From: Trypanosoma brucei
Lineage: Eukaryota
Reading direction: 5' to 3'
Length of the DNA stretch: 64,000 nt
Assembly (NCBI GenBank): GCA_000002445.1
Contig: CM000208.1
Coordinates: forward strand, 3,456,001 to 3,520,000
The notes beneath the pieces were generated by a model. The model was not told the origin of the DNA. It saw only the letters and a list, made by a program, of their open reading frames with translations, and did not search any database. How positions within the stretch are numbered: the first letter of the stretch is position 1; each line of letters opens with the position of its first letter. Shown in pieces: positions 1 to 64,000 of the stretch. The position numbers and the translations under genes are program-made.

Positions 1-2313
1 AAACTCAACGACACGGAAGTTCGTTAAAGAGGGGAGAGCGGTTGTAGTGGTAGCTTTGCCCTTGTCAAAGGAGTGAGGCATAGGGGCATCACCATACCAA
101 CAAATGTCACCTGCTAGGATACAACTGTCCTCCGACGGACTGAAGGCGGACTGACTCTGTGTACTTTCCCCATATATCTGTGATTGATGTACACTACTAG
201 TGTAAAAGCACTCCATGCCAACATCACCATCCTCAGGAGTCTCCGCATTTTCCCCAGAGTCCTCCATATCACCGTATCTGTATGGTTGTGAGCTCGCACC
301 ATCTTTTTTTGTCTCGCTATTCCAAACACTAAAATCTTGATTTCCTCCTTCCGATCGCTCATACATTGGCATTTCTTCGCTTTCCGTGTCATTTCTACGC
401 ATTCTTCCTCTCCTCACATTACTTTGAAATTGTGACGATCCAATGTCATCCAACGTATCGGTACCGCACGGACTAAAAGAACCGTGCCCTCTCTGACTGC
501 GGCTGCTACCTTGAAGGCCCATTTGTTTCCAATAGCGGCTTAGCACTGTTTGAACGAAATGCGCCCGCACCGCCCCTTGTTCCTTCTTGTTTGCTGCTAT
601 AGGGTTTCCTATAAGTATTACCCGGGTTAGAGAATGCTGAAGCTCACTAAGCGCAACCACATCCTGCGCTCTCTCCACACGGTTATGACACAGCCCAATC
701 ACTTCAATGCTGGGAAAGCAGAGCCCATGACCATCTTTCACCGATATGGGAGGGACACGGCGCAGCTTGTTGTGGTTTAAATTGACCTCGATCAGGGCTG
801 GCATCGTTGACAAAGCTCTAAATACATTTTCACCATCACGAAACATATTCCCCTCAAGTGCGAAATGAGTAACGCTAGTAAGTCCTGCAAGGTCATCTGG
901 CAGCTTACATAATTTGTTTCCACTGAGATCCAATCGCTCTAATGAAGGAAAGTAACTCAAATGTAATATGTCTGACGGTGATATTCTGTTGAAAGAAAGA
1001 TTCAACGTATGAAGATTGGGCAATAAGACATCATGTGTGCTGCATTCCACGATTCGAGAAATGTGATCTAAAACTTTCCCGGGTGACCTTTCACGGACAT
1101 AGCCGCTAAATGTATTCCTTCCAGTGGTGACATTAGCAGGGGGTGGTTCGAATTCCTGACTACTAAATTTCCCAGAACCCGCGTCTGTGGAAGACGTTTC
1201 CGCCAGATTCTCCCTCGCGTAATAAGCTGCAGCGCTCCTAATTGATGAGTTTTCGGGCCCCGAACTATCGATCCCCTCACCACGCTGAGTACTTCCGGGA
1301 CCCATCTTCATCGAACTATCGTTGCCCATGCTTCTCTTCAAGGAGTTTTGCACCACCTCAGCCAACCCCGCCAGAGAAGTAATTTGGTTATAAGCGAGGT
1401 GCAGAACTTCAAGACCCGTGAGTACCAAAAGCTGCTCCAAAAGCAGCTTGTTCTCGCTCACATCAAGGAAAGAAAGATTACCAAAGTGGGCCATGTCATC
1501 TGATATAACACCAACCAGACTCGATCCCTGTAGCGTTGCCCCCTTCACTGCATCTGGCTCCGGGACACCGCCGGCGCACAGTAGCAGGAAACCATCAAGC
1601 ATCATATTAGGGGGGGTCACATTTGTTCTAATCTGCTGTGGTCTAAGCTTACCTTCCATAGCAGCGTGAAATACACGAGCATCCTCCTCATCATCTTTCA
1701 TATCGGATATGAGCAGCAACCGCTGGGACAAGACACGTTCCCGTTTAAGATGTTCGCTGGGTGCTGGTGGCAATCTGAAGTAACTACGCAGGGATCGCTC
1801 TATTGCACTGCGACCCTTCAGGATACGAAACCCCTGAGGATGAACCACACGGGCATCGAGGCGGGGTTGCGGCCGCGCTGACTGGCGAAATAAACCCCAT
1901 AAACTGTCGGCTTTTGGCGCCGGCTGCGGTAAAAAATCCTCGGGCACAACCCCACCCACACCGTTCGATGCTCTACCGCCCCTGCGAGCACCTGAGAGTA
2001 GTGAACCCATGGTGGGTCCATTGAACTCAGTGTTGTGCGGAAACTGTACGTTGCACCGCTTTGCCTTTGGAATAACGTATTGCAAAAATTCACCTGTGCG
2101 TAACAAGACACATTCATTCCCAAATGTTTGACCTCGTCCAAAGGAGTCCCAAAACCGGTGGTGACTGTATGTTGTCTCTCTTGAACTTTCCTCCCGTTGA
2201 GAATCACCATTTACTGAAATATCCCCTTCATCCTCCACTACCACTGATGGCGATCCCGGTGCAGGTTGGTGTGTGTCATCCACACCTTGCGGTGGATCTG
2301 TAGTCGCTTCCAT
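1..2313 (-). CDS. Leucine-rich repeat protein, partial; the C-terminus lies beyond the left edge of the window
   Basis: Hand translation of the minus strand gives one uninterrupted frame from ATG at 2313..2311 (MEATTDPPQGV...) down to position 1, with a stop just upstream of the ATG. Clear LRR units are present (FGNLSFLDVSENKL, LHTLNLSFNRISP, LERLDLSGNKLCKLP, LIEVNLNHNKLRRVP). It is absent from the ORF track only because there is no in-window stop. Confidence 0.6.
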   Translation of the reverse strand, partial: MEATTDPPQGVDDTHQPAPGSPSVVVEDEGDISVNGDSQREESSRETTYSHHRFWDSFGRGQTFGNECVLLRTGEFLQYVIPKAKRCNVQFPHNTEFNGPTMGSLLSGARRGGRASNGVGGVVPEDFLPQPAPKADSLWGLFRQSARPQPRLDARVVHPQGFRILKGRSAIERSLRSYFRLPPAPSEHLKRERVLSQRLLLISDMKDDEEDARVFHAAMEGKLRPQQIRTNVTPPNMMLDGFLLLCAGGVPEPDAVKGATLQGSSLVGVISDDMAHFGNLSFLDVSENKLLLEQLLVLTGLEVLHLAYNQITSLAGLAEVVQNSLKRSMGNDSSMKMGPGSTQRGEGIDSSGPENSSIRSAAAYYARENLAETSSTDAGSGKFSSQEFEPPPANVTTGRNTFSGYVRERSPGKVLDHISRIVECSTHDVLLPNLHTLNLSFNRISPSDILHLSYFPSLERLDLSGNKLCKLPDDLAGLTSVTHFALEGNMFRDGENVFRALSTMPALIEVNLNHNKLRRVPPISVKDGHGLCFPSIEVIGLCHNRVERAQDVVALSELQHSLTRVILIGNPIAANKKEQGAVRAHFVQTVLSRYWKQMGLQGSSRSQRGHGSFSPCGTDTLDDIGSSQFQSNVRRGRMRRNDTESEEMPMYERSEGGNQDFSVWNSETKKDGASSQPYRYGDMEDSGENAETPEDGDVGMECFYTSSVHQSQIYGESTQSQSAFSPSEDSCILAGDICWYGDAPMPHSFDKGKATTTTALPSLTNFRVVEF

Positions 2314-3298
2314 TATATCCTATCTGCAGCTATGATTCCTTTTAGGTGAGGTATACAGCATGCAAGTTTAATGCCGCGACCTCACACCTACGGTGGGAAG
2401 GGGAAGAAAATGTAACACTTAAATAAGGAGATGAAATCCAAAGGCAAAAAAGAGTAGGGATGGACAGCAACATCAATTATAGAAACAACAACAAACCTTT
2501 GCTTCAAACGAGTTAATGTAGGTGTCACGCAAATAAACACATGTATAACGACGGCTCGACACTCACGACCAACAGCAACATTCATTTGAAGTTCTGTGGC
2601 TACGCTTCGCTTCTCAAAACCCCAGGAGAGGATGTCACAAATGCAAACACACCGGTAACAACAACAGTTAACAGTAAATTCTCGGCTAAAACAAGGAAAA
2701 CGCAAGAAGCAAAAAATGGGATAGAAGGGAAGAAGAATATGTCAAAATTGAAACAGTAACAAATCAGCAAAAAAAAGAAAAGTACATACCTCGCCATCTA
2801 GGAGCACCACTGCACGTGCGGCATCACTCTATCGTGTATTTTACTTTGAAAAGAAAAGAACTTATCCTCTAGACGGAGTAGGCCGCATTTATATTATCGT
2901 GCGGTCTAACACATACGCATTTCACAGTTTCTTCCTGAGCCCCATGAACAGCTGTAATTTCCAAGCCGCTTTATACTCACCGGCGAAACCACATGCCTGA
3001 AAAAGGTTGAACGGAAACAGAAAAAATGAAAGCAATAACACCAAACAAGGAAAGGGACAGCGGGATAATTAAAAACAACAACAACAACAACAAACGAACA
3101 GACGAGCAAACGAAGGGTGCCGTTGAGCGCACAGGAAAAAATTGCCTCGGCCCCTAACACTCCCTTCTTCCACGGAAAAATATGTCCACAAACTTTGTGA
3201 CGCTTTGTATTTTAGTAATTATTTGTTTATATTCCTTCGTTTCTTTTGCGCCATACCACCGCCCTTCCCACAATACCCTCCTCCTTCATAGTACATCC

Positions 3299-6200
3299 TT
3301 AGATGCCCTCCATCTGACGACCTCCTTTAACACCGTCGTCCTTTGTATTATCGGTGATGTTGTCACCGCTGACAAATTCTGATAACCTCCTTCCATTGCT
3401 TTTACACACTGACTCAAGAAGATCACGTTCGACGAAGAACTGCGGTTCTGCGCCGTGCTTTACCATACTATCAATGACTCGCATCGCATCCGTTGACGCC
3501 TTCATGTTCTCATGATAGTGCCTTACTAGCAAGGCGAAGATGTCACCAATGCGAATGGAAGATGTTATGTCCGCATGGTCCTTGTGGCTCGGTCGGCTTC
3601 GCTTAACAAGATCAGAGCAGACTGCAATGAATTCCTTCGCCTGCTCCTCTCCCTTGCCGCTGTCAGCAAGAAGTTTCACCGCTTTTACCGCCTGTGCCAC
3701 GATATCACGGCGGACGCGCAACCCCTCCATCTTTCCTGTAATGTTAACATCACACATCGCATCTCGGTTACGCTCCACTTGGCCAATACACTCATCCAAG
3801 GCACACCATGCATCGTAGTAGTTCCGGTTTTCATCGATTTGCAACTGGGCGTACGAGTCTATATAAGAAATGAGGTTTGTGAACGCTTTTGAACGCGTAT
3901 AAAACAGCACAATATGTTTGTGAATGTTTGCGTCGGTGTGCCAGTTCTGTGACTGCAGGAAATTACCGGCGAGAGTGTAGATCTCCGTACTTCGTGAGTG
4001 GTTCGCGAAGAAAATAACCTTCTTTACGTCACCGCCGCGCATAAGCATTTTCATGGCCTTCACCCGCTCCCCTAATTGCGTATATTTTCTGCACGCAAGG
4101 TTCCAGTTGCCCTGATCCCTCGCAATACCAGCGATCTGCCGCTCCAATTCAGTCTTTTGATCATCCGAAAGCTGGCGCCTCTTCGCTTCAGCGGTGATGG
4201 CATCAGCCATTTCGTCGGTGAGGCCAACACCACGCTCCACACAAAGAGTGAGCGCAGAGGGGTATTCTCTCGCAAAAATATACATTTCTGCTGCTTTGGT
4301 GTAGTGGCCACTCTCTACAAAGTGAGAAGCCATTTGAAGAAAAACCTCTGCATCCTTTTCGGCGTTGAGAGTAGAGCTTATACGGTGCATAGCGTCATAC
4401 TGTTTCCCCTTAATGCACACGTCGATCGCCTTTTGTATGTCTCCTATACGATGATACAGATCCACTGACATTTCGTACACACCGTTATGTTCAAGGAATG
4501 CGGCACAGTCAAGCATTAGATGCGTGTCCTCACTGTTTTGAGCAATCGTTAACAACTCGCTGTGCCGCTCGTGCGACTTGGCCACTTTGGCAGCTGCCCG
4601 CCACGCACCAGCGTGTTGATAATATTTCAGCGCAGATGTTACGTCACCGTTACGTTCGTAGTGCTTGCCAACAAAGTACGCTGCACCAACTGGTTCGATG
4701 GATTGATTTGGCGATGACTGCATCAGCGGGGTCCTGGAACTCTCAGCTTCGCTGCGCCTCTTTTTAATCTCATTGTCTACAATATCAATGGCCTCCTGTG
4801 TTTTTGGTGGTGACTCGTTGAAAAGGAGTCGCACGGTGTTGAAGACATCCCCAGCGAGAGTGTAAAAGTTCGTTGCCTCGCTGAATTTCTTTCGACGCTC
4901 AGCCTGCCGCGCCCACCAATGCAGGAGCTCAGGGTTGTGCGCAAAGAGCTTCTGCAAGATGGGCTGCACTTGGTTGTCGTCATGACCTCTATCATCGCTT
5001 TTCGGATTTCCCCCGGCGCTTGCCGCTCGTACCTCTCCGTCACCTGCAATACCAACACTTTTTGGGTCGGTGAGACTGCTGGCGGGATTCGCTGGTGCTT
5101 CTGCCTCCGCGTTTGACCTGCCTTTGTCAACCGTTGCAACCTCCGCCGATTCTCTCTTCTTCTCAGGCGGTGTCACCAAAAGACGGAGATCAGAGAGGCG
5201 ACCGTTCTGGAAGTACAAACGTACAACGTCCGTGTCAAGGCACCTTGCATTGCAATACCACATCACCGCCGCATCAAAGTTGGAGAAGGACTCCATAAAC
5301 TGGGCGTACTTGTACGCGACTGGGTACACGCGAATGCGGTCGTGCTCACGTGCGTGACGTTGCGCCTGCTCAAACTTTCCACAAGCAATGAAGAGATCGG
5401 TAATCAAGTCGAACCGTTTTGCTTTTCGCAGTAGTTCCTCACATTCCCTCACAAGACCGAGGCTGCAAGCAAGTGTGGCAACCTGTACCTCCTTTTCACC
5501 AGGGTAGTTCGTTCGAGCAACACGAAGGGCGCTTGCAGCAACACCATCTTGCATTTGCGCCAAGCAAACACTAGCAACGTCCAATCGACCGGAGGCAACG
5601 CACATCTTTGCGAGGCTCTGCCAAACGGTGGCAGTCTTAATCGTCTTAACACATCGGTAGGCCTCATCCATATTCCCGACTGTTGAGTAATAGCTAAATT
5701 TCATGAGAGCCTCCAACACTGCCGCGTCCTTTTCAGTCTTCAATCCCTCAAAGTCCCGAAGCCGCTTCTGTTCAATCATGTAGTCCTCCGGATTGCCAGG
5801 GTCGCCGTTAATGCGAACCGAAGTAAGTAAGAAGTCAGGGATCGTTAGGCCAACCAGACATATGTGATATCGCTTCAGTTCCACGGAGTTGTGCACCACA
5901 AGACCTCTGTTGGTTGCGAAAAGTGTTACAAGGTTGTGCGAGCGGTGGGCAAGTGGGTTCACTGCGCTGAAGCCATTTTCAGCGTCCTCAGCGGCCGATT
6001 TGCCTTTTGCGTCCGCAAAGTTCTCCAGATCAGGCATCGCGCCATTAGTTGCCTCTTTGCTCTTAGATTCGGTCGGTTGAGATGTCCTTTTCGGAGAACG
6101 CACACCGCTTTCCCTGTGTTCTGGTGGGCTACAAGTGTCCCTGCCATCGACGTTCCCTTGAGGTCCCGTGGGTTTTTGTTCATCAGGCTGGGAAACGCCC

Positions 6201-8389
6201 TTCAACTGATGCGTTTCGCAGGCCAGTAAAAGGTATCCGGGCTCGCCAAGGGAGTTGCCATTCGGCTCAGGAGTGTTCCAGTATACAGCATGTGGAATTT
6301 CCATCCGTTCCATGAAATCATACGAAAACATCAGATCGGTATCAGCATCATACACCCAAACACGAGTGTCCGGCTGGTCGTTTGAGACGCACCGAGCCAT
6401 TAAGGCCACACGGCGACCTTCAGCATTAACTTTGATACTTGTCACAACCAAATCGTTTCCAAGCTTCGGAAGGAGCCGAGGAGGACCCAAGGGCGTCACC
6501 TCATTACTGTTCACAATGGCTAACCGCATTGCATTCTCAGACGATAGCGCCACGACAACATCTGACATCACATCAACTAATGTTGGTACACCCTCAGCTT
6601 CCGTAAATGCAATCTGCCCTATCATAATCATTTGGAAACTGGAGAACACAATCCGATGGGTGTCCCTCACGTAAAAGATTCCAGACTGGTGAATAGCGAA
6701 TGCCGGGTTCTTGGATGGGACGGAGCTAGTCAGTGTCGCCGTAGAGGTAGCCTCGTTGACGGTGTATAGGTCAATTTGATATCCGTTCCAAAGGCCGATG
6801 ATAGGAAAGGCGATGGACACACCGTATATCTTGCTGCTGCTCTTTAGTAAGCATTGGCAGCCGGTAACACTTTCAACCACCGCCACCTCCATCGAAATTT
6901 GTGTAGCAGCAGCAACACCATCCCATGCGCGTTTCCGAACTGTTTCCCGTAGCATCTGAAGTTTTCCGTTGGAAAGCGTAACATATATGTAGTTATTTCC
7001 ACTGAAACAGAGTCGCTCCACACGGTCCTCTACCTTGACAACCGTCAGCAGTTCCCACTCAGCAGCTGGGTCACCATTGCTCTCGAAAGCACCCGCTTTC
7101 TCTGTACCTTTATTGAACGCATTGGAGGAAGCTGCGGAACCACTTCTCATTCCTACGTCAAACGCACTCACTCCCATGGCATCGTACGGGCTGCTACTCC
7201 CCTGGCAAACAAAGGAAGGTTTCTGGAATACGGCAACTGATCCCTCAGCCGTTGCCATCACGAGGAGTCCCTTTTTCGTCAACGTCGCAATGTGTACGAC
7301 GTGCGCTGATGGAGCCGATGGATGCATTACAACGTACATTCTATCACTTTGCACATTGAAAAAACGCACCCGGTCATCCCCACATCCAAACACGAGTACA
7401 CCGGCAGAAACCCATTCCATCGCTAACGGGTTCCGATTGGCTGAGGCGCCAGGAACCGGTATGGAGAGCTTGCGCCTCATCACTAACTCCGCAACAATGG
7501 TGGGGGTAACACGGTACACAGTCAACATGTGCGTCAAACTGAGAGCAACAAGATAGCGCTCTACCGGGTCATACAAAACTGCGGCTGCAGTTTCTTCCAT
7601 GGTAGCGAGAGGAAACAGTTTCTGTTCCTCGCTGAGTCCAAAAATTGTCTTTCCCTTGCTGGACGCAAGTATGAACACGCACTCGCTTTCACCGTCATCA
7701 AGTCCAGCTGCCTGGAGATTTGCTGTTGTCGAGCCCTCAGCGTTTTCCCCCTCGGCTGCAGGTTTCCGCTGCTGGCGCTGCGACCGCTCCCGTGCCACCA
7801 CAGGCGGTGTCGACACACGCATGGCATGTGTTACGGTTTCGTCCGTAGTAACAGACCACTGTGGGGCCACTGTCGAATGCGAAGCTGGTTTCCCTGCCGA
7901 ATCAGCTTCGCCTTCAGCAGCTGTGGCGCCGCTATCGAATACCCACATAACCGCACGCTTTGAATCGGCCGCCGTCACTAGGTACGCGCCGGAACCGGAC
8001 CATTCACACGCTGTCACGGAGCCATTGACGTGCTGCACCCGGGCGCTTTCTACATCTACCGGTGGGTGTAATGTGAAGTTTGCATCCGTGGGTTTCGTGG
8101 GTGGAAGTGTCCAAACGAGCAACTTCCCACTTCTCGTCCCAATTGCCAAAACTGGCCGGGCTGGGTGCCATGCCAAGCAAGTCACATCATCAGTTGCCTT
8201 TGTACCATCCGACTGACTTTGCGGCTTGGGCGTGTGGTCGGCAACGCTTTCACCCTCCGAGTCTGTTACCAACACATGCAGCGGGTTTGTCCATACGGAA
8301 GCAACAAGTGGCAACTGGGGATGGGCCACAACGTGAGTTGCTGAGACGGCGCCACGACTCGCTATGTTATTCACGAAGTACAGAGACAT
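3299..8389 (-). CDS. IFT140: Intraflagellar transport protein IFT140 (IFT-A complex), 1696 aa; N-terminal WD40 propellers and C-terminal TPR-like solenoid
   Basis: ATG at 8389..8387 and TAA at 3301..3299. The C-terminal blocks VGNMDEAYRCVKTIKTATVWQSLAKMCV and KYTQLGERVKAMKMLMRGGDVKKVIFFANHSRSTEIYTLAGNFLQSQNW match remembered IFT140 signature regions. Length and WD/TPR architecture fit, and there are lineage-specific low-complexity inserts. Confidence 0.75.
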   Translation of the reverse strand: MSLYFVNNIASRGAVSATHVVAHPQLPLVASVWTNPLHVLVTDSEGESVADHTPKPQSQSDGTKATDDVTCLAWHPARPVLAIGTRSGKLLVWTLPPTKPTDANFTLHPPVDVESARVQHVNGSVTACEWSGSGAYLVTAADSKRAVMWVFDSGATAAEGEADSAGKPASHSTVAPQWSVTTDETVTHAMRVSTPPVVARERSQRQQRKPAAEGENAEGSTTANLQAAGLDDGESECVFILASSKGKTIFGLSEEQKLFPLATMEETAAAVLYDPVERYLVALSLTHMLTVYRVTPTIVAELVMRRKLSIPVPGASANRNPLAMEWVSAGVLVFGCGDDRVRFFNVQSDRMYVVMHPSAPSAHVVHIATLTKKGLLVMATAEGSVAVFQKPSFVCQGSSSPYDAMGVSAFDVGMRSGSAASSNAFNKGTEKAGAFESNGDPAAEWELLTVVKVEDRVERLCFSGNNYIYVTLSNGKLQMLRETVRKRAWDGVAAATQISMEVAVVESVTGCQCLLKSSSKIYGVSIAFPIIGLWNGYQIDLYTVNEATSTATLTSSVPSKNPAFAIHQSGIFYVRDTHRIVFSSFQMIMIGQIAFTEAEGVPTLVDVMSDVVVALSSENAMRLAIVNSNEVTPLGPPRLLPKLGNDLVVTSIKVNAEGRRVALMARCVSNDQPDTRVWVYDADTDLMFSYDFMERMEIPHAVYWNTPEPNGNSLGEPGYLLLACETHQLKGVSQPDEQKPTGPQGNVDGRDTCSPPEHRESGVRSPKRTSQPTESKSKEATNGAMPDLENFADAKGKSAAEDAENGFSAVNPLAHRSHNLVTLFATNRGLVVHNSVELKRYHICLVGLTIPDFLLTSVRINGDPGNPEDYMIEQKRLRDFEGLKTEKDAAVLEALMKFSYYSTVGNMDEAYRCVKTIKTATVWQSLAKMCVASGRLDVASVCLAQMQDGVAASALRVARTNYPGEKEVQVATLACSLGLVRECEELLRKAKRFDLITDLFIACGKFEQAQRHAREHDRIRVYPVAYKYAQFMESFSNFDAAVMWYCNARCLDTDVVRLYFQNGRLSDLRLLVTPPEKKRESAEVATVDKGRSNAEAEAPANPASSLTDPKSVGIAGDGEVRAASAGGNPKSDDRGHDDNQVQPILQKLFAHNPELLHWWARQAERRKKFSEATNFYTLAGDVFNTVRLLFNESPPKTQEAIDIVDNEIKKRRSEAESSRTPLMQSSPNQSIEPVGAAYFVGKHYERNGDVTSALKYYQHAGAWRAAAKVAKSHERHSELLTIAQNSEDTHLMLDCAAFLEHNGVYEMSVDLYHRIGDIQKAIDVCIKGKQYDAMHRISSTLNAEKDAEVFLQMASHFVESGHYTKAAEMYIFAREYPSALTLCVERGVGLTDEMADAITAEAKRRQLSDDQKTELERQIAGIARDQGNWNLACRKYTQLGERVKAMKMLMRGGDVKKVIFFANHSRSTEIYTLAGNFLQSQNWHTDANIHKHIVLFYTRSKAFTNLISYIDSYAQLQIDENRNYYDAWCALDECIGQVERNRDAMCDVNITGKMEGLRVRRDIVAQAVKAVKLLADSGKGEEQAKEFIAVCSDLVKRSRPSHKDHADITSSIRIGDIFALLVRHYHENMKASTDAMRVIDSMVKHGAEPQFFVERDLLESVCKSNGRRLSEFVSGDNITDNTKDDGVKGGRQMEGI

Positions 8390-10633
8390 GTCAACCTCCG
8401 CCTTTGACTGTCTTAATCTTTTCTTTCTTCTTCCCTTTTGTTTATTTTATTCCCCTTGTTTTTTTTCTTTTTACAATTTCTTTCCCTACACCCCTTTTGG
8501 GTTCCAACCAGCAAAAGGCCCTGCTATCTCTCAGTGCACGTACAGATGGGCAACAGCAGACAATATGCACGCTCACAGCCTGCTTGTTGTGAATTGCTGG
8601 GTTTGTGATAAGTTGTCTTGCTTCCTCTTGCTTCTTTTTTCCCCCTTTTCTTTGCTCTTAAGCTTCCCCCCTCGTAACTTCACACCACCCACAAGTCCCC
8701 AAGGAACAAAAAAAAAGGATAAGAATAAACGCCATTACTGCAAAGAAAGCACAAGTAGACCACACTTCAGCAAATTCTTACATCACCGCTTCCGAAGAAG
8801 TTGTGTGTAAAGAACACTATACGATACAACGCTGCGCTGCAGCTTATTTGCGTTCCTCTTCATATATATTTCTATCTATATATCTATAAACATATGAGTG
8901 TGTACATGCTTGAAGTTCACGATTACACACTATCACAAGCTTAATTACAAGAGATCCGCGTGGCTTCTAAAATACGGACAGGGGTAAAACATGGATATGT
9001 ACACACATAGACTTCTCTCACAACGATAGAATTCCCCTTCTTTTAATCCCGACCTGCAGCCACGACGGGCACAGGTGTGCGACATCTACACAATGTAAAT
9101 AAAAAAAGAAATATATATATGATTTCTGTATGTGAGCAAACCAACCGGAATGTAACGGAGAAAAAGGGAAAAGTTGAGAAACCCCATAGCCTCTCCGGAG
9201 TGACTTCTGGATGCTACAAACCTGTTCGTTGCACAAATGCAAGGGGAAATCACATTTAGTGTACAGATGAACCCGAGCCTAACGGGTTGTTCCCCAGTTA
9301 TACTAACAGTGACAAGTGGTCACAGTCAACGTGCCGCAACATGCGTTTGCAATTTACAAGCCAAGTCATACAGGTTACATTTCACAGTTTGCCTTATCTG
9401 CCTTCGTCATACATGGTCAATATCGCATGTAAAGTTACTTTCCATGCCAATTATATATAAAAAGGATGAAGGGAAAGGGGGAAAAAAAAGAGGAAAAAAG
9501 AGGAAAAAGGAAGTAATGCGCAGGAACACTTCTCTCTCCCTTGTACCACGGAGGCCTAAACAGCCAACACATAATCGGTCAGACATACAGAAAGAATTTA
9601 GTTTATTTTTATTGCAGTAAGCGGAGAAAGGATTTTAAAAAAACAAAGGGAAAACAAAAGATAGGGGAAAAAAGAGGGGGAGCACGCGTGGTAAAAAAAA
9701 AAACGCAAACGATACGAAAGTTAAAACAGAAGAAAAAAAAGCAAAAAGACAGGAGGAAGATATCACGAGCACCCATACACTAAAGTGGGGCTCGTACCTA
9801 CAACACACACACACACACGCAGCCGTACACGATCAAACGAAGTTGCACCAAGTTAGAAATGACAACTCCACGGGAAAAAAATTAATATAGTAACGAAACC
9901 TTGTATACTAAGTCTATGGGATAACTCGTGTTTCGAAAAAAAAAAAAGGTGATAACGGGATTAGAGAATTGGGATAACAAAAGCGAAGATTAAAAAAATG
10001 GAGAAAACGGAAACACTAGAACACGCACTGTTCGCTTTTGTCACATAGCGCAAACAAATGAAGAAAGCGATGCCAAGTCACTTCGCCTTCATGGCGTTTC
10101 TAGCGCTATTTGCTTTTCATGTCACAAAAAACTGACAAAAGTATGAGGGCACTGAAAACCGTGATAGTTCTAGCGGATTCAGGTAACCCGGTCTCGAAGG
10201 CTTCTCCTTAAGGCCACTGCAGCGAGATATAAAGAAAAAACAAAACTAAAACTAAAATAGGAACAAAGGTATAACGGATAAGTCCGAGAAAGAACAGCAG
10301 CGTGACGGTTGAACAGCGCCTCAGCCCTCCCCCGCAAACACGGACACACATAAATAAATATTTATTTATATCACAAGCACCTAAAACACCCCAGTTTCTT
10401 AATCTCATCTACCAATCCTATTAGTGATAATCAATCCTTCATGGGACGTCCCCCCTCCTTTCCGCTGTCCTCTTGTCGAACAGACCTCATGCACCCTGTA
10501 AAATATATAATAATGATAGTAGCTTCCAGTACACGAACTACTGGAGGAAAAAAAAAACAAAATCACACCGCCAAGAGAGCCAATTGCTGGCCGAAAAGTT
10601 ATGGTCGGATTAACACTCCTCTCATCATGTAGC

Positions 10634-13231
10634 TTACAACTTCTTACGCGTGAGACTCCTCGATTTCACTGGCGGAGTCGTTACGTTTTCATTGACTTCG
10701 CGTACACCTTGCGTGAAACTGCGGTTCCTGCGGTTGACACTAGCAACTTTGGGGTTGGAACCCGTACCTCTACCACTCCGTCCGCCTACCCCTGTTGCGG
10801 AATCAACGGTAAGCTTACAAGGAGGTGTTAGAGACGGCTTCATTTCACTTTTGATGGATCTCAATGATTCACATCCGTTTTGTTCCATCTCTTCTTCCCT
10901 TGATTGATCCGTCATCGACATCTCCTCCCTTTCGCTCGTATGGTCAAGGGGCGGCAACACTCGCCCGGGAACGGCATCTGGTCGACGTCTGTGGAGCCGT
11001 GGAAAGGACTGTACCGAGCTGGCGCTGCTGCGTTGCGGGTTTGCACAACAAGTGGGGGGTGTTGCCGGAGTTGTTGGTAGGAATGTTGAACCGGACAGTG
11101 AAACCGAAGCACTGAGGCGTGTACCACTAGCGGTTGGAACGGTATCAGACCGCACAATGTCCCTCTTCAGTGCCTGGGGCGTGGTTCCCTGAGATCGCTT
11201 GGTGGCAGCAAATGTATTACGAGTGAAGAGGTTGGGATCATTATCGCTGGCACCAGTTTCACTACGATGTACCTCCAGTGGACGGCCCGCAGTCTCGTCT
11301 GACCTTGCGAGAAGGGCACGGATTCCACGGGCTCCCGCCGCTACAACGACATCACTGGAAACCTGTTTATGAAAGGCCCTCACCTCAGCGCTCGTGCCGT
11401 TTCTTGGCTCGTGGCCATCAGCTTTACCATCGTCAGGACCCGTAACTACCCCGACACCATAAACTTCAGCAATGAAGTCATCCATGAAACTGCTGAACCC
11501 ATCAAAAGACGAAATGGATTGGAGAAGCCGCCACGCAGGATATGATAACACGTCTATTGACCGACAATGTGTTTGGTGTGTGTCACGTGAGCCGTCACTC
11601 CCACCCTCAGGGTATTCACCAGTACTGCTGCCCGCAAGATCAACATCGTAAAGCGTTAAAACAAATTCTTCCATGCTGAAGCTCGGTACTTGCCTCCTGA
11701 GCAACTGGAGAAGGAAGTTACTGACACAGCTGCTGTACCGCTCGTAGACGGAAAACGCCTCGTGAGGATACTCGCGGATCGAACTACTCGCGCCTCCACT
11801 GCCACCCCCCTGCAGAAACAGTTTGTGGTGCTCGAACAAAAAGTTACCCAGTTCGTCAACAACTTTGCGGTTTGACGCCGCCCGTTCCAATACACGCACG
11901 CTCATATGGAAACGATCAAGGGCCTGCTCCGCCGCAGTGGCAAGCAAGTCACCGTCCGCGGTGAATAAAGCCTCCAACCCGGGGCGGTGAGAGGGGGAAA
12001 TTCCCTCTTCCTGTTGCCGCTCAAGGGCTGATCTTGCGTTGTGCCGAGCCCGTTCCGCAGTTACAACATCCATAAGCGTAAGGGGCGCACCAAACGTGCA
12101 GGGTGCACTCGCTAAGCTAACTCCAGGGTCAGCGGTGCTGGGGAAGCTTGTGGTTGATAAGCTCGCGTGTATCGCGGGGATTGAGGTGTCCTTGTAGGCA
12201 CCCAAAGCCGCCAGTGTAAAGGCTTCACTCATGTGGTCCGTTGCGATAAAGTATTTGTTAGATGCGGTGGATGCACCAGCATCACCGTCGCCTTCGGCAC
12301 CGTCTCCCTCCTGGTATGCATCGTACAAACTTAGAAGCACCCGCTCTTGCAATTCAGAAAATGTGCGTGGAGGTTGAGCAAACATCCTGCGTGCCGTTTC
12401 CGGTTGACTTTGATTGTCACTGCCTTCGATGGGTAGGTGGTCCACGGATGATAACGACTGATACTCCTTCCGCTTCTCACCGACTTTTGATTCCTCGGCA
12501 AATATCTCAAGAAGGCGGTCAAATTCACGCCCTGTTTGACTTCCTTCTGATGCTCCTAACCCTTGCAGCGCCTCCCTCACAGCGAGAGGAGTTTCAACAG
12601 ATGCTAGGGGAGAACTTCTACCGCTGGAGTCACATCCGGTATTGCTTTGATCCTTAGTGCTGTTTATACTACAGCTTGTGACATCGTCTCGATGGTGTAG
12701 TGCGTACTTGGGACTCGTTGCGCCATGGGTACCGCCGACCTGCTGAGGTACAGACAACTGGGCCATTCCCAACAAAGGTGCCGAACCCACCGCACCTCTT
12801 CCTTCATTTTCTGTATGGGATTTCTCTCGGTTATTGTCCGCCTTCCCGGTGCCAGCAATCTCACTCCGCGGAAACAGCAGCTGTACAGTACGCTGACGTG
12901 CGACACGGTAAAGCTCCGGATCACTTGTAGACGACTCGGCATCACTTTTGGGAATTTGCGAGGAGGTCAACGACGCGTTACTGACGCTGTCCTTACAGGC
13001 GTTCGCGTTCCGAGGCCGAACTCCCCGCCAGTGCGAGGGATTTCTTACATTTGACCCACTGTCATCACTGCTACCGCTACTCGTGGCACTGTCACTACTG
13101 ATTGACCGCGCGCTTCCCACCGTCGGCTTCTTTGAAGGGTTGGTGCCGCTTCGCGCACTCGTCACCCCCCATTGGCCGCGAGCGGCACGACGGGCACGTT
13201 CAGGGTCAATACGCTTTGGTTTAATGGCCAT
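10634..13231 (-). CDS. Hypothetical Ser/Thr-rich low-complexity protein (865 aa)
   Basis: Long ORF with ATG at 13231, sitting in the same strand and polycistron as its neighbours. No recognisable domain; large disordered S/T/P-rich segments. Confidence 0.5.
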   Translation of the reverse strand: MAIKPKRIDPERARRAARGQWGVTSARSGTNPSKKPTVGSARSISSDSATSSGSSDDSGSNVRNPSHWRGVRPRNANACKDSVSNASLTSSQIPKSDAESSTSDPELYRVARQRTVQLLFPRSEIAGTGKADNNREKSHTENEGRGAVGSAPLLGMAQLSVPQQVGGTHGATSPKYALHHRDDVTSCSINSTKDQSNTGCDSSGRSSPLASVETPLAVREALQGLGASEGSQTGREFDRLLEIFAEESKVGEKRKEYQSLSSVDHLPIEGSDNQSQPETARRMFAQPPRTFSELQERVLLSLYDAYQEGDGAEGDGDAGASTASNKYFIATDHMSEAFTLAALGAYKDTSIPAIHASLSTTSFPSTADPGVSLASAPCTFGAPLTLMDVVTAERARHNARSALERQQEEGISPSHRPGLEALFTADGDLLATAAEQALDRFHMSVRVLERAASNRKVVDELGNFLFEHHKLFLQGGGSGGASSSIREYPHEAFSVYERYSSCVSNFLLQLLRRQVPSFSMEEFVLTLYDVDLAGSSTGEYPEGGSDGSRDTHQTHCRSIDVLSYPAWRLLQSISSFDGFSSFMDDFIAEVYGVGVVTGPDDGKADGHEPRNGTSAEVRAFHKQVSSDVVVAAGARGIRALLARSDETAGRPLEVHRSETGASDNDPNLFTRNTFAATKRSQGTTPQALKRDIVRSDTVPTASGTRLSASVSLSGSTFLPTTPATPPTCCANPQRSSASSVQSFPRLHRRRPDAVPGRVLPPLDHTSEREEMSMTDQSREEEMEQNGCESLRSIKSEMKPSLTPPCKLTVDSATGVGGRSGRGTGSNPKVASVNRRNRSFTQGVREVNENVTTPPVKSRSLTRKKL

Positions 13232-15156
13232 ATAACCCGGAGGAAAAAAAAAAATGGTTCTCAGTTACACACAGAGTCACCAATACACTCGTATATTTTT
13301 TTATGTATATATGTGTACACCAGTATTCTTGCTGATCTCCTTCCCGTGTCGTCAACAATTCGTCCACAATATAGTAACTGATAGCGGATGAAGAGGTAAC
13401 TCTATCCTTTAAGATAGCAGATAAAACAATGGGTAGGAGAGGAGGAAGCCATGTGCAGTGTGGTGCAGGAATAAAAACATTCTGTTGCGTAAATACTAAC
13501 ACAACTTCCAAAATTAACTTCACTATTACAAGAGATGGCACACAACATAAAGCGCAGGTTCCCTGTCGTACTTCTCTTCTGCTCACCCCCACTGATTTGT
13601 TAATTGGTGTACATTTGCACACCTTTCTTCTCTCTAGGTGCTCTTCATACAAAACAACGTTAAACCCAAACATGCAAACTAACAGGATAAATACATCTTT
13701 GTAAACAACACTTTGCCTGACAACATTCCTTTTTTTTGTGTGTGTGCATCCTCTCCCTTTCCCCTTCTCCCCAAAACACACGCACACTCCTTTTATTCAA
13801 CAGCTCGGAGTTTACGGGGGGCAACGCGCAGGTGGTGGATGCAACGGAGGAAATTAAAAGGAGGAAAAAAAAAAAGAAGGGCACAGGGGACGGGGAAGTT
13901 TATGTAACTTTTCCTCATCTAATAGGTGTTTGGGCTATCCACTAATTAAACAAGCGCCCCACACACAAACGAAAAAGGCAATCTCACATTCACTGTTTTT
14001 TTTTGTCCCCCGGCTGATTGCGCTGCAGTCTTTTTCTGAGGTCATAGATCCCTTTTACTTTCCCCTTCCCTCCACCATCACATATACATCAGTGTAAACA
14101 ATCCCCCCTCCCCAAACAATAACAACAACAAAAAAAAAAAAGAAATCCCCTAAGTAAATGAAAAAAAGAAAAAAAAGAGTGGGTGAAAAGAAAAAGGCCA
14201 AGTTCCTTCAGTTAAGGAAGGCAGCAACTACTGCACACACAATGGACTTGCTTCACTCCTGTCTCATTCCATATATGATAGCTAGTCAATACAACGTGAA
14301 CAAATCAAACCCATGGGTGCAAAGTAATCCTTCTTTTTTTCTTATTTTTCCCTCTCTTCTCAAGAAAAAAAAAATACATATATTAATACATATATGTTTA
14401 TATATATTTCTTGTTTCTTTTCCTTCGTGTGGCTCTTTAAGTATGTGTTCCCTCCATTCATCATAACGAATCGATAAAGAAGAAAGGTGGGGCCATCTGT
14501 GGCAGCATTTTGATGGCGAATTTGCTGCCAGATAAGTTAGTGACGCTTATGGCAAAAGAAACGAAGCAAAAAAAAAAAAGAAAAGAGAAAAAGTAACAAA
14601 TGATGACAGTTAATAATGTTATTATTAATTTCATGCGTGTTAGAAAGGCGTAGAGGAGGGATGGGGCGAAGGAAACGAGACAGAATGTTGTCATCACCGT
14701 AGAAAAAGTGTACAAGAATGAACATCATGGAGGAGATCGTGCATACAAATACACAGTGAACATAATTCATGTGAGAACCGTTTTAATTCTTCTACCCTGC
14801 CAATTTAACCAACTCTAACACACTTGAACGTACACATATATACGGCAGAGAGCCACATCAAATTTACGTATCCGATAGCTCCCGCTTTGTTGGTTACTTC
14901 GCTTTTTTTTCTTTTTTCTCTTTGGTTTTTTTTGTCTTGTCATTTCTCCTATAATTTTTTTCTTCAATTTAACATGCCGTACAGATCATGCAGCGCAACC
15001 ACAACAAGTGAGTCCGCTCCAGCACCCCAATAACATCATGAGCGACTCAGCAAAAGTGGTGACTGACACAGGTATACTTTACATATTGATGTGCACTGTG
15101 TATGTATGTAATCGATACAATTCACAACTAAGCACATATCAGAACATGCACAACTC

Positions 15157-16419
15157 CTAATTAGCTGCTGCGGGAAGGGTGCTTGCAGGCCGTCTAACGG
15201 CACTCTCTGCGTATACCTGCGCAGCTGCATCGTGAAGCTTCTTGAACTCAAGGTAACGGTTCATTTGCATGCTCGTCTCCTGATTGGTCGTGCGCCACAA
15301 CGCCGTGCCGCTCTTGAGTGCGGCACTTTCATCCTCCTTCGTTTGTTTTCCGGACTCATCTGCCTTGTTTGTGGATGGCGGGGTCCCACCCTTCTGAGCG
15401 TTAGGCTCTCCTGCTGCTGCTTCTCCGGATCCCGTAGAACCACTGCCATTTGTACGGTCGCTTCTGGCATCCTGAGCATCAAACGCGTCAACATCCTCAA
15501 CATTCCCCTGAGCTCCTGCGTTGCTGTTCGCGTAACTGTCCTTCAAGACACCACTTGCTTGGCTTGCTCCCTCCTTCAACGCCGTGCGATCCCCTGCAGT
15601 GTTGAGTGGGAGCCATACGACACCAGATCCGTAAGGGTGCGAACTGAAATTGAAGCGCTGTTGCTTGCCCCTGACGCTGGGAAGCAACGAATCACGTAGT
15701 ACATCAGCTGGAGGCACTTGGCACTCATGTTTACCCTGCGCATTCACGGCAAAACAGTGACCGCATAAGTGTTCGTCCTCGGGGCATTCAGCGACCATCT
15801 TCTTCGTCTTCTTGTCCTGCTTCCGCACAAGTTCCCTCAACATCTCGATGTGTCTTACCGAAAGTGGCCGAGGCCCACCAGACGCCTTGTGTCCGTCTGT
15901 CACATTCTTTATTGTTTGCAACGCCTCCCGTAAGTCTTCATCAGCCGAGCACACTGGCTGCTGCTCCGCAGAGGCGGATTTGCCTTCCACCACAAGCTCT
16001 TGCCCATCAGTCCCCACAGATTGATCATGCAGCCGAACATCTTCATCTGGAAGTGTGAGGCCGGAACGCAACCGCTCTCGACGGAGCTCCTGCTCTGTGC
16101 GCAGCCGCTCCCTATTTTCGAGTATCAGCAGCTCCTGTAGGCGGTCACGGCGGCGGACCGGTACTGTTAGAGCGGCACGGGCCATGTTACCCCGTGTTGA
16201 CAGCAGCATTTCATCGGGCTCAAATTTGTACGAATTCTTCATGCTCGCCTTTAGGCTTTTCCCACGCAAGGTGTCATTTAGGGCTTTCACGTAAAGCTCA
16301 TCTTTGGTGTGGCAGTTAGAGTGTGGGAGCGTGATATTAAAGGGCTGCGTACCATTGAATGAGCGCTTCTTCTCACAATAGGAGCAGCGGCAGAAGTCTT
16401 TGCACTGCTCACGGAGCAT
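15157..16419 (-). CDS. Hypothetical Cys/His-cluster protein (420 aa from the first ATG); a member of the local paralogous trio
   Basis: The track start 16425 is GTG, and the first in-frame ATG is 16419..16417 (MLREQCKDFCRCSYCEKK). It carries an N-terminal C-x-DFC-x-C cluster, an R/E/L coiled-coil (DRLQELLILENRERLR) and a C-terminal HLCGHCF...HPYGSGVVWLPLN motif. Confidence 0.5.
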   Translation of the reverse strand: MLREQCKDFCRCSYCEKKRSFNGTQPFNITLPHSNCHTKDELYVKALNDTLRGKSLKASMKNSYKFEPDEMLLSTRGNMARAALTVPVRRRDRLQELLILENRERLRTEQELRRERLRSGLTLPDEDVRLHDQSVGTDGQELVVEGKSASAEQQPVCSADEDLREALQTIKNVTDGHKASGGPRPLSVRHIEMLRELVRKQDKKTKKMVAECPEDEHLCGHCFAVNAQGKHECQVPPADVLRDSLLPSVRGKQQRFNFSSHPYGSGVVWLPLNTAGDRTALKEGASQASGVLKDSYANSNAGAQGNVEDVDAFDAQDARSDRTNGSGSTGSGEAAAGEPNAQKGGTPPSTNKADESGKQTKEDESAALKSGTALWRTTNQETSMQMNRYLEFKKLHDAAAQVYAESAVRRPASTLPAAAN

Positions 16420-18025
16420 CCCCACTGTGTTCTCACTCTTTTATTTGATGAAATGCAAAACAAGGAATTGGAACCTTGACTCTTTTCTCTTGAACCTTCC
16501 GCAATATCTAAAGCAAAAAAGGATATTACCAGGCGCACTGCTGCGAGCACCGGTCGTTATGAGAGGTAAAAGGGGAATAGATAAGAATATGAATATGTAT
16601 ATATATATATATTTGTATGTGTTCATTATTTTTCAAGTGGCAGAAGTGAAGTTGTTAGAGGGCGCCAAATCAAATCCTCATGCCTCTTGAGGAGATGTAG
16701 ACAACACTTTAAACACGCACGCACGCACACACGCACACGCAACGGTACCAGTGTTACAATCATACACCCACAAAATACACAAAAAAAGGACGGGGATGGC
16801 GAAACACTTGAGGTCTACATGCATGCGTATGCACCAACACATAGAGATGTGTTTAGATGCGTCTGTGTGTGCGTGTGATTGATGAAGAGAGAAGGAAGTG
16901 AGGAGAGTGGTGATTTGTTACATGCAACTCTCCTTTGCTCTTTGACTCTAAGGGTGGATACAATACATCTTGTGACAGAATGAGATGGCAAGAATAAAAA
17001 CGGACTCAATCCTGTTGCGTTACCACGTGGCGTTACAACTCACACGATGTGGAACGACCATTATCATCCTTGTAGACATTGCGTTGGTGAATGAAAATAT
17101 AAAAAGGGGAAAAGTGCACGAACCCCATCACCAACCACCTCGTGTACATCCCCCACCTCACCTCTCGTTGTTTCCATTATTTACCTCTTTTGCTCGTATT
17201 GCTCGGCTCGTTTGCTCGTTCAGTTTGTTTTTGCTCCCCTCCCTGTGCGTGTACGTGTACGCATCTAACTCACACTCGTAATTACGCGCACAATTGCGTG
17301 CTGCCTTTCCCTCATATTCGTTTCTTTCCGTCTCTTCTTGCTCTTTCTTTCCCTCCTTCGGCACTCCACATGGCGTTTAAGCGGTTATACCGCCTGCAGC
17401 TAACCACAGGTATACTCCCATTGGTATAAGCATGCACACACACATATATATACGCAAGCAGTCTAATGCGAGATTTAAAAGGAAATATATTTTTTTTAAA
17501 AAGCAACTAATTTGCGCGAATTGGGAAAAAAACAAGTTAAGACCCGAGCATAAACAAAAGGAAACAGCAACTTCCTCTCCCACCCGCACACCAGCAAGCC
17601 AAAAGGAGGGCCAATGGAAAAGTTCCACAGAAGGGACTAATCGCACAGAGATCCTATATACATGTATATCGCCCCCATCACTGCATTTACACAGTAAAGA
17701 AGAGGGTAAACCAAAACGGAAAACAACTCACCAGCAACACCAAAAATACGAATACATAAAGAACCAAAAAAGAAAAACGGTGCCAAGTTAACCATCGAAA
17801 ATACAAAGCGACTCGACGTCTGAGACACGCAGAGGCATCAATGACCTACGAGAGCAGCGACCAGGCGGAGGGGGGGGAGGGGTGAAACAAAGCCCACGGG
17901 GCCCACAACCACCCCTCATCGACACAACCAGCTTTTTTCACTCCACGACTACTTCAACCCCAGTAGTATGAAATTCAACAGAAATATGGGGCTAGATTCC
18001 AAGAAGGGGGTTATGTCACCAGTTC

Positions 18026-19039
18026 CTAATTAGTTGTGGTTGGTTGATTCTTCAGGAGTGTTGCTTTCCATAGGTCACGGTTGTCCGTGTTGCCCAACGC
18101 AGCTGAGGTGCCAATGCCGTCGTCAACCACGGCATTCAGGCCACGGCACCAAACCACACCAGCGCCTTCAGGACGGGGACCATACGTATTCAAAGTTCCG
18201 ATAGTCTTCATCCCTTCAATCGGGGGTGTTGCAACGCCTTCGCGAGAAACTGGAGGAGTGCCTGCTCCACACTGCCGATGCAGAACAGCGCCTAGCGCCG
18301 CCGCGTTATCCCGATTGGCGGGGTCGCGAGCAACCGTACGAACTTTTTCAATGACGTGCTGCAGGCGGTGCGAATCTTCGCAATGTGGAGGGGGTGTGAC
18401 GGAACAGCGGTGGGCAGCATCGTACGCTTCACGGACCGTACCCGGCATCACAATGGTGCCCTGCGGTGGTGTAGCACTCTTCACACGCACCTGTTCTTCC
18501 GGTGCATCGAATGGTATCGGGCGTGGCCCCTTTCCAGTTCTCTTCAAAGTTTCGAAGTTCTCTGCATCTGCAGCTGCCTTTACGCGGGATTTGTGCTCAA
18601 GTACGAGAAGGCGCTCGAGACGGTCGAGGTCATCCATCGCATCCTTTTCTTGTTCCTCACGAGTTTTTGCCATGCCATTACTGCCGTTTAGCAGACACTG
18701 TTGTGCGGCTCTTACACCAGGGGGAATCGTGTATTCGCCACCGTGTTGTAAACCGTTGCGGCCCATTTTTGCATTGAGCTCCGTTTGATTCGGGTGGTGC
18801 TCAGGGTCATCCAATTCAAAGGAAGGCTCCTGCGGCTTCCGGTCATAATTACGCTGTGACAGAGAATCGTGGCATTGGCAACAGCAGTTGTGCAGCGCCT
18901 GCTGCTCCCTCAAGTGACTCACAGTTGTCATGAGGGCACTCTTTTTCGCATTTAGATTACGGCGGCTATTGCAGAAGTCACACTGGCAGTGTTGGTGAGA
19001 CTGGTACTGCACCGATACGTGTGGCAACTTGACAGACAT
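18026..19039 (-). CDS. Hypothetical Cys/His-cluster protein (337 aa), paralogous to the 15157..16419 product
   Basis: ATG at 19039. It has an N-terminal HCQCDFC and CCCQCH cluster, a DRLERLLVLEHKSRVK segment that aligns to DRLQELLILENRERLR of the neighbour, and a C-terminal GAGVVWCRGLN motif. Confidence 0.5.
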   Translation of the reverse strand: MSVKLPHVSVQYQSHQHCQCDFCNSRRNLNAKKSALMTTVSHLREQQALHNCCCQCHDSLSQRNYDRKPQEPSFELDDPEHHPNQTELNAKMGRNGLQHGGEYTIPPGVRAAQQCLLNGSNGMAKTREEQEKDAMDDLDRLERLLVLEHKSRVKAAADAENFETLKRTGKGPRPIPFDAPEEQVRVKSATPPQGTIVMPGTVREAYDAAHRCSVTPPPHCEDSHRLQHVIEKVRTVARDPANRDNAAALGAVLHRQCGAGTPPVSREGVATPPIEGMKTIGTLNTYGPRPEGAGVVWCRGLNAVVDDGIGTSAALGNTDNRDLWKATLLKNQPTTTN

Positions 19040-19768
19040 CGTGCACGTTTCTCTCTCCCTTGCGTCACTGCTTTTACAAACACTTCTAGTTTATACTACT
19101 TTCCTCTTTTTTTAAAAAAAATATTGTTACGGCCGCTGTCTTACAGAATAGTAATAACGTCATTATTAATAACAAAGTAAAGGAGGAAAAAGTGAAGGTA
19201 TAAACCACATTCAGTGAAAAAAGAAGGTTAGCAACCGCAAGGAATTGCATTCAAGTGTATGTGTGAGAGAGATAGAGAGAGACACCACTACATACGTTCC
19301 CACGCAGCGCTCGTGGGTTAGACCTCGCACAGTACAAAGTCGACTTTCATGACCCCACTGCACTCCCGAAGTGGCAAAAACTTGCCTCTCAAAGTACTCG
19401 CGCGCACGCTGTAAACAATAAGTTGATGTTTACCTACAAGCGCAGGGAAACACCACCACCAACAAAAGGAAGATAAGAATATCAAATATGGGGTTTAAAA
19501 TATCTTTAAACATCCTTCTGTACCTGCGCATGACACACAAACTGTGCTCTGCATTCCCGATGCTTGTTTATTTACAGACTACATATCCCCCGCAATATCG
19601 TCGCGCACCTGCCGTCCCATTCACGGCAGTAAGCTTCGCAAACGAAAAAAAAAGAAAAAACATCCCTCTGCTGCCTTTCCGCGCCCTTAACTTCTCTCCC
19701 TTCACGGCAATGATCCCTTCCCTCACACCTCATTCACAGAAGCACAGCGGCATTCAACAAGAAGGTTA

Positions 19769-22333
19769 TTAGTCCTCCCCCTTGTCACGGCTCTCCCTAC
19801 AAACTCTGCGCCGAGGTGAAGCAGCTGAAGAGGACTCCGAACTCACCCCTGCAGATGCTCCGCTCACACTTGTGGCTTGCGTCGGATCACGAAACTGTGC
19901 TCCACCCCCGCCTCCTCTTACGGCTTCAGTTGGTGCGTATGCATTTTGTAGTGCCTGCGCTTGCTGAAGCAGAGCCTTTACAGACACTACTAACCACACA
20001 GGGCATTTCTCCTCCAGCACCTCCAACTGCGACTTGAGGAAGGTCTTAAAGAACAACACTGCAATGACAATTATTGCTATGAGCAGAATGGGCGAGGTGA
20101 GGAGATAGTACAACTCATTCCACCCCAACAGCAGCATCACCGGCAATACCCATGGTGGTAAACTTTGTTTCCCACTCTCAATATTACGGAGCTGCATCTG
20201 CAGTGTGAAGTCAGCTTTTTGTTTGTACAGATGGAAGGCGCACTGCAGAGCATTGTGGCTTAGAAGAACGTTGTCTGCATTAACGGTATCAGCGGTCGTA
20301 TCGCCAGAATCCACCACTGACGTGGGAGCATCCAATGGATAACGTGGGACATCTGATATATTGGTGAAGTGAAGAAAAAAATTCTTCTCTGTTCGATTAT
20401 CACGTACTTGGAACCTGCAGCGATCACGAACTAGACGCTGTAACGCACGGGTAGTTCCTTCCCCCTCGACTTCTCCAGCATCTACTTCAACAGGGACAAG
20501 CTTTAGGCGGTAGTACAGCAGGCAGCCCAACAGCACAAGTCCTGCTTGGCGGGCTTGCTTCTCCGCACCGAGGAGACCATCAGTGGTTCGGAAAAAACGC
20601 ACAGTCCCATCCGTCTTGCTAGTGAGAGCTTGTTCGAACACCTGGTGAACCGTTTCCGCCGCATTTTCCGCCATCGCCACAAAGCGATTGCGTAGCTTGT
20701 GTTGGGCTCCCTCCATTGCCGCATGGGCCACACCCTCGCGTACTGCCTGGTCATCCATGATAGCTGTGGCAAACTTTCCATAAAGGGATGACAGTGCGGC
20801 CTGATGGGATTTAGAACACCCATTCAGCATATCAAACGCCCCCTGCAAAGATAAACAAATCCTTTTCCAAAACTCCTCCACGAACAGCCGGCACCTCTTA
20901 TTGTCGACGAGGCCCTCGGCAGTGTCCAGAACGCCTTGTGCGAGTCCACCCCCATCTATTCTATCCCCTTTGTTATCCTTGCCTTCCAAAAGCAAGACAG
21001 ACCGGGCCTCATTTTGAAGCCAACGTACGGCCTCGTCCACACTACTTCCGATTACCCCATCCAACGCTGCAAGAACTGTCACAGCGATACTTTTTGCGTA
21101 CTGCTTGAGCAAATGAAGTTCCATGTCGCCCAGTTCCTCCTCGAGCGCTTCTGCCGTTTCGTGCACAACACTGACCTTATAAAGCTTAGTTTGGTCGGAG
21201 AAGTTTTTCAGTAGCCTCTCTATAGTCTCTTCCAAAGCACGCGTAAACTGAGGAATCACGTCACCGCGTTGTATCTTTTTCGTATATTCCTCGCAAACTT
21301 CTTTGAATTCTTCGATAGCAGCATGCTTCGCATCCGCGCACCGATGCCTTGCGAGCATATCACGCTGCGTAGGAATGTCAAGGTCCTTACTCGAGCAGAT
21401 AGCGTTCCAGCAGTTTGAGAGATATGATGGCATTCCATCGGCTGGGACACCGCGAAACATGCTGCAGTTACTGAAGAGAAAGTTCGAGTTTTTAGGTGAT
21501 ACAAACCACTCGCGGAACTCAGAGACTGCACTGTCAAACTCGGGGCGTTGAAGTTTGTAATGCGGGAGGACCCGATAGCGCAAGTCGAACACCACATCGA
21601 TGGTCGCATCCGTAAATGACTCCGGCTTCTGAATGTTGCCCCATATTTTATCGAAAGACTTCCGAACTGTTTCAAAAGATGGGGCAGGGTCATTCTCCGT
21701 GAAATCACGTAAAACAACCAAAAGCGTGGGTTTTTCCTCCTTCACATAACTACCGTGGGAAAATAGTTGTAAATTCACTTCGAATACCGTGCGAAGAAGG
21801 TTCATATTAGCGGCATTGAAACGACCAACATCGACAGCCCACATGTTAATTATTAGAATATCGGCAACACTGAGCGCAAAGAGGGAAAGTTGGCGCTCGA
21901 AGTTCTGATCTTCGCCTCGTTCAATACCATCGGTGCCTTCGAAGTCCAAAACAAACAGGGGTTGAGGTTTCTCTCTTTTCAATAAGTCTGCTCCTTCACC
22001 TTCCTCTCTTTCCTTCCGGTGAGTTTGTGCATCCAGAATGGCACGAGTCATAAAGGCCCCTTTTGTTGTCTGTCCGCGGTGATGTGCCTCATCCATTGTC
22101 ATAAACTCAGTTTGGAAAAGCGAATTAAGTAGCGTTGACTTACCGCTGCTCTGCCCGCCAAACACACCAACCACATGATAATTGACGCCCGTGCGGTACA
22201 AAATGTCACTGGAACCCTTTCCGGCGAGAGCTGAAATGAGAAAGTCGTTAATGTCAGCTTCTGGAAGTAGCTCACCGTCATCGTTGATGAGATGAATCCC
22301 CTTGACAGCCGTCTCCCCGCTGAAAGCAGCCAT
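19769..22333 (-). CDS. RHD3: RHD3/Sey1 dynamin-like GTPase (atlastin-type ER fusion GTPase), 854 aa
   Basis: ATG at 22333. The GVFGGQSSGKSTLLNSLF P-loop, RGQTTKG, DFEGTDGIERGEDQNFERQLSLFALSVADILIINMW and PTLLVVLRDFTEND blocks align well with what I recall of plant RHD3 and yeast Sey1. There is a C-terminal hydrophobic hairpin (ELYYLLTSPILLIAIIVIAVLFF). Confidence 0.88.
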   Translation of the reverse strand: MAAFSGETAVKGIHLINDDGELLPEADINDFLISALAGKGSSDILYRTGVNYHVVGVFGGQSSGKSTLLNSLFQTEFMTMDEAHHRGQTTKGAFMTRAILDAQTHRKEREEGEGADLLKREKPQPLFVLDFEGTDGIERGEDQNFERQLSLFALSVADILIINMWAVDVGRFNAANMNLLRTVFEVNLQLFSHGSYVKEEKPTLLVVLRDFTENDPAPSFETVRKSFDKIWGNIQKPESFTDATIDVVFDLRYRVLPHYKLQRPEFDSAVSEFREWFVSPKNSNFLFSNCSMFRGVPADGMPSYLSNCWNAICSSKDLDIPTQRDMLARHRCADAKHAAIEEFKEVCEEYTKKIQRGDVIPQFTRALEETIERLLKNFSDQTKLYKVSVVHETAEALEEELGDMELHLLKQYAKSIAVTVLAALDGVIGSSVDEAVRWLQNEARSVLLLEGKDNKGDRIDGGGLAQGVLDTAEGLVDNKRCRLFVEEFWKRICLSLQGAFDMLNGCSKSHQAALSSLYGKFATAIMDDQAVREGVAHAAMEGAQHKLRNRFVAMAENAAETVHQVFEQALTSKTDGTVRFFRTTDGLLGAEKQARQAGLVLLGCLLYYRLKLVPVEVDAGEVEGEGTTRALQRLVRDRCRFQVRDNRTEKNFFLHFTNISDVPRYPLDAPTSVVDSGDTTADTVNADNVLLSHNALQCAFHLYKQKADFTLQMQLRNIESGKQSLPPWVLPVMLLLGWNELYYLLTSPILLIAIIVIAVLFFKTFLKSQLEVLEEKCPVWLVVSVKALLQQAQALQNAYAPTEAVRGGGGGAQFRDPTQATSVSGASAGVSSESSSAASPRRRVCRESRDKGED

Positions 22334-23243
22334 AATGTCACGTAAATAAACGACTTGAGTTCAACTAATAATCCTCCTCCTCCTCCTCCTCTTTCCTGTA
22401 CCCCTTCGTACACGTATCCCAACCTCTACTGCCTTCTCAACCTCACAGTACTCCAAGCAAACCGCTTTCGCCTTTTTTTTCCTTCCGCCAATATCACACT
22501 CGCGATGTCACAACGGGGTGTGAGGCCGGGGAATATATTTAAATAGTAATGATGATAATATAAGCCTCAAGTATCCGAGTACGTGTATTGGTGAGCTCAC
22601 GCGTGTAGGCAGGTTTTTTTTTCTTTTTCCTTTCCCTGTTCCTCCCCCCTAAATGCTCTTTTCCCAGCGGTTTCGCTCCACGGAACCAAATTCTCCCACG
22701 GGGTGATAATTTCTTTTTTTTTAAAAAAAAAGAAACAAATATGCAATAAGCGGCACTGACGTGACTCTCTTACAAGTGCATCATCAAAATGCGAAAAGGT
22801 GGAACCCCCGAAAGGTAAAGAGAAGAGAGAGAGAGAGGAAAAATAAGATTCACCTAAGAACAACTGATGAAAAGGGACACATTGGCAGGACTCGTAGACC
22901 GTAGTAATACACACGAGCAAGCAGCATGTATGACCAAAGAAAGGAAAAGAAAAGAATGGATCGCAAACACTGTCCACCACATGTGCTCATGTGCGTACAA
23001 AAACACGTACATGGCACCGAAACGGCGATCACGTGTCACAGTAAATGACTCTGCGTTGAGGCAAAAAAAAAAAAGAGGAAACAAAAGTACATTAAGAAAA
23101 AAAACAACTTACAAATACAAATAGTGAACCAGAACGGTCAATACCCCCGTTCATGTTCAATTGTTAATGTAGTAGGGAAGTTGTGTTTGAATCTTCAAGG
23201 GCACCGAAAACAGTATGGAACCCCACCATCTAAATTTCTGTAA

Positions 23244-24644
23244 TTACAAATGGTGAGCGCTTGTGCTGCGTGTCGTTTCCCATTTCTTCGCCTTCTCTGC
23301 CAGTGGTGCACTTGGGCTGCGTGTCGTAGGTGGCACCGGACGCAAGTAGCCATCTTCCTCTAAGCGATTAATGACCTGAGAACGCCTATCTGAGTGAGCA
23401 TGATCTGTTATAAAGATTTTCCTGCCATGTTTTACGCTACTACTACGAGCCACAGGTGAGTTTGCGACGCTTTTCTTAAACTCATTTGTGGGACGGGGAG
23501 TTTTCGCCGCCGGGGGTTCCTCTTTTTCGCTTTTCGCAACGACGGCCGAGGGCGCCGTCCCAGGGTCCTTCGCAGGTACATTATTATTACAGCGGCACGG
23601 CGCAAAACACTTACAAGGCCGGCAACGGCAGACAGCATGGCAACAGCATTGCAACACTACTTGAGGGTGCTGGTTGGGTTCTGACCCTTTTTTAATAAAG
23701 GAAGTCGACCGGCTTACCTGAGCTGGCCGTGCATCCGTAGCCTTGGACTTCTTCGGCGGTTGTGTGTTCTCAGGAACGTTGTCCTCATTATTAGTTACAC
23801 GGGGTGCTGCCGCGCGCCTTTCCTTGTGCGCGGCTACACATTTCCCTTCCGCACGCGGAGCCACATGCGCTACTGTATTTCTCGCCAGAGAATGTTGCCT
23901 CATTTGACCAGTCCCACAGTGTGGTACAGGAGTATAGTAATAAGCCGGCGTTTCCTTTCGGGGGCGCGCCACAACCCGGGAAGTGCGTCTGTCTTCCACG
24001 GGGCCCACTAGTTGCCGATAACCGCGACCTCCCAGCTCCCGCCGTCGTTCTTCAACTTCGCGCCGAAGCTCTTGTCTCCGTCGCTGTTGCTCAGCCATAG
24101 CAGCTTGTTGGTGTATTGTCCCGCGAGCGTGGCGCATAAGGTGTGTCATATTGGATTTGTAATGCCCCCGTGATTCGCCGTGAGTACCCACCACCTTCCC
24201 ACCGAGTGCTTGAAGAAGGTTTTCCCGATCCGCCCGCACTGCGAGATATCGCTGCCTCTTCTCATGATGTTCATACTCCCTCAGCTGCTCCCTTTCAGGC
24301 ACGCAAAACGCACAGAGCCGCGACCCGTGAGCCACTGGGAGAACACCAACCCCTCCTCCAGAGTATGGCCGCCCCTGGTGGTGTTGGTATGGCACATTAT
24401 CACGCGAGCATCCAAAACAACAGTGGCAGCAACTGTGATCGGAAGCTGTCGCAGGGCAAACGTCGTGAGCCACTTCACAGCAACAAGGAACACGGTAGAG
24501 TGGGCCATTGTGACAAGGTGGAATCACATTACCGGCCACTCGAGTGGCAGCTCCAGCAATATAACCGGCGGGGCAGCCCGTCTGGCACGGCCTATCCTGG
24601 CTAGTTTGTGCGGCGTGGTCACGACAAATAGTGTCCGCGCTCAT
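23244..24644 (-). CDS. Hypothetical Cys-rich protein (466 aa from the first ATG); third member of the local Cys/His-cluster family, with permuted motif order
   Basis: The track start 24746 is GTG, and the first in-frame ATG is 24644..24642 (MSADTICRDH). The N-terminal half carries CCHCCFGC...RPYSGGGVGVLPVAHG, then an R/E coiled-coil (QQRRRQELRREVEERRREL), then a C-terminal CCCHAVCRCRPCKCFAPCRC cluster. Confidence 0.45.
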   Translation of the reverse strand: MSADTICRDHAAQTSQDRPCQTGCPAGYIAGAATRVAGNVIPPCHNGPLYRVPCCCEVAHDVCPATASDHSCCHCCFGCSRDNVPYQHHQGRPYSGGGVGVLPVAHGSRLCAFCVPEREQLREYEHHEKRQRYLAVRADRENLLQALGGKVVGTHGESRGHYKSNMTHLMRHARGTIHQQAAMAEQQRRRQELRREVEERRRELGGRGYRQLVGPVEDRRTSRVVARPRKETPAYYYTPVPHCGTGQMRQHSLARNTVAHVAPRAEGKCVAAHKERRAAAPRVTNNEDNVPENTQPPKKSKATDARPAQVSRSTSFIKKGSEPNQHPQVVLQCCCHAVCRCRPCKCFAPCRCNNNVPAKDPGTAPSAVVAKSEKEEPPAAKTPRPTNEFKKSVANSPVARSSSVKHGRKIFITDHAHSDRRSQVINRLEEDGYLRPVPPTTRSPSAPLAEKAKKWETTRSTSAHHL

Positions 24645-25395
24645 TTGTGTATATATATAGATATATACTGGCTCTGTGGAACCTACTTTTTCGCTCTCCT
24701 TTCCCTCAATAACTTCCACCACGTGAGCAATGCACACGCACCCCACCCTCTCTCTCCTCTATTTTTCTCTCCTCGCTCCAAACTCGTTCACTACTTTCAA
24801 ATGTTGTTTCTACTCTAAAATATATATATTCAGCCTTTGTCTCCTTTTTTTTTTTCAGATCCTTTTTTGCCCTTTTCCCTCCTCGCGCCACGGTGAGCCC
24901 TTCGACAGCGTTACCACCGCCACGAGTCACGAACGGCAGACACAATGCGTACGAAGGACAAATGTTTTGCCAAACAATGCCGATGGTAACGAAGGGTCGG
25001 CGAACTGATCGTACCGCTATCCCACCAGTAAATGATAAAAAAGGACCAAAGACTGGACCCGAAAGGAAAAGAAACAAAATAAATAACAAGAAAGAGGGGG
25101 GGAAAAAACAGATGAAATATGCGAAGTAATTACAGGAAGGGGGAAAGAAAAAAGCTCAAGGAGCGTGCGCTGTAGAGGGAGGAAGCGGCAAATCGACTTC
25201 TACCTTGAAGAAACAGAATGAAGACAGAGGGTAACGGATTTGGCACAGAGTAGCCAAGCACGAAAGGAAAAAAAAGATATGAGGAAACCGCCCATGTTGC
25301 AGCGAAGTGCAGCCAAAATGCACAGCGCGTAAAGGAAACGCGAACCCATGACCCACACCACCTGCGTGCATTACCCAGCCTTCATCCATATTCAG

Positions 25396-26541
25396 TTACT
25401 TCCCTTCTGAAGTTCCACCGTTATTCTTATTTTTCGCAGCACCTTCTTTTCTACTTTCCTCCGTGGCGGCCTCCTTCGCCTTGTGCTGTTCGTTTCCTAA
25501 CTTTTCCTTTAGTGACCGCTCCCGCCGCGCTCTCACTTCCTGTATTTCGCGAGCTATGCGCCGTCGGTTAGCAATAACGTCGTAGAGAGTGCAGACACAT
25601 CGCCCAATGGCGGCGATGAACATTGCAATCGCCTGATCATTTGCATGCCGCACCATGTCAGTTGATGTCTTCAAGTGATAAATGTGCGGCTGCAGGCTGA
25701 TAACTTCCTGCAAGACACTCAAAACATCCTCTGAGATGGGCATGGTACCCTCTGCAACGTCATTAAGATACTCCTCAATTGACTGCAGAACACGACCGAG
25801 GTGGTCAAGTGAAAGCTCACGCTCCTGGACCTGGGCGGAAAGTGTTGTGATGGTGGAATCGGTAAGGTCCCGCAAGAGATGTTCAATACCGATTTCCTCC
25901 GCCTCTTCCGCGCCGAGATGTGTGGGGATGTTGCGAAACTCCAACGATCGCGCCCCGTCTCGGCCATGCACCGTCGTATAAGCCAGCACGGGCACACCTT
26001 TGTTGTTAGGATCTGTATTCACAATGCAGTACACCGGATTCAGCGAGAAGCGATCTGCAATAAGGAGGTGCAAGAGCATGTCATTCGGCTGCACCGCGCA
26101 CGAGGGACCTGCAGAATACCACCCAACAATCCGCACCTTGGGGTGTACGCGACGAAACATTAGGAACATTTCCTCTGCATAGTTTGTATCGAGAAACCAG
26201 ACATCAGGATTCTGAGGGTCCTCATCAAACGGAACAGCGAAACTGTTGTTGATGTCAAGCACTTGTATTCCACCAGGGTGGCTGAGGTGACGGCCGAGAA
26301 GAAGCCCAGCGACACGCCGCTTTTGTGACACTTTTGCGTTAACACGGGCGTAGTGGTCGACAAGTGAGAGCAAAACAAGTGGGTGAACCTCTACTCGTGC
26401 CCCCGCAGGAGTAAATACCGGAACATCTTTTCCACCATCACGTTCCGCGTCGCCGTCGTCCCCATTGACGGATGTGTCCTGTTGGTCCACTTCAGGATTG
26501 AGTACCGCAGGTTGCGGTTCCTTGGGGTCATCATTGGCCAT
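25396..26541 (-). CDS. RPN8: 26S proteasome regulatory subunit Rpn8 (PSMD7, MPN/Mov34 domain), 381 aa
   Basis: ATG at 26541. VHPLVLLSLVDHYARV, NSFAVPFDEDP, RIVGWYSAGP and AEEAEEIGIEHLLRDL are near-identical to remembered Rpn8/PSMD7 MPN-domain blocks. There is a lysine-rich C-terminal tail. Confidence 0.88.
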   Translation of the reverse strand: MANDDPKEPQPAVLNPEVDQQDTSVNGDDGDAERDGGKDVPVFTPAGARVEVHPLVLLSLVDHYARVNAKVSQKRRVAGLLLGRHLSHPGGIQVLDINNSFAVPFDEDPQNPDVWFLDTNYAEEMFLMFRRVHPKVRIVGWYSAGPSCAVQPNDMLLHLLIADRFSLNPVYCIVNTDPNNKGVPVLAYTTVHGRDGARSLEFRNIPTHLGAEEAEEIGIEHLLRDLTDSTITTLSAQVQERELSLDHLGRVLQSIEEYLNDVAEGTMPISEDVLSVLQEVISLQPHIYHLKTSTDMVRHANDQAIAMFIAAIGRCVCTLYDVIANRRRIAREIQEVRARRERSLKEKLGNEQHKAKEAATEESRKEGAAKNKNNGGTSEGK

Positions 26542-26785
26542 TAGCTATAAGAGTATAGTATATGGGAAACCAAATAACAACAACAACGATGACGACTACG
26601 ACGACTAAAAGTGAAACACAGTCCTCACAAAAATAACAGTGCAAGTTCACCGCTCTCCTTTTGTTCCCTCACTAACCTAACTTCTGATCACTATTTTCCC
26701 CTCGCTCCCTTCCTTCCTTCTTTTTTTTTTTCAATGCGTCTCTCTGGCTCCTACTATTGATCCACACTCCGCAATCGAAGCGGTA

Positions 26786-26920
26786 GCAATGAATGAATGA
26801 ATGAAGGAGGGGAGAGGGGAGGGGGGTCGACAAAGAGAGGAAATCCGCAAGTAAAAAATATAAAAAAAAAAGAAAGGAGAAGAGAGGAGAGAAATAGATA
26901 AACAAGAAGGCAAAACCACA
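26786..26920 (-). promoter_or_regulatory. Candidate polypyrimidine tract and AG trans-splice acceptor region for Rpn8 (polypurine on the plus strand)
   Basis: The plus strand here is G/A-rich (gaatgaatgaaggaggggagaggggagg...aaaaaaaaaagaaaggagaagagaggagag), so the minus strand is pyrimidine-rich. It lies about 250 nt upstream of the Rpn8 ATG with AG dinucleotides following. Confidence 0.3.
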
Positions 26921-28629
26921 AAATTTTGAGCAACACAGCACCAAGTACAGCCAGTAATTAGCCAACAAAAAAAAACACAAACAAAATTGGGCAGTCAGTC
27001 GAAAGAAAAGAAAATAAATAAATAGAGTGTTCCCGGTGAGACACACTGCGATTTTCTCTTTTTTTAACCCATCAGATTTTTTTTGGGGGGGGAGTAGGGA
27101 CTCATTGTTTGTGATGGATGAGGGTTTTTTTTTTTATTTGTCACCCATACGCTACTTCATTTTTCTCTCAAAACCAAAAAAAAAAAAGAAATTTTCTCCC
27201 GATTTTTTTTCTTACTCCCTCCCTCTCGCACGCTTTTGGTATCGAATTTACTTTTAAGTGTACAAAAAAACCCAGACGCTTCATCTGCGACTCGAGCAAA
27301 CGGGGAAAGGGAGAAAAATTGAGTAAAAAGAAAAATAAGAAAGAAAATAACAATAATAACAATGACGATGATGATGATGATAACGATAATGGTAGGCAAC
27401 TATACTATAAAGAGACGAAACGGCAGCAGCAGGAAAAAAAAAAAGGCATGAACCATCCCTCAATTCCTTTCACTCACTCATTCATTTATTTATTCATTCT
27501 CACCCTCATCCTCCACACCCTTCTCTCCCCCTCTGTAAAAACATGCCTCCTCCTCCCTTATGTTCTCCTTCTTTCTTTCTTTCCTTCTTATTTTTTAAAA
27601 AAAATTTTCATCATGAAAAAAAAAAAACAAAGAAAGGAGTAGGAACAGTGGATAGATTTGAAGAAGAGAAAAGACAAAAAGAAAGAGAAAGAGAACAACT
27701 ACACGGTATGTGAAAAGAGTTGAAGATAAAATATTTGCATGGCATCTTGAAGTTGAAATGATCCCAAAGTTTGATGGCATAAGGGATCGCGAGCTGTACA
27801 CAAACACACATATTTTGCATGCATTTGCCTTTGTGTATTTTCCCCCATGCCTGCGCAAGTAATGGCTGAGGCAACTGTAACGATTATTATAATGGGATAA
27901 TGGCAACCCGATACGGTAACACACAGGCACACACACACACAAAAAAAAAAATAATAATAATAGTACTAATAATGTGCTCGCCGCATTATTCTCTTTTTCC
28001 TTTTTTTTTTCCTCTCCCGTTTAGGAACGGTGTGTGTTTCTCGTTCCATCATCTAATAATCGCATCTTTCCCAAAGTTTTTTTTTTCATTTTATCCTTCT
28101 TTTTCTTCACTCTCTCCTCCTTCCTCTGAAGAAACCTCCTCATTCACACAAAACCATCAACGCAAACAAAAGCACAAAATAGACAATAATCACACACCAC
28201 AAGAGAACAACAATAAATGTAATTTGTAGCATTGACGAACGCGCCTTTTTCTTTTTCTTTCTTTCTGTTTTTTTTTCCCCCTCCCCCTCTCATTATTTTA
28301 TTTGGTGTTATGCTGTTGCTGTTGCTGTTGCTGTTGTTGTTGTTTTCCTTCTCTTGACAGCTCCTTCGCCTTCCCTCCCAATGCCATCGTTCCGTGCCTT
28401 CTCATTACCCCTCATCATCATCATCATTATCATTACTATCACATAGAAACCCATATATAATTTCCAGCCAAAAAGAAAAAGAAAAAAGAAAGATTCTCCC
28501 CTTCCCCCCTGATCCTAAAAAAGAAAAAAGAAATTCCTTTTGATGTTTTCTTTTTCTTTCTTCTGCCCCACCACTTTTCATTTCCTTTTTTTTTTAAATT
28601 CGCGTTCTCCTCCTCCGGTCGCATGAATG

Positions 28630-28641
28630 CATATATATATG

Positions 28642-28672
<31 letters not shown>
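28630..28672. repeat. (TA)n microsatellite
   Basis: Direct read: atatatatatgtatatataatatatatatatatatatatata. Confidence 0.8.
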
Positions 28673-31047
28673 CATACATAATCTGTTTAATTTATTTTTT
28701 TTATTTTGCCTATTCCTTTTCTCTTTACCAACTTTGAAAAATATTGTAAAAGAAAAAAAAAAGAAAAAAGGTACAAAGCTGAAGACATACTTTGCTAAAC
28801 AGGTGTTCACCGCTTCGACACTCACCTTTTGCTTATGTTCTCATTTTTTCCTTCCATCCCTTCCTCATTTCTTTTTGTCTTTTTTTTTTCTTTTCTTCCT
28901 TTTCCCTTTCTTTATGCATTTCATATGATAAATAGAAATAAATAAGCATATGAATACGAATACGAATAAATAAACAATCTTTCTTCTTCCTTTCTGCCCA
29001 AACACTGAGTTGTTTACCTCATCTTGTTTGCGTTGCTTTCACACGCCCTTTTCTTTTCCTCTTTTCTCTTATTTTCTTTTTCCCATTTTCGCTTGATGAG
29101 AAAACAAATATCGACGACAACAAAAGAAAAAAAAATTGTGCTCTTTTCTCTTCTCTTCCCTTCACCTTCTTTTTTTTTTCTTTTCTTTCTTTCCTTCACT
29201 TGTACTGTTCAGGAAGTCATTCATTTTCACACCTTATGATTATCTCTTTCACCACGTGCAGATATGTACTAATAACCAAAGTAATAAAGACAATAACATG
29301 AAGCATATGATCGAGTAATGCGCCTCGGTTTTCCCCTTTCTTGCGCTTCTTTAATATATTTTTTTATGTTTTTTTTTTCCTCCTCCTCTTCCTGATCTCC
29401 ATTTTTTTTTTCTTTTTTTCCTTTTTCCTTTTTTCCTTTTTTTTTTTAACTTCCATTTTCATGAATCAGGCAATTGCGAAGAGAAATAATGAAAGAGAAA
29501 CACACAAACACACAAGGAAAGGGATAAACAAAAAAAACGAAAAAAAAAAAGAAGACAACAAAGTGAAACAGAAAAGAAAAAAGAAAAAAAAGGACAAGTG
29601 CAGATTTCATAATCTCAGTGGGTAAAAAAAAAAAAACTTTACCATTTCATCTCCCTTTTTCTGTTCCGACTTTTTCTTTTCATCCTGATTAGAACACAAA
29701 ACGTAAAAAGATATTAACTGTAGACGAAACAATATGAGAAAAAAAGAAAGAAAGAAAAAGGAAGAAAAAAAAAAGAGAAAAGGGATAAAACTTACATTTT
29801 GAAGAAAACAAAACATAGAAAGAGAAAAAAAAAAGAAACGAAAACAAGAAAAAAAAAAGAAGAGCTATGGCACATTCTTGTTTGTTTATTTGTTTGTGTG
29901 TGCGCTAAATCAATAACAAAACACAATAAAAGTGTTTCCACCACTTCAATCAACAGGCGAAAGGGAGACAGATGAGGGGAAAATATTTTAAAAAAAAAAC
30001 AAGGACAGAGAAGGAAAGGGAGCGAGGCAAAAAGAAAAAAAAAGACAAACAAACAATAATCAATCATTACAAGTCGTATTAACAATAATAAAAAGGTGAC
30101 ACCATTACTAATAAGTAATAATCATCATAATAATCTTAGTAGTAACAATAAAACATTAATACTAACAACAACAACATTAAACAATAGCAATAACAACAAC
30201 AATAATGATAATGATAATAACAATAACCATAGAAAACGTACTGTTACAAATTCATTTTCTCCCCTCCTCCCTTCCTTCTTCCTTCTCCATTGGTATCATT
30301 TGAAAAACAAATTGGAAGAGGAAAAAGAAAAATAAAAAGGGAAAACATATTGCGGTTGTTTCATTACTTCTGTCTATGTGCACCTTTTCCAAATCCCTTC
30401 AAACAAACATATTCTTCCGTTATTCTTTTGAGAATTGTCCCTTTTATTTGCCGTTTTCTTTACTTATTTCCCTTTCACTCCGTGTTTTACATTTCATATT
30501 ATTTTATTTTTATTTTTATTTTTTGCTTCATTACTTTTTTCTTTTTCTCTTCCTTCATTCTGTCCCGTTTTTTTTTTTGACAATTTTACAAAAAAAAAGA
30601 AAAAAAGAAAAAGTTTTCCTACATTGTCCCTTCTTCGTTTCTCCATTCGTTAACTCCAAGCCCTTTTCCTTCCCTTTTTTTGTTTGTTTTTCTCCCGCCG
30701 TGTCCCACAACATCTTCTTTTGTTTCTTCCACCGCGCTCCCCTCCTCTACAAAATATTTGTTATAAATCGTTGCATAAACAAAAACAAAACAACAAAAAA
30801 CAAACAAACAAACAACAACAACCAAAGAAAAAAAAGAAAGAAAAATGATTTTCCTCACACCATTCATCTCCCCTCATCAGCCCACCTCTCGCCTAAACAA
30901 AAAAAAAAACAGTAAAGTCATAAAATATCAACAACAGTAACAATAGTAGAAGTAATAGTAGAAGTAATAATAGAAGTAATAATAATAATAATGAGAGTAA
31001 TAATAGTACTAACAATATTAACACTGATATTTCTTAATAATAAAAAA

Positions 31048-31080
<33 letters not shown>
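31048..31080. repeat. (GAT)11 microsatellite
   Basis: Direct read: gatgatgatgatgatgatgatgatgatgatgat, flanked by (AGT/AAT)-rich repeats. Confidence 0.85.
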
Positions 31081-32489
31081 AATGATATATATATAAATAA
31101 AAAAAGAAGACAATAGTGGTAGTAGTAGTAATAATAACAATAACGAAATGATACGAGAGAAGTTACAAAATGCACCATTTTTTTTTTTAATCCCTTATTT
31201 CATTTTCATTTACTTGTGCATGAATACACATATATCCATATATTCATCCATGAATAAATAAATACCTAAACACATTCTTATGTTTAAATATAAATAAATA
31301 TATAAACACATGATTATACAAATATATATGTATATATAAATATAAGACGCGCACCTGCGTAGTTCACTTCATCTTTTTTTTTCTTAATTTCCCTCCTTTT
31401 CTTTCTCTTCTTCCTGTGTTTTTTGGTGCCGCTGATTTCATTTTAGTTTTAATTTTTGTTTCGTTAAATTGATCACTTCATTTGCAGCTGTTGAACCTAC
31501 GAACAAAATTTAAAAAAGCGCTAGCAATCGGAGCCTTCTTCGTCGTTGGGTGCTGATGTTATTTTGAATGAATGAATGAAAGAAAGAAAGAAGGGTAACT
31601 TATTTCATTTTATATTATATTATATTAATTTTGTATGAATTTATTCTACTTTGCATTACTTGCTTTTCTCTCTCTCTTTTTTCTTTCTCTTCTCTCTTTG
31701 TTGATCCATGCATGCATTTCTATTCTTTTCGCTTCATTTCCCCTCATCTTCATAACCATCATATTTACACCAAAACATATTTTTTTTCTTTTCTTTTTTA
31801 TTTTTCCTCGCTCTCATTAAATTCCATCACTAAACTTTCTCTCACCCCCATTCCCCTAATTGCGTTATTTCCGCAATCCCCATGAAGTCGCGGTCGCACA
31901 CTATCCTAAAAATATAAATATCTGTTATACATATACATATATATATATTTATATTTATTTATTTTTTTAAATACTCTGTTTTATTTCGTTTCCTTTTCTT
32001 TTTGTTCTTGTTGTTGTTATTGCTGTTGTCGCTTGTTTTGTTTCTTTTTAATTATTATTATTATTATTTTTTTTTCTTTTTACGTCCTCGTTTTCATTCA
32101 TTTTATTAACTTTCTTTGTTTTTATTTTTATTTTTTTCTTTTTAAAATACCGTTTCATTTTAGGAACTTCTCCTCTCTTATTTTATACCATATCATCGTT
32201 ATATCACCACCACCATTGCCATCGTATTATTATTATTATTATCATCATCATCATCATCAATATTGTTACCCCCTCCTGTTTGTTCGAGTACAAAAAGCAG
32301 AGAGATACAAACCAAACAACAACAACAAGGAAAAATAATAATAATAATAATAAAAAAACAAAAGATGGAAAAAAGGGGGAAAAACAAAAAAACAGAAGAA
32401 GAAAAAAACGAACACGTATTTAAAAACTTACAAGTAAAAGAGAAAAAGAGTAAAGAGAAAACGAAAAATAAGAAGCGGGAGAAATGAGA

Positions 32490-32558
32490 TTTATTTGATT
32501 CCTCATGTGGACTCCCTTCCCTGGTAGATGCAGGAATCCACATGAGGAATCAAATAAA
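32490..32558. repeat. Perfect 22-bp inverted repeat (stem-loop with a 25-nt loop)
   Basis: Left arm tttatttgattcctcatgtgga at 32490..32511. Right arm tccacatgaggaatcaaataaa at 32537..32558. The two arms are exact reverse complements, and the loop is ctcccttccctggtagatgcaggaa. Confidence 0.8.
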
Positions 32559-33232
32559 ACATATAAAAATCAAAACAATACAAAAAAAACAAAAAAAAGG
32601 AGGAGGTCGCAGAGGCGAAGCGACGTGCTGAAGAGTGTACTGAAAACAAATGAAAGGAACAAAAAAAAAAGGCAAAAAAAAAGAGAGAGGGGTGTTGAGA
32701 CCATTGAATGTTTTTGATTGCCAGCAAAGCGATAAAAACAAAAATAAAAGTAAAAAAAAACTATTCTACCGAAGGAGGGGGGAAGAAGGCTTTTTTTAAA
32801 AGGACAAACAAGGGGAATAGGGAAGAAATGAACAAAAAGCAAAAAAAAAAAACACCGCTATCGGAAGTGAGTCATAACACTACGCACGCTATATATATAT
32901 ATATATATATGCGCCTCTTTTTATACGGGTGTGCGCGTGCGCTTTCCTTTTTTTTTCTTTCTTTCTCCTCTTCATTCCTAAATATTTATTAGTTCGTGTG
33001 GCATCGAGTGAAATCCGTCGTTGCGTGCGGGGTCGCTAAAAAAAAAAAAACAAAAACAGAAAAGGGTAAAGGGTAAAAACTGTCAACCTCCATTATTCTT
33101 TTTCTTTTCCCTAATTATTTTACCTTCAATTTTATTTTGGCTCCTCTTCTTTTTTTTTAATTTCATTATTTCCTTTTACACCAAACACATTTACACTCCT
33201 TTTTCTTTTTATAAATATACTGCCGTTCTCAC

Positions 33233-33236
<4 letters not shown>

Positions 33237-33270
<34 letters not shown>
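33237..33270. repeat. (TA)n microsatellite
   Basis: Direct read: tatatatatatatatatatatatatatata followed by tttatataaatatatataaataaatat. Confidence 0.8.
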
Positions 33271-33276
<6 letters not shown>

Positions 33277-36200
33277 AATATATATAAATAAATATTTCTT
33301 TCTCTCACTGTACCTCTACCCTTTTAAACATTTCCCAACAACCACTGGGCTCAATAGAAAAAAAAAAAGTGACAACAACGGTATTATCACCGTGAAAAAG
33401 AGAAAGAAAAAGATATGGTAAAAAAAAACATAAATACAAATATAAATAGAAAGAAGGTGGGGAATAATTTAAAAAAAAACTGAAAGAAAAAAAGAAAAAA
33501 ACAAGGGGAAAGAAGTCAAATCCAAAAGACGTTAACGGTGAAATAACACAAATTGGAAGAAAAGATAAAAATGAAGATAAATGGGACTTTTATAATTTAA
33601 TAAAAGAAAAAAAACAACAAAGGAGACATTTTATTTTGCTTCACCGGCTTTCTTTTCTTTTTCCTGCTTTCATGGGAGAAGGAAGGACGAAGGAAAGAGA
33701 AACTTTACAAAAAAAAAAAAGAAACGAAAACGAAAAATTAAAAAAAACAAAAAAAAACAAAAAGCAAAAGGGAATGGAAAAAGTGACACCAGGCGACAAA
33801 GTGGAAAATGAGAAGAAGATAAAAGACAAAAAAACAGAAGGGAGAAGAGGAGGGGAACAAAAAGCAAAAACGTAATATCGCTCGAATAAAAATAAAAATA
33901 GAAACATAATTTTTTTTAAAAAAAAGAAGAGAGTCAACAAAGAGAAAAGTAGAAAAACAAAAAGTTAACAAAAACAAAAAAAATCATAGCGTGGACCCCA
34001 AGGGAAACTATTCTGTACTGTGCTTTTATTCATTTGGTTCACTTTCCTCCCTTGTCAAAGCGTCACCATAACGGTGACAACAAACGGTAGAACGCGATAA
34101 TAATAATAATAATAATAACAGTAATAATAATAATAATTGAACTCATATTTTAGTGCACGCGTGCGTGTGAGTGCAGGTTTAGGTTTGTGTACGCGTGAAC
34201 ACTTATTAATATTATATTTTAAAGGGTTGTTATTATTATCGTTGGTGTTAATATCGTTAGCATTATCATCATTATTATTAGGATCGAAGGAGCAAAACAA
34301 AAATATTTCGAAACATCAACAACAACAAAAAAAAAAAGGGAACTCTGGATAGGACCACGGGAGTTTAAACGGGGAGGATGGAAAAAAAACAAAAATAAAG
34401 AAGAAAAAGAGAGAAAACGGTGGATCTAGTGGAAATGGATGCCAAATAAACAAACAAATATATATATATATTGGTAATGGTATTGATATTGATATTGATA
34501 TATTGATATATTTAATAAAATGGAAAAAGCAAATAACAAGAAAGAGCAAAAGTGAAGACTATCAGACAACAACGACAACAAATGAAAGAATGAAATAAAA
34601 TCAAAAACTATAAAATTTTTAAAAAATTAAAAAAAGGAACTACAGAGACTTATGTGACGAATGAAGGAGCGAAGTGGGCGAACAGGAGCAGCATTAGCTG
34701 GCATACACACATACACATATGTTAATATGTAAATATGTAAATATATAAATTAAATACTAACCTAATATATAAACATATATGTACTTACCGGCACGTAAGC
34801 GTAGACATAGTTCCCTCACGCCCACAGCCCCTACTTCAAACATAAACATATATCCGTAGCACATATAATATTATATTTATATATACAAACATACATATAT
34901 ACGAAATAAGGTCATCCATCACCACTTCCATCAATATCTTTTTTTCTTTTCTTTTCTTATTTCATTGTGCTTTTGAGTTTCTCTCCCCCTCGCTTTTTTT
35001 TTCTTTTTTAACCTTTTGATTTGTTCGTTTGTTTCTCATTCTTTTTTTTTTCCTCCTACTCCCCCCCCCCTCTCCCTTTTTCCCGTAGTAAAGATTATTA
35101 TTATTATTATTTCTTTTTTTTTCCTCTCCCTCTCTCTCTCTCTTCACAGAAAATACAGTAAGGCACACATCTCCCCACTCACAGCACTAAACACAAAAGA
35201 GAGATTTTTCCTTTTTTTTTTGTTTTTTTGTAAAAGGAAAAAAAATGTACATACCAAAAACTAAAACAAAAAGAACAATAATAAAGAAAAAGTGAACGAA
35301 AACGAAAACAATGAGCGACAAGCGTAAACTTAATAAATAAAAAAAATGAAAAAAAATGAAAAATGAAAAAACAGACAAAAACCTCTTCGTGTTATTCCCC
35401 GTCCTCAGACCTCATTCTCATCATCTCACCACACAAATTTTCGCCACTTAAACGCCAGCTGTACTTTCGCCCCCTCCCCCCCCCCCAAAGAAAAAAATAT
35501 AAATATAAATATAAATAAAAATATTAATATTAATATTAACTTCGCGGTGTCACAAACTTCCCTTCTTCCTTTTCTCTCCTTTTCGTATCGAATACCTTCG
35601 CACAAACACACACATATAAATACATATAAAAAAAACGAAAAAAAAAAAATATATATATATATGTATATTTCGTACACGGTGGCATCCCTACTACAAATAT
35701 TTGAGAAGAACAAAACAAGAAAAAAACCTTTGTGTATTCCTCTTTTTTCCTTCTTGGTTATTTTAATTTTTTTAAAAAAAAATTATTTATTTATCGATCT
35801 CTGCATTGTCTTCACCGAATCGCGCACGCTTCATTCTTTTCCTTTGAAATCATTTTAAAAAAAAAACTCGAAATTGTTTCGTATGCGCTTGCGGGCTCTC
35901 ACGCCCCTCCCCCCAAACAGAGAAACCAACTAAAGTTTAAAACAAATGACAATAGTTTCTGTGCATATTTTCCCTCTCCTTAACAAGTACAAGAAAAAAC
36001 AAAAAAAAAAAAAGAAAAGCACACATTCACACACTTTGGTCGCCGCAAATGTGATTTCCATCCCCTTCGTTCTCCTTCCTTTCCCCCTTCTCTCCTTTTC
36101 TATCTTGGAAAAAAAAAATAATAATAAAACAAAATAAAGTAAAATAAAGTAAACAGTTTAATTATCTTCCCCCTTTTCACCCCACACACCCACACCGCAC

Positions 36201-37510
36201 GCACGCACGAACGTAAATTTTTATGCGTTGAGACTCTTCCTTTTCTTTCTTTATTTCTTTACTAATTTATTCATCTCTTGAGTGTTTTGTCATAGTTTTA
36301 TCATTATTTTTTTTTTTTTGCGTCTCCTTCCTTGATGCCGCTCAGCCGCTACACATGCCTTTTCTCGCCTTCCCTTCGTTTCTCTTCGGTGTTTTCTTTT
36401 TGCTTTCCTCCTTCTTCTTTTTCCCCCCTTTTTTCTCTCTTTTCTTTTTCTTGTTTTAGTTTTAATTTTAGTTTTAGTTCTATTTTTATTATTGTTGTTG
36501 CTTTCCCCTTGTTTTGCTCCTCCATTTCCTTCATTCCTTCCCTTGTTTTAATGTTGCGGTTTTTTGTTCTGTTCTCTCCTTCAATGCTTCTTCCTTCTCC
36601 GAAATCGTGTTCGGTACGGGTTCAGATGAGAAGTCACACACACACACAAAAAAAAAAAAAAGAGATTCGGCCTCCTCCCGCTCCCCCTTTAGGTTCCAAA
36701 AAAAAAAAAAAAGAGGCGTAACAGCACTCACAGCACTGTTTCTCCATGTTTCTTTTCCTTCTTCTTCTTTCTTCCTCTTCTTTTGTTCGTTTAACATCAA
36801 TGATATGTTTCGGTGAAAAGATAAAACGAACTGTAGAAGAAAATGGGAGAAGGAGGAAGACCGATGCAGTGGCACACCATCTGCCAAAAGCGCATCTTTC
36901 TTCTGCTCTTCTTTTCTTTTTATTTCTATTCCTTCTCCTTCCTTTCCCATTTTAGTCACTTCCCCTTCACCTTCCCATAACGCCACACGCCACATGCCGT
37001 CCAAAGACAGTTTGGTGACGGTAGAAAAGGTTTTTTTTTCCCCATCCCACCACTTTAAATACCCCTCAAACATAAATAAATAAATTTATATTTATATATA
37101 TATATATATACTTTTTTTTTCGTTTCTCTGTGCGCGAGCGGCTCCACGGCTGACGGTCAAGAATTTCTGAAACTCTGCTCCCTTCCCCTCCCTTCCCTTC
37201 CTCCTTCAGTAACAACACAAAAAGACGCTCCCTCGTCCTCCTCTAAGCGGAAGAGGAGTTCTGGGGTGAAACGAACTTCGAAACAAGAAAAAAAAAAAGG
37301 TCTCGCAACACTCCCCACCTCCTAACCAATAAACACACACTTACAATCATTCCGCTACCAACCAACTCACTATCCTATACCTACGTGTTGAACTGCACGG
37401 AGCACAATTTATCTTTCCAGTCACGCAAAGACAAAAAGGAAGCGTCAAACCTCAGCGTCACTTTCTTCCACAAAGTGTAGTTCTGCAGCCGTTAACACTT
37501 TCACACACAC

Positions 37511-39367
37511 TTACATGGTGGGGCCTCCTCCTCCTCCTCCAAACATCCCGCGCATATTTCCTCCCGATGCTCCAAATCCCCCGCTGCCGAAACCGCCACC
37601 ACCGCCACCACCACCGCCGCCGCGACCACCGCCCATTCCAAAACCACCGCTGTTGCCGCCACGCCCGAAAACGTTGCTCATTCCAAAACCACCGCTGTTG
37701 CCACCCCGACCGCCGCGATAACCACCGCCACCACCGCCGCCACCGCGACCACCGCCCATTCCAAAACCACCGCTGTTGCCACCACGCCCGAAACCGCGAT
37801 AACCGCCGCCACCACCTCCGCGGTTATTGTTGTTGTTATTATTGTTGGGGCGCTTGGCCAGTGCACGAACTTCAGGAGAAATGACCTGATTGGTCTCATT
37901 GAGAAGTGGAATGAGATCATCCACAATGTTGCGGTTCTTCTCGTTAAAAAATGAAATGGCGACGCCCACTTTGCCAGCACGGCCTGTGCGGCCGATGCGA
38001 TGCACGTAATCGTCAATATTGCTCGGCATGTCATATTGGATCACAACCCCGACATTGGGGATGTCGAGTCCGCGAGAAGCTACGTCTGTTGCGACAAGAA
38101 CTTGACAAGCGCCTGACTTAAACAGCCTGAGAGCCTCTTCGCGCTCACGCTGCACACGATCGCCGTGGATAGAAACGCACGCCAACTCGCTATTGCGCAG
38201 GAAACGCTCCAAATAATCGGCATCACGCTTCTTTTCGACAAAAACGAGAACAAGCTTGCCTTCATTTTCACGAAGTAACGTGAGTAGCGCCTGACGCTTG
38301 TCCGGGTCCTCAATCCAGCGAACGTCCTGAGTGATATTCTCCGTTGTGGAGCCCACGCGTCCAACCTGAAGGAACGAGTGGCGGCACATAAACTCCCTGG
38401 CGAGCCGCTGAATCTCAACGGGAAAAGTGGCAGAATAGAGCAGAGTTTGGCGCTGACCTGCCCTTGGCATATCACTGTCTGGACCTTGAACAATCATCCG
38501 AATTTGCGGTTCAAATCCCATATCCAGCATTCGATCAGCTTCATCCAATATCAGGAAGCGGATTTCAGAGAAGCGGACGTATCCACGAGAGAACATATCC
38601 ATAAGTCGTCCAGGGGTCGCAACAAGCAATTTACACCCGCGGGAGAGCTCATGTACCTGGTGGCGTGGATCAGCACCGCCATAGACGACTACACAGCGGA
38701 CAGGCGTATGGTAGGTGAACTTGCGGGCTTCTCCATAGATCTGAAGGGAAAGCTCCCTCGTTGGTGCAAGGATAAGGGCTTGGGGGCTGGAGTGGCTGCC
38801 CGGGCTGTACGGAGGGCGGTTCGAAATATTCAACAGTATCTCGTTGATAGCAGGAATAAGGTACGAAGCTGTTTTCCCCGAACCAGTTTGTGCACACGCC
38901 ATAAGATCCCGATGATTGAGCGCTGTTGGAATACCCAAGCTCTGCACAGGCGTTGGCTTGGTGTACCCACAGCGTTTCACATTTTCCAGCAGCACCGGAA
39001 CCATGTTCATTTCACTGAACGATAACACTGGCGCAATGTCGTTTGGCGTGATAGTCATATTCACCTCTCCGTGTTGGTCAAAGTTGATGCCCGGAGTGTG
39101 ATCCTTAAATATGTCCTCATCGGCTGGCTCCTCACGGTGGTAGCCATGGCCGGAGGTTTCCCCTTGGTACGGCACGTTGCGACGGATAAATTCGCCACGA
39201 CCACGGGAGGGGCCATCAAAACCTTCGCGCGGCCTTTGCTGATAACCACCATAGTTGTTGTACCCAACCTGGTGGCCGGCTTCGCCAAATGCTGGGGCGC
39301 GTGCCCACGGGTTGGCGTTGGGGTTGAACTGCTGATGGCCGCCCTGGCCGAAATTCATGCCGTGCAT
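37511..39367 (-). CDS. HEL67: DDX3/Ded1-family DEAD-box RNA helicase (trypanosomatid HEL67-like) with a C-terminal Gly/Arg-rich tail
   Basis: Motifs Q (TKPTPVQ), I (AQTGSGKT), Ia (PTRELS), DEAD (LDEADRMLDMGF), SAT and HRIGRTGRAG are present. The track ORF begins at TTG 39568 with a hydrophobic, pyrimidine-tract-derived extension. I place the start at ATG 39367..39365 (MHGMNFGQGG), directly downstream of a PPT-like stretch. Confidence 0.85.
   Translation of the reverse strand: MHGMNFGQGGHQQFNPNANPWARAPAFGEAGHQVGYNNYGGYQQRPREGFDGPSRGRGEFIRRNVPYQGETSGHGYHREEPADEDIFKDHTPGINFDQHGEVNMTITPNDIAPVLSFSEMNMVPVLLENVKRCGYTKPTPVQSLGIPTALNHRDLMACAQTGSGKTASYLIPAINEILLNISNRPPYSPGSHSSPQALILAPTRELSLQIYGEARKFTYHTPVRCVVVYGGADPRHQVHELSRGCKLLVATPGRLMDMFSRGYVRFSEIRFLILDEADRMLDMGFEPQIRMIVQGPDSDMPRAGQRQTLLYSATFPVEIQRLAREFMCRHSFLQVGRVGSTTENITQDVRWIEDPDKRQALLTLLRENEGKLVLVFVEKKRDADYLERFLRNSELACVSIHGDRVQREREEALRLFKSGACQVLVATDVASRGLDIPNVGVVIQYDMPSNIDDYVHRIGRTGRAGKVGVAISFFNEKNRNIVDDLIPLLNETNQVISPEVRALAKRPNNNNNNNNRGGGGGGYRGFGRGGNSGGFGMGGGRGGGGGGGGYRGGRGGNSGGFGMSNVFGRGGNSGGFGMGGGRGGGGGGGGGGFGSGGFGASGGNMRGMFGGGGGGPTM
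37560..37860. repeat. Internal tandem repeats encoding the RGG/GGFGM tail of the helicase
   Basis: The core cattccaaaaccaccgctgttgcc[g/a]cc[a/c]cgcccgaaa occurs three times on the plus strand, which gives GRGGNSGGFGM three times on the minus strand. Long (ccgccacc)n Gly-codon runs separate the copies. Confidence 0.7.
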
Positions 39368-40811
39368 TTTCAAATATCTTTTTTTTTTTGTGAGGGGCAA
39401 GATGGGTGCACAAGGTGGTGAAAGACGTGTCAAAGATTTAAAGCAAACAAGTAACGCTCGTGTAAAGAAGGACAGAGGACAAACAGTTAGCATAAACACG
39501 AAAACGGAGCAAAAAAGCAGCGGACCAAAGCATGGATACGCATGTGAGCAGTACGCAAAACAAAACAAAAAGGAATAAAAAATAGATCACGTTAAAAAAG
39601 CATTGAGGTGATCACACGAATGGCTTGGGCTCACCTCAAACAATACTCACATCACTCACGAACACATAATTCGATGTTGGTGTGCCTCATCCAACGTTCC
39701 CTTGAGTGTTTTTGCACACAATATTCAGTGGAAGGGAAAAGTAACAAGATGTAGCAGCAAAGGGGGAAAACAATGGAATACAACAAAACAAAGTAAGCAA
39801 TATAACAAGCTTCAACGGCCCAACATTACACAAAACATGTTTTGCAACCACGTCACTGCACAAAAGCCTCAATCTTTTTTTCCCCACCACCACCAGCATA
39901 AATAAGGGGTCTCATATAATATGCCTGAGATAACCTCTTTTCCTCACAGCAACAGCCCAGTAATTGCATCACCCCACCCCCACCCGTTAAAAATAAAAAA
40001 ATAAAAAGGACAAGGGCAACACCATCGCGTTTGTTTTTGGAACAAATTATGCACGTCCGCGCGCGGATGTACGCACGGAAACTAACAATGAAACTAAACC
40101 TTATGTCTCTCAGCCTCCCGTGAGAATATACGCTGCGTACACTTACACAGAAATTCGGTGAGGCCACGGCAGTGCAAGTAGTCCGCTTTGTAATGGGGCA
40201 CAACATCAGTGACAACTCTTTGGCACGAATTGCAGTGTTGCCTGAGGAAAGAAATCGAGAAAAAAAAGTGTTTACACTTTGATCCTTCCGTCAATATCGT
40301 AAGGTTGCAGCATAAACCCTCCATGCTGTTCATATCTCAGTGCAAGCGCAGATGCAACAGCCGCCGTTCACTATTCCACGGATGGCATAATCATCGGCGG
40401 CATTAAGTTCCTGTCTGTCCTTACCTACAAATAATGATCTCAACAATAAACAAATAGCAAATACACGAAGGAAAAACAAAACGCAGGAGAAGGACACATG
40501 TGAAATGTTACAAGTGAGGCCGACGAAACCTCCGAAACCACAGGTTACACCACTTCTGCGCGGCGAATCCAAACATGCAGAACAACCTACACATTACATA
40601 TCCCTCATTCTTTTCTAGTTCCCACAAGAATCCTTCCCACAACGCACGTAAACGAACTCCACCACAGGTGGTAAACACGTGGCAGTATAACGGACGCTGA
40701 GGAAGTAAAAAAAAAAAAATGTACATATATTGGTCTGTATAGATATGTTTGCGTACGCATAAATTAATACAAGGAAGCGTCTTACACCGGGGTCGATTCA
40801 CTGCCTCCGCC

Positions 40812-42821
40812 TTATCTCCGTTTAACCTTCTTTCCGCTTCTTGTCAACATGAGGTCCTCCCGCAGCCGTTCCACATCGGTCCTGTACGGCTCCCAGAGTT
40901 CCATGAATTCGTATTGGAGAGAAGAGAAGACGGTTGGCTCAAGCGCACGCAGCCCCTGGAAATGTGATTCCACCATTTGATAACCGACAGCCGGAACGGC
41001 AACCAACGGCTTCTCGGCCTCTTTCTTATCGGTAGTTTTTGCCTTCTTGGGTTCTGCCGCCACGGGGGCCACTGGTTTTTCTCGTGCTTCATACGACACC
41101 TTGAACATCTCTTCATTCACTGGGTGTTTGGAAATTACGACATGTGCGATGGAGATGGTCATTTTCGTCAGCAGATCCGTCTCTGTGGCCGCTGCAAACG
41201 ACACCACGGCTGAGGAGGTGGTTCTCTTCCTTCGTTTTGAGCTTTTTGGAAGAGGTTCACGGGGTTTCCAACCACGAACAACAGCACGTGAAAAGAAATT
41301 GGCCGCAACGTCAAACTTCCTCTCCTCAAATGCACCATCGGCCAAGATCAACATCGCTTCCGTAATGCTCTCAGGCGGAATCGATGGTCCCTGAGGAGAG
41401 GAAAGAGATACCTCTACAAACTTTTCGTAATCACGCAGCGCCGCTGCACGATCCTCGTGTGAATTTGATGGATACCTTTCACTGCGCTGGTAGAACGCGT
41501 TGGCTCGTTGCAGGTACGCCATAGCTCTGCAATAATGTTCCCCATGCATACTTAACAGAAGTGATAAGTCTACAATCGCATTATTGAAATTCTCCAGCTT
41601 CGATGCGTACACAGAAGCACGGCGCAAAAGCGTTTGTTGCCGCTCCAGCGCCGTCTGCCGGCGATCGAGGGCTTTAGAAAGTTCCTCCAACTCCGACTGC
41701 GTATCATTCATCATAGCACACACATCGGCTGCACGAAAGTGATACCTTGCGCAGTTGCTGCGCAGATGCTGAAGATTGCGAAGGTTCTCAAGAGCCAGCG
41801 GCACATCACCTGCTGCAATGGCACCTTCGGCGGCCTCCTCGAAGGCATTTACGTATTCTACATTTGAGGCAGCCAGTTTGTAGAACTCGCGCGCCTGCCT
41901 CATCCGCTCGTCTGCTACGCTACAACACACGTGCACTTTTTCAGGGGAAGATTCGGCCGAAGCTTGTGAAAGTGACTCCTCTGCCTGCCGGTCCCTCACA
42001 AGACCCAAACAATAATACGCATGAGACTCATAAAAACTTGGTGAATCAAAGAATTTTGGACTCTTCGATGAAGGGGAAAGTATGGTAGAGTTTGACTCCT
42101 TTGCAAACCGCAACAACTCACGCAAGTGGTGTTCGGCACCCTCATAATGACCTGCCTTCAGAGCACATTGACCGGTGTGAGCCAGCATGGCCATGCTGGG
42201 CTCGTTAATGAAAAGGTACTTTTTGTACTCGTTGTACGCGTCGTTGTAATTTCCTAGATGTTCTTGACAGGAGGCTCGCAAGGCATATGTGGCCGATGTG
42301 AGAGGATCTAAACGGCTGCTTAGTAGAAAGAAATTGAGGGCCTTCTGGTAGTCGCTCTGCCGCATCGCTACCTTCCCTAAGCGAGAGAGAATCCCCGCAA
42401 CACAACTGTGGTTCTGCTCCGCCATGCCTTCGGGTACAATTGCTCCGCTTTGAGTGTCACCCACTGGATGGTTTCCACCCCGCTGCAACTGCTCTAAAGC
42501 AATCTGCAGGTAATTGTTCGCTTCGGTGAGTTTACCCTCATTCTCCAGTGCATCAGCACGGTCAATACACCATTGGACGGAAACTGCAAAATTCCACGCC
42601 GACGACGAGGCACCTTTAATGGTGGCTTCACGACGTGTGGCGAAAGGTACACCACACGTTCCACCGTAGCGGTCGGAGAAGGTGTGATACGCCGGGGGTT
42701 CCCGGCCGGACTCAACTACCGACCGATGGTACTCCTCAACAAGACGCCGCCTGAAAGCCGGGCAATCGTTTTTTGGCGGCACCACTTTGACGGCGGCGGC
42801 CTTTTTCTTTGAATCGCTCAT
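40812..42821 (-). CDS. TPR-repeat protein, hypothetical (669 aa)
   Basis: ATG at 42821. There are multiple TPR-like helical pairs (AYNEYKKYLFINEPSMAMLAHTGQCALKAGHYEGAEHHLRELL and similar). There is no match to IFT70/BBS TPR proteins that I can recall. Confidence 0.55.
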   Translation of the reverse strand: MSDSKKKAAAVKVVPPKNDCPAFRRRLVEEYHRSVVESGREPPAYHTFSDRYGGTCGVPFATRREATIKGASSSAWNFAVSVQWCIDRADALENEGKLTEANNYLQIALEQLQRGGNHPVGDTQSGAIVPEGMAEQNHSCVAGILSRLGKVAMRQSDYQKALNFFLLSSRLDPLTSATYALRASCQEHLGNYNDAYNEYKKYLFINEPSMAMLAHTGQCALKAGHYEGAEHHLRELLRFAKESNSTILSPSSKSPKFFDSPSFYESHAYYCLGLVRDRQAEESLSQASAESSPEKVHVCCSVADERMRQAREFYKLAASNVEYVNAFEEAAEGAIAAGDVPLALENLRNLQHLRSNCARYHFRAADVCAMMNDTQSELEELSKALDRRQTALERQQTLLRRASVYASKLENFNNAIVDLSLLLSMHGEHYCRAMAYLQRANAFYQRSERYPSNSHEDRAAALRDYEKFVEVSLSSPQGPSIPPESITEAMLILADGAFEERKFDVAANFFSRAVVRGWKPREPLPKSSKRRKRTTSSAVVSFAAATETDLLTKMTISIAHVVISKHPVNEEMFKVSYEAREKPVAPVAAEPKKAKTTDKKEAEKPLVAVPAVGYQMVESHFQGLRALEPTVFSSLQYEFMELWEPYRTDVERLREDLMLTRSGKKVKRR

Positions 42822-43186
42822 CCTAAGGAAAATAATGACAATAGTAACACCAATAGCAGGTTATGAACGGAGTCAACCCTTTTTTTTCACTTTTTTTTCT
42901 CCTTCACGATTCTCAGACCCACCTGAGTAACACCTACACTACACACAGACTCAGGCTAGTGTTCATATGGTAAAAAAAAATAAAGAAAAAAAGCATAACA
43001 TATCAGGCAAGAATCACCAACTGTAATAGTACAAGCAAAGTTAACCTGGCCCTAAGAAGGCCAACCGAGAGGGCACAACAACAGAATCATAGTGGTAGTC
43101 AAACATTCAAGACGAAAAAAAAAAAAGATGCAGATGTACAAACAAGCGAAATCTACACATAACAAAAGGGCGGAAACCCAACAACT

Positions 43187-45343
43187 CTACTCTACATCCA
43201 AGCCCCATCCCTCGGCAACATTCGTCCCAACTGATTCCTCCCCGTCTCTGCTGCTGTTTCCAGCGTCCAAATCATCGCCGCCGCCACTAGTGCTATCAAC
43301 GTTCTTGGAGAGAGCCCCAAGGGGTGCAGAAACAAGAGGCGTCCGCCACTCTACATTCATTTCTGGGTACTCTTGAGCACGGCGATCACGTAATTTCAAT
43401 TGCTCTAGTTCAAGTACCTCATCACAGCGAAGAAGACCCAATCGCGGAATGAAACGGCTGTTTTCATTCGTAGTTTTATCAGGCATATCCAGCATCGTAC
43501 CACATTTGCAGATACCCTTCGACCACTCTCCAACAAAATACTGCTGCTTCTGCGTATAGCACCACAAGCCCGGACCTTCGCGAAGACCAAGGGCCCAGTA
43601 ACCGTCATACCAGTCCCCGCTTGTTAAACGTAAGATCCCCCTACCGTAGTGCTGATCATCACGGAACTCACCCTTGTAGATATCTCCATTAGCGAAGAAC
43701 AACCTCCCAAACCCATCCCGCTTACCCCCGGACCACCCACCCTCGTAAACATCGCCATTCTCCTCCCACGATATTCCTACACCATCGCGCTTTCCTGCGA
43801 GCCATTCCCCACGATAGACACGTACCCACGGTGACTTCACATCTTTTCGCAACCAGAGTGTTCCCTCGCCTTCACGTAATCCGTTGCGGAACTCACCCCG
43901 GTATTTGCTAAGTTTTTTTAGTAGTTCACCGAAGCCGCCAAACTTCCCGTCCTCCCACTGACCTTCGTATGATTCGGTCTTACGAGGCGTAAGAAAGATC
44001 CGTTTACGCATTCCGTGTGTGTCCACTTTTCCATGGAGGCGTTGGGCTCGAGTCTTGCAACGCTCAATGATGGCCGCCTCGGGATCCACCGCTGGGGATT
44101 TCACGGCCCCACGCCGTGGGTCAAACCCGTGTAATTTCCGATATATTTGCAATAATTTCTCCTCTGCCTCATTCAGGGGACAGCCATTAGCATCCGAGCC
44201 ATACAACTCCGCCACAGCTTCAGCACCGAGTAGCTCCTCTTGCCGGCGCAGCTCTTTCAGCAATAGGCCGCGTTCAGACACAACGACTATCGCCTTCAGG
44301 GCACAGCGCAACCGGCGGAAGTACTGCAAGTTTTCAAGCGTGTCAATTGACTCCTTAAACTGCAATGGATTTGTGCATCCAACAACAAAGGAGGCCTCAA
44401 GTCCAGAGATGAACTGGGACATTAATCGTGAAAACTTACACTCCATGAAAAATGACTGACTACTGCAGATGAGGTCATGGTGACCCTCTGGGGTTGTCGC
44501 CCGCGACCTACGCTTCTCACGGTAATTAATAGAATGAATGACTGCTGCTCGAAGAAGAGTTACACTTACGTTGATACCACAACCCTCCTTCAGCTGATCA
44601 CCTGCAACGCCCTTCAAACCGAGGCAGTCTGTCCCTTTGAGATGTACAAATGTCATTGAGCGTATTACAGTCTTTCCCGAATCCACTTTGGGAGTTGTGG
44701 AAACCATAAGCTGCAGGAAACCATGCCAACGACTCTGCCGTTGCTTGGTGCGACGGACACGATTCCTGTTTCCACGTTCAAGTTGTTCGAGAAAATCCTC
44801 AAATGTTGGCACCCTAACTGCCATCAGATTTGGTATGACGAGACGGTCGAAAGTGTCACGGGTAACCGTATACGCTCTCTCTGATCCATCTTCGTCCAGC
44901 AAGTTGTCCTCCACGGAGTCGCGGTTCATCTCCCAATAACGCAGCACAATATCCGTCTCAAATTCCCCCGCAACAGCCCCGAGTCGTTGATAAAGTCCCC
45001 CCACCGTGTCATAAATAAGACCAACAGATTCGTTGTCCCCGAATAAGGTGTGAGTCTTACCTGTAACAGCAAACCCCATGACAACCACGTTGGAGCTGAG
45101 ACCTTGAGCAACCAGATCAATCATCTCCAAGCCTATCGCATGGTATAGCTCCTCCTGCTTTGCAGAGCAGGGGAAGAAATAGTCACAGTCGTACATCAAA
45201 CCTTCTGTGGCATCGGGAGAGTAGGCAAAAAGTTTTCCCTCGCTCTGCCTGACGTGTAATTTCACGCCAAGTATATCCTCTTCCGCAATGGGCCGCTCCC
45301 GCACAGCGATACGGACCCGGTCGAACGAACTGGAATTCTCCAT
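43187..45343 (-). CDS. Kinesin-like protein with a degenerate motor domain and C-terminal MORN repeats (718 aa from MENSSS)
   Basis: The track start 45490 is GTG; the first ATG is 45343. It has a kinesin-type N-terminus (VRIAVRERP) and a P-loop GFAVTGKT. Switch I is weakened (SRWHGF versus SSRSH), and switch II is HLKGTD instead of DLAGSE. The C-terminus carries at least six Y-x-G-x-W-x-x-G-x-x-x-G MORN units (YEGQWEDGKFGGFG, YRGEWLAGKRDGVG, YEGGWSGGKRDGFG and others). Confidence 0.6.
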   Translation of the reverse strand: MENSSSFDRVRIAVRERPIAEEDILGVKLHVRQSEGKLFAYSPDATEGLMYDCDYFFPCSAKQEELYHAIGLEMIDLVAQGLSSNVVVMGFAVTGKTHTLFGDNESVGLIYDTVGGLYQRLGAVAGEFETDIVLRYWEMNRDSVEDNLLDEDGSERAYTVTRDTFDRLVIPNLMAVRVPTFEDFLEQLERGNRNRVRRTKQRQSRWHGFLQLMVSTTPKVDSGKTVIRSMTFVHLKGTDCLGLKGVAGDQLKEGCGINVSVTLLRAAVIHSINYREKRRSRATTPEGHHDLICSSQSFFMECKFSRLMSQFISGLEASFVVGCTNPLQFKESIDTLENLQYFRRLRCALKAIVVVSERGLLLKELRRQEELLGAEAVAELYGSDANGCPLNEAEEKLLQIYRKLHGFDPRRGAVKSPAVDPEAAIIERCKTRAQRLHGKVDTHGMRKRIFLTPRKTESYEGQWEDGKFGGFGELLKKLSKYRGEFRNGLREGEGTLWLRKDVKSPWVRVYRGEWLAGKRDGVGISWEENGDVYEGGWSGGKRDGFGRLFFANGDIYKGEFRDDQHYGRGILRLTSGDWYDGYWALGLREGPGLWCYTQKQQYFVGEWSKGICKCGTMLDMPDKTTNENSRFIPRLGLLRCDEVLELEQLKLRDRRAQEYPEMNVEWRTPLVSAPLGALSKNVDSTSGGGDDLDAGNSSRDGEESVGTNVAEGWGLDVE

Positions 45344-45674
45344 ATAGTAACGACCCAATGTGCCTCCTTCCAAATTTGATATAACTAAAATGAGCTTGAT
45401 GCCCACGCAGACAGCGAGAAAGGTAGTTAACAATTTTAAAAGAAAAAGACGGAGAAGAAGAGAGAAATTACCTGTTGAAAAACGTTTCACTCTTTTTCGG
45501 TAGTGTGCGGAAGCTCATGTCGCCTCTTTGTCTTCACAAGAGCCTGTGAAACAAAAGGGCCTCATTGAAGGAAAAAAAAACCGAATTCCTCTGTGCATTA
45601 GCAAAAACAAGCAATAATAACAGAAGAGAAATTAATTCAAAGAAAAATAATTGAAACCACCGTTGACCGCCGAT

Positions 45675-46175
45675 TTACTTCTTCGGCTTGCTCTTGGGGA
45701 CGGGCACACGCTCCTGGGGCTGCGTCATAAAAAGTTGCACGTGGCACGGACTGCGCATGTACGGTGTGATACGACCATGTGCACGGAACGTACGGCGACG
45801 CACGCGAGGGGCCTGATCCACCTGAACGTGTTTAATGACCATTTTGCCGGGGTCAAGCCCCTTCTCGATGGCGTTCGCCTCGGCGTTCTTCAACAGCGAC
45901 AGCATTGCCACAACGGACTTGCGCGGCCAGCGTCCCTTCGTCTGCCCCCATTCCTTCGCTTGTGCTGTGTTACCAATCTTTCCATTGTAGCGCTTGAAGG
46001 GAATGCAGCGGGTTTTGGCCAGGACTTGACGGTACAGCTGCTGCGCTTTGCGGAGCTTCATACCGTTGATCACATTAGCCGTCTCGAAGGTATTCTTGTA
46101 GTGGCACCGGAGGTCGGCGATCTTCGCCTTGGCCGTCTTCGAGGAAACCTGTGGCTTGCGGGAGTAATGCACCAT
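45675..46175 (-). CDS. RPL17: 60S ribosomal protein L17 (uL22), 166 aa
   Basis: ATG at 46175. MVHYSRKP...CIPFKRYNGKIGNTAQAKEWGQTKGRWPRKS...RRRTFRAHGRITPYMRSPCHV aligns along its whole length with eukaryotic RPL17. Confidence 0.92.
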   Translation of the reverse strand: MVHYSRKPQVSSKTAKAKIADLRCHYKNTFETANVINGMKLRKAQQLYRQVLAKTRCIPFKRYNGKIGNTAQAKEWGQTKGRWPRKSVVAMLSLLKNAEANAIEKGLDPGKMVIKHVQVDQAPRVRRRTFRAHGRITPYMRSPCHVQLFMTQPQERVPVPKSKPKK

Positions 46176-46512
46176 GGCTTGGCGGTAAAGTTCCTATTAT
46201 ATATATATATATATTGGTGTGGCAGTGGAGAAGCGCGGTGCAAAACAGAGCAAAATCGGACAACGAGTATACGAGCAAATAAGAAACAGTGAAAACAAGC
46301 AGAAGCACAGGAATAGAGATCACAAAAAGAGGCACAAAAAATCCACTGCAGCAGAAAATTGGCAGAGCTATGCAAGGGAAAAAAAAAATGCCATCTACAA
46401 CTTACGAGGCGGCCTGCTGTATACAAACGACTGTCAAGGGCATGATGTCCAATCCCACCCACTGAATCCGGTATATTAGTTTGTATCAGATATGTATAAT
46501 ATATATATATAC

Positions 46513-47448
46513 TTACTTTCCCGCCTTACAACCTGCAATAATAGATTTCACGCGCGGAATGACTCTCGCGGCGATCGGTTGCAACCGTGGAACAAGACGT
46601 GGGGCCAGCACCACGGTGACAGCCACCTCCAAAGGCACAAGAAGCTTGTTCAGTAGAATTGAAAGAGCCAAAGCAGTCCAAAATGAGGGATATTTCTTCT
46701 CTCCCTTCCCGTTGCCGCTATCCACATCTGTAGATGGTGCCTCGGAAGTACCGTCCTCTTTTCCAACTTTGAACCCGTACGACCGAGCGTAAGCAACAAC
46801 GTCGATGTGAAGAAAGTACAAGGTAAAGAAAATAATAGCCAATAAAATGTTGTGAACGATGAGGTAAAGGAGCAAACCACCCGCGCCGTAAGCGGCCAGT
46901 TTATGTTTTAAACCAGAAACCCCGTGCGGCGACGGCCCCGATGGCGGAGGAGGATTAACGTCCGGTGGAAAACCGCTACACGAGGACGAGGATGAACCGA
47001 AGCCATCCGTATTCCCTACTATTCCGTTGGTCTTCACACCTAGGGAACCACTGTTTCTAAAAACACGATTCGCTTCGTCAACGAAAAGTTTTTGGCGTCG
47101 GTGATACGTTGGGAAGCGGGTCGTGAACCCCTCAGGGACTTCGAACGTTGTTACATTGGTTACAAGATGATGGTAGTACGGCTTACGGTACTGCAATGAA
47201 AAATATTCACGCCAAACTACACACGGATCGTCATAATGGGGAATCTCATTGCTTGTTATTGTAGCAGCAAACATCGGGCAAGGACGAGCCACACACATCG
47301 CGGCTCTAACCGCCGGTAGGACAACGCCTCTTCCAACAGCATGCTGATCCTTCACACCGTTCGACGGCGGGGCTACGCCGCTTGCCGCGTCATGTGCAAG
47401 ATATCGGCATAAACCTACGTTTAACCTCACACAAGCTATCCGCCGCAT
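46513..47448 (-). CDS. WW-domain protein with a C-terminal DUF1279/FAM210-like two-helix membrane domain (311 aa)
   Basis: The track start 47451 is TTG; the ATG is at 47448. The WW-like segment is VVWREYFSLQYRKPYYHHLVTNVTTFEVP. The C-terminal LKHKLAAYGAGGLLLYLIVHNILLAIIFFTLYFLHIDVVAYARSYGF resembles DUF1279. Confidence 0.45.
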   Translation of the reverse strand: MRRIACVRLNVGLCRYLAHDAASGVAPPSNGVKDQHAVGRGVVLPAVRAAMCVARPCPMFAATITSNEIPHYDDPCVVWREYFSLQYRKPYYHHLVTNVTTFEVPEGFTTRFPTYHRRQKLFVDEANRVFRNSGSLGVKTNGIVGNTDGFGSSSSSCSGFPPDVNPPPPSGPSPHGVSGLKHKLAAYGAGGLLLYLIVHNILLAIIFFTLYFLHIDVVAYARSYGFKVGKEDGTSEAPSTDVDSGNGKGEKKYPSFWTALALSILLNKLLVPLEVAVTVVLAPRLVPRLQPIAARVIPRVKSIIAGCKAGK

Positions 47449-47685
47449 CAAGTCCTTCTACGCAGTAATATGGAAGAAGATCTTCAAAAAAAAAATTATG
47501 AAGGGAAAGAGTCACTACAGTAGTCACAAAACGGGTAAACGAAACGAACGAAACAGACATGGAAGCACAGACAAGATGCTTTCCAATCGAAGACCTCCTT
47601 AGCAGAGGGGAGCACGTTGTCAAAAAAAAAGAAAATAACAAAAACAGTTGCCGTCCATCGGGCTTTTGCAGTGAGCACCAATGCT

Positions 47686-48486
47686 TTAAGCAGCCACCAT
47701 CTTCCTTCCCATAGAGAGGAACTCGGAGTGCTCGTCGGTGGGGTCGCGCGACACCTCCGTCTCCGCCCAGAGGTCGGGGGTAAGGAAGCCGTATGTCTTG
47801 CGCAGTGCATAGAATGTGGCCATGATGAAATTACCACGCGTACGCGTCTTACCACATGAGCTAGTATATACGTCCTCAACGCCGGCAAACTCAAGAATCT
47901 TCTTCGGCACAGGCGCAGCAACGATACCAGCACCACGTGGAGCAGGGATCAAGCGAACGGCAACGGAGCCGCACTTCCCGGTTACCTTGATAGGGATTGT
48001 ATGCGGTTCACCGATCTTGTTACCCCAGTAGCCACGGCGCACAGGCACAATACTCAGCTTCGCAGCGATCATTGACGCACGGATGGCCAGGGACACCTCC
48101 TTGCCGACGCGGGCGCCGACACCAATGTGGCCGTTACCGTCACCAACAACATTGAAGGCCTTGAAGCGTGTGCGCTGTCCGGCAGACGTTGCCTTCTGCA
48201 CGGGGAAAACAAGCATCATCTCATCACGGAGGTCGCCTTCGCGGATCAGTTGGTCCACGATCTGATGCTCTTTGATGGGCATCGAGAAGAGGAAGATTTC
48301 CTCCAGCGAGGTGATCTTTTGATCCTTCACAAGGCGGCCAAGTTTTGTGCATGGCACCCATTCCTTCTCATCACCACCACCGCCACGACCGCCACGACCA
48401 CCGCGACCGCCGCGACCGCCACGTCCGCCACGGCCACGACCGAAGCCGCGCTGCTCGCCACCTGTACCGCGTGGTGCGTCAGCCAT
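47686..48486 (-). CDS. RPS2: 40S ribosomal protein S2 (uS5) with an N-terminal (GRG)n tract, 266 aa
   Basis: ATG at 48486. N-terminal [16 protein letters not shown], followed by a conserved S5 domain ([31 protein letters not shown]...[15 protein letters not shown]...[38 protein letters not shown]). Confidence 0.92.
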
Positions 48487-48968
48487 TCTCGGTTCAACTA
48501 TGACAGCTTATCGTTTCAAATAACGGAGGAAAAAGCAATAAAAAGAGCAAAGACAAATTTTTTAAAAAAAAAACGAAAGAAGGTGCTGCAGTGATCAAGG
48601 GAAAGGGAACCTCAAAAAGGGAATGAAGTACGCCGACGCCCACAGACAAACATACGTAGTCAAAAATTAATCAGAACGCCTTCTAATCGCAGAGATCGCT
48701 CGGTGAAAGCCACCCGAGTAGCTAGCAGCATGCTAGAAGATATTGTACATCTGTCTCCCCGCGAAAGGGAAAAAAAAACATACAAATAAACATATATACA
48801 CGCTATAATACAGTTCCTTCGACCTCGTCTATTCCCCTGAACTCTATTACCACTACAGTTCCACTCTCTCAATTTTTCCAACACTTAATTTGTGATAATG
48901 AAAAAGTTGGGGAACCCTAACTTCAGGAATATATATGTATGAGTATTTTCACCGGCGTGCCCTCACTC

Positions 48969-51900
48969 CTACACCGTTGCGACTACCTGCGTTAGATGCT
49001 CCATGCGGCGAGCGGTGAGTGTGGCCTCCAGTTGGCCGAGGGCATCCTCGGCATCTACAGCGCCATCGAAGCGCAAAAGCACACCGAGGTCGACAAACAA
49101 CAAACTCTTTATTTGCCGTATAACCTCCGCCAACACCGGAAGGTGCGACTCCATTTCCAGCTTGCGGCTCCACAAGGAGAGTAGCTCTAATCTAGTGGCA
49201 TTGGAACGCAACAACTCAGCGAAATTCAGCAACTCACCCGCAGTAAAAGGGTTGTCAGACACAATAAGTTCCTGCAGAGACGCCAGTACTTCGTCTGGGA
49301 AAGCTTTAGCATCAGCCACTTCGGCATTCTTAATACTAAGAAACCTGAGGCCTGACGGCTTGAGGAACTTAAAGGCTGCCGATACACCCACTGCCCCGAG
49401 AGGTATTTGATCAAGCGACAATCTCTCCAGTGTTCCCTTACACCGAGATAGTAGGCATCCGAGTGCACCACCACCTTCAGCACCACCCAGGTTGTTACGG
49501 GACAACTGTAACTCCCGCAACACAAAGTTGCCTTCCGGGGATGCTCCGGACCACTTCAGAATGTGCTCTGGTCCCAATTCATTGCCATTAAGATGAAGGA
49601 TATCCAAACGGCTGCATAATCTACCCAGTGCCTCGACTTCATCGTCACCCCAACACTGGGAGAGGTCGTTAAAACCTAATAACAGTGTTGTGATATTACC
49701 AGCAGCAACTGCAGACAAAAGTTCAAAAAAACAGGAAGACTTGGAACCCTCTTGGTTGACGTCCGGGCACTCCGATGAATCGGGTAGTCCCTCCCCCAAT
49801 ACCTCCGTACCCGCTTCATGAGACAGCTCGACAAACCCAATGCGATTACCCTCAAGTGAAAGCGAAGTAATCGTCTTGTTGGTACACAAACTCTCAGCCA
49901 GTGCGCGGATGGTTTCCGGGTACATGTCATTGTACGCTAGATCAAGCACCTTAAGCGTGTTATTGCGACGAAGAGCCGCGAAGAGAGAAGAACAACCGGG
50001 CGTAACACCGCTGGGCACATCCACGACACTCGGCGCAACTGCCTCATCCCCATCGCTTGCAACATCTTCAACTACCTTTGCCGCGCGCTTCCTCCCGAAG
50101 ACATTGCGGCGCAAAAGAAGGCACTCTACCGTCTTATTTTCCGCGAGGACGTTTCCGATATGCTTCATTCCGTGGCTTCCAATCTGGCAACTTCCAAGGT
50201 CCAGTACTCGAAGGAAAGGAACGCAGCGTTTTTGTGAAGTAACGGGTATACTCCATTTTCCGAGAACATCCAGAAGCGCCGATATTTCCTCCTCTATGTT
50301 ATTGACATCCCCTTCTCCATCCGGGCTGGGTATGTGCTGATCATCTTCGTGCACCACCGGTTCCTGTTCTTCGTCCCCCCCGTGCTGGTCCTCGTCAAAT
50401 TCCCCACCATAATCACTTGCTGCGCCAAAAGTGGCTGTTTCGTCAATAGCCAAGACGTCTGCACTTGCCCTTGAGTTCCCTGTAATCCACGCCTTAAAGG
50501 TTTGTAACCACAAGAGGTACTCAGATTGCATCCGGTCACGCTCGCGCGACTCCTCAACCAGCGTCCTCTTGTAATCTACTGTCAATTTGTTGAGCAGTCG
50601 GTCCGCATCGTTCGACAAATCCTTTTGGATACGCTCTTCCTCCTCCTCCTCAAGCTGTAACTCGTGCCGTAACGCAGAGGCTAAAGCAACAGCACCTTTA
50701 TTCCCAATGGGGTTGCCACGCAGACGAAGGACCTGTATGTGTGACCACCCGCTCCGGCGCCTGCAGTACTTGTCAATCTCAACACGTTTTTCTTCAGCCA
50801 ATTCCTCACGGATGATGGCGTGCTCCTCCATCAGCAATGAAGCCTCACGTACATATTGATTAGCACAACCCCGGCGTAACTCCCTCTCCTCCTTGTATAA
50901 CCTACGAAATAGGCGGTTGAACTTCCTCTCTAGATGTGGTGGAAGGGGTTTGGGCTTCCCTTCTCCCTCTTCATCCTCCTCCTCTTCTTCTTCCTCCTCC
51001 CCTTCCTCTTCCGCATCCCCGTCAGCCGCGTCCTCCTGCTGCTCCTCATTCCCTTCATCCTCTTCATCCTCCTCGTCGTCATTTTCATTATCCGACCCAT
51101 CTTTCATTAGTGGTGAACCACCTTCCTGTGTGCCATCTTGGTCGGTGCCCTCTTCCTCCACGGGGTCCTCTACTTCCTCGTCATCTTCAAAATCATCCCC
51201 TTCATCCTCTTCTTCATCCTGGCCAATAAAAAAGGAAACGGATTCAAGACCAACACCATCATCCTCCTCGTCCACAACAGCATCTTCCTCCCCATCTTGC
51301 ACATCCTGAGGATAGAGCCGTGTGTCAGACTTCACGAGGGCTTCCAGCAGCTGCTGCGCCGTTATCCCATTGATGTTATTATTATTAAGGTTCAGGTCGA
51401 CAACGAACTTATTAAACTTAATAAATTCGACAAGTTGCGCTAACGCATCGCTGTCATCCTTCGTCAGACCTAAGTCATTGCCTTCAAGATCCAGAACGCG
51501 AATCATCGTATCCTTCAGCATCGGCAGCAGTGACTCAGCAACCCGACCAAACTTTGTGTTGGGCAAACCCAACACCTCAAGCTCCTTTGCTCCATGAAAA
51601 AAATTCTGGAAATCGTCAATTGAAGAACCTTCAACGAACTCACCGGAAACTGTAAGGGAACGAAGATGCCCCAACATACGGTGGTTTGCACATATAACGG
51701 TAAAAATGTCATGAATCGCAACAGTTTTCGCCGGTGCTAACATGAGAGTGACATGTCGCATATTATCCGATGTCCTGTAGTCTTTGGATTGCGCCTCCGT
51801 TCGTACAATGTGATTAAGAAAATCCACTATTTGATCTGAGGGAAGCTGAACATTCGAAAGAGCTTCGGGTGACGGAAACGCATTCCATATGTGTGAGGTA

Positions 51901-52280
51901 TGGTAACCTACAAGTGGCTGACCTCTTGGAGTCGTACAGCGGACCTCATCCTCAACATTCGCAACAAGTGGTTGGGTACCGTTAGAAAAAACGCGCGCGG
52001 CAGAACAACTACTGCATGGCCACCATGCCAAATTAGATCTAGAACATACAATAGACGCGTTGAACCGTAAAATTGAACACTCCACTTCCCGCGCCACCTC
52101 CGCCTCAAGAGCCTTGGCTGCAATGCCGTGTTGGGCCGCGATATCACCCTTTACTTTCGCACTGTTTACCCGTGGAGGAGCAGCAGCAACTCCACTTTCT
52201 GCGGCACAACTCCCCAAATGCAAACTATCAAACTGCACAGCATCGTCGGCGGAGGAAAATGTACACCATGATCGTGACAT
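48969..52280 (-). CDS. Leucine-rich repeat (RNI/ribonuclease-inhibitor-like) protein with a long acidic E/D tract (1103 aa)
   Basis: The track start 52283 is GTG; the ATG is at 52280. There are many LxxLxLxxNxIG units (LRVLDLEGNDLG, LKVLDLAYNDMYPETIRALAESLCTNKTITSLSLEGNRIG, LDILHLNGNELG and others). A poly-E/D block sits at about 50950-51300. Confidence 0.6.
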   Translation of the reverse strand: MSRSWCTFSSADDAVQFDSLHLGSCAAESGVAAAPPRVNSAKVKGDIAAQHGIAAKALEAEVAREVECSILRFNASIVCSRSNLAWWPCSSCSAARVFSNGTQPLVANVEDEVRCTTPRGQPLVGYHTSHIWNAFPSPEALSNVQLPSDQIVDFLNHIVRTEAQSKDYRTSDNMRHVTLMLAPAKTVAIHDIFTVICANHRMLGHLRSLTVSGEFVEGSSIDDFQNFFHGAKELEVLGLPNTKFGRVAESLLPMLKDTMIRVLDLEGNDLGLTKDDSDALAQLVEFIKFNKFVVDLNLNNNNINGITAQQLLEALVKSDTRLYPQDVQDGEEDAVVDEEDDGVGLESVSFFIGQDEEEDEGDDFEDDEEVEDPVEEEGTDQDGTQEGGSPLMKDGSDNENDDEEDEEDEGNEEQQEDAADGDAEEEGEEEEEEEEDEEGEGKPKPLPPHLERKFNRLFRRLYKEERELRRGCANQYVREASLLMEEHAIIREELAEEKRVEIDKYCRRRSGWSHIQVLRLRGNPIGNKGAVALASALRHELQLEEEEEERIQKDLSNDADRLLNKLTVDYKRTLVEESRERDRMQSEYLLWLQTFKAWITGNSRASADVLAIDETATFGAASDYGGEFDEDQHGGDEEQEPVVHEDDQHIPSPDGEGDVNNIEEEISALLDVLGKWSIPVTSQKRCVPFLRVLDLGSCQIGSHGMKHIGNVLAENKTVECLLLRRNVFGRKRAAKVVEDVASDGDEAVAPSVVDVPSGVTPGCSSLFAALRRNNTLKVLDLAYNDMYPETIRALAESLCTNKTITSLSLEGNRIGFVELSHEAGTEVLGEGLPDSSECPDVNQEGSKSSCFFELLSAVAAGNITTLLLGFNDLSQCWGDDEVEALGRLCSRLDILHLNGNELGPEHILKWSGASPEGNFVLRELQLSRNNLGGAEGGGALGCLLSRCKGTLERLSLDQIPLGAVGVSAAFKFLKPSGLRFLSIKNAEVADAKAFPDEVLASLQELIVSDNPFTAGELLNFAELLRSNATRLELLSLWSRKLEMESHLPVLAEVIRQIKSLLFVDLGVLLRFDGAVDAEDALGQLEATLTARRMEHLTQVVATV

Positions 52281-52570
52281 CACAAATATATTTACTCCTA
52301 TCTTACACAGGTAACAATCAGGTCACAACAAGGTAAAAAAGAAAAAGAAAAATAACTAAACTACCAACAAACACACCAAAGTACAAACCGTACATAACTC
52401 TGATTAACATATGCTACGAACCTTCATGCATCACCAAATAAAAAAAATAACAAACAAAAAGACACATTAACCAGAATTTTTAAAAAAAAACAAAAATAAA
52501 AATATACATAAACTAGGATCACCAACAAAAAAAATTATCATACAAAGCAACAACACAACATCTAAACTAT

Positions 52571-52726
52571 TTACCATGAATTAACGACCAACTTAAATAT
52601 TGCCTCCCCTTCGGGATTCTTGTCAGGATGTAACTCGAGCGCCTTCAGTTTGTAAGCCTCTCGTATTCCGTCCTTAGACGCAGTCCTTGGAACCCCCAGG
52701 ATCGCATAATAGTCCGCCTGCTGCAT
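52571..52726 (-). pseudogene. Orphan J-domain fragment (51 codons with intact HPD, truncated in helix III)
   Basis: Minus-strand ATG at 52726 gives [51 protein letters not shown] and then TAA at 52573..52571. This is the canonical J-domain helix I-II plus the HPD loop. It is too short for the ORF track cutoff. There is no continuation in any frame downstream. Confidence 0.4.
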
Positions 52727-53275
52727 ACCGTACTTTTTCCCTTCCCTTTCTCAGCAGTAATAAGGGAGAAGTGCAGTGGTAAAAGAAGTAGAAATAAAAT
52801 AAGAGACAGCGACTTTAAGAAGCAGCAACAGACTCATAGATCCAACAAGACAATCAATAGCGAGCTCGGCAAGCACGTAAGCACCGCCCCCATTTACACA
52901 CAAGAAAAAGGAAACATATACTCCGTTGCTTACACGGTCAAGGGGGAAGGATCATAGGGAAACCAGGCAAGCAAAGCCACAATACGTTTCGCCCCACTAT
53001 CGGCAGGGTAAACCACCACATATTAAAGACGAACAGGAAGACATGGAGACAACACGCCACGCACAGAAGCCACACCCAACGTATATAAGTGCGCGAGTCC
53101 CATCTTCTCACACTAGCCATCTATTACATTCAATACTGCATAGGACAAGGGCGTACAGAGAAAATTCAAGCAACCATTCTGAACCGGTTATCCAACAAAT
53201 AAAAATATGCTGCATTCCCTTAACCATCCACACCACAGCATCCTAAAAGGAATGACGGTAACGCACTACGTATGT

Positions 53276-54433
53276 CTATTCACCGTTCCGCCGTCTCTCC
53301 TCCTCTATCGCATCTTCCCATTCAAGATCCTCCATTATGCTCTCCGACTGCCGCAGTGCAGCTGGAAGGCGCGAAAGGACGAAGCCTACTGCGCAAAGTA
53401 ACACAATGGTCTCACCCCACAGTCCAATATATTCCTGCATGAAGTCCAGCCACGAAATTATCACACGGTATTTAAACGTTCCAAGCGTCATCTCCTGTCC
53501 CCATCCACCACTGCGAGCACTGGTATACCGCATATGCTCTGGAGGCTTTATCCCATAGAGAAGATAGTAATTACGTGCCTCAGGGTTCACAAGAATGTCG
53601 TATGCATCCTTCAGCTCCTCAAGAACCATCGACCGGTCTTCCTCATTCTTCTCCGTCTCTTCCACTAATTTCTTTTTTGTTTCGTATGCTCTCTTCAGTT
53701 CAGTGGGGTCGACTGAGCGTGCGTCCTTCGTATCCTTCGTGTCCAGCAAAACACTGAAAAGTTCACGGTCTACCTGAGAGGCAAGGCGATTGTACGCAAG
53801 CTCCACCTGTTGATTATTGGCTTCGCACGCACGACCACAGTGAACCAGCTGCCCTCGCGCATCCTGATGTTCTTTATACGCCTTACGGATTTCCTGCCGG
53901 ATGCGGTAGTTCTCCCGCCGTCGTTCCTTGTCAAGGTCCTCTCCACCTGCCTCATCAGCAGCAGCTCCGGTAGATTTCGGACGGATTCTCCCCTTCACAC
54001 CCAATATTTCGTAATAGCTCTCCGCTTCACTTGGAGTGACGGCACCATCATGAGTCGGATTGACCTCACCGAACCCTTTGCCACTCTCAATCTGAGGTGG
54101 CTCCAGGTTAAACTCCACGTCATACTTCGCTAACGCAAGCAACGAAATGGCAATCACTACCGCTACGGAGAAAAAAATGCGAAACATAGAGCCAGAATTT
54201 TCATGCTCGCCTACGACAGCATCCCACTCGGCTTGAGTGATTATACCACGGTTGGGGTCCCGTCGAGAGTAGCGGTTGGTATTAGCAAACCGTGAATTGG
54301 GCCGCTGCACACCATACATGGCGTTGTGCCGTGCAAACACATCCTCCCGAGCAGCACGAGCCGCGCTCTCCTCCAGCTTGTTACGCCGCTCCTGAGCCTG
54401 CTGCTGCCGTATTTGCGCTGCTCGAGGTATCAT
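53276..54433 (-). CDS. J-like (degenerate DnaJ domain) membrane protein, hypothetical (385 aa)
   Basis: The track start 54442 is TTG; the ATG is at 54433. It carries ESYYEILGV...IRKAYKEHQDA (HPD replaced by HQD), then LEELKDAYDILVNPEARNYYLLYG (J helix III/IV-like) after an insertion. There are two hydrophobic segments (FFSVAVVIAISLLALA and IVLLCAVGFVLSRL). Confidence 0.5.
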   Translation of the reverse strand: MIPRAAQIRQQQAQERRNKLEESAARAAREDVFARHNAMYGVQRPNSRFANTNRYSRRDPNRGIITQAEWDAVVGEHENSGSMFRIFFSVAVVIAISLLALAKYDVEFNLEPPQIESGKGFGEVNPTHDGAVTPSEAESYYEILGVKGRIRPKSTGAAADEAGGEDLDKERRRENYRIRQEIRKAYKEHQDARGQLVHCGRACEANNQQVELAYNRLASQVDRELFSVLLDTKDTKDARSVDPTELKRAYETKKKLVEETEKNEEDRSMVLEELKDAYDILVNPEARNYYLLYGIKPPEHMRYTSARSGGWGQEMTLGTFKYRVIISWLDFMQEYIGLWGETIVLLCAVGFVLSRLPAALRQSESIMEDLEWEDAIEEERRRNGE

Positions 54434-54943
54434 ACTTAGCAACTTAGAGCTACACTCCCCATTAGTAACAAATTAAAAACAGGATTCAAGGAAGAAGAGG
54501 GGGAAAAAAAAAAGAAACGGTGATACGACGGGGAAAATAATCGAAGGAAAGCAGTTTGGTGCGGAAATAGGATTGCGCAAACAATCGCAATGTAGTCGCC
54601 CACATACCACACAGTCAGTTACGTCCCTGTTATTACGTAAAATGATTAACGTCGATCATATAAATGATTTCATTATTCTTTTATTTTCCCCCACTCATAC
54701 AGAAAACTTCCATTTACTTCCGTTGCATATTCATCTTTCTTCTCTTGCCTTATAATAGTTTTTCTCGCTGTTATTCGCTGGTCCCTTCTTAATGTTCGTT
54801 TCCCCTCCCCACTCCAACCCGGGCGTAGGAAACGTGAAACACAAACATATAATCTCAGATCACACAGTCAGACAAAGAGCTCCCCACGCAGCCTCTCCCA
54901 CCAAACGTGGCTTTCCTACATCCTTTTGTCCACATTCCTATTC

Positions 54944-55663
54944 CTATTGCGGGGGGGATTTGTAGTAACCTGTAACCACAGCGTGGTCACGCTCGAACGG
55001 TTCCAGCGAGGCCTGTTCCTTCGGTCTCAGCCCTGAGTCCTTCAGCTTCTGCACCTCCGATGCAAAAACAGTAGCAGAGTCCGCTGTCGAATCAATGCAA
55101 TTGGCCTTTATCGAAATAACAAAACCACCGTTCTGTTTCAAAAAGTGTTGTGCATTCAGAGCTAATATTCGCGCCTGGTCGGGTTGAGCAACATCCATAA
55201 AGATGCAGTCTACCAAACGCGGTATCAGCATCCGATATTTCTGCGGGTAGCGGGCATCCTCAAGGATCGGGACAATATTACTCCGACGTTTCGACATCTC
55301 CTCCAGGTCACGCCCGCTACGGTGTGAGAACTCCACAGCGTACACAACACCCTCCGGACCCACCAAATCAGACACATGACTAACAGTTGTCCCACTGGCA
55401 GCACCCAGGTATAACACTGTTGAGCCCGGTTCCATGTATATCTGAGCAACACCAGCGTAAATCGCCGCCGCAAGTTTCGACCGGTATGGATTCCACACGC
55501 GGAACTCGCAGGACTCGGTCTCTCCGGCAATTGTACCGCTTACGCGCTTCTCACCGTATATGGAGACACCAGGTACGAGTGACTTTGTGGCAAGAGTGTC
55601 TTTACCCGCAAGGAGGTAGCAGCCACGCATACGAGCATGGGGTTGAAATATGTTGCCCTTCAC
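54944..55663 (-). CDS. NOP1: Fibrillarin (NOP1) methyltransferase domain. The N-terminal GAR domain is absent or interrupted, and the start codon is uncertain
   Basis: There is a strong full-length match of the C-terminal two-thirds to fibrillarin ([65 protein letters not shown]...[39 protein letters not shown]). The track start 55663 is GTG, and the first ATG is at 55630 (MRGCYLL). Upstream in frame are the remnant GAR codons [12 protein letters not shown], preceded immediately by TAA at 55702..55700. Confidence 0.8.
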
Positions 55664-55817
55664 CCCACCGCCGGCTTTGCCTCCGCCTCGTCCGCCAAAT
55701 TATTATACTACCAGTTAATGAAAACATTAACAATTTCGGTGCTACAACATTGTTCTTACGATATCTTATTATTTTCTGATGGGCGATTGTACTGTACAGG
55801 AGTCGTGGGGGGTATAT

Positions 55818-55890
55818 ATGAGAAAAAAGAGAGAGGAAAAAGGATAGGGTGTCGACCGCAACAAAAAAAAAAAGCAAAAGCCGTCCAAAA
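55818..55890 (-). promoter_or_regulatory. Candidate polypyrimidine tract upstream of fibrillarin (polypurine on the plus strand)
   Basis: Plus strand reads gagaaaaaagagagaggaaaaaggatagg...acaaaaaaaaaaagcaaaag, so the minus strand is T/C-rich. It lies about 150-220 nt upstream of the fibrillarin ORF. Confidence 0.3.
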
Positions 55891-56060
55891 ATTATGAGCG
55901 TGTACAAAAATGATCCAAATCCTTTGGCAACCGAAGTATGTAAAAGAAATAGCTGAGGCGATAGGTAAACCCCCGAGCCATACCGATGTATTGTCTGCAA
56001 CACATTCGTAATGTTCGGTGACGATATGGACCCTTTCCCGTTACTCAGCATACTTCTACG

Positions 56061-56723
56061 TCACGTGTTTGAGCGCCCACGCTTCCTAAACACTCGGTGA
56101 AGGGAACGAAGTCTTCTATACTGTTTAACTTCATCACTTTCCTGATCCAGAATCAGGTGGACGGCGAAACTGGTTGCTCCACAAAACGGGCAAACCGATG
56201 CGGGATCGTCATCCACGGGGCAATCCTTTTTTGCAGCAGCTGGTTTCCCAACAGACTCATTCACCGCAGCGCAAGCCACAACGTGCCCGCAAGACCAAAA
56301 CCCAAGAAATTGGTGAAGACCTGAGGCAGAGTCATAACCTGTTACTGGGCACCGAATAAGCACCTTTCTGTCCTTCCCCTCCTCTACGTTCGACACCTCA
56401 CACACATCAGATAGTTTCGATATTTTCATATCGCTGTTCAAATCGCTACTGCTCTGCTTATGGAGTGAACGTTTCTCCAATATGTTATCCAACACCGCCT
56501 TCTTTGAATACAGGCGTCCATAAAGATCAAAAACAACCGGAAGCTGCAGCGGCTCCAGTGACAGACCACAATGCGACCACCGCAAAACCTTTTCCTCCTT
56601 TAATTTTCGCGTCGTTTCTCCTCCACCATTGTCCCCTTTCCGCAGCTCATCAGCGGTGAGGAACACACGTGACTTTTCTAATATCCGCCGCTTGTTTGAG
56701 AGTGCTTGGCCATCGCCGCCCAT
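56061..56723 (-). CDS. Rtf2-domain (replication termination factor 2-like RING-type zinc finger) protein, 220 aa
   Basis: ATG at 56723. WSHCGLSLEPLQLPVVFDLYGRLYSKKAVLDNILEK, then CPVTG...CGHVVACAAVNE...CPFCG, which matches the Rtf2 C2HC2 arrangement. Confidence 0.6.
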   Translation of the reverse strand: MGGDGQALSNKRRILEKSRVFLTADELRKGDNGGGETTRKLKEEKVLRWSHCGLSLEPLQLPVVFDLYGRLYSKKAVLDNILEKRSLHKQSSSDLNSDMKISKLSDVCEVSNVEEGKDRKVLIRCPVTGYDSASGLHQFLGFWSCGHVVACAAVNESVGKPAAAKKDCPVDDDPASVCPFCGATSFAVHLILDQESDEVKQYRRLRSLHRVFRKRGRSNT

Positions 56724-57112
56724 CGGGGTATAACTTCATAATCATGCATCAGGGGAAACCAATGCCAAATTAAAAAAAAACAAAGATGGCAACGGTGGAG
56801 AGCAGTTTTGTTTGGCAGTGACGGTAGGACAATCAAAGGGGCACGGCGTCCCGAAAACGACTAAGAGCATCCACCGGTACAAAATGTTGCAGAGGGTACA
56901 CGAATAACAAGAAGGTTTGGCTAAACACATGCATACACAGAGAAGGGGAGAAATACATAAAGGTAAGGGAGGCGAGAGATCCATCAACGTTGGCACTGGA
57001 TGGTCGCCACTCACTATGCTCAAAAACAAACAAAAAACTTACTGAGGGCCCCACTACAATCTTTCTTCCATTCCGGCAGTTGATTCCTCACACCTACCGT
57101 CACTTCGCCAAC

Positions 57113-57487
57113 TCATTCACCAAGACGAATATTCAATAACGGAAAACGCAAAGCTGCCGGTTCAAAGTCGTAGTAAACCGTCACCTCATGATGCGGAATA
57201 TCCTCCTCAGAGGTCATTAGTAGTGCCGACGGAGGGGTTAACCCGAACGCCTCACGCAGCGACTGTTTGAAGTTGCGCACGATAAACCCAGGCTCGACAC
57301 GGTTGAGCCACATTCGAAAACCGTCACTTATTGCCCCTCCATGGTGCTCCTTGATTCTCTCCGCCACTCCGTAAAGTTCAAAATTCCAGTCACAGTTAAA
57401 CTGGTCATCAAAGGCGGACACGCCCACCATTCTGTGGTGAACCACAACATTTGTATATTCTCCCCTCGGCACCGTAAGTCCAGTCAT
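57113..57487 (-). CDS. Hypothetical small protein (124 aa from the first ATG)
   Basis: The track start 57508 is TTG; the ATG is at 57487 (MTGLTVPRGEY). The sequence is compositionally normal and lies in the same polycistron. I recognise no domain. Confidence 0.4.
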   Translation of the reverse strand: MTGLTVPRGEYTNVVVHHRMVGVSAFDDQFNCDWNFELYGVAERIKEHHGGAISDGFRMWLNRVEPGFIVRNFKQSLREAFGLTPPSALLMTSEEDIPHHEVTVYYDFEPAALRFPLLNIRLGE

Positions 57488-57770
57488 TCTATGAACGCGA
57501 TCCAACAAGCATACACGTATGGCAGCCAGTCGCTAAAACGCTAGCCTACCTCAATAATACTAACGCTAACAGCAAAAACAATGTTCATACACACCATTAA
57601 ATGAGGGAAAGTTGAGAGAAATTTTTCACTCGGATGCATAGCAGGTTCCACATCTGGCACTACTTATTAGTACACGTATATACGGTACGATACATACAGA
57701 GAGGCACGCATATAAGGCAAGCACAACAAAAGGTGGAGGGTGAAAAGATAATAAAAATCAGACTGCGCCA

Positions 57771-58946
57771 TCATCTGTCTTCAGTTCTCTGCTTGTCATC
57801 AACTGCCCCAAGCAACTTTGACTCCAAAAACGAAAACCGCGCCTCCAACGCGTCAAACCGCCCCGATATCTTTTTGTCCATGTTCTCCAGCATCGTCATG
57901 ATGTTTATCATAGTGGCTGAGATAAGCGGTTGCTCTGGCTCCGTATTCCCCTTCCCGCACGACGTCTGGTAGCTTACACTCGAGCCGGCTATGGGCATGG
58001 CCTCGGAGGAGGAATGCTGCGACAAAGCGGAACGGTCGAGCGGGAGGGGTTCCAGGTATACAACAGGGTCCCAAATAACTCGAACCAAATAGAGTGAATC
58101 CACAGAACTTGTGTACACGCACAGCCGCCACCGCTCATGCCGTCCTCTGTATTGGCACTCGTCAGTACAAAAAAATGTCGCTCGGTGATACGCGCTTCCC
58201 TCGTGAACTAATACCTTTTTGCTGCCGAGGGTAAAGGTCCACTTGTGGCCTAAAAAGGTTTCCTCATTGGGGGTAAATATCTCCGCTCGCGTGACGTATG
58301 TCATGCCGTTCCAGGAAGACGTGGGATGCTGGGCAGATGGACCGATGTAACACTTCTGAAGCTCCACATTGGCCGTCTCGAGACTAGACAGTAGCCCCAA
58401 TATGTCACGCTCGCCAATAAGGGGCGAGTTCCCCCAGTAAGGTGTTTCACAGTCCGTGTTACCCTGCTGGGGGGTAACCACTGTCGGTATCCTGTAGCGC
58501 TTGCCGGAAAAATGCATAACCGAATCATCTCCACTGCAACAAGAAAGATTCGTTTGCGGTCCGCGATCGACGGGCTCGGGACCATACTTCCCAACGAGTA
58601 TTGCCATCAATTGTTCTTCCTTCCCCTTATATGCAGCCAAATATTCCGATATTCTGCTCAGATTCTTTGGGTTGTACTGCTCGTAAAAGCGATGAAGTCG
58701 TTGATAGTACCTCGTGCAAGCGTCCCCATCCACACCAGATTGCTTCTCGTGGGCATAGCCGGAGTTACTCTCCCGCGACTCCCAAGCACTCTCAGTTAAA
58801 TTCGAGTGCATCCCTGATCGCACGCTGCACAGCAGTTGCTGAGGAGGAATATTTGAAGGGGGAGAACCACTTGAAGGAGTTGTGTTGCACTCCCGGTTAT
58901 GCGGCTTCGCACACTCGTCTGTTTCGGGGGGCGACAGGCCCTCCAT
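57771..58946 (-). CDS. Hypothetical protein (391 aa) with a conserved-looking helical motif RYYQRLHRFYEQYNPKNLSRISEYLAAYKGKEEQLMAILVGKYGPEP
   Basis: ATG at 58946. The long ORF has non-biased composition. The domain is not identified. Confidence 0.5.
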   Translation of the reverse strand: MEGLSPPETDECAKPHNRECNTTPSSGSPPSNIPPQQLLCSVRSGMHSNLTESAWESRESNSGYAHEKQSGVDGDACTRYYQRLHRFYEQYNPKNLSRISEYLAAYKGKEEQLMAILVGKYGPEPVDRGPQTNLSCCSGDDSVMHFSGKRYRIPTVVTPQQGNTDCETPYWGNSPLIGERDILGLLSSLETANVELQKCYIGPSAQHPTSSWNGMTYVTRAEIFTPNEETFLGHKWTFTLGSKKVLVHEGSAYHRATFFCTDECQYRGRHERWRLCVYTSSVDSLYLVRVIWDPVVYLEPLPLDRSALSQHSSSEAMPIAGSSVSYQTSCGKGNTEPEQPLISATMINIMTMLENMDKKISGRFDALEARFSFLESKLLGAVDDKQRTEDR

Positions 58947-60511
58947 GGAGGTAAGGTTTTCTTTCCCTCAGGTTTCAAAAGGGTCAGCCTCCCCCTCATG
59001 CACATATTCCAAGTAGCACCCAGTAACCAAAGTAAAAAAAAAAGAAATTAGCGGTACCGGCATGCATGCAAAGGAGATGAACAACCGATGCAAAGCGGCA
59101 GTTCAGATACGACCGTACAAATATGAGGCCAGAGAGTTATGACAACGCACAAATGCACGGGGGCGAAGCATTGGCCACCTTCGCTGCCCCGGTAGAGCCT
59201 CCAAGTGGAAACCAGCATATTATTCGACCCACACAACCCCAATCGAAGAAAAGGAATCAAAAAGAGGGACAACGGGAAATAGAAAACCAGAAGACAAAAT
59301 GCAATTCCAGTATCCGTCAAGGATTTAAAATCCATGAATCGGCGCATAAAGGGCAGCACCTCACCGAGGGAAACGGAAAAAAAAAGTCCATCATGGCATG
59401 GAACTGAGCGATTTTCCAGTTTTTTTTTTATTTTTATTCTGCACAGCGCATGGTGGCTGAGTTCATTGCTGTCACGTTCTTCAAACCGGCCTGAGTCAAT
59501 CCCCCTCCTGAGAAAACAACAGCAGGACCTCTCCAATACCCCACGGCCGCTAAACCGTATACTCCACTTCGTGTTAGACATATTGTTGCTACTAAAACAT
59601 TAGACGCATAACCGCTTGTAGAATCCGCTACCTCACTTGGTGGGCCCGAAAATGTGAAATCATTCCAGTGGCCGTCCCATTGCTCAAACTGCGCTTAACC
59701 TCACACACTCCTCCACCGGGCGAAACCGCGTGGAGAGATACAGATAATCCATTAACATCCGTCATCGGCTTAATCCACCTCGTGAAAGCACTGCGCTGGT
59801 CTGCGTATCGGGCAAAGACTCAACAAAGAAGGTAACTCAATCACCTCCTTCCACCTGCTGCGGCAAAACACAAGCAAGACGCATCAACACTTAAGCAAAT
59901 GAACAGAGAGATGAAAAAAAAATTTTTAAAAAAGAAAGAAGAAACGTGAAGACATATCGAGTTAATAAATTTTTTTTTTTAAAGTCAAACTCATTTATCC
60001 TCAACCGCGCCTCCCCCTCCAGCCCCGCGACTTTCCCCTCGCGAAGTCAACAACCGTTGGGGGGAGAAAGAAAAACGCTGCGGAATTGGCGCAAGTTGCC
60101 AAGGTGCAGAAATGAGAATTAAGGTGGTGAACACATGTTAATTTTACTCGGTAATTATTCCGCGCTTCAAAAAGAAAATAAACCTTCTCGCCTTACTCCC
60201 ATCATCATTCTTAGCCCCCCTCGCATGAAACACCGCTGCAACCCACCGACCCTCCCCCAACTATTCAGATGTTGGAATACGGAGAACTGGTTAGGAGAGG
60301 GAAGATCTCGGTTTTTTTTCTCAATTCCCCACACTCCTGTCATGCGTCTTCACCCTTCTTAGGAATTCTCAAATGCATCCACTCTCTCGTCACTCTTTTT
60401 GTGTCTTATTGCAGGCTCACAATGGCCTCGACGCTTACACCACCAGGCCCCCTGAGTTGCACAATGAGACAAGCCAAGAAGGTACGAAATGCAACAGCCG
60501 AACCACAATTA

Positions 60512-61435
60512 TCAATCGCGGAATACTGAGTCCAATGGGTTCGGTTCCGGCGCGGGATTTAGCGCCTTGTGAATCTTTGATTTCGCTTTAACGGCCTCGT
60601 TCATGTGTACCTTCTCCAGCCGCCGCGTCTTCCTGTCGCGACGCTGCTCCGTGGGGGTCCTGGCCAGCGCATTTTTCCAAATGACGTTCCCCTTGAAGCA
60701 CCCGTTGAATATGGACGTCGGCTCCAACGTAAAACGTGGTCCAATTTCCATCAATGACTTTGGCTCCGTGTCAATTATCTGGTAGTGACGGAACCATATG
60801 TGTCCATCAAGGTAGAAAAAGCACAAAATGTGGTCAACAAACGGCTTAGATCTTGGGTGATACCGTGGGGTATTGAATGTCATTTGGAGAAGCGACTTCA
60901 CGACCCGTAGGTGTGGTTGGGTCTCAAAATCCCTGTCAAAGTGGAGGAGCGGCCTACTATACTTCAAGCAGTTTCCAGCCATGCGTAGTTCATCTGCCGT
61001 GTGAACATTTGTTAATTGCATCTTCACACTGGGACCCCGCGGAGCCTGAGCAATCCAAAGGTAACTGATATCCTGGCGGTGAGCCTCAATAAAGAGTGAA
61101 CTATTGCACTGGTGAAGCTCGCAAAGTTCAATCACACTATCTCCTAGGCCACCAGTACGACCAAGCTTCGGGTGCTCCCGAGCGTGCGGCATTAAATTCC
61201 GAATGTCAAGAAGAAGATGGCGGTCTCGACTAGATATATTACGGGAGCCCAAAACTAGGCACTTCTGCCGGTTTGTCATCCGCTTATCCGTTGTTGCGCG
61301 TTTCAACTGCATTTCGCCGATCATTGACTCCTCCACCACACCCCTTTCCCCATGAACTTCTTGCTTTGTTTCCTGGGTCCCTCCATGTTCCTCACTTGAA
61401 TCGGCGAGCCGCTGACGTTTCTCCCTCTTAACCAT
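60512..61435 (-). CDS. BRX1: Ribosome biogenesis protein BRX1 (Brix domain), 307 aa
   Basis: ATG at 61435. The Brix-domain blocks are KCLVLGSRNISSRDRHLLLDIRNLMPHAREHPKL, LRVVKSLLQMTFNTPRYHPRSKPFVDHILCFFYLDGHIWFRHYQII and GPRFTLEP. Confidence 0.8.
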   Translation of the reverse strand: MVKREKRQRLADSSEEHGGTQETKQEVHGERGVVEESMIGEMQLKRATTDKRMTNRQKCLVLGSRNISSRDRHLLLDIRNLMPHAREHPKLGRTGGLGDSVIELCELHQCNSSLFIEAHRQDISYLWIAQAPRGPSVKMQLTNVHTADELRMAGNCLKYSRPLLHFDRDFETQPHLRVVKSLLQMTFNTPRYHPRSKPFVDHILCFFYLDGHIWFRHYQIIDTEPKSLMEIGPRFTLEPTSIFNGCFKGNVIWKNALARTPTEQRRDRKTRRLEKVHMNEAVKAKSKIHKALNPAPEPNPLDSVFRD

Positions 61436-61788
61436 TGACTACTTCCTTCTTTGCAAACAACCTTTTCCACCGCAACACTTTCACAAGTCAATTTAGAAGA
61501 GATAAGATACAATATGAAAGAGACCTGAAACCTCTTTAAACAAATATGGACACGCATTTGCATTATGTGGGCGCAACCCCTGTGCATCAAAAGCCGATAT
61601 TCATCACCAGTCCTCCCAGAGCAAAAAGTTTTTTATTCCTTTTAAAAAAGGCACTGCGCTCATAACAGTAAGAGGAAGAAAAAGCTGGTCTGAGAAGCAA
61701 AGAACAAACCGAACAGGGTTGTGCAACTATTACGGTAGCAAGCATCACCACCCTCTACGTGCCTCCGTATACACAGGGGACAACATTT

Positions 61789-62760
61789 TCATATGACGTC
61801 AAACTGCATGAGAAAAAAACCTACTAAGGACATAATGAGTAAGATGCAACAAACGTATAAGAAAACACTCATTGGCTTCATTTCCTTAACGAGCTTCTTC
61901 AGGCGTACGTTCAGAGTGTGCAGCTGCTCGGTTTGTTTATTCATGACCTGTTCCGTGTTATCTAAATGCTTATTTTGCATATCAATCTGCCCGCCAATCT
62001 CCAGTGCTAGGGTATGCAACCTAGACACTCCCTTTGAAACTACTTCAAGAGAATTTTGTATTTTCTTGTCCTGGGCCGCAATTGTCTTCATCGCCTCCGC
62101 CGTGTCCTCGTGATCCTCCAAGCGGCCTCCACCCACCGTGTCGTCTTCAAGGTTAGCCCCCGCGTACGGATCAACATGACCACCACCGTCCTTTTTGTCT
62201 CGCCACAATGAGCCAAGTTCGCCACGAAGTTGAGCCCTACGACCGACAAGCAATTCCTGACCCACATTCACCCCGCTCGTTGCAGCAATTCGCTGGTGAT
62301 CAGACTCCTTTACCAGCTCCAGAGTAGCAAGACAATCCTTATATTGTCCAGATTTGGCAGAATGTGCCTTCTCCAACAAAGCAATCTTGTGTGGTTTCGC
62401 TTTCTTCCTTCTGGTTTCCTTTTCAAGGGCAGCACCGGACTTATTCACTTCTTGCTTCATTTCTTCCAGTATAGTTTCAAGGTTTCTTATGTCTTTATGT
62501 ATGGCAAGTGATTGTTCCACAGCTATTCGGTCCTGACCGTGGCGCGCAGCGCCCTCATTGCGTTCCTTAATATTTTCCTTAACTCGCTCGACGCAGCGAA
62601 TGAACGCTAACGTCAAATCACGAAAGGGGTCGCCGGTCGTTTCTATCTCTTTGGGCTCATCCGTACGGCCCGCACGCTCACGCACACGGCGGATCCTCTT
62701 TATTGTCTCCCGCAGCATGGCACGCATGAAGCCATCCCTGTTGGGTAAGTAATTAGGCAT
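61789..62760 (-). CDS. Qc-SNARE (syntaxin 6/8-like t-SNARE) with a C-terminal transmembrane anchor, 323 aa
   Basis: ATG at 62760. The SNARE heptad motif is IQNSLEVVSKGVSRLHTLALEIGGQIDMQNKHLDNTEQVMNKQTEQLHTLNVRLKKL with a central Q. The C-terminal anchor is VFLYVCCILLIMSLVGFFLMQF. Confidence 0.7.
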   Translation of the reverse strand: MPNYLPNRDGFMRAMLRETIKRIRRVRERAGRTDEPKEIETTGDPFRDLTLAFIRCVERVKENIKERNEGAARHGQDRIAVEQSLAIHKDIRNLETILEEMKQEVNKSGAALEKETRRKKAKPHKIALLEKAHSAKSGQYKDCLATLELVKESDHQRIAATSGVNVGQELLVGRRAQLRGELGSLWRDKKDGGGHVDPYAGANLEDDTVGGGRLEDHEDTAEAMKTIAAQDKKIQNSLEVVSKGVSRLHTLALEIGGQIDMQNKHLDNTEQVMNKQTEQLHTLNVRLKKLVKEMKPMSVFLYVCCILLIMSLVGFFLMQFDVI

Positions 62761-63236
62761 TTCCTGCTCTCAATAAACCCCTACACAACCAACTGCAGAA
62801 CAAGAATATATATATATATATATATATAGTTAAAAGCAAAAATGATAAAGCGTTTGCACGGGTGAATGGAGCGGAAATGTACCACACAAAAAACTGCCGA
62901 GCCTCCAACAAGAAAACAGCACACCACCTACACACTTATCGCTGTAACCAATCGACAGATATATTAACACTGTAAACCGCGAGGTGTTGTAAAGAACCTT
63001 TCTTATTAGATATACAGAGAAAAAAAACGGGAACCGCAAAGGGAAAAGAAAGTAAAACGCCCGCGTCGTTCGATTCATTCCTTGGATTGCCCATCACTTT
63101 TCTCTCCTTAAGGTGGAACATTCTTCCCTCACTCCTTTCATTGGCCTTTTTCTCTTTCGTCTCCCCATTCCTTTACTATTTCCCCTCTCCCTTGCTCGTG
63201 CGGACCCGCGCCCCCAGCTCCCATACTGGAAAACGA

Positions 63237-64000
63237 TTACCATACACCCTCACCGTTGCCAAGCTGACGGTTGATGGTTGTAGAATCGCGAAGGGAACGA
63301 AGAGGGTGTTCTCCCAAATCGGGTTGACGCACTCTGTTCATTGTGGGGCCGAAGTTCCGCTGCGGGAGTTGCGAGGGAGGGCCATAAGAATTGTATTGCA
63401 TTCCTTGGTGAAAAGGTCTTGTACTGCTCTCCAGTGGCCGCCAACCCATTGACGACAAGTCGACACCATGGTTAGGCTGCGGATTCCAGTGCGTATTTCG
63501 AGTGATATCCGACACTGCGACCGGATTCGGGAAAATACGAGCTGCAGCCGACGGTTCCGCCCGGTAGAAATGCTGGGACTGCGTGGTGGGCAAACCCAGC
63601 TGTGGTGGTTGTTCACCCGGTTGTCCAGAAAAGGTAAACGTGCATAAATTCTCTGACGCCACAGCTGTCACTCGTGGAGGCAGCACAGTTTGCTCCTCAA
63701 AGATACGGTCAATCTCAAGCACATAATACTTCACTGGAGGTGCCTGTTCCATTTCCTCTTCCTGTGGTTCGATGGGTACGTCCACAACGGGAATCTCTTC
63801 CTGTATAGTAATGTACGGAGGTTCTTCGTTGTTGCTCGGTGGTTCCATAGTTATAGGAACCTCATCCTGAACCTCAGCTGGTGAGTCTACAGCATCCTCC
63901 GTCACCGCAATCGTATCACCTCCATTCAAAAAGGTTACGGGTTCGGGTTCGGGTTCCGACTCCGGCTCCGGGGCCGGTAGAGCAACCACAACTTCGTTCT
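63237..64000 (-). CDS. Hypothetical Pro/Glu-rich protein, partial; the N-terminus lies beyond the right edge of the window
   Basis: The track start 63989 is GTG, and the frame stays open through position 64000 (…NEVVVALPAPEPESEPEP…). The stop is at 63239..63237. Confidence 0.45.
   Translation of the reverse strand, partial: NEVVVALPAPEPESEPEPEPVTFLNGGDTIAVTEDAVDSPAEVQDEVPITMEPPSNNEEPPYITIQEEIPVVDVPIEPQEEEMEQAPPVKYYVLEIDRIFEEQTVLPPRVTAVASENLCTFTFSGQPGEQPPQLGLPTTQSQHFYRAEPSAAARIFPNPVAVSDITRNTHWNPQPNHGVDLSSMGWRPLESSTRPFHQGMQYNSYGPPSQLPQRNFGPTMNRVRQPDLGEHPLRSLRDSTTINRQLGNGEGVW

Follow-up and report, generated by a model that had tools for sequence, protein, structure and literature searches.

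A 51-codon J-domain fragment on Trypanosoma brucei chromosome 10, a probable DnaJ gene remnant at the edge of a 3.1-kb duplication

A 51-codon open reading frame (ORF) that encodes part of a J domain is present on chromosome 10 of Trypanosoma brucei TREU927, the source of the window (the whole stretch of 64,000 nucleotides that was analyzed). The ORF (52571..52726, minus strand) is very probably a gene remnant, a truncated DnaJ copy at the edge of a 3.1-kb duplication. It consists of 50 codons from Tb927.10.14730 followed by a tryptophan codon and a stop. The initial annotation had offered a decaying duplicate of a J-protein gene as one explanation of this ORF, and that explanation is essentially right. 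The copy has been cut by a breakpoint more than it is decaying, and it is ~99% identical to its parent. The fragment is an ordinary gene remnant that has already been catalogued. Tb10.NT.160_1, also named getorf_Tb927_10_v5_-_43230, is the same object, with an identical 51-aa sequence at Tb927_10_v5:3580070-3580225, which corresponds to 52571-52726 of the window.

The J-domain fragment and its parent gene

The existence of the ORF, its sequence, and its nature as the N-terminal part of a J domain with an HPD had been claimed from the letters alone, and all of these are borne out. Scoring with the Pfam DnaJ profile (PF00226) had been proposed as a check, and the ORF passes it with 51.8 bits (cut-off 27.8, E=8.7e-14). 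The T. b. equiperdum and T. b. gambiense variants score 51.0 and 54.5 bits, respectively. The alignment to the ORF takes in profile positions 1-47 of 63. Helices I and II, the HPD, and about two-thirds of helix III are present. The AY..L..D..R..YD end and helix IV are missing, and the ORF does not make up a complete four-helix domain. It ends in ...KLVVNSW*, and at the same point the parent goes on AYQILRSPTKRRKYD. That the ORF ends within helix III was also correctly described, the right breakpoint of the duplication being in this helix. The HPD is intact in TREU927 (the window) and in T. b. gambiense, and is HPE in T. b. equiperdum GCA_003543875.1. The HPE variant comes from one assembly and could be a sequencing error. 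Inspection of the fragment by eye, with no predictor, gave no obvious signal peptide or TM segment.

The parent gene, Tb927.10.14730, encodes a 443-aa "chaperone protein DNAj" (EAN78839.1/Q388D1) and is found ~16 kb upstream, beyond the window. It was located via the syntenic loci of the 385-aa gene next to the fragment. A self-BLAST of 52001-56200 against the window gave no second copy, because the parent is ~4.8 kb past the window end. The parental copy of the duplicated segment (copy A) is likewise beyond the window in TREU927, and the DNA was compared with copy A of the other subspecies and with TREU927 protein records. Codons 1-49 of the ORF are 100% identical to the 443-aa DnaJ protein. 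The fragment and the parent also share identical 5'UTRs and splice acceptors. The J-likeness of the ORF is far beyond chance, since over 151 nt it has 149-150 identities to the start of a full-length DnaJ gene. Against copy A of T. b. gambiense and of T. b. equiperdum, the count is 150/151 nt. The parent J domain is complete (Pfam positions 1-63 of 63, 73.5 bits), and beyond it there are ~380 aa of charged, K/E/R-rich sequence. The position and length of the parent are conserved in T. cruzi and T. theileri. The initial annotation had held that clear homology to a 3'-truncated remnant of a known paralogue would make the ORF a simple pseudogene. Such homology was found, and the paralogue is Tb927.10.14730.

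A protein database search with the 51-aa sequence gave no match, the sole candidate merely sharing words. An exact look-up of all three variant sequences found them absent from a collection of 15 billion proteins. The GenBank accessions of the flanking genes are consecutive, from EAN78828 (LRR protein) to EAN78829 (385-aa protein). The empty protein look-ups mean only that the ORF is unannotated.

The fragment has one private substitution per subspecies. These are D19E in T. b. gambiense, D35E (HPD to HPE) in T. b. equiperdum, and A50S in TREU927. All three are non-synonymous, and the sites that they hit do not vary among the orthologues of T. brucei, T. cruzi, and T. theileri. Four records (TREU927, T. 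b. gambiense, and both T. equiperdum records) have the same parent protein, and the dN/dS of its J region between species is 0.016-0.048. With 34 synonymous and 116 non-synonymous sites, three non-synonymous changes out of three have P~0.46 if neutral and ~0.001 under parent-like constraint. It appears from the sequences that the fragment is under relaxed constraint compared with its parent, an argument from selection that rests on a small sample (n=3 substitutions).

The duplication and its gene neighborhood

The fragment is found at one end of copy B of a 3.1-kb segmental duplication (52576..55696), which is 99.4-99.5% identical to copy A, ~16 kb upstream. The homology block joins window positions 55696..52576 to positions 4736..7858 of the copy A loci (L005/L006) in 3123 aligned columns. 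The block is 3,121-3,123 bp long and the copies are 16,042 bp apart. Identity goes from 0.97-1.00 to ~0.25 past 52576, and it is likewise ~0.25 outside the other edge. The left edge is in the GAR-coding region of fibrillarin, and the right edge is at codon 50/51 of DnaJ. Between them, the block contains the 3' four-fifths of fibrillarin, the entire 385-aa J-like gene, the intergenic region, and 151 nt of DnaJ. From the breakpoint to the ATG of the LRR gene there is a unique spacer (52281..52575, minus strand). It provides the last codon and stop of the ORF, the 3'UTR and poly(A) site of the transcript Tb10.NT.160, and the T-rich tracts upstream of the LRR gene.

TREU927, T. b. equiperdum GCA_003543875.1, and T. 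b. gambiense DAL972 all have the same junction at the breakpoint. An assembly artefact was considered and rejected, given these three independent assemblies and the read-depth and hemizygosity data for the repeat pair (PMC4689576). Two near-identical regions of ~3.1 kb that flank 12.9 kb have been described, and crossover between them had removed one allele from a clone under drug selection (Jones et al., 2015; PMC4689576). This repeat pair (Tb927.10.14620/14630 and Tb927.10.14740/14750) matches the measurements made here in size (3.1 kb), spacing (12.9 kb), and identity (~99%). Jones et al. (2015) name two intact or annotated genes per repeat, and mention neither the 151-nt DnaJ end nor the 5' truncation of the fibrillarin copy.

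Fibrillarin, the 385-aa gene, DnaJ (443/444 aa), SH3/PEX13, and RPS2 occur in this order in T. b. gambiense, T. theileri, and T. cruzi, and this is the ancestral order. In T. vivax and T. melophagium, the LRR gene comes straight after Rtf2. In the window, the Rtf2 RING-finger protein (Tb927.10.14640; 56061..56723, minus strand) and its ancestral downstream neighbor, the 1103-aa LRR protein (Tb927.10.14610; 48969..52280, minus strand), are on either side of copy B. The ORF sits between the LRR gene and the 385-aa gene (Tb927.10.14620; 53276..54433, minus strand), 549 nt downstream of the latter. The fibrillarin of copy B (Tb927.10.14630; 54944..55630, minus strand) encodes 228 aa. The left breakpoint has removed its 5' end, and with it the GAR (RGG) region that is present in the 304-aa copy A. 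A tblastn search of the Rtf2-LRR spacer in T. vivax (406 nt) and T. melophagium (233 nt) found no copy of the J fragment, the 385-aa gene, or fibrillarin. The ORF has a near-identical parent, homology that ends inside the coding sequence at the block edge, and no counterpart in the outgroups, as is expected of a pseudogene relic.

It is very probable that, in the lineage leading to T. brucei, the Rtf2-LRR spacer received a copy of a 3.1-kb stretch of chromosome 10 from ~16 kb upstream. With the right breakpoint within helix III, the copied frame would have entered the spacer and stopped after 5 nt, which would give 51 codons. The copy would then have evolved free of the constraint that acts on the parent. 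The high identity of the fragment to its parent reflects a young duplication and is kept in part by gene conversion between the repeats. Residue 244 of the 385-aa protein is T in both TREU927 copies and A in both copies of T. b. gambiense and T. b. equiperdum, a sequence pattern that points to concerted evolution of the repeat copies.

Processed RNA and translation data

A 324-nt transcript model, Tb10.NT.160 (52425..52749, minus strand), has been published for the fragment (Kolev et al., 2010, Table S7; Ericson et al., 2014, Additional files 1 and 3). The fragment is thus not a silent relic, since a processed RNA is on record. The coordinates of the model were brought to window numbering via the ORF position. 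It has a 23-nt 5'UTR, the ORF at nt 24-176, and a ~145-nt 3'UTR, and its last ~150 nt are unique to copy B. It belongs to a set of novel transcripts for which trans-splicing and polyadenylation are reported (Kolev et al., 2010; PMC2936537). Two AG trans-splice acceptors (52746..52751, minus strand) are present. The AG at 52751-52750 gives the 23-nt UTR, and the AG at 52747-52746 gives a 19-nt UTR. Both were inherited with the parent upstream region, and the parent splice sites (3596293 and 3596289) are 23 and 19 nt upstream of the parent ATG. The Kolev transcript start is at 52749 (PMC2936537), and a spliced leader (SL) site is recorded at 3580244, which is 52745 in the window (Jensen, 2014; TriTrypDB v5). 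Upstream of the acceptors, within the duplicated block, there is a polypyrimidine-rich tract (52752..52830, minus strand). It probably acts as the splice signal, judging from the general signal for trypanosome trans-splicing.

The copied polypyrimidine tract and AG acceptors would thus have come to lie with the LRR splice signals just downstream. Given this arrangement, coupled trans-splicing and polyadenylation would be expected to make a short, capped, polyadenylated RNA, Tb10.NT.160. The published RNA is not an argument for function, since polycistronic transcription would be expected to yield it. Eukaryotic genomes have truncated ("unprocessed") duplicated pseudogenes at the breakpoints of segmental duplications, and these likewise show a partial copy whose homology stops with the larger block, chance closure of the frame, relaxed constraint, and retained upstream signals. 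Unlike the usual truncated pseudogenes, those of trypanosomes have no gene-specific promoter to lose. A splice acceptor suffices, and the remnant is expressed by default.

Ribosomes may load on the fragment, and the product would be without helix IV and the last part of helix III. The ORF has been listed with a DnaJ CDD match (cd06257, E=7.3e-14) and no MS peptides (Ericson et al., 2014; PMC3942054). Ribosome profiling has also put it among the candidate CDSs, with footprints at 80.9x coverage on 88.6% of the ORF (Vasquez et al., 2014; PMC3973304). Within the 151 nt shared with the parent, footprints and SL tags are inseparable from those of the parent, because reads were mapped with bowtie2 in local mode and the methods mention no filter for unique reads.

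These data could be read as signs of a functional mini-J-protein, as the initial annotation had also suggested. A 51-aa peptide would be made, and its helix II and HPD would bind or stimulate Hsp70, or it would act as a decoy. The frame is open in three subspecies, two of which retain the HPD, a discrete processed RNA of 324 nt has been published, and ribosome profiling has made the ORF a candidate CDS. The Pfam score also lies well over the threshold. Apart from this score, the same points are the ones that speak against a remnant, and they do so weakly. With only three substitutions an intact frame is expected by chance, and the footprints, through multi-mapping, could equally be those of the parent. 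In addition, the domain stops at Pfam position 47-50 of 63, without the conserved end of helix III and helix IV. All three substitutions are non-synonymous at invariant sites, and one of them turns HPD into HPE. Four proteomic comparisons (three MS data sets from Ericson et al., 2014, and one from Vasquez et al., 2014) yielded no peptide of the ORF. The ORF is missing from the accessible part of Jensen's list of translated novel-transcript CDSs, and among the outgroups examined (T. vivax and T. melophagium) the fragment is absent. A mini-J-protein is therefore very unlikely, and a peptide from the remnant would probably have no function.

Some LRR mRNA may also have a long 5'UTR that includes the fragment as a uORF. 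The inherited acceptor would then give the LRR gene a 465-nt 5'UTR in which the 51-codon uORF lowers LRR translation, or competition between acceptors would change LRR mRNA levels. An LRR 5'UTR start at 3580244 (window 52745), 19 nt upstream of the fragment ATG, is consistent with this (TriTrypDB v5; Jensen, 2014). Of the SL reads that were assigned to this gene, the site accounts for 186 (19.9%). However, these tags are indistinguishable from those of the parent, and ~80% of the LRR-assigned SL reads are at other sites. The Kolev model is a separate 324-nt polyadenylated RNA that ends ~145 nt upstream of the LRR ATG. No long-UTR isoform is seen in the two RNA contigs for the LRR gene (L017 and L018), and nothing points to selection on such an effect. 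It is unlikely that a regulatory by-product of this kind explains the fragment. The broader proposal has about the same low probability. It would make the ORF a T. brucei-specific, expressed micro-ORF that was born at the breakpoint, is translated, and has a role, either as a decoy or modulator that binds Hsp70 or in tuning the LRR gene, as a uORF or by competition between splice sites.

In RNA contig L016, the spliced leader is attached 21 nt before the ATG of the 385-aa gene, but the contig runs on into full-length copy A. Contigs L001-L003 are fibrillarin copy A, and L017 and L018 have no spliced leader. Cis-splicing of the J exon to the LRR gene at the breakpoint (...TCATG|GTAAAT) was considered as well. 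Cis-introns are extremely rare in trypanosomes. This reading was dropped because of that rarity, because no RNA evidence supports it, and because the alignment with the LRR proteins of T. vivax and T. melophagium begins at the ATG and holds through the N-terminus from residue 1.

The J-like neighbor and the meaning of the remnant

The 385-aa protein Tb927.10.14620 is an intact duplicate, a J-like protein with two TM segments whose paralogue is Tb927.10.14740. It had been described as containing a split, degenerate J domain in which HQD replaces HPD. The neighbor is indeed J-like, and it contains both strings, YYEILGV and KAYKEHQDA. However, profiles and fold comparison give the best support to a J-like domain at residues ~224-296, in which ETE takes the place of HPD. 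A PROSITE domain at 224-294 is quoted for this protein (bioRxiv 10.64898/2026.04.03.716285). A family profile gave E values of 9e-4 to 0.01 against PDB J-domain chains at profile positions 261-320 (~residues 239-296), and the top Foldseek matches are J domains (probability 0.98, E 0.16). The protein thus fits a J-like domain without HPD at ~224-296. The segment that bears the HQD (residues 130-232) has faint, non-significant J similarity (E~0.6-1.4), and six of 20 orthologues match Pfam DnaJ there, the best with an E of 0.0054. In the AlphaFold model, the HQD is within a long helix (165-194) and not in a loop. No kinetoplastid orthologue has HPD at this position. H189 is nearly invariant across the kinetoplastid orthologues, and the Q and D positions vary. 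Tandem J-like repeats, with 130-232 as a candidate first degenerate J domain, could be imagined from similarity at E~0.6-1.4.

A partnership of the fragment with the 385-aa protein, in the manner of the J and J-like proteins Pam18 and Pam16, had been proposed as well. Gene adjacency and the absence of HPD from the neighbor in all orthologues are the only points in its favor. To our knowledge, gene order in a trypanosomatid polycistron carries no functional implication. This adjacency was copied from the ancestral order of the 385-aa gene and the full-length DnaJ gene, an order that T. cruzi and T. theileri also have. The 385-aa family spans the kinetoplastids and the fragment is T. brucei-specific, so the pair is not conserved together. 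Tb927.10.14740 is reported to be a BiP-proximal ER/nuclear-envelope protein with a luminal J-like domain between its two TM helices (bioRxiv 10.64898/2026.04.03.716285). The fragment has no obvious signal peptide or TM segment by eye, and the two likely differ in compartment. The J domain of the HPD-bearing partner is also incomplete. The sole likeness to the TbPam18/TbPam16/TbPam27 system (PMC7064343, PMC11349236) is that one partner has an HPD and one does not, and by the tests run neither protein here is a Pam homologue. Such a pairing has next to no probability.

A truncated DnaJ copy thus accounts best for the ORF. The fragment ORF, its RNA, and the repeat pair were already known, the ORF from supplementary tables only (PMC2936537, PMC3942054, PMC3973304). 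In none of these three papers is the ORF identified as the 5' part of Tb927.10.14730, cut off at a duplication breakpoint, and none deals with multi-mapping with the parent. The finding carries little weight for chaperone biology, as the ORF is a remnant and not a new kind of J-protein. Where published lists enter the ORF under "novel small proteins" or "candidate CDSs", a flag is needed that it is a truncated paralogue and that its SL tags, RNA-seq reads, and footprints are confounded with Tb927.10.14730. The fragment is also a clean example of how a copied splice acceptor alone can give mature RNA from a gene fragment in a polycistronic genome. In addition, the 3.1-kb repeats are proven substrates for deletion of the 12.9 kb that includes PEX13, the DnaJ gene, and RPS2.

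Origin of the J fragment

The 385-aa protein of this locus is EAN78829.1/XP_827941.1 of Trypanosoma brucei brucei TREU927, chromosome 10 (4.05 Mb). Through coordinates in published tables, the window was converted to Tb927_10_v5 3527500-3591499. Gene identifiers come from PMC4689576 (Table 2) and from tables in PMC4210626. The J fragment, a 51-codon ORF, has the position (window 52571..52726, minus strand), sequence and flanking genes described in the initial annotation. On one side is the LRR protein gene, Tb927.10.14610 (48969..52280), and on the other is the 385-aa protein gene, Tb927.10.14620 (53276..54433). Beyond the latter are a fibrillarin gene, Tb927.10.14630 (54944..55630), and then the gene for the Rtf2 RING protein, Tb927.10.14640. 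The ORF was scored against Pfam DnaJ (PF00226) at 51.8 bits (E=8.7e-14; cut-off 27.8 bits). The match spans profile positions 1-47 of 63, so that the ORF has helices I-II, the loop with HPD, and the greater part of helix III; helix IV and the last portion of helix III are missing. No continuation of the J domain was found 3' of the ORF in any other frame. The stop is followed by a T-rich spacer, which is typical trypanosome intergenic DNA.

The J fragment is a duplicate truncated at the breakpoint of a segmental duplication that was already known. An array of fibrillarin, the 385-aa gene, a 443/444-aa DnaJ, SH3/PEX13, and RPS2 is conserved in T. b. gambiense, T. theileri, and T. cruzi. In T. 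brucei it consists of Tb927.10.14750, 14740, 14730, 14720, and 14710 (copy A), located ~16 kb upstream of the J fragment and just past the window end. Part of the fibrillarin-385-aa-DnaJ array is present a second time at window 55696..52576 (copy B). This stretch aligns with the equiperdum and gambiense arrays over 3123 columns at 99.4-99.5% identity, which drops to ~0.25 on either side. Copy B begins 162 nt into the fibrillarin coding sequence, where the RGG/GAR-coding repeats end. It then takes in the entire 385-aa gene with the intergenic region and breaks off after the first 151 nt of the DnaJ coding sequence. Across this breakpoint (slash), the parent reads ...GTT AAT GCA T/AC CAG... (…VVNAYQILRSPTKRRKYD…) and copy B reads ...GTT AAT (G or T)CA T/GG TAA. 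Thus, among the explanations first offered, a duplicate of a J-protein gene is the one borne out.

Rtf2 directly precedes the LRR gene in two T. vivax assemblies and in T. melophagium, where the spacers are 406 and 233 nt and gave no tblastn match to fibrillarin, 385-aa, or J sequences. Hence, it was on the T. brucei branch that the block entered the spacer between Rtf2 and LRR. TREU927, T. b. equiperdum (GCA_003543875.1), and T. b. gambiense DAL972 all share the junction; therefore, the duplication is older than their split. The repeat pair is already in the literature. Two near-identical chromosome 10 regions of ~3.1 kb flank 12.9 kb, and crossover between them removed one allele of Tb927.10.14620 to 14750 in an oxaborole-resistant clone (Jones et al., 2015; PMC4689576). 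The copy spacing measured here, 16,042 bp, minus 3.1 kb agrees with the published 12.9 kb. In T. equiperdum OVI, the accession order is LRR (SCU68232), full-length DnaJ (SCU68233), 385-aa protein (SCU68234), and then Rtf2 (SCU68236), and the longest contig with the LRR record is only 20 kb. This suggests a possible collapse or mis-joining of the 3.1-kb repeat pair in the OVI assembly.

Divergence of the two copies

The two 3.1-kb repeats are homogenised. At residue 244 of the 385-aa protein (window 53704), TREU927 has T in its two copies, and gambiense and equiperdum each have A in theirs. As this strain-specific residue is common to both copies in each genome, the repeats are under concerted evolution. 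At the repeat edge, the 151-nt J fragment has a higher density of differences between copies A and B (2/151 nt in equiperdum and 2/151 in gambiense) than the remaining ~2,970 nt (5 and 3 differences, respectively).

Position 43 of the J fragment is V in gambiense and equiperdum copy B, as in T. cruzi and T. theileri, and is I in copy A and in TREU927 copy B. Therefore, some parent-independent history has been kept in the J fragment. Each subspecies also has one private substitution (D19E, gambiense; D35E, equiperdum; A50S, TREU927). None of these is synonymous, and each affects a residue that is invariant in the T. brucei, T. cruzi, and T. theileri parent orthologues. The parent DnaJ protein does not vary among the TREU927, gambiense, and two T. 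equiperdum records, and dN/dS of its J region is 0.016-0.048 between species. With 34 synonymous and 116 non-synonymous sites, hand-computed probabilities for this small sample of three substitutions are P~0.46 under neutrality and P~0.001 under parent-like constraint. The result is unremarkable if the fragment is neutral and very unlikely with parent-like constraint. D35E changes HPD to HPE. Thus, the HPD first described as intact is so in TREU927 and belongs to this strain, not to the element.

Another pair was observed nearby. The RPS2 genes Tb927.10.14600 (window 47686..48490) and Tb927.10.14710 (11157..11961 of the compared locus L005) are 99.6% identical over exactly the coding sequence (805 bp), with unrelated flanks. 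In T. vivax and T. melophagium as well, one RPS2 copy follows PEX13 and another lies 3' of the LRR gene. The pair is an old duplicate whose identity has been maintained, presumably through gene conversion.

Neighboring genes

The 385-aa family is conserved across kinetoplastids (46 matches). It combines two predicted TM helices with a J-like domain, and a profile of the family matches J-domain structures at roughly residues 239-296 (E 9e-4 to 0.01). Given the AlphaFold model (pLDDT 70), Foldseek ranked J domains first among PDB matches (probability 0.98, E 0.16). PROSITE PS50076 at residues 224-294 is cited in a 2026 preprint (bioRxiv 10.64898/2026.04.03.716285), in which the paralogue Tb927.10.14740 is reported to be a BiP-proximal ER/nuclear-envelope protein. 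A split, degenerate J domain with HQD had been proposed for this protein. A J-like domain is indeed detected, at residues ~224-296, with ETE at the HPD position. The proposed YYEILGV…HQD segment (130-232) resembles J-domain helix I and helices III-IV only faintly (E 0.6-1.4), and matches Pfam DnaJ weakly in 6 of 20 orthologues. As HQD sits within a helix in the AlphaFold model and only its H is conserved among orthologues, the protein has long been J-like without HPD and has not degenerated recently. Its position beside a J gene is ancestral synteny, which leaves the suggested Pam18/Pam16-like pairing unsupported. The family also has invariant non-J motifs, GQLVHCGRxCE (194-203) and KPP…GGWGQE (296-312). 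The two invariant cysteines of the former, C199 and C203, could be a disulfide or metal site, provided that the loop is luminal as BiP proximity suggests.

Fibrillarin copy B (window 54944..55696) has 228 aa from the first ATG, and copy A has 304 aa. Copy B is GAR-less because the left breakpoint falls at the end of the RGG/GAR-coding repeats. Its published spliced leader (SL) acceptor at Tb927_10_v5 3583290 (window 55791; 161-nt 5'UTR, 1052 SL reads, 97%) is outside the duplicated block, and so is copy-specific. Tb927.10.14630 appears to be genuinely expressed, and a GAR-less fibrillarin might have altered nucleolar targeting. Some T. cruzi and T. grayi fibrillarins are also annotated at 228 aa, and the T. 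cruzi fibrillarin adjoining the 385-aa gene is called at 291 aa. The 228-aa records are probably start-codon annotation differences, not independent truncations. The RNA-seq (Logan) contigs L001-L003, with a 239-aa product, have GAR-coding sequence upstream and are copy A with a split gene call. The LRR protein has a long acidic low-complexity insert in its middle part, at residues ~325-450 (window about 50930..51310), with D/E runs including EEEEEEEEDEE. Its T. vivax and T. melophagium orthologues align well only in the N-terminal third (42% identity, 32% coverage).

Expression of the J fragment

Copy B retains the polypyrimidine tract of the parent, and with it the two AG acceptors that lie 23 and 19 nt 5' of the ATG. 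The ORF is already catalogued three times in supplementary tables. Tb10.NT.160, of 324 nt, is listed with 'novel transcripts' reported to be trans-spliced and polyadenylated, and starts 23 nt 5' of the ATG (Kolev et al., 2010; PMC2936537). Tb10.NT.160_1 [24-176] is the exact ORF sequence, with a CDD DnaJ match (E=7.3e-14); no peptide was found in three MS data sets and it was not followed further (Ericson et al., 2014; PMC3942054). The ORF is also a ribosome-profiling 'candidate CDS' with 80.9x coverage over 88.6% of its length and no peptides (Vasquez et al., 2014; PMC3973304). In Jensen et al. (2014; PMC4210626) and in TriTrypDB v5, the acceptor 19 nt 5' of the ORF starts a 465-nt LRR 5'UTR (186 SL reads, 19.9%).

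Such data could be read as a mini-J-protein or a uORF role. However, reads in the first 151 nt could equally come from the parent DnaJ, and all evidence based on them is confounded. Vasquez et al. mapped theirs by bowtie2 in local mode, with no unique-read filter described in the methods (PMC3973304). In Tb10.NT.160, sequence unique to copy B is limited to the 3' ~150 nt, along with the poly(A) site. No copy-specific RNA contig for the J fragment was found among those examined. Contig L016, which opens with the spliced leader and confirms the ATG of the 385-aa gene, runs on into copy A. The published data give no evidence of a stable product. Even taken jointly, the mini-J-protein and uORF readings are considered very improbable. 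It is concluded that the J fragment is a remnant that is transcribed and processed by default, and ribosomes may scan its RNA. For users of T. brucei small-ORF lists, the warning is that this entry is a paralogue fragment with multi-mapping support.

Follow-up and report, generated by a model that had tools for sequence, protein, structure and literature searches.

The window, i.e., the whole stretch of 64,000 nucleotides that was analyzed, is assigned by sequence identity to chromosome 10 of the Trypanosoma brucei group. It contains a gene for a fibrillarin methyltransferase on the minus strand, which corresponds to the existing gene model Tb927.10.14630; this identifier was taken from the gene table published by Jones et al. 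2015 (PMC4689576). The features of the locus, all of them on the minus strand, are the following:

56061 to 56723, minus strand: Rtf2 RING-finger gene Tb927.10.14640, upstream neighbor at the recipient locus (Pfam PF04641, E = 3.2e-22)
55874 to 55863 and 55844 to 55820, minus strand: two polypyrimidine tracts in the Rtf2-side flank, predicted trans-splice acceptor region (script scan)
55602 to 55752, minus strand: three upstream ATGs in the predicted 5' UTR (script)
55664 to 55696, minus strand: remnant of Gly/Arg-rich (GAR) coding sequence, the last 10 to 11 GAR codons of the donor gene (alignment with two donor-locus records, L005 and L006, and Logan contigs)
54944 to 55663, minus strand: fibrillarin methyltransferase ORF, in the ORF listing 239 aa with a GTG start at 55663
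53276 to 54433, minus strand: complete duplicated gene for a hypothetical protein of 385 aa, Tb927.10.14620, a copy of Tb927.10.14740 (identifiers from the gene table in PMC4689576)
52571 to 52726, minus strand: DnaJ remnant, 3'-truncated, 51 codons, ending with ...KLVVNSW and a stop codon; from the sequence, the last two codons and the TAA stem from the flank
52576 to 55693, minus strand: duplicated block of 3,118 nt, a copy of the locus with fibrillarin2, the 385-aa gene and DnaJ (Tb927.10.14750 to Tb927.10.14730)
48969 to 52283, minus strand: leucine-rich-repeat (LRR) gene, 1103 to 1104 aa, downstream neighbor of the recipient locus

The public model of the fibrillarin gene (Tb927.10.14630, XP_827942) comprises 228 aa and starts with the ATG at position 55630. 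The product that is encoded from this ATG is identical to the proteins annotated as "fibrillarin, putative" in TREU927 (EAN78830/XP_827942) and in T. b. gambiense (CBH16675), both of 228 aa. The protein encoded by the Rtf2 neighbor also had exact matches, in this case in TREU927 (EAN78831/XP_827943) and in T. equiperdum (SCU68236).

The region around the start of the fibrillarin gene was inspected on the minus strand. Two in-frame TAA codons follow directly upon one another (55705-55703 and 55702-55700), and after them come 12 codons (55699-55664) with the sequence TTT GGC GGA CGA GGC GGA GGC AAA GCC GGC GGT GGG. The first in-frame ATG of the ORF is located at 55630, and the stop codon at 54946-54944. 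An earlier note on this DNA, which was made from the letters alone, had described the TAA, the GAR-like codons, the GTG, the first ATG and an intact methyltransferase domain, and this description was accurate to the base. Read from the TAA, the ORF matched the Pfam profile PF01269 (Fibrillarin) with an E-value of 9.6e-100 and 332.8 bits, the curated cut-off being 27 bits, and the match covered positions 2-226 of the 227 profile positions. A phmmer search aligned the ORF with residues 73-318 of human FBL (7mq8; E = 2.4e-98), and a stretch of 17 residues with the SAM-binding motif was the same in both proteins. If the ATG at 55630 is taken as the start, about the first six positions of the PF01269 profile are gone. 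The GAR-less crystal constructs of human FBL begin at about query residue 15-17 in the alignment, and the ATG is located about 8 residues inside the segment that is aligned to these structured constructs. The product from ATG 55630 is without the GAR domain as well as without the first beta-strand of the fold. The full architecture of a eukaryotic fibrillarin was not found at this locus, i.e., 10 to 11 GAR codons are left, TAA TAA precedes them, and there is no in-frame ATG before 55630. A tblastn search and a pattern search revealed only this one copy, and no second fibrillarin copy or other GAR-coding DNA was found in the 64-kb window.

Two further observations concern the neighborhood. First, a plus-strand ORF (55637-55897) crosses the duplication junction and the fibrillarin start, and in the gambiense record (L009, 9686-9994) a gene of 102 aa is called at this site; this gene model is almost certainly spurious. 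Second, the gene for the 40S ribosomal protein S2 (RPS2, uS5) is also duplicated, with one copy in the window (47686-48490, minus strand) and another just past the high end of the window (L009, 304-1108). The two copies are 99.6% identical, the homology is limited to the coding sequence and the 4 nt that precede the ATG, and the flanks are unrelated. Two RPS2 copies at the same relative positions were likewise found in T. vivax and T. melophagium, and, thus, the RPS2 pair is an old duplication with near-identical coding sequences. Low-complexity stretches of the window (33236-33285 and 28625-28676) match a simple repeat upstream of the other RPS2 copy (L005, 12441-12493).

Duplicated block and its breakpoints

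Comparison by blastn revealed that positions 55693-52576 of the window correspond to positions 6166-9285 of L005 and L006, with an identity of 99.46-99.52% over 3120 columns, and that nothing on either side could be aligned. This donor locus is on the same strand as the copy; it lies about 16 kb upstream of it and just past the end of the window with the high coordinates. On the gambiense chromosome 10 (FN554973.1) the two loci are on the same strand, equivalent positions are 16,046 nt apart, and the spacer between the two 3.1-kb copies has about 12.9 kb, both distances being derived from the record ranges. In both donor records the gene order is kinase/CAP-Gly, clathrin light chain, FIB(304), 385-aa gene, DnaJ(443), SH3/PEX13 and RPS2. 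The flanks of the two loci are unrelated, i.e., the donor has the clathrin light chain gene upstream and the full DnaJ and PEX13 downstream, and the copy has Rtf2 upstream and the LRR gene downstream.

The donor protein (CBH16688 in gambiense, RHW68703 in T. b. equiperdum) has 304 aa, begins with MRGGRGGGRGAGGGGFGRGG, and has a core that is identical to the ORF in the window. Its GAR domain consists of 64 residues, and the remnant codons in the window encode the last residues of this domain. Three Logan short-read contigs match the window from 55693 downward at 99.2-99.4% identity, the matched part comprising over 300 nt of the 3' UTR, and upstream of the position equivalent to 55693 they run on in frame into a long GAR-coding stretch. 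Because the DNA identity to the full-length paralog is 99.2-99.5% from 55693 downward, the resemblance of the remnant codons to GAR is not due to chance.

At the 5' junction the alignment shows ...TATAATAATTTGGC in the copy and ...CGCGGAGGT in the donor, and both are followed by GGACGAGGCGG. The breakpoint is at 55693/55694. Should the C/T at 55694 have arisen later, it would be at 55696/55697; a microhomology of GGYGG is possible. The cut falls 10 to 11 codons before the end of the GAR domain of fibrillarin. The 12 residues in front of the GTG had been read as the tail of a GAR domain that was severed by an in-frame TAA. Ten of them, possibly together with the G directly before them, are indeed a true remnant, while the F and probably the first G stem from the unrelated flank. 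Similarly, the TAA is located directly before the GAR codons, but it belongs to the intergenic flank of the recipient locus and is not a mutated GAR codon. The DNA further upstream had been called unrelated, and in fact no similarity to the paralog was found above 55693.

The 3' breakpoint was found at 52576/52575. Here the copy reads ...GTTAAT(T/G)CAT followed by GGTAAATAG, and the donor reads ...AATGCAT followed by ACCAGATATTG and continues into the rest of DnaJ. In the copy, DnaJ is thus cut after codon 50 by the 3' end of the duplication. The block consists of a fibrillarin gene without a start, one complete gene of 385 aa, a DnaJ stump and two intergenic regions; it is collinear with the donor over coding and non-coding DNA at 99.5% identity, and its boundaries are sharp to within 1-3 nt. 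The two sharp cuts inside genes and the intergenic DNA inside the block therefore indicate a segmental duplication at the DNA level.

Taken together, the feature is very probably real and represents the 5'-truncated end of a partial segmental duplicate on chromosome 10 of the T. brucei group. A segment of 3,118 nt would have been copied in direct orientation into the intergenic region between Rtf2 and the LRR gene, about 16 kb downstream within the same polycistronic unit. As both ends of the copied block were inside genes, a start-less and GAR-less fibrillarin, a whole gene and a DnaJ stump would have been the result. The earlier note had offered three possibilities without a choice between them, i.e., a truncated paralog, a pseudogenized copy, and an assembly or recombination junction. 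Two of these readings apply at the same time: the gene is a truncated paralog, namely a heritable 5'-truncated copy of Tb927.10.14750, and there is a recombination junction inside the GAR-coding region, as 55693/55694 is the 5' breakpoint of the 3.1-kb segmental duplication. An assembly error, in contrast, did not hold (see below). The junction at fibrillarin had been recognized, but the wider block with the whole 385-aa gene and the 3'-cut DnaJ had been missed.

Distribution in the trypanosomatids

The block is present in three Trypanozoon assemblies, i.e., in the window, in gambiense and in T. equiperdum. In T. cruzi, in T. melophagium and in two assemblies of T. vivax, the LRR gene is the immediate downstream neighbor of Rtf2, and the spacers between these two genes (230-410 nt) do not contain any fibrillarin-like DNA in the three species. 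The intergenic halves of the recipient locus had only T-rich low-complexity matches to these spacers. As the recipient site of all three species is empty, the insertion is younger than the split from T. vivax; its age is bounded only by this split, as T. congolense is outside the comparison.

It had also been considered that orthologs could have the same short N-terminus as their normal form. Models of 228-245 aa do exist for T. cruzi, T. grayi and L. donovani, drawn from the same protein cluster at 90% identity, but all of them turned out to be artefacts when the respective DNA was read. The T. cruzi models of 228 aa (L007/L008, around 4770-5000) belong to the ancestral locus, at which a GAR with a frameshift of 1 nt is present in two long-read assemblies. 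The short T. grayi model (L016, 1-36) begins 36 nt from the end of the contig, and the short L. donovani model (L017, 4001-5179) is a spliced gene model that skips a full GAR encoded in the DNA. Thus, for these three species there is no genomic support for a conserved GAR-less paralog across the trypanosomatids.

Sequence evolution of the two copies

Three blocks with the truncated fibrillarin and two blocks with the full-length fibrillarin were compared, and no differences were found that are fixed between the paralogs. The two gambiense paralogs differ at 4 of 3120 positions, and 17 differences separate the window from gambiense when the orthologous truncated-copy blocks are compared; for the unique flanking DNA, the identity between these two is 98.9%. 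As the paralogs are closer to each other than the orthologs, this indicates gene conversion between the copies, i.e., the two copies evolve in concert.

Within the fibrillarin coding sequence, differences among copies and strains were found at the four positions 55646, 55577, 55496 and 55142. All of them are synonymous third-position transitions, and the probability of such a pattern (4/4) is about 0.012 under neutrality. The pattern could reflect purifying selection on the truncated copy, or, equally, variants that had first passed selection in the functional copy and were transferred afterwards by conversion. The ORF of 228 codons was open in every strain seen.

Three variants of the block are private to the window, i.e., T/C at 55646 (synonymous, fibrillarin), one at 53816 (third codon position, 385-aa gene), and T/G at 52579, which leads to an exchange of Ala to Ser in the DnaJ stump. 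This stump has the highest density of differences within the block, with 3 in about 150 nt.

Expression and coding potential of the truncated copy

Downstream of the two polypyrimidine tracts, AG dinucleotides are present at 55793, 55777, 55766, 55756, 55743 and 55709. During trans-splicing in trypanosomes the first AG after a polypyrimidine tract is used. The copy is predicted to be transcribed and trans-spliced, probably via the polypyrimidine tract and AG sites that pre-existed in the recipient region. The three upstream ATGs differ in their reading frames. The first, at 55750, is in frame with fibrillarin and encodes only ML and a stop codon; the second, at 55727, opens an ORF of 41 codons that runs across the main ATG to 55602; and the third, at 55638, opens an out-of-frame ORF of 32 codons. 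The sole possible product would be the one from ATG 55630, behind these three upstream AUGs.

Within the structural explanation, it is thus highly probable that the copy is a relic that is poorly or not translated, rather than a functional GAR-less protein, because the start is located behind three upstream AUGs and a product from it would lack the GAR domain and the first beta-strand. The status of a pseudogene is plausible. The reading frame would have stayed intact as a passive consequence of gene conversion by the functional copy, and the main biological effect of the duplication may be the direct repeat of 3.1 kb itself, which could mediate deletion or duplication of the 12.9-kb interval. 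Published tables of total and polysomal mRNA list near-equal values for Tb927.10.14630 and Tb927.10.14750. These values are no guide to expression, because they are read as the result of multi-mapping reads that were split between near-identical copies.

An unlikely alternative is that a methyltransferase of 228 aa is translated from ATG 55630 or from a non-AUG codon and has been retained by selection as a functional GAR-less paralog. Such a protein would join C/D snoRNPs, or act elsewhere, without the arginine-methylated targeting domain. The ORF is intact, its protein is identical to the fibrillarin2 core in all assemblies, and the coding sequences have four synonymous and no non-synonymous differences; all this would fit a retained gene, but the intact ORF is also accounted for by gene conversion with the functional copy as donor. 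Polypyrimidine and AG signals are present upstream of the truncated gene, but they are followed by the three upstream AUGs ahead of ATG 55630, and this start loses a part of the conserved fold. Archaeal fibrillarins and the crystal constructs of recombinant human FBL (PDB 2IPX, 7SE6) fold without GAR, showing that the core can fold alone. In contrast to the copy in the window, these GAR-less forms start about 8 residues before the position of ATG 55630, keep the first beta-strand, and are complete genes or designed constructs. Furthermore, the truncated fibrillarin is confined to the T. brucei lineage and absent in T. vivax, T. cruzi and T. melophagium, the other short models in the 90%-identity cluster are artefacts, and the truncation point is the breakpoint of a duplication whose other end also mutilates a gene, which argues for an accident. 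It is quite improbable that a GAR-less fibrillarin from ATG 55630 is coming into use in the T. brucei lineage and that the synonymous-only differences reflect selection on the copy itself. If so, the product might be a partner of C/D snoRNPs outside the nucleolus or with a regulatory role.

Other origins of the truncated gene

In contrast to a duplication, decay in situ would mean that a complete second fibrillarin gene was hit by a nonsense mutation and that its upstream part degenerated. The in-frame TAA directly before recognizable GAR codons is what such a process would leave behind, but at 55693/55694 an identity of about 99.5% is lost completely over about 3 nt, without any graded decay. 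In addition, the DNA upstream of the junction contains no trace of GAR or of the 5' UTR of the donor, and the downstream end of the block is equally sharp and cut inside DnaJ, so that this origin is very improbable.

An artefact of the assembly is still more improbable and can practically be dismissed. In this case the gene would be full length in reality, and its GAR region and start codon would have been lost through the collapse or mis-joining of a GGN repeat. GAR-coding DNA is indeed repetitive and rich in G+C, errors in or near GAR-type sequences are present in assemblies of T. cruzi, T. grayi and equiperdum OVI, and in the three Logan contigs mentioned above a full GAR is joined to a downstream sequence of 99.3% identity. 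However, these contigs are accounted for by the full-length paralog 16 kb away, and at the junction in the window the GAR tail is preceded by unique DNA rich in A+T, which is not a repeat collapse. Moreover, the identical junction was found, in contiguous sequence, in T. b. gambiense DAL972 (L009) and in the T. equiperdum scaffold (L004), in the latter case with only one SNP 17 nt upstream, and TREU927 has the same model of 228 aa. Two repeats of 3.1 kb are also reported from the read depth of Lister 427, in the account of the chromosome 10 repeats in PMC4689576. The suspicion of an assembly error or a collapsed repeat was therefore not borne out.

Several records of this region have peculiarities of their own. 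In the T. equiperdum scaffold L004 (GCA_001457755.2, CZPT02000935.1; 10149-11927) the full DnaJ of the donor locus and intergenic DNA are followed by a gap of 10 N and then by the DnaJ stump; this join is a mis-scaffold induced by the two copies of the 3.1-kb repeat, while the 5' junction of the same scaffold is clean. A search with the junction-spanning ORF of 149 aa (55602-56051) returned no Logan contigs with the junction of the window. In the Logan contig L010 (ERR7929156) an unrelated segment (1-4198) is joined to fibrillarin at the equivalent of 55680, which is 13 nt inside the breakpoint of the window, and this segment contains an opposite-strand ORF of about 1160 aa that resembles an AAA-ATPase. 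The join could be due to a chimeric assembly or to an engineered construct, or that sample could contain a third rearranged copy.

Retroposition of a fibrillarin mRNA typically yields 5'-truncated gene copies, but here it is as remote as an assembly artefact, as the block extends over two intergenic regions and comprises, besides fibrillarin, one complete gene and the beginning of DnaJ, and neither a poly(A) tail nor a target-site duplication was found at the junctions. A reassignment of stop codons as in Blastocrithidia was also considered and rejected: five stops are located between the in-frame ATG at 55750 and fibrillarin, the codons in between do not resemble GAR, the DNA is from T. brucei, and the neighboring genes have ordinary uninterrupted ORFs.

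Relation to known genes and repeats

The segmental duplication can be connected to published work. Jones et al. 2015 report two near-identical regions of about 3.1 kb that flank 12.9 kb on chromosome 10, list Tb927.10.14620/14630 and 14740/14750 as about 99% identical, and explain a hemizygous deletion, present in a Lister 427 clone after drug selection, by a crossover between the repeats (PMC4689576). In size (about 3.1 kb), identity (about 99%), distance (12.9 kb) and as a substrate of crossover these repeats are the pair described here. In contrast to the present analysis, they rest on read depth and gene lists, and the breakpoints in GAR and DnaJ are not described in the parts of that paper dealing with chromosome 10. 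The same paper also reports near-identical direct repeats of 4.8 kb for AdoMetDC/prozyme on chromosome 6 (PMC4689576). The database entries for Tb927.10.14630 (XP_827942.1/EAN78830.1 and CBH16675.1) represent the same gene, modeled from the first ATG and without mention of the GAR remnant or the breakpoint.

The earlier note had stated that trypanosomes carry several NOP1 copies. Three fibrillarin genes are located on chromosome 10. The donor is fibrillarin2 (Tb927.10.14750; 304 aa; CBH16688.1, RHW68703.1), which was localized to the nucleolus and the Cajal body (Budzak et al. 2022, PMC8748868). It shares the methyltransferase core, the 3' UTR and the downstream 385-aa gene with the copy, but it has its own ATG, a GAR of 64 residues and the clathrin light chain gene upstream, all three of which are missing from the copy in the window. 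The third gene is NOP1 (Tb927.10.7500, 300 aa), which has the same fold and belongs to the same family. However, it is only 71% identical, has its full length including GAR, is an old paralog of all trypanosomatids, and is outside of this duplication.

Both the gene model and the repeat pair are already on record, and the truncated gene is an ordinary by-product of segmental duplication. Added here are the breakpoints at the level of single bases and the evidence from outgroups that the recipient site was empty.

Consequences

For biology at large the finding matters little. For T. brucei, it explains why the databases list a "fibrillarin" of 228 aa beside one of 304 aa. As to the short "fibrillarin" models, those of T. 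cruzi, T. grayi and L. donovani arose from errors of annotation or assembly at the GAR-coding repeat. In short-read expression data as well as in ribosome-profiling, proteomic, RNAi and tagging data, Tb927.10.14630 and Tb927.10.14750 are inseparable. The "three fibrillarins" may in effect be two. The direct repeats of 3.1 kb represent a hotspot for deletion or amplification of the 12.9-kb interval, which contains RPS2, PEX13 and a Brix-domain gene, and, according to the account of the chromosome 10 deletion in PMC4689576, the loss of this interval has already been seen in a drug-selected line.
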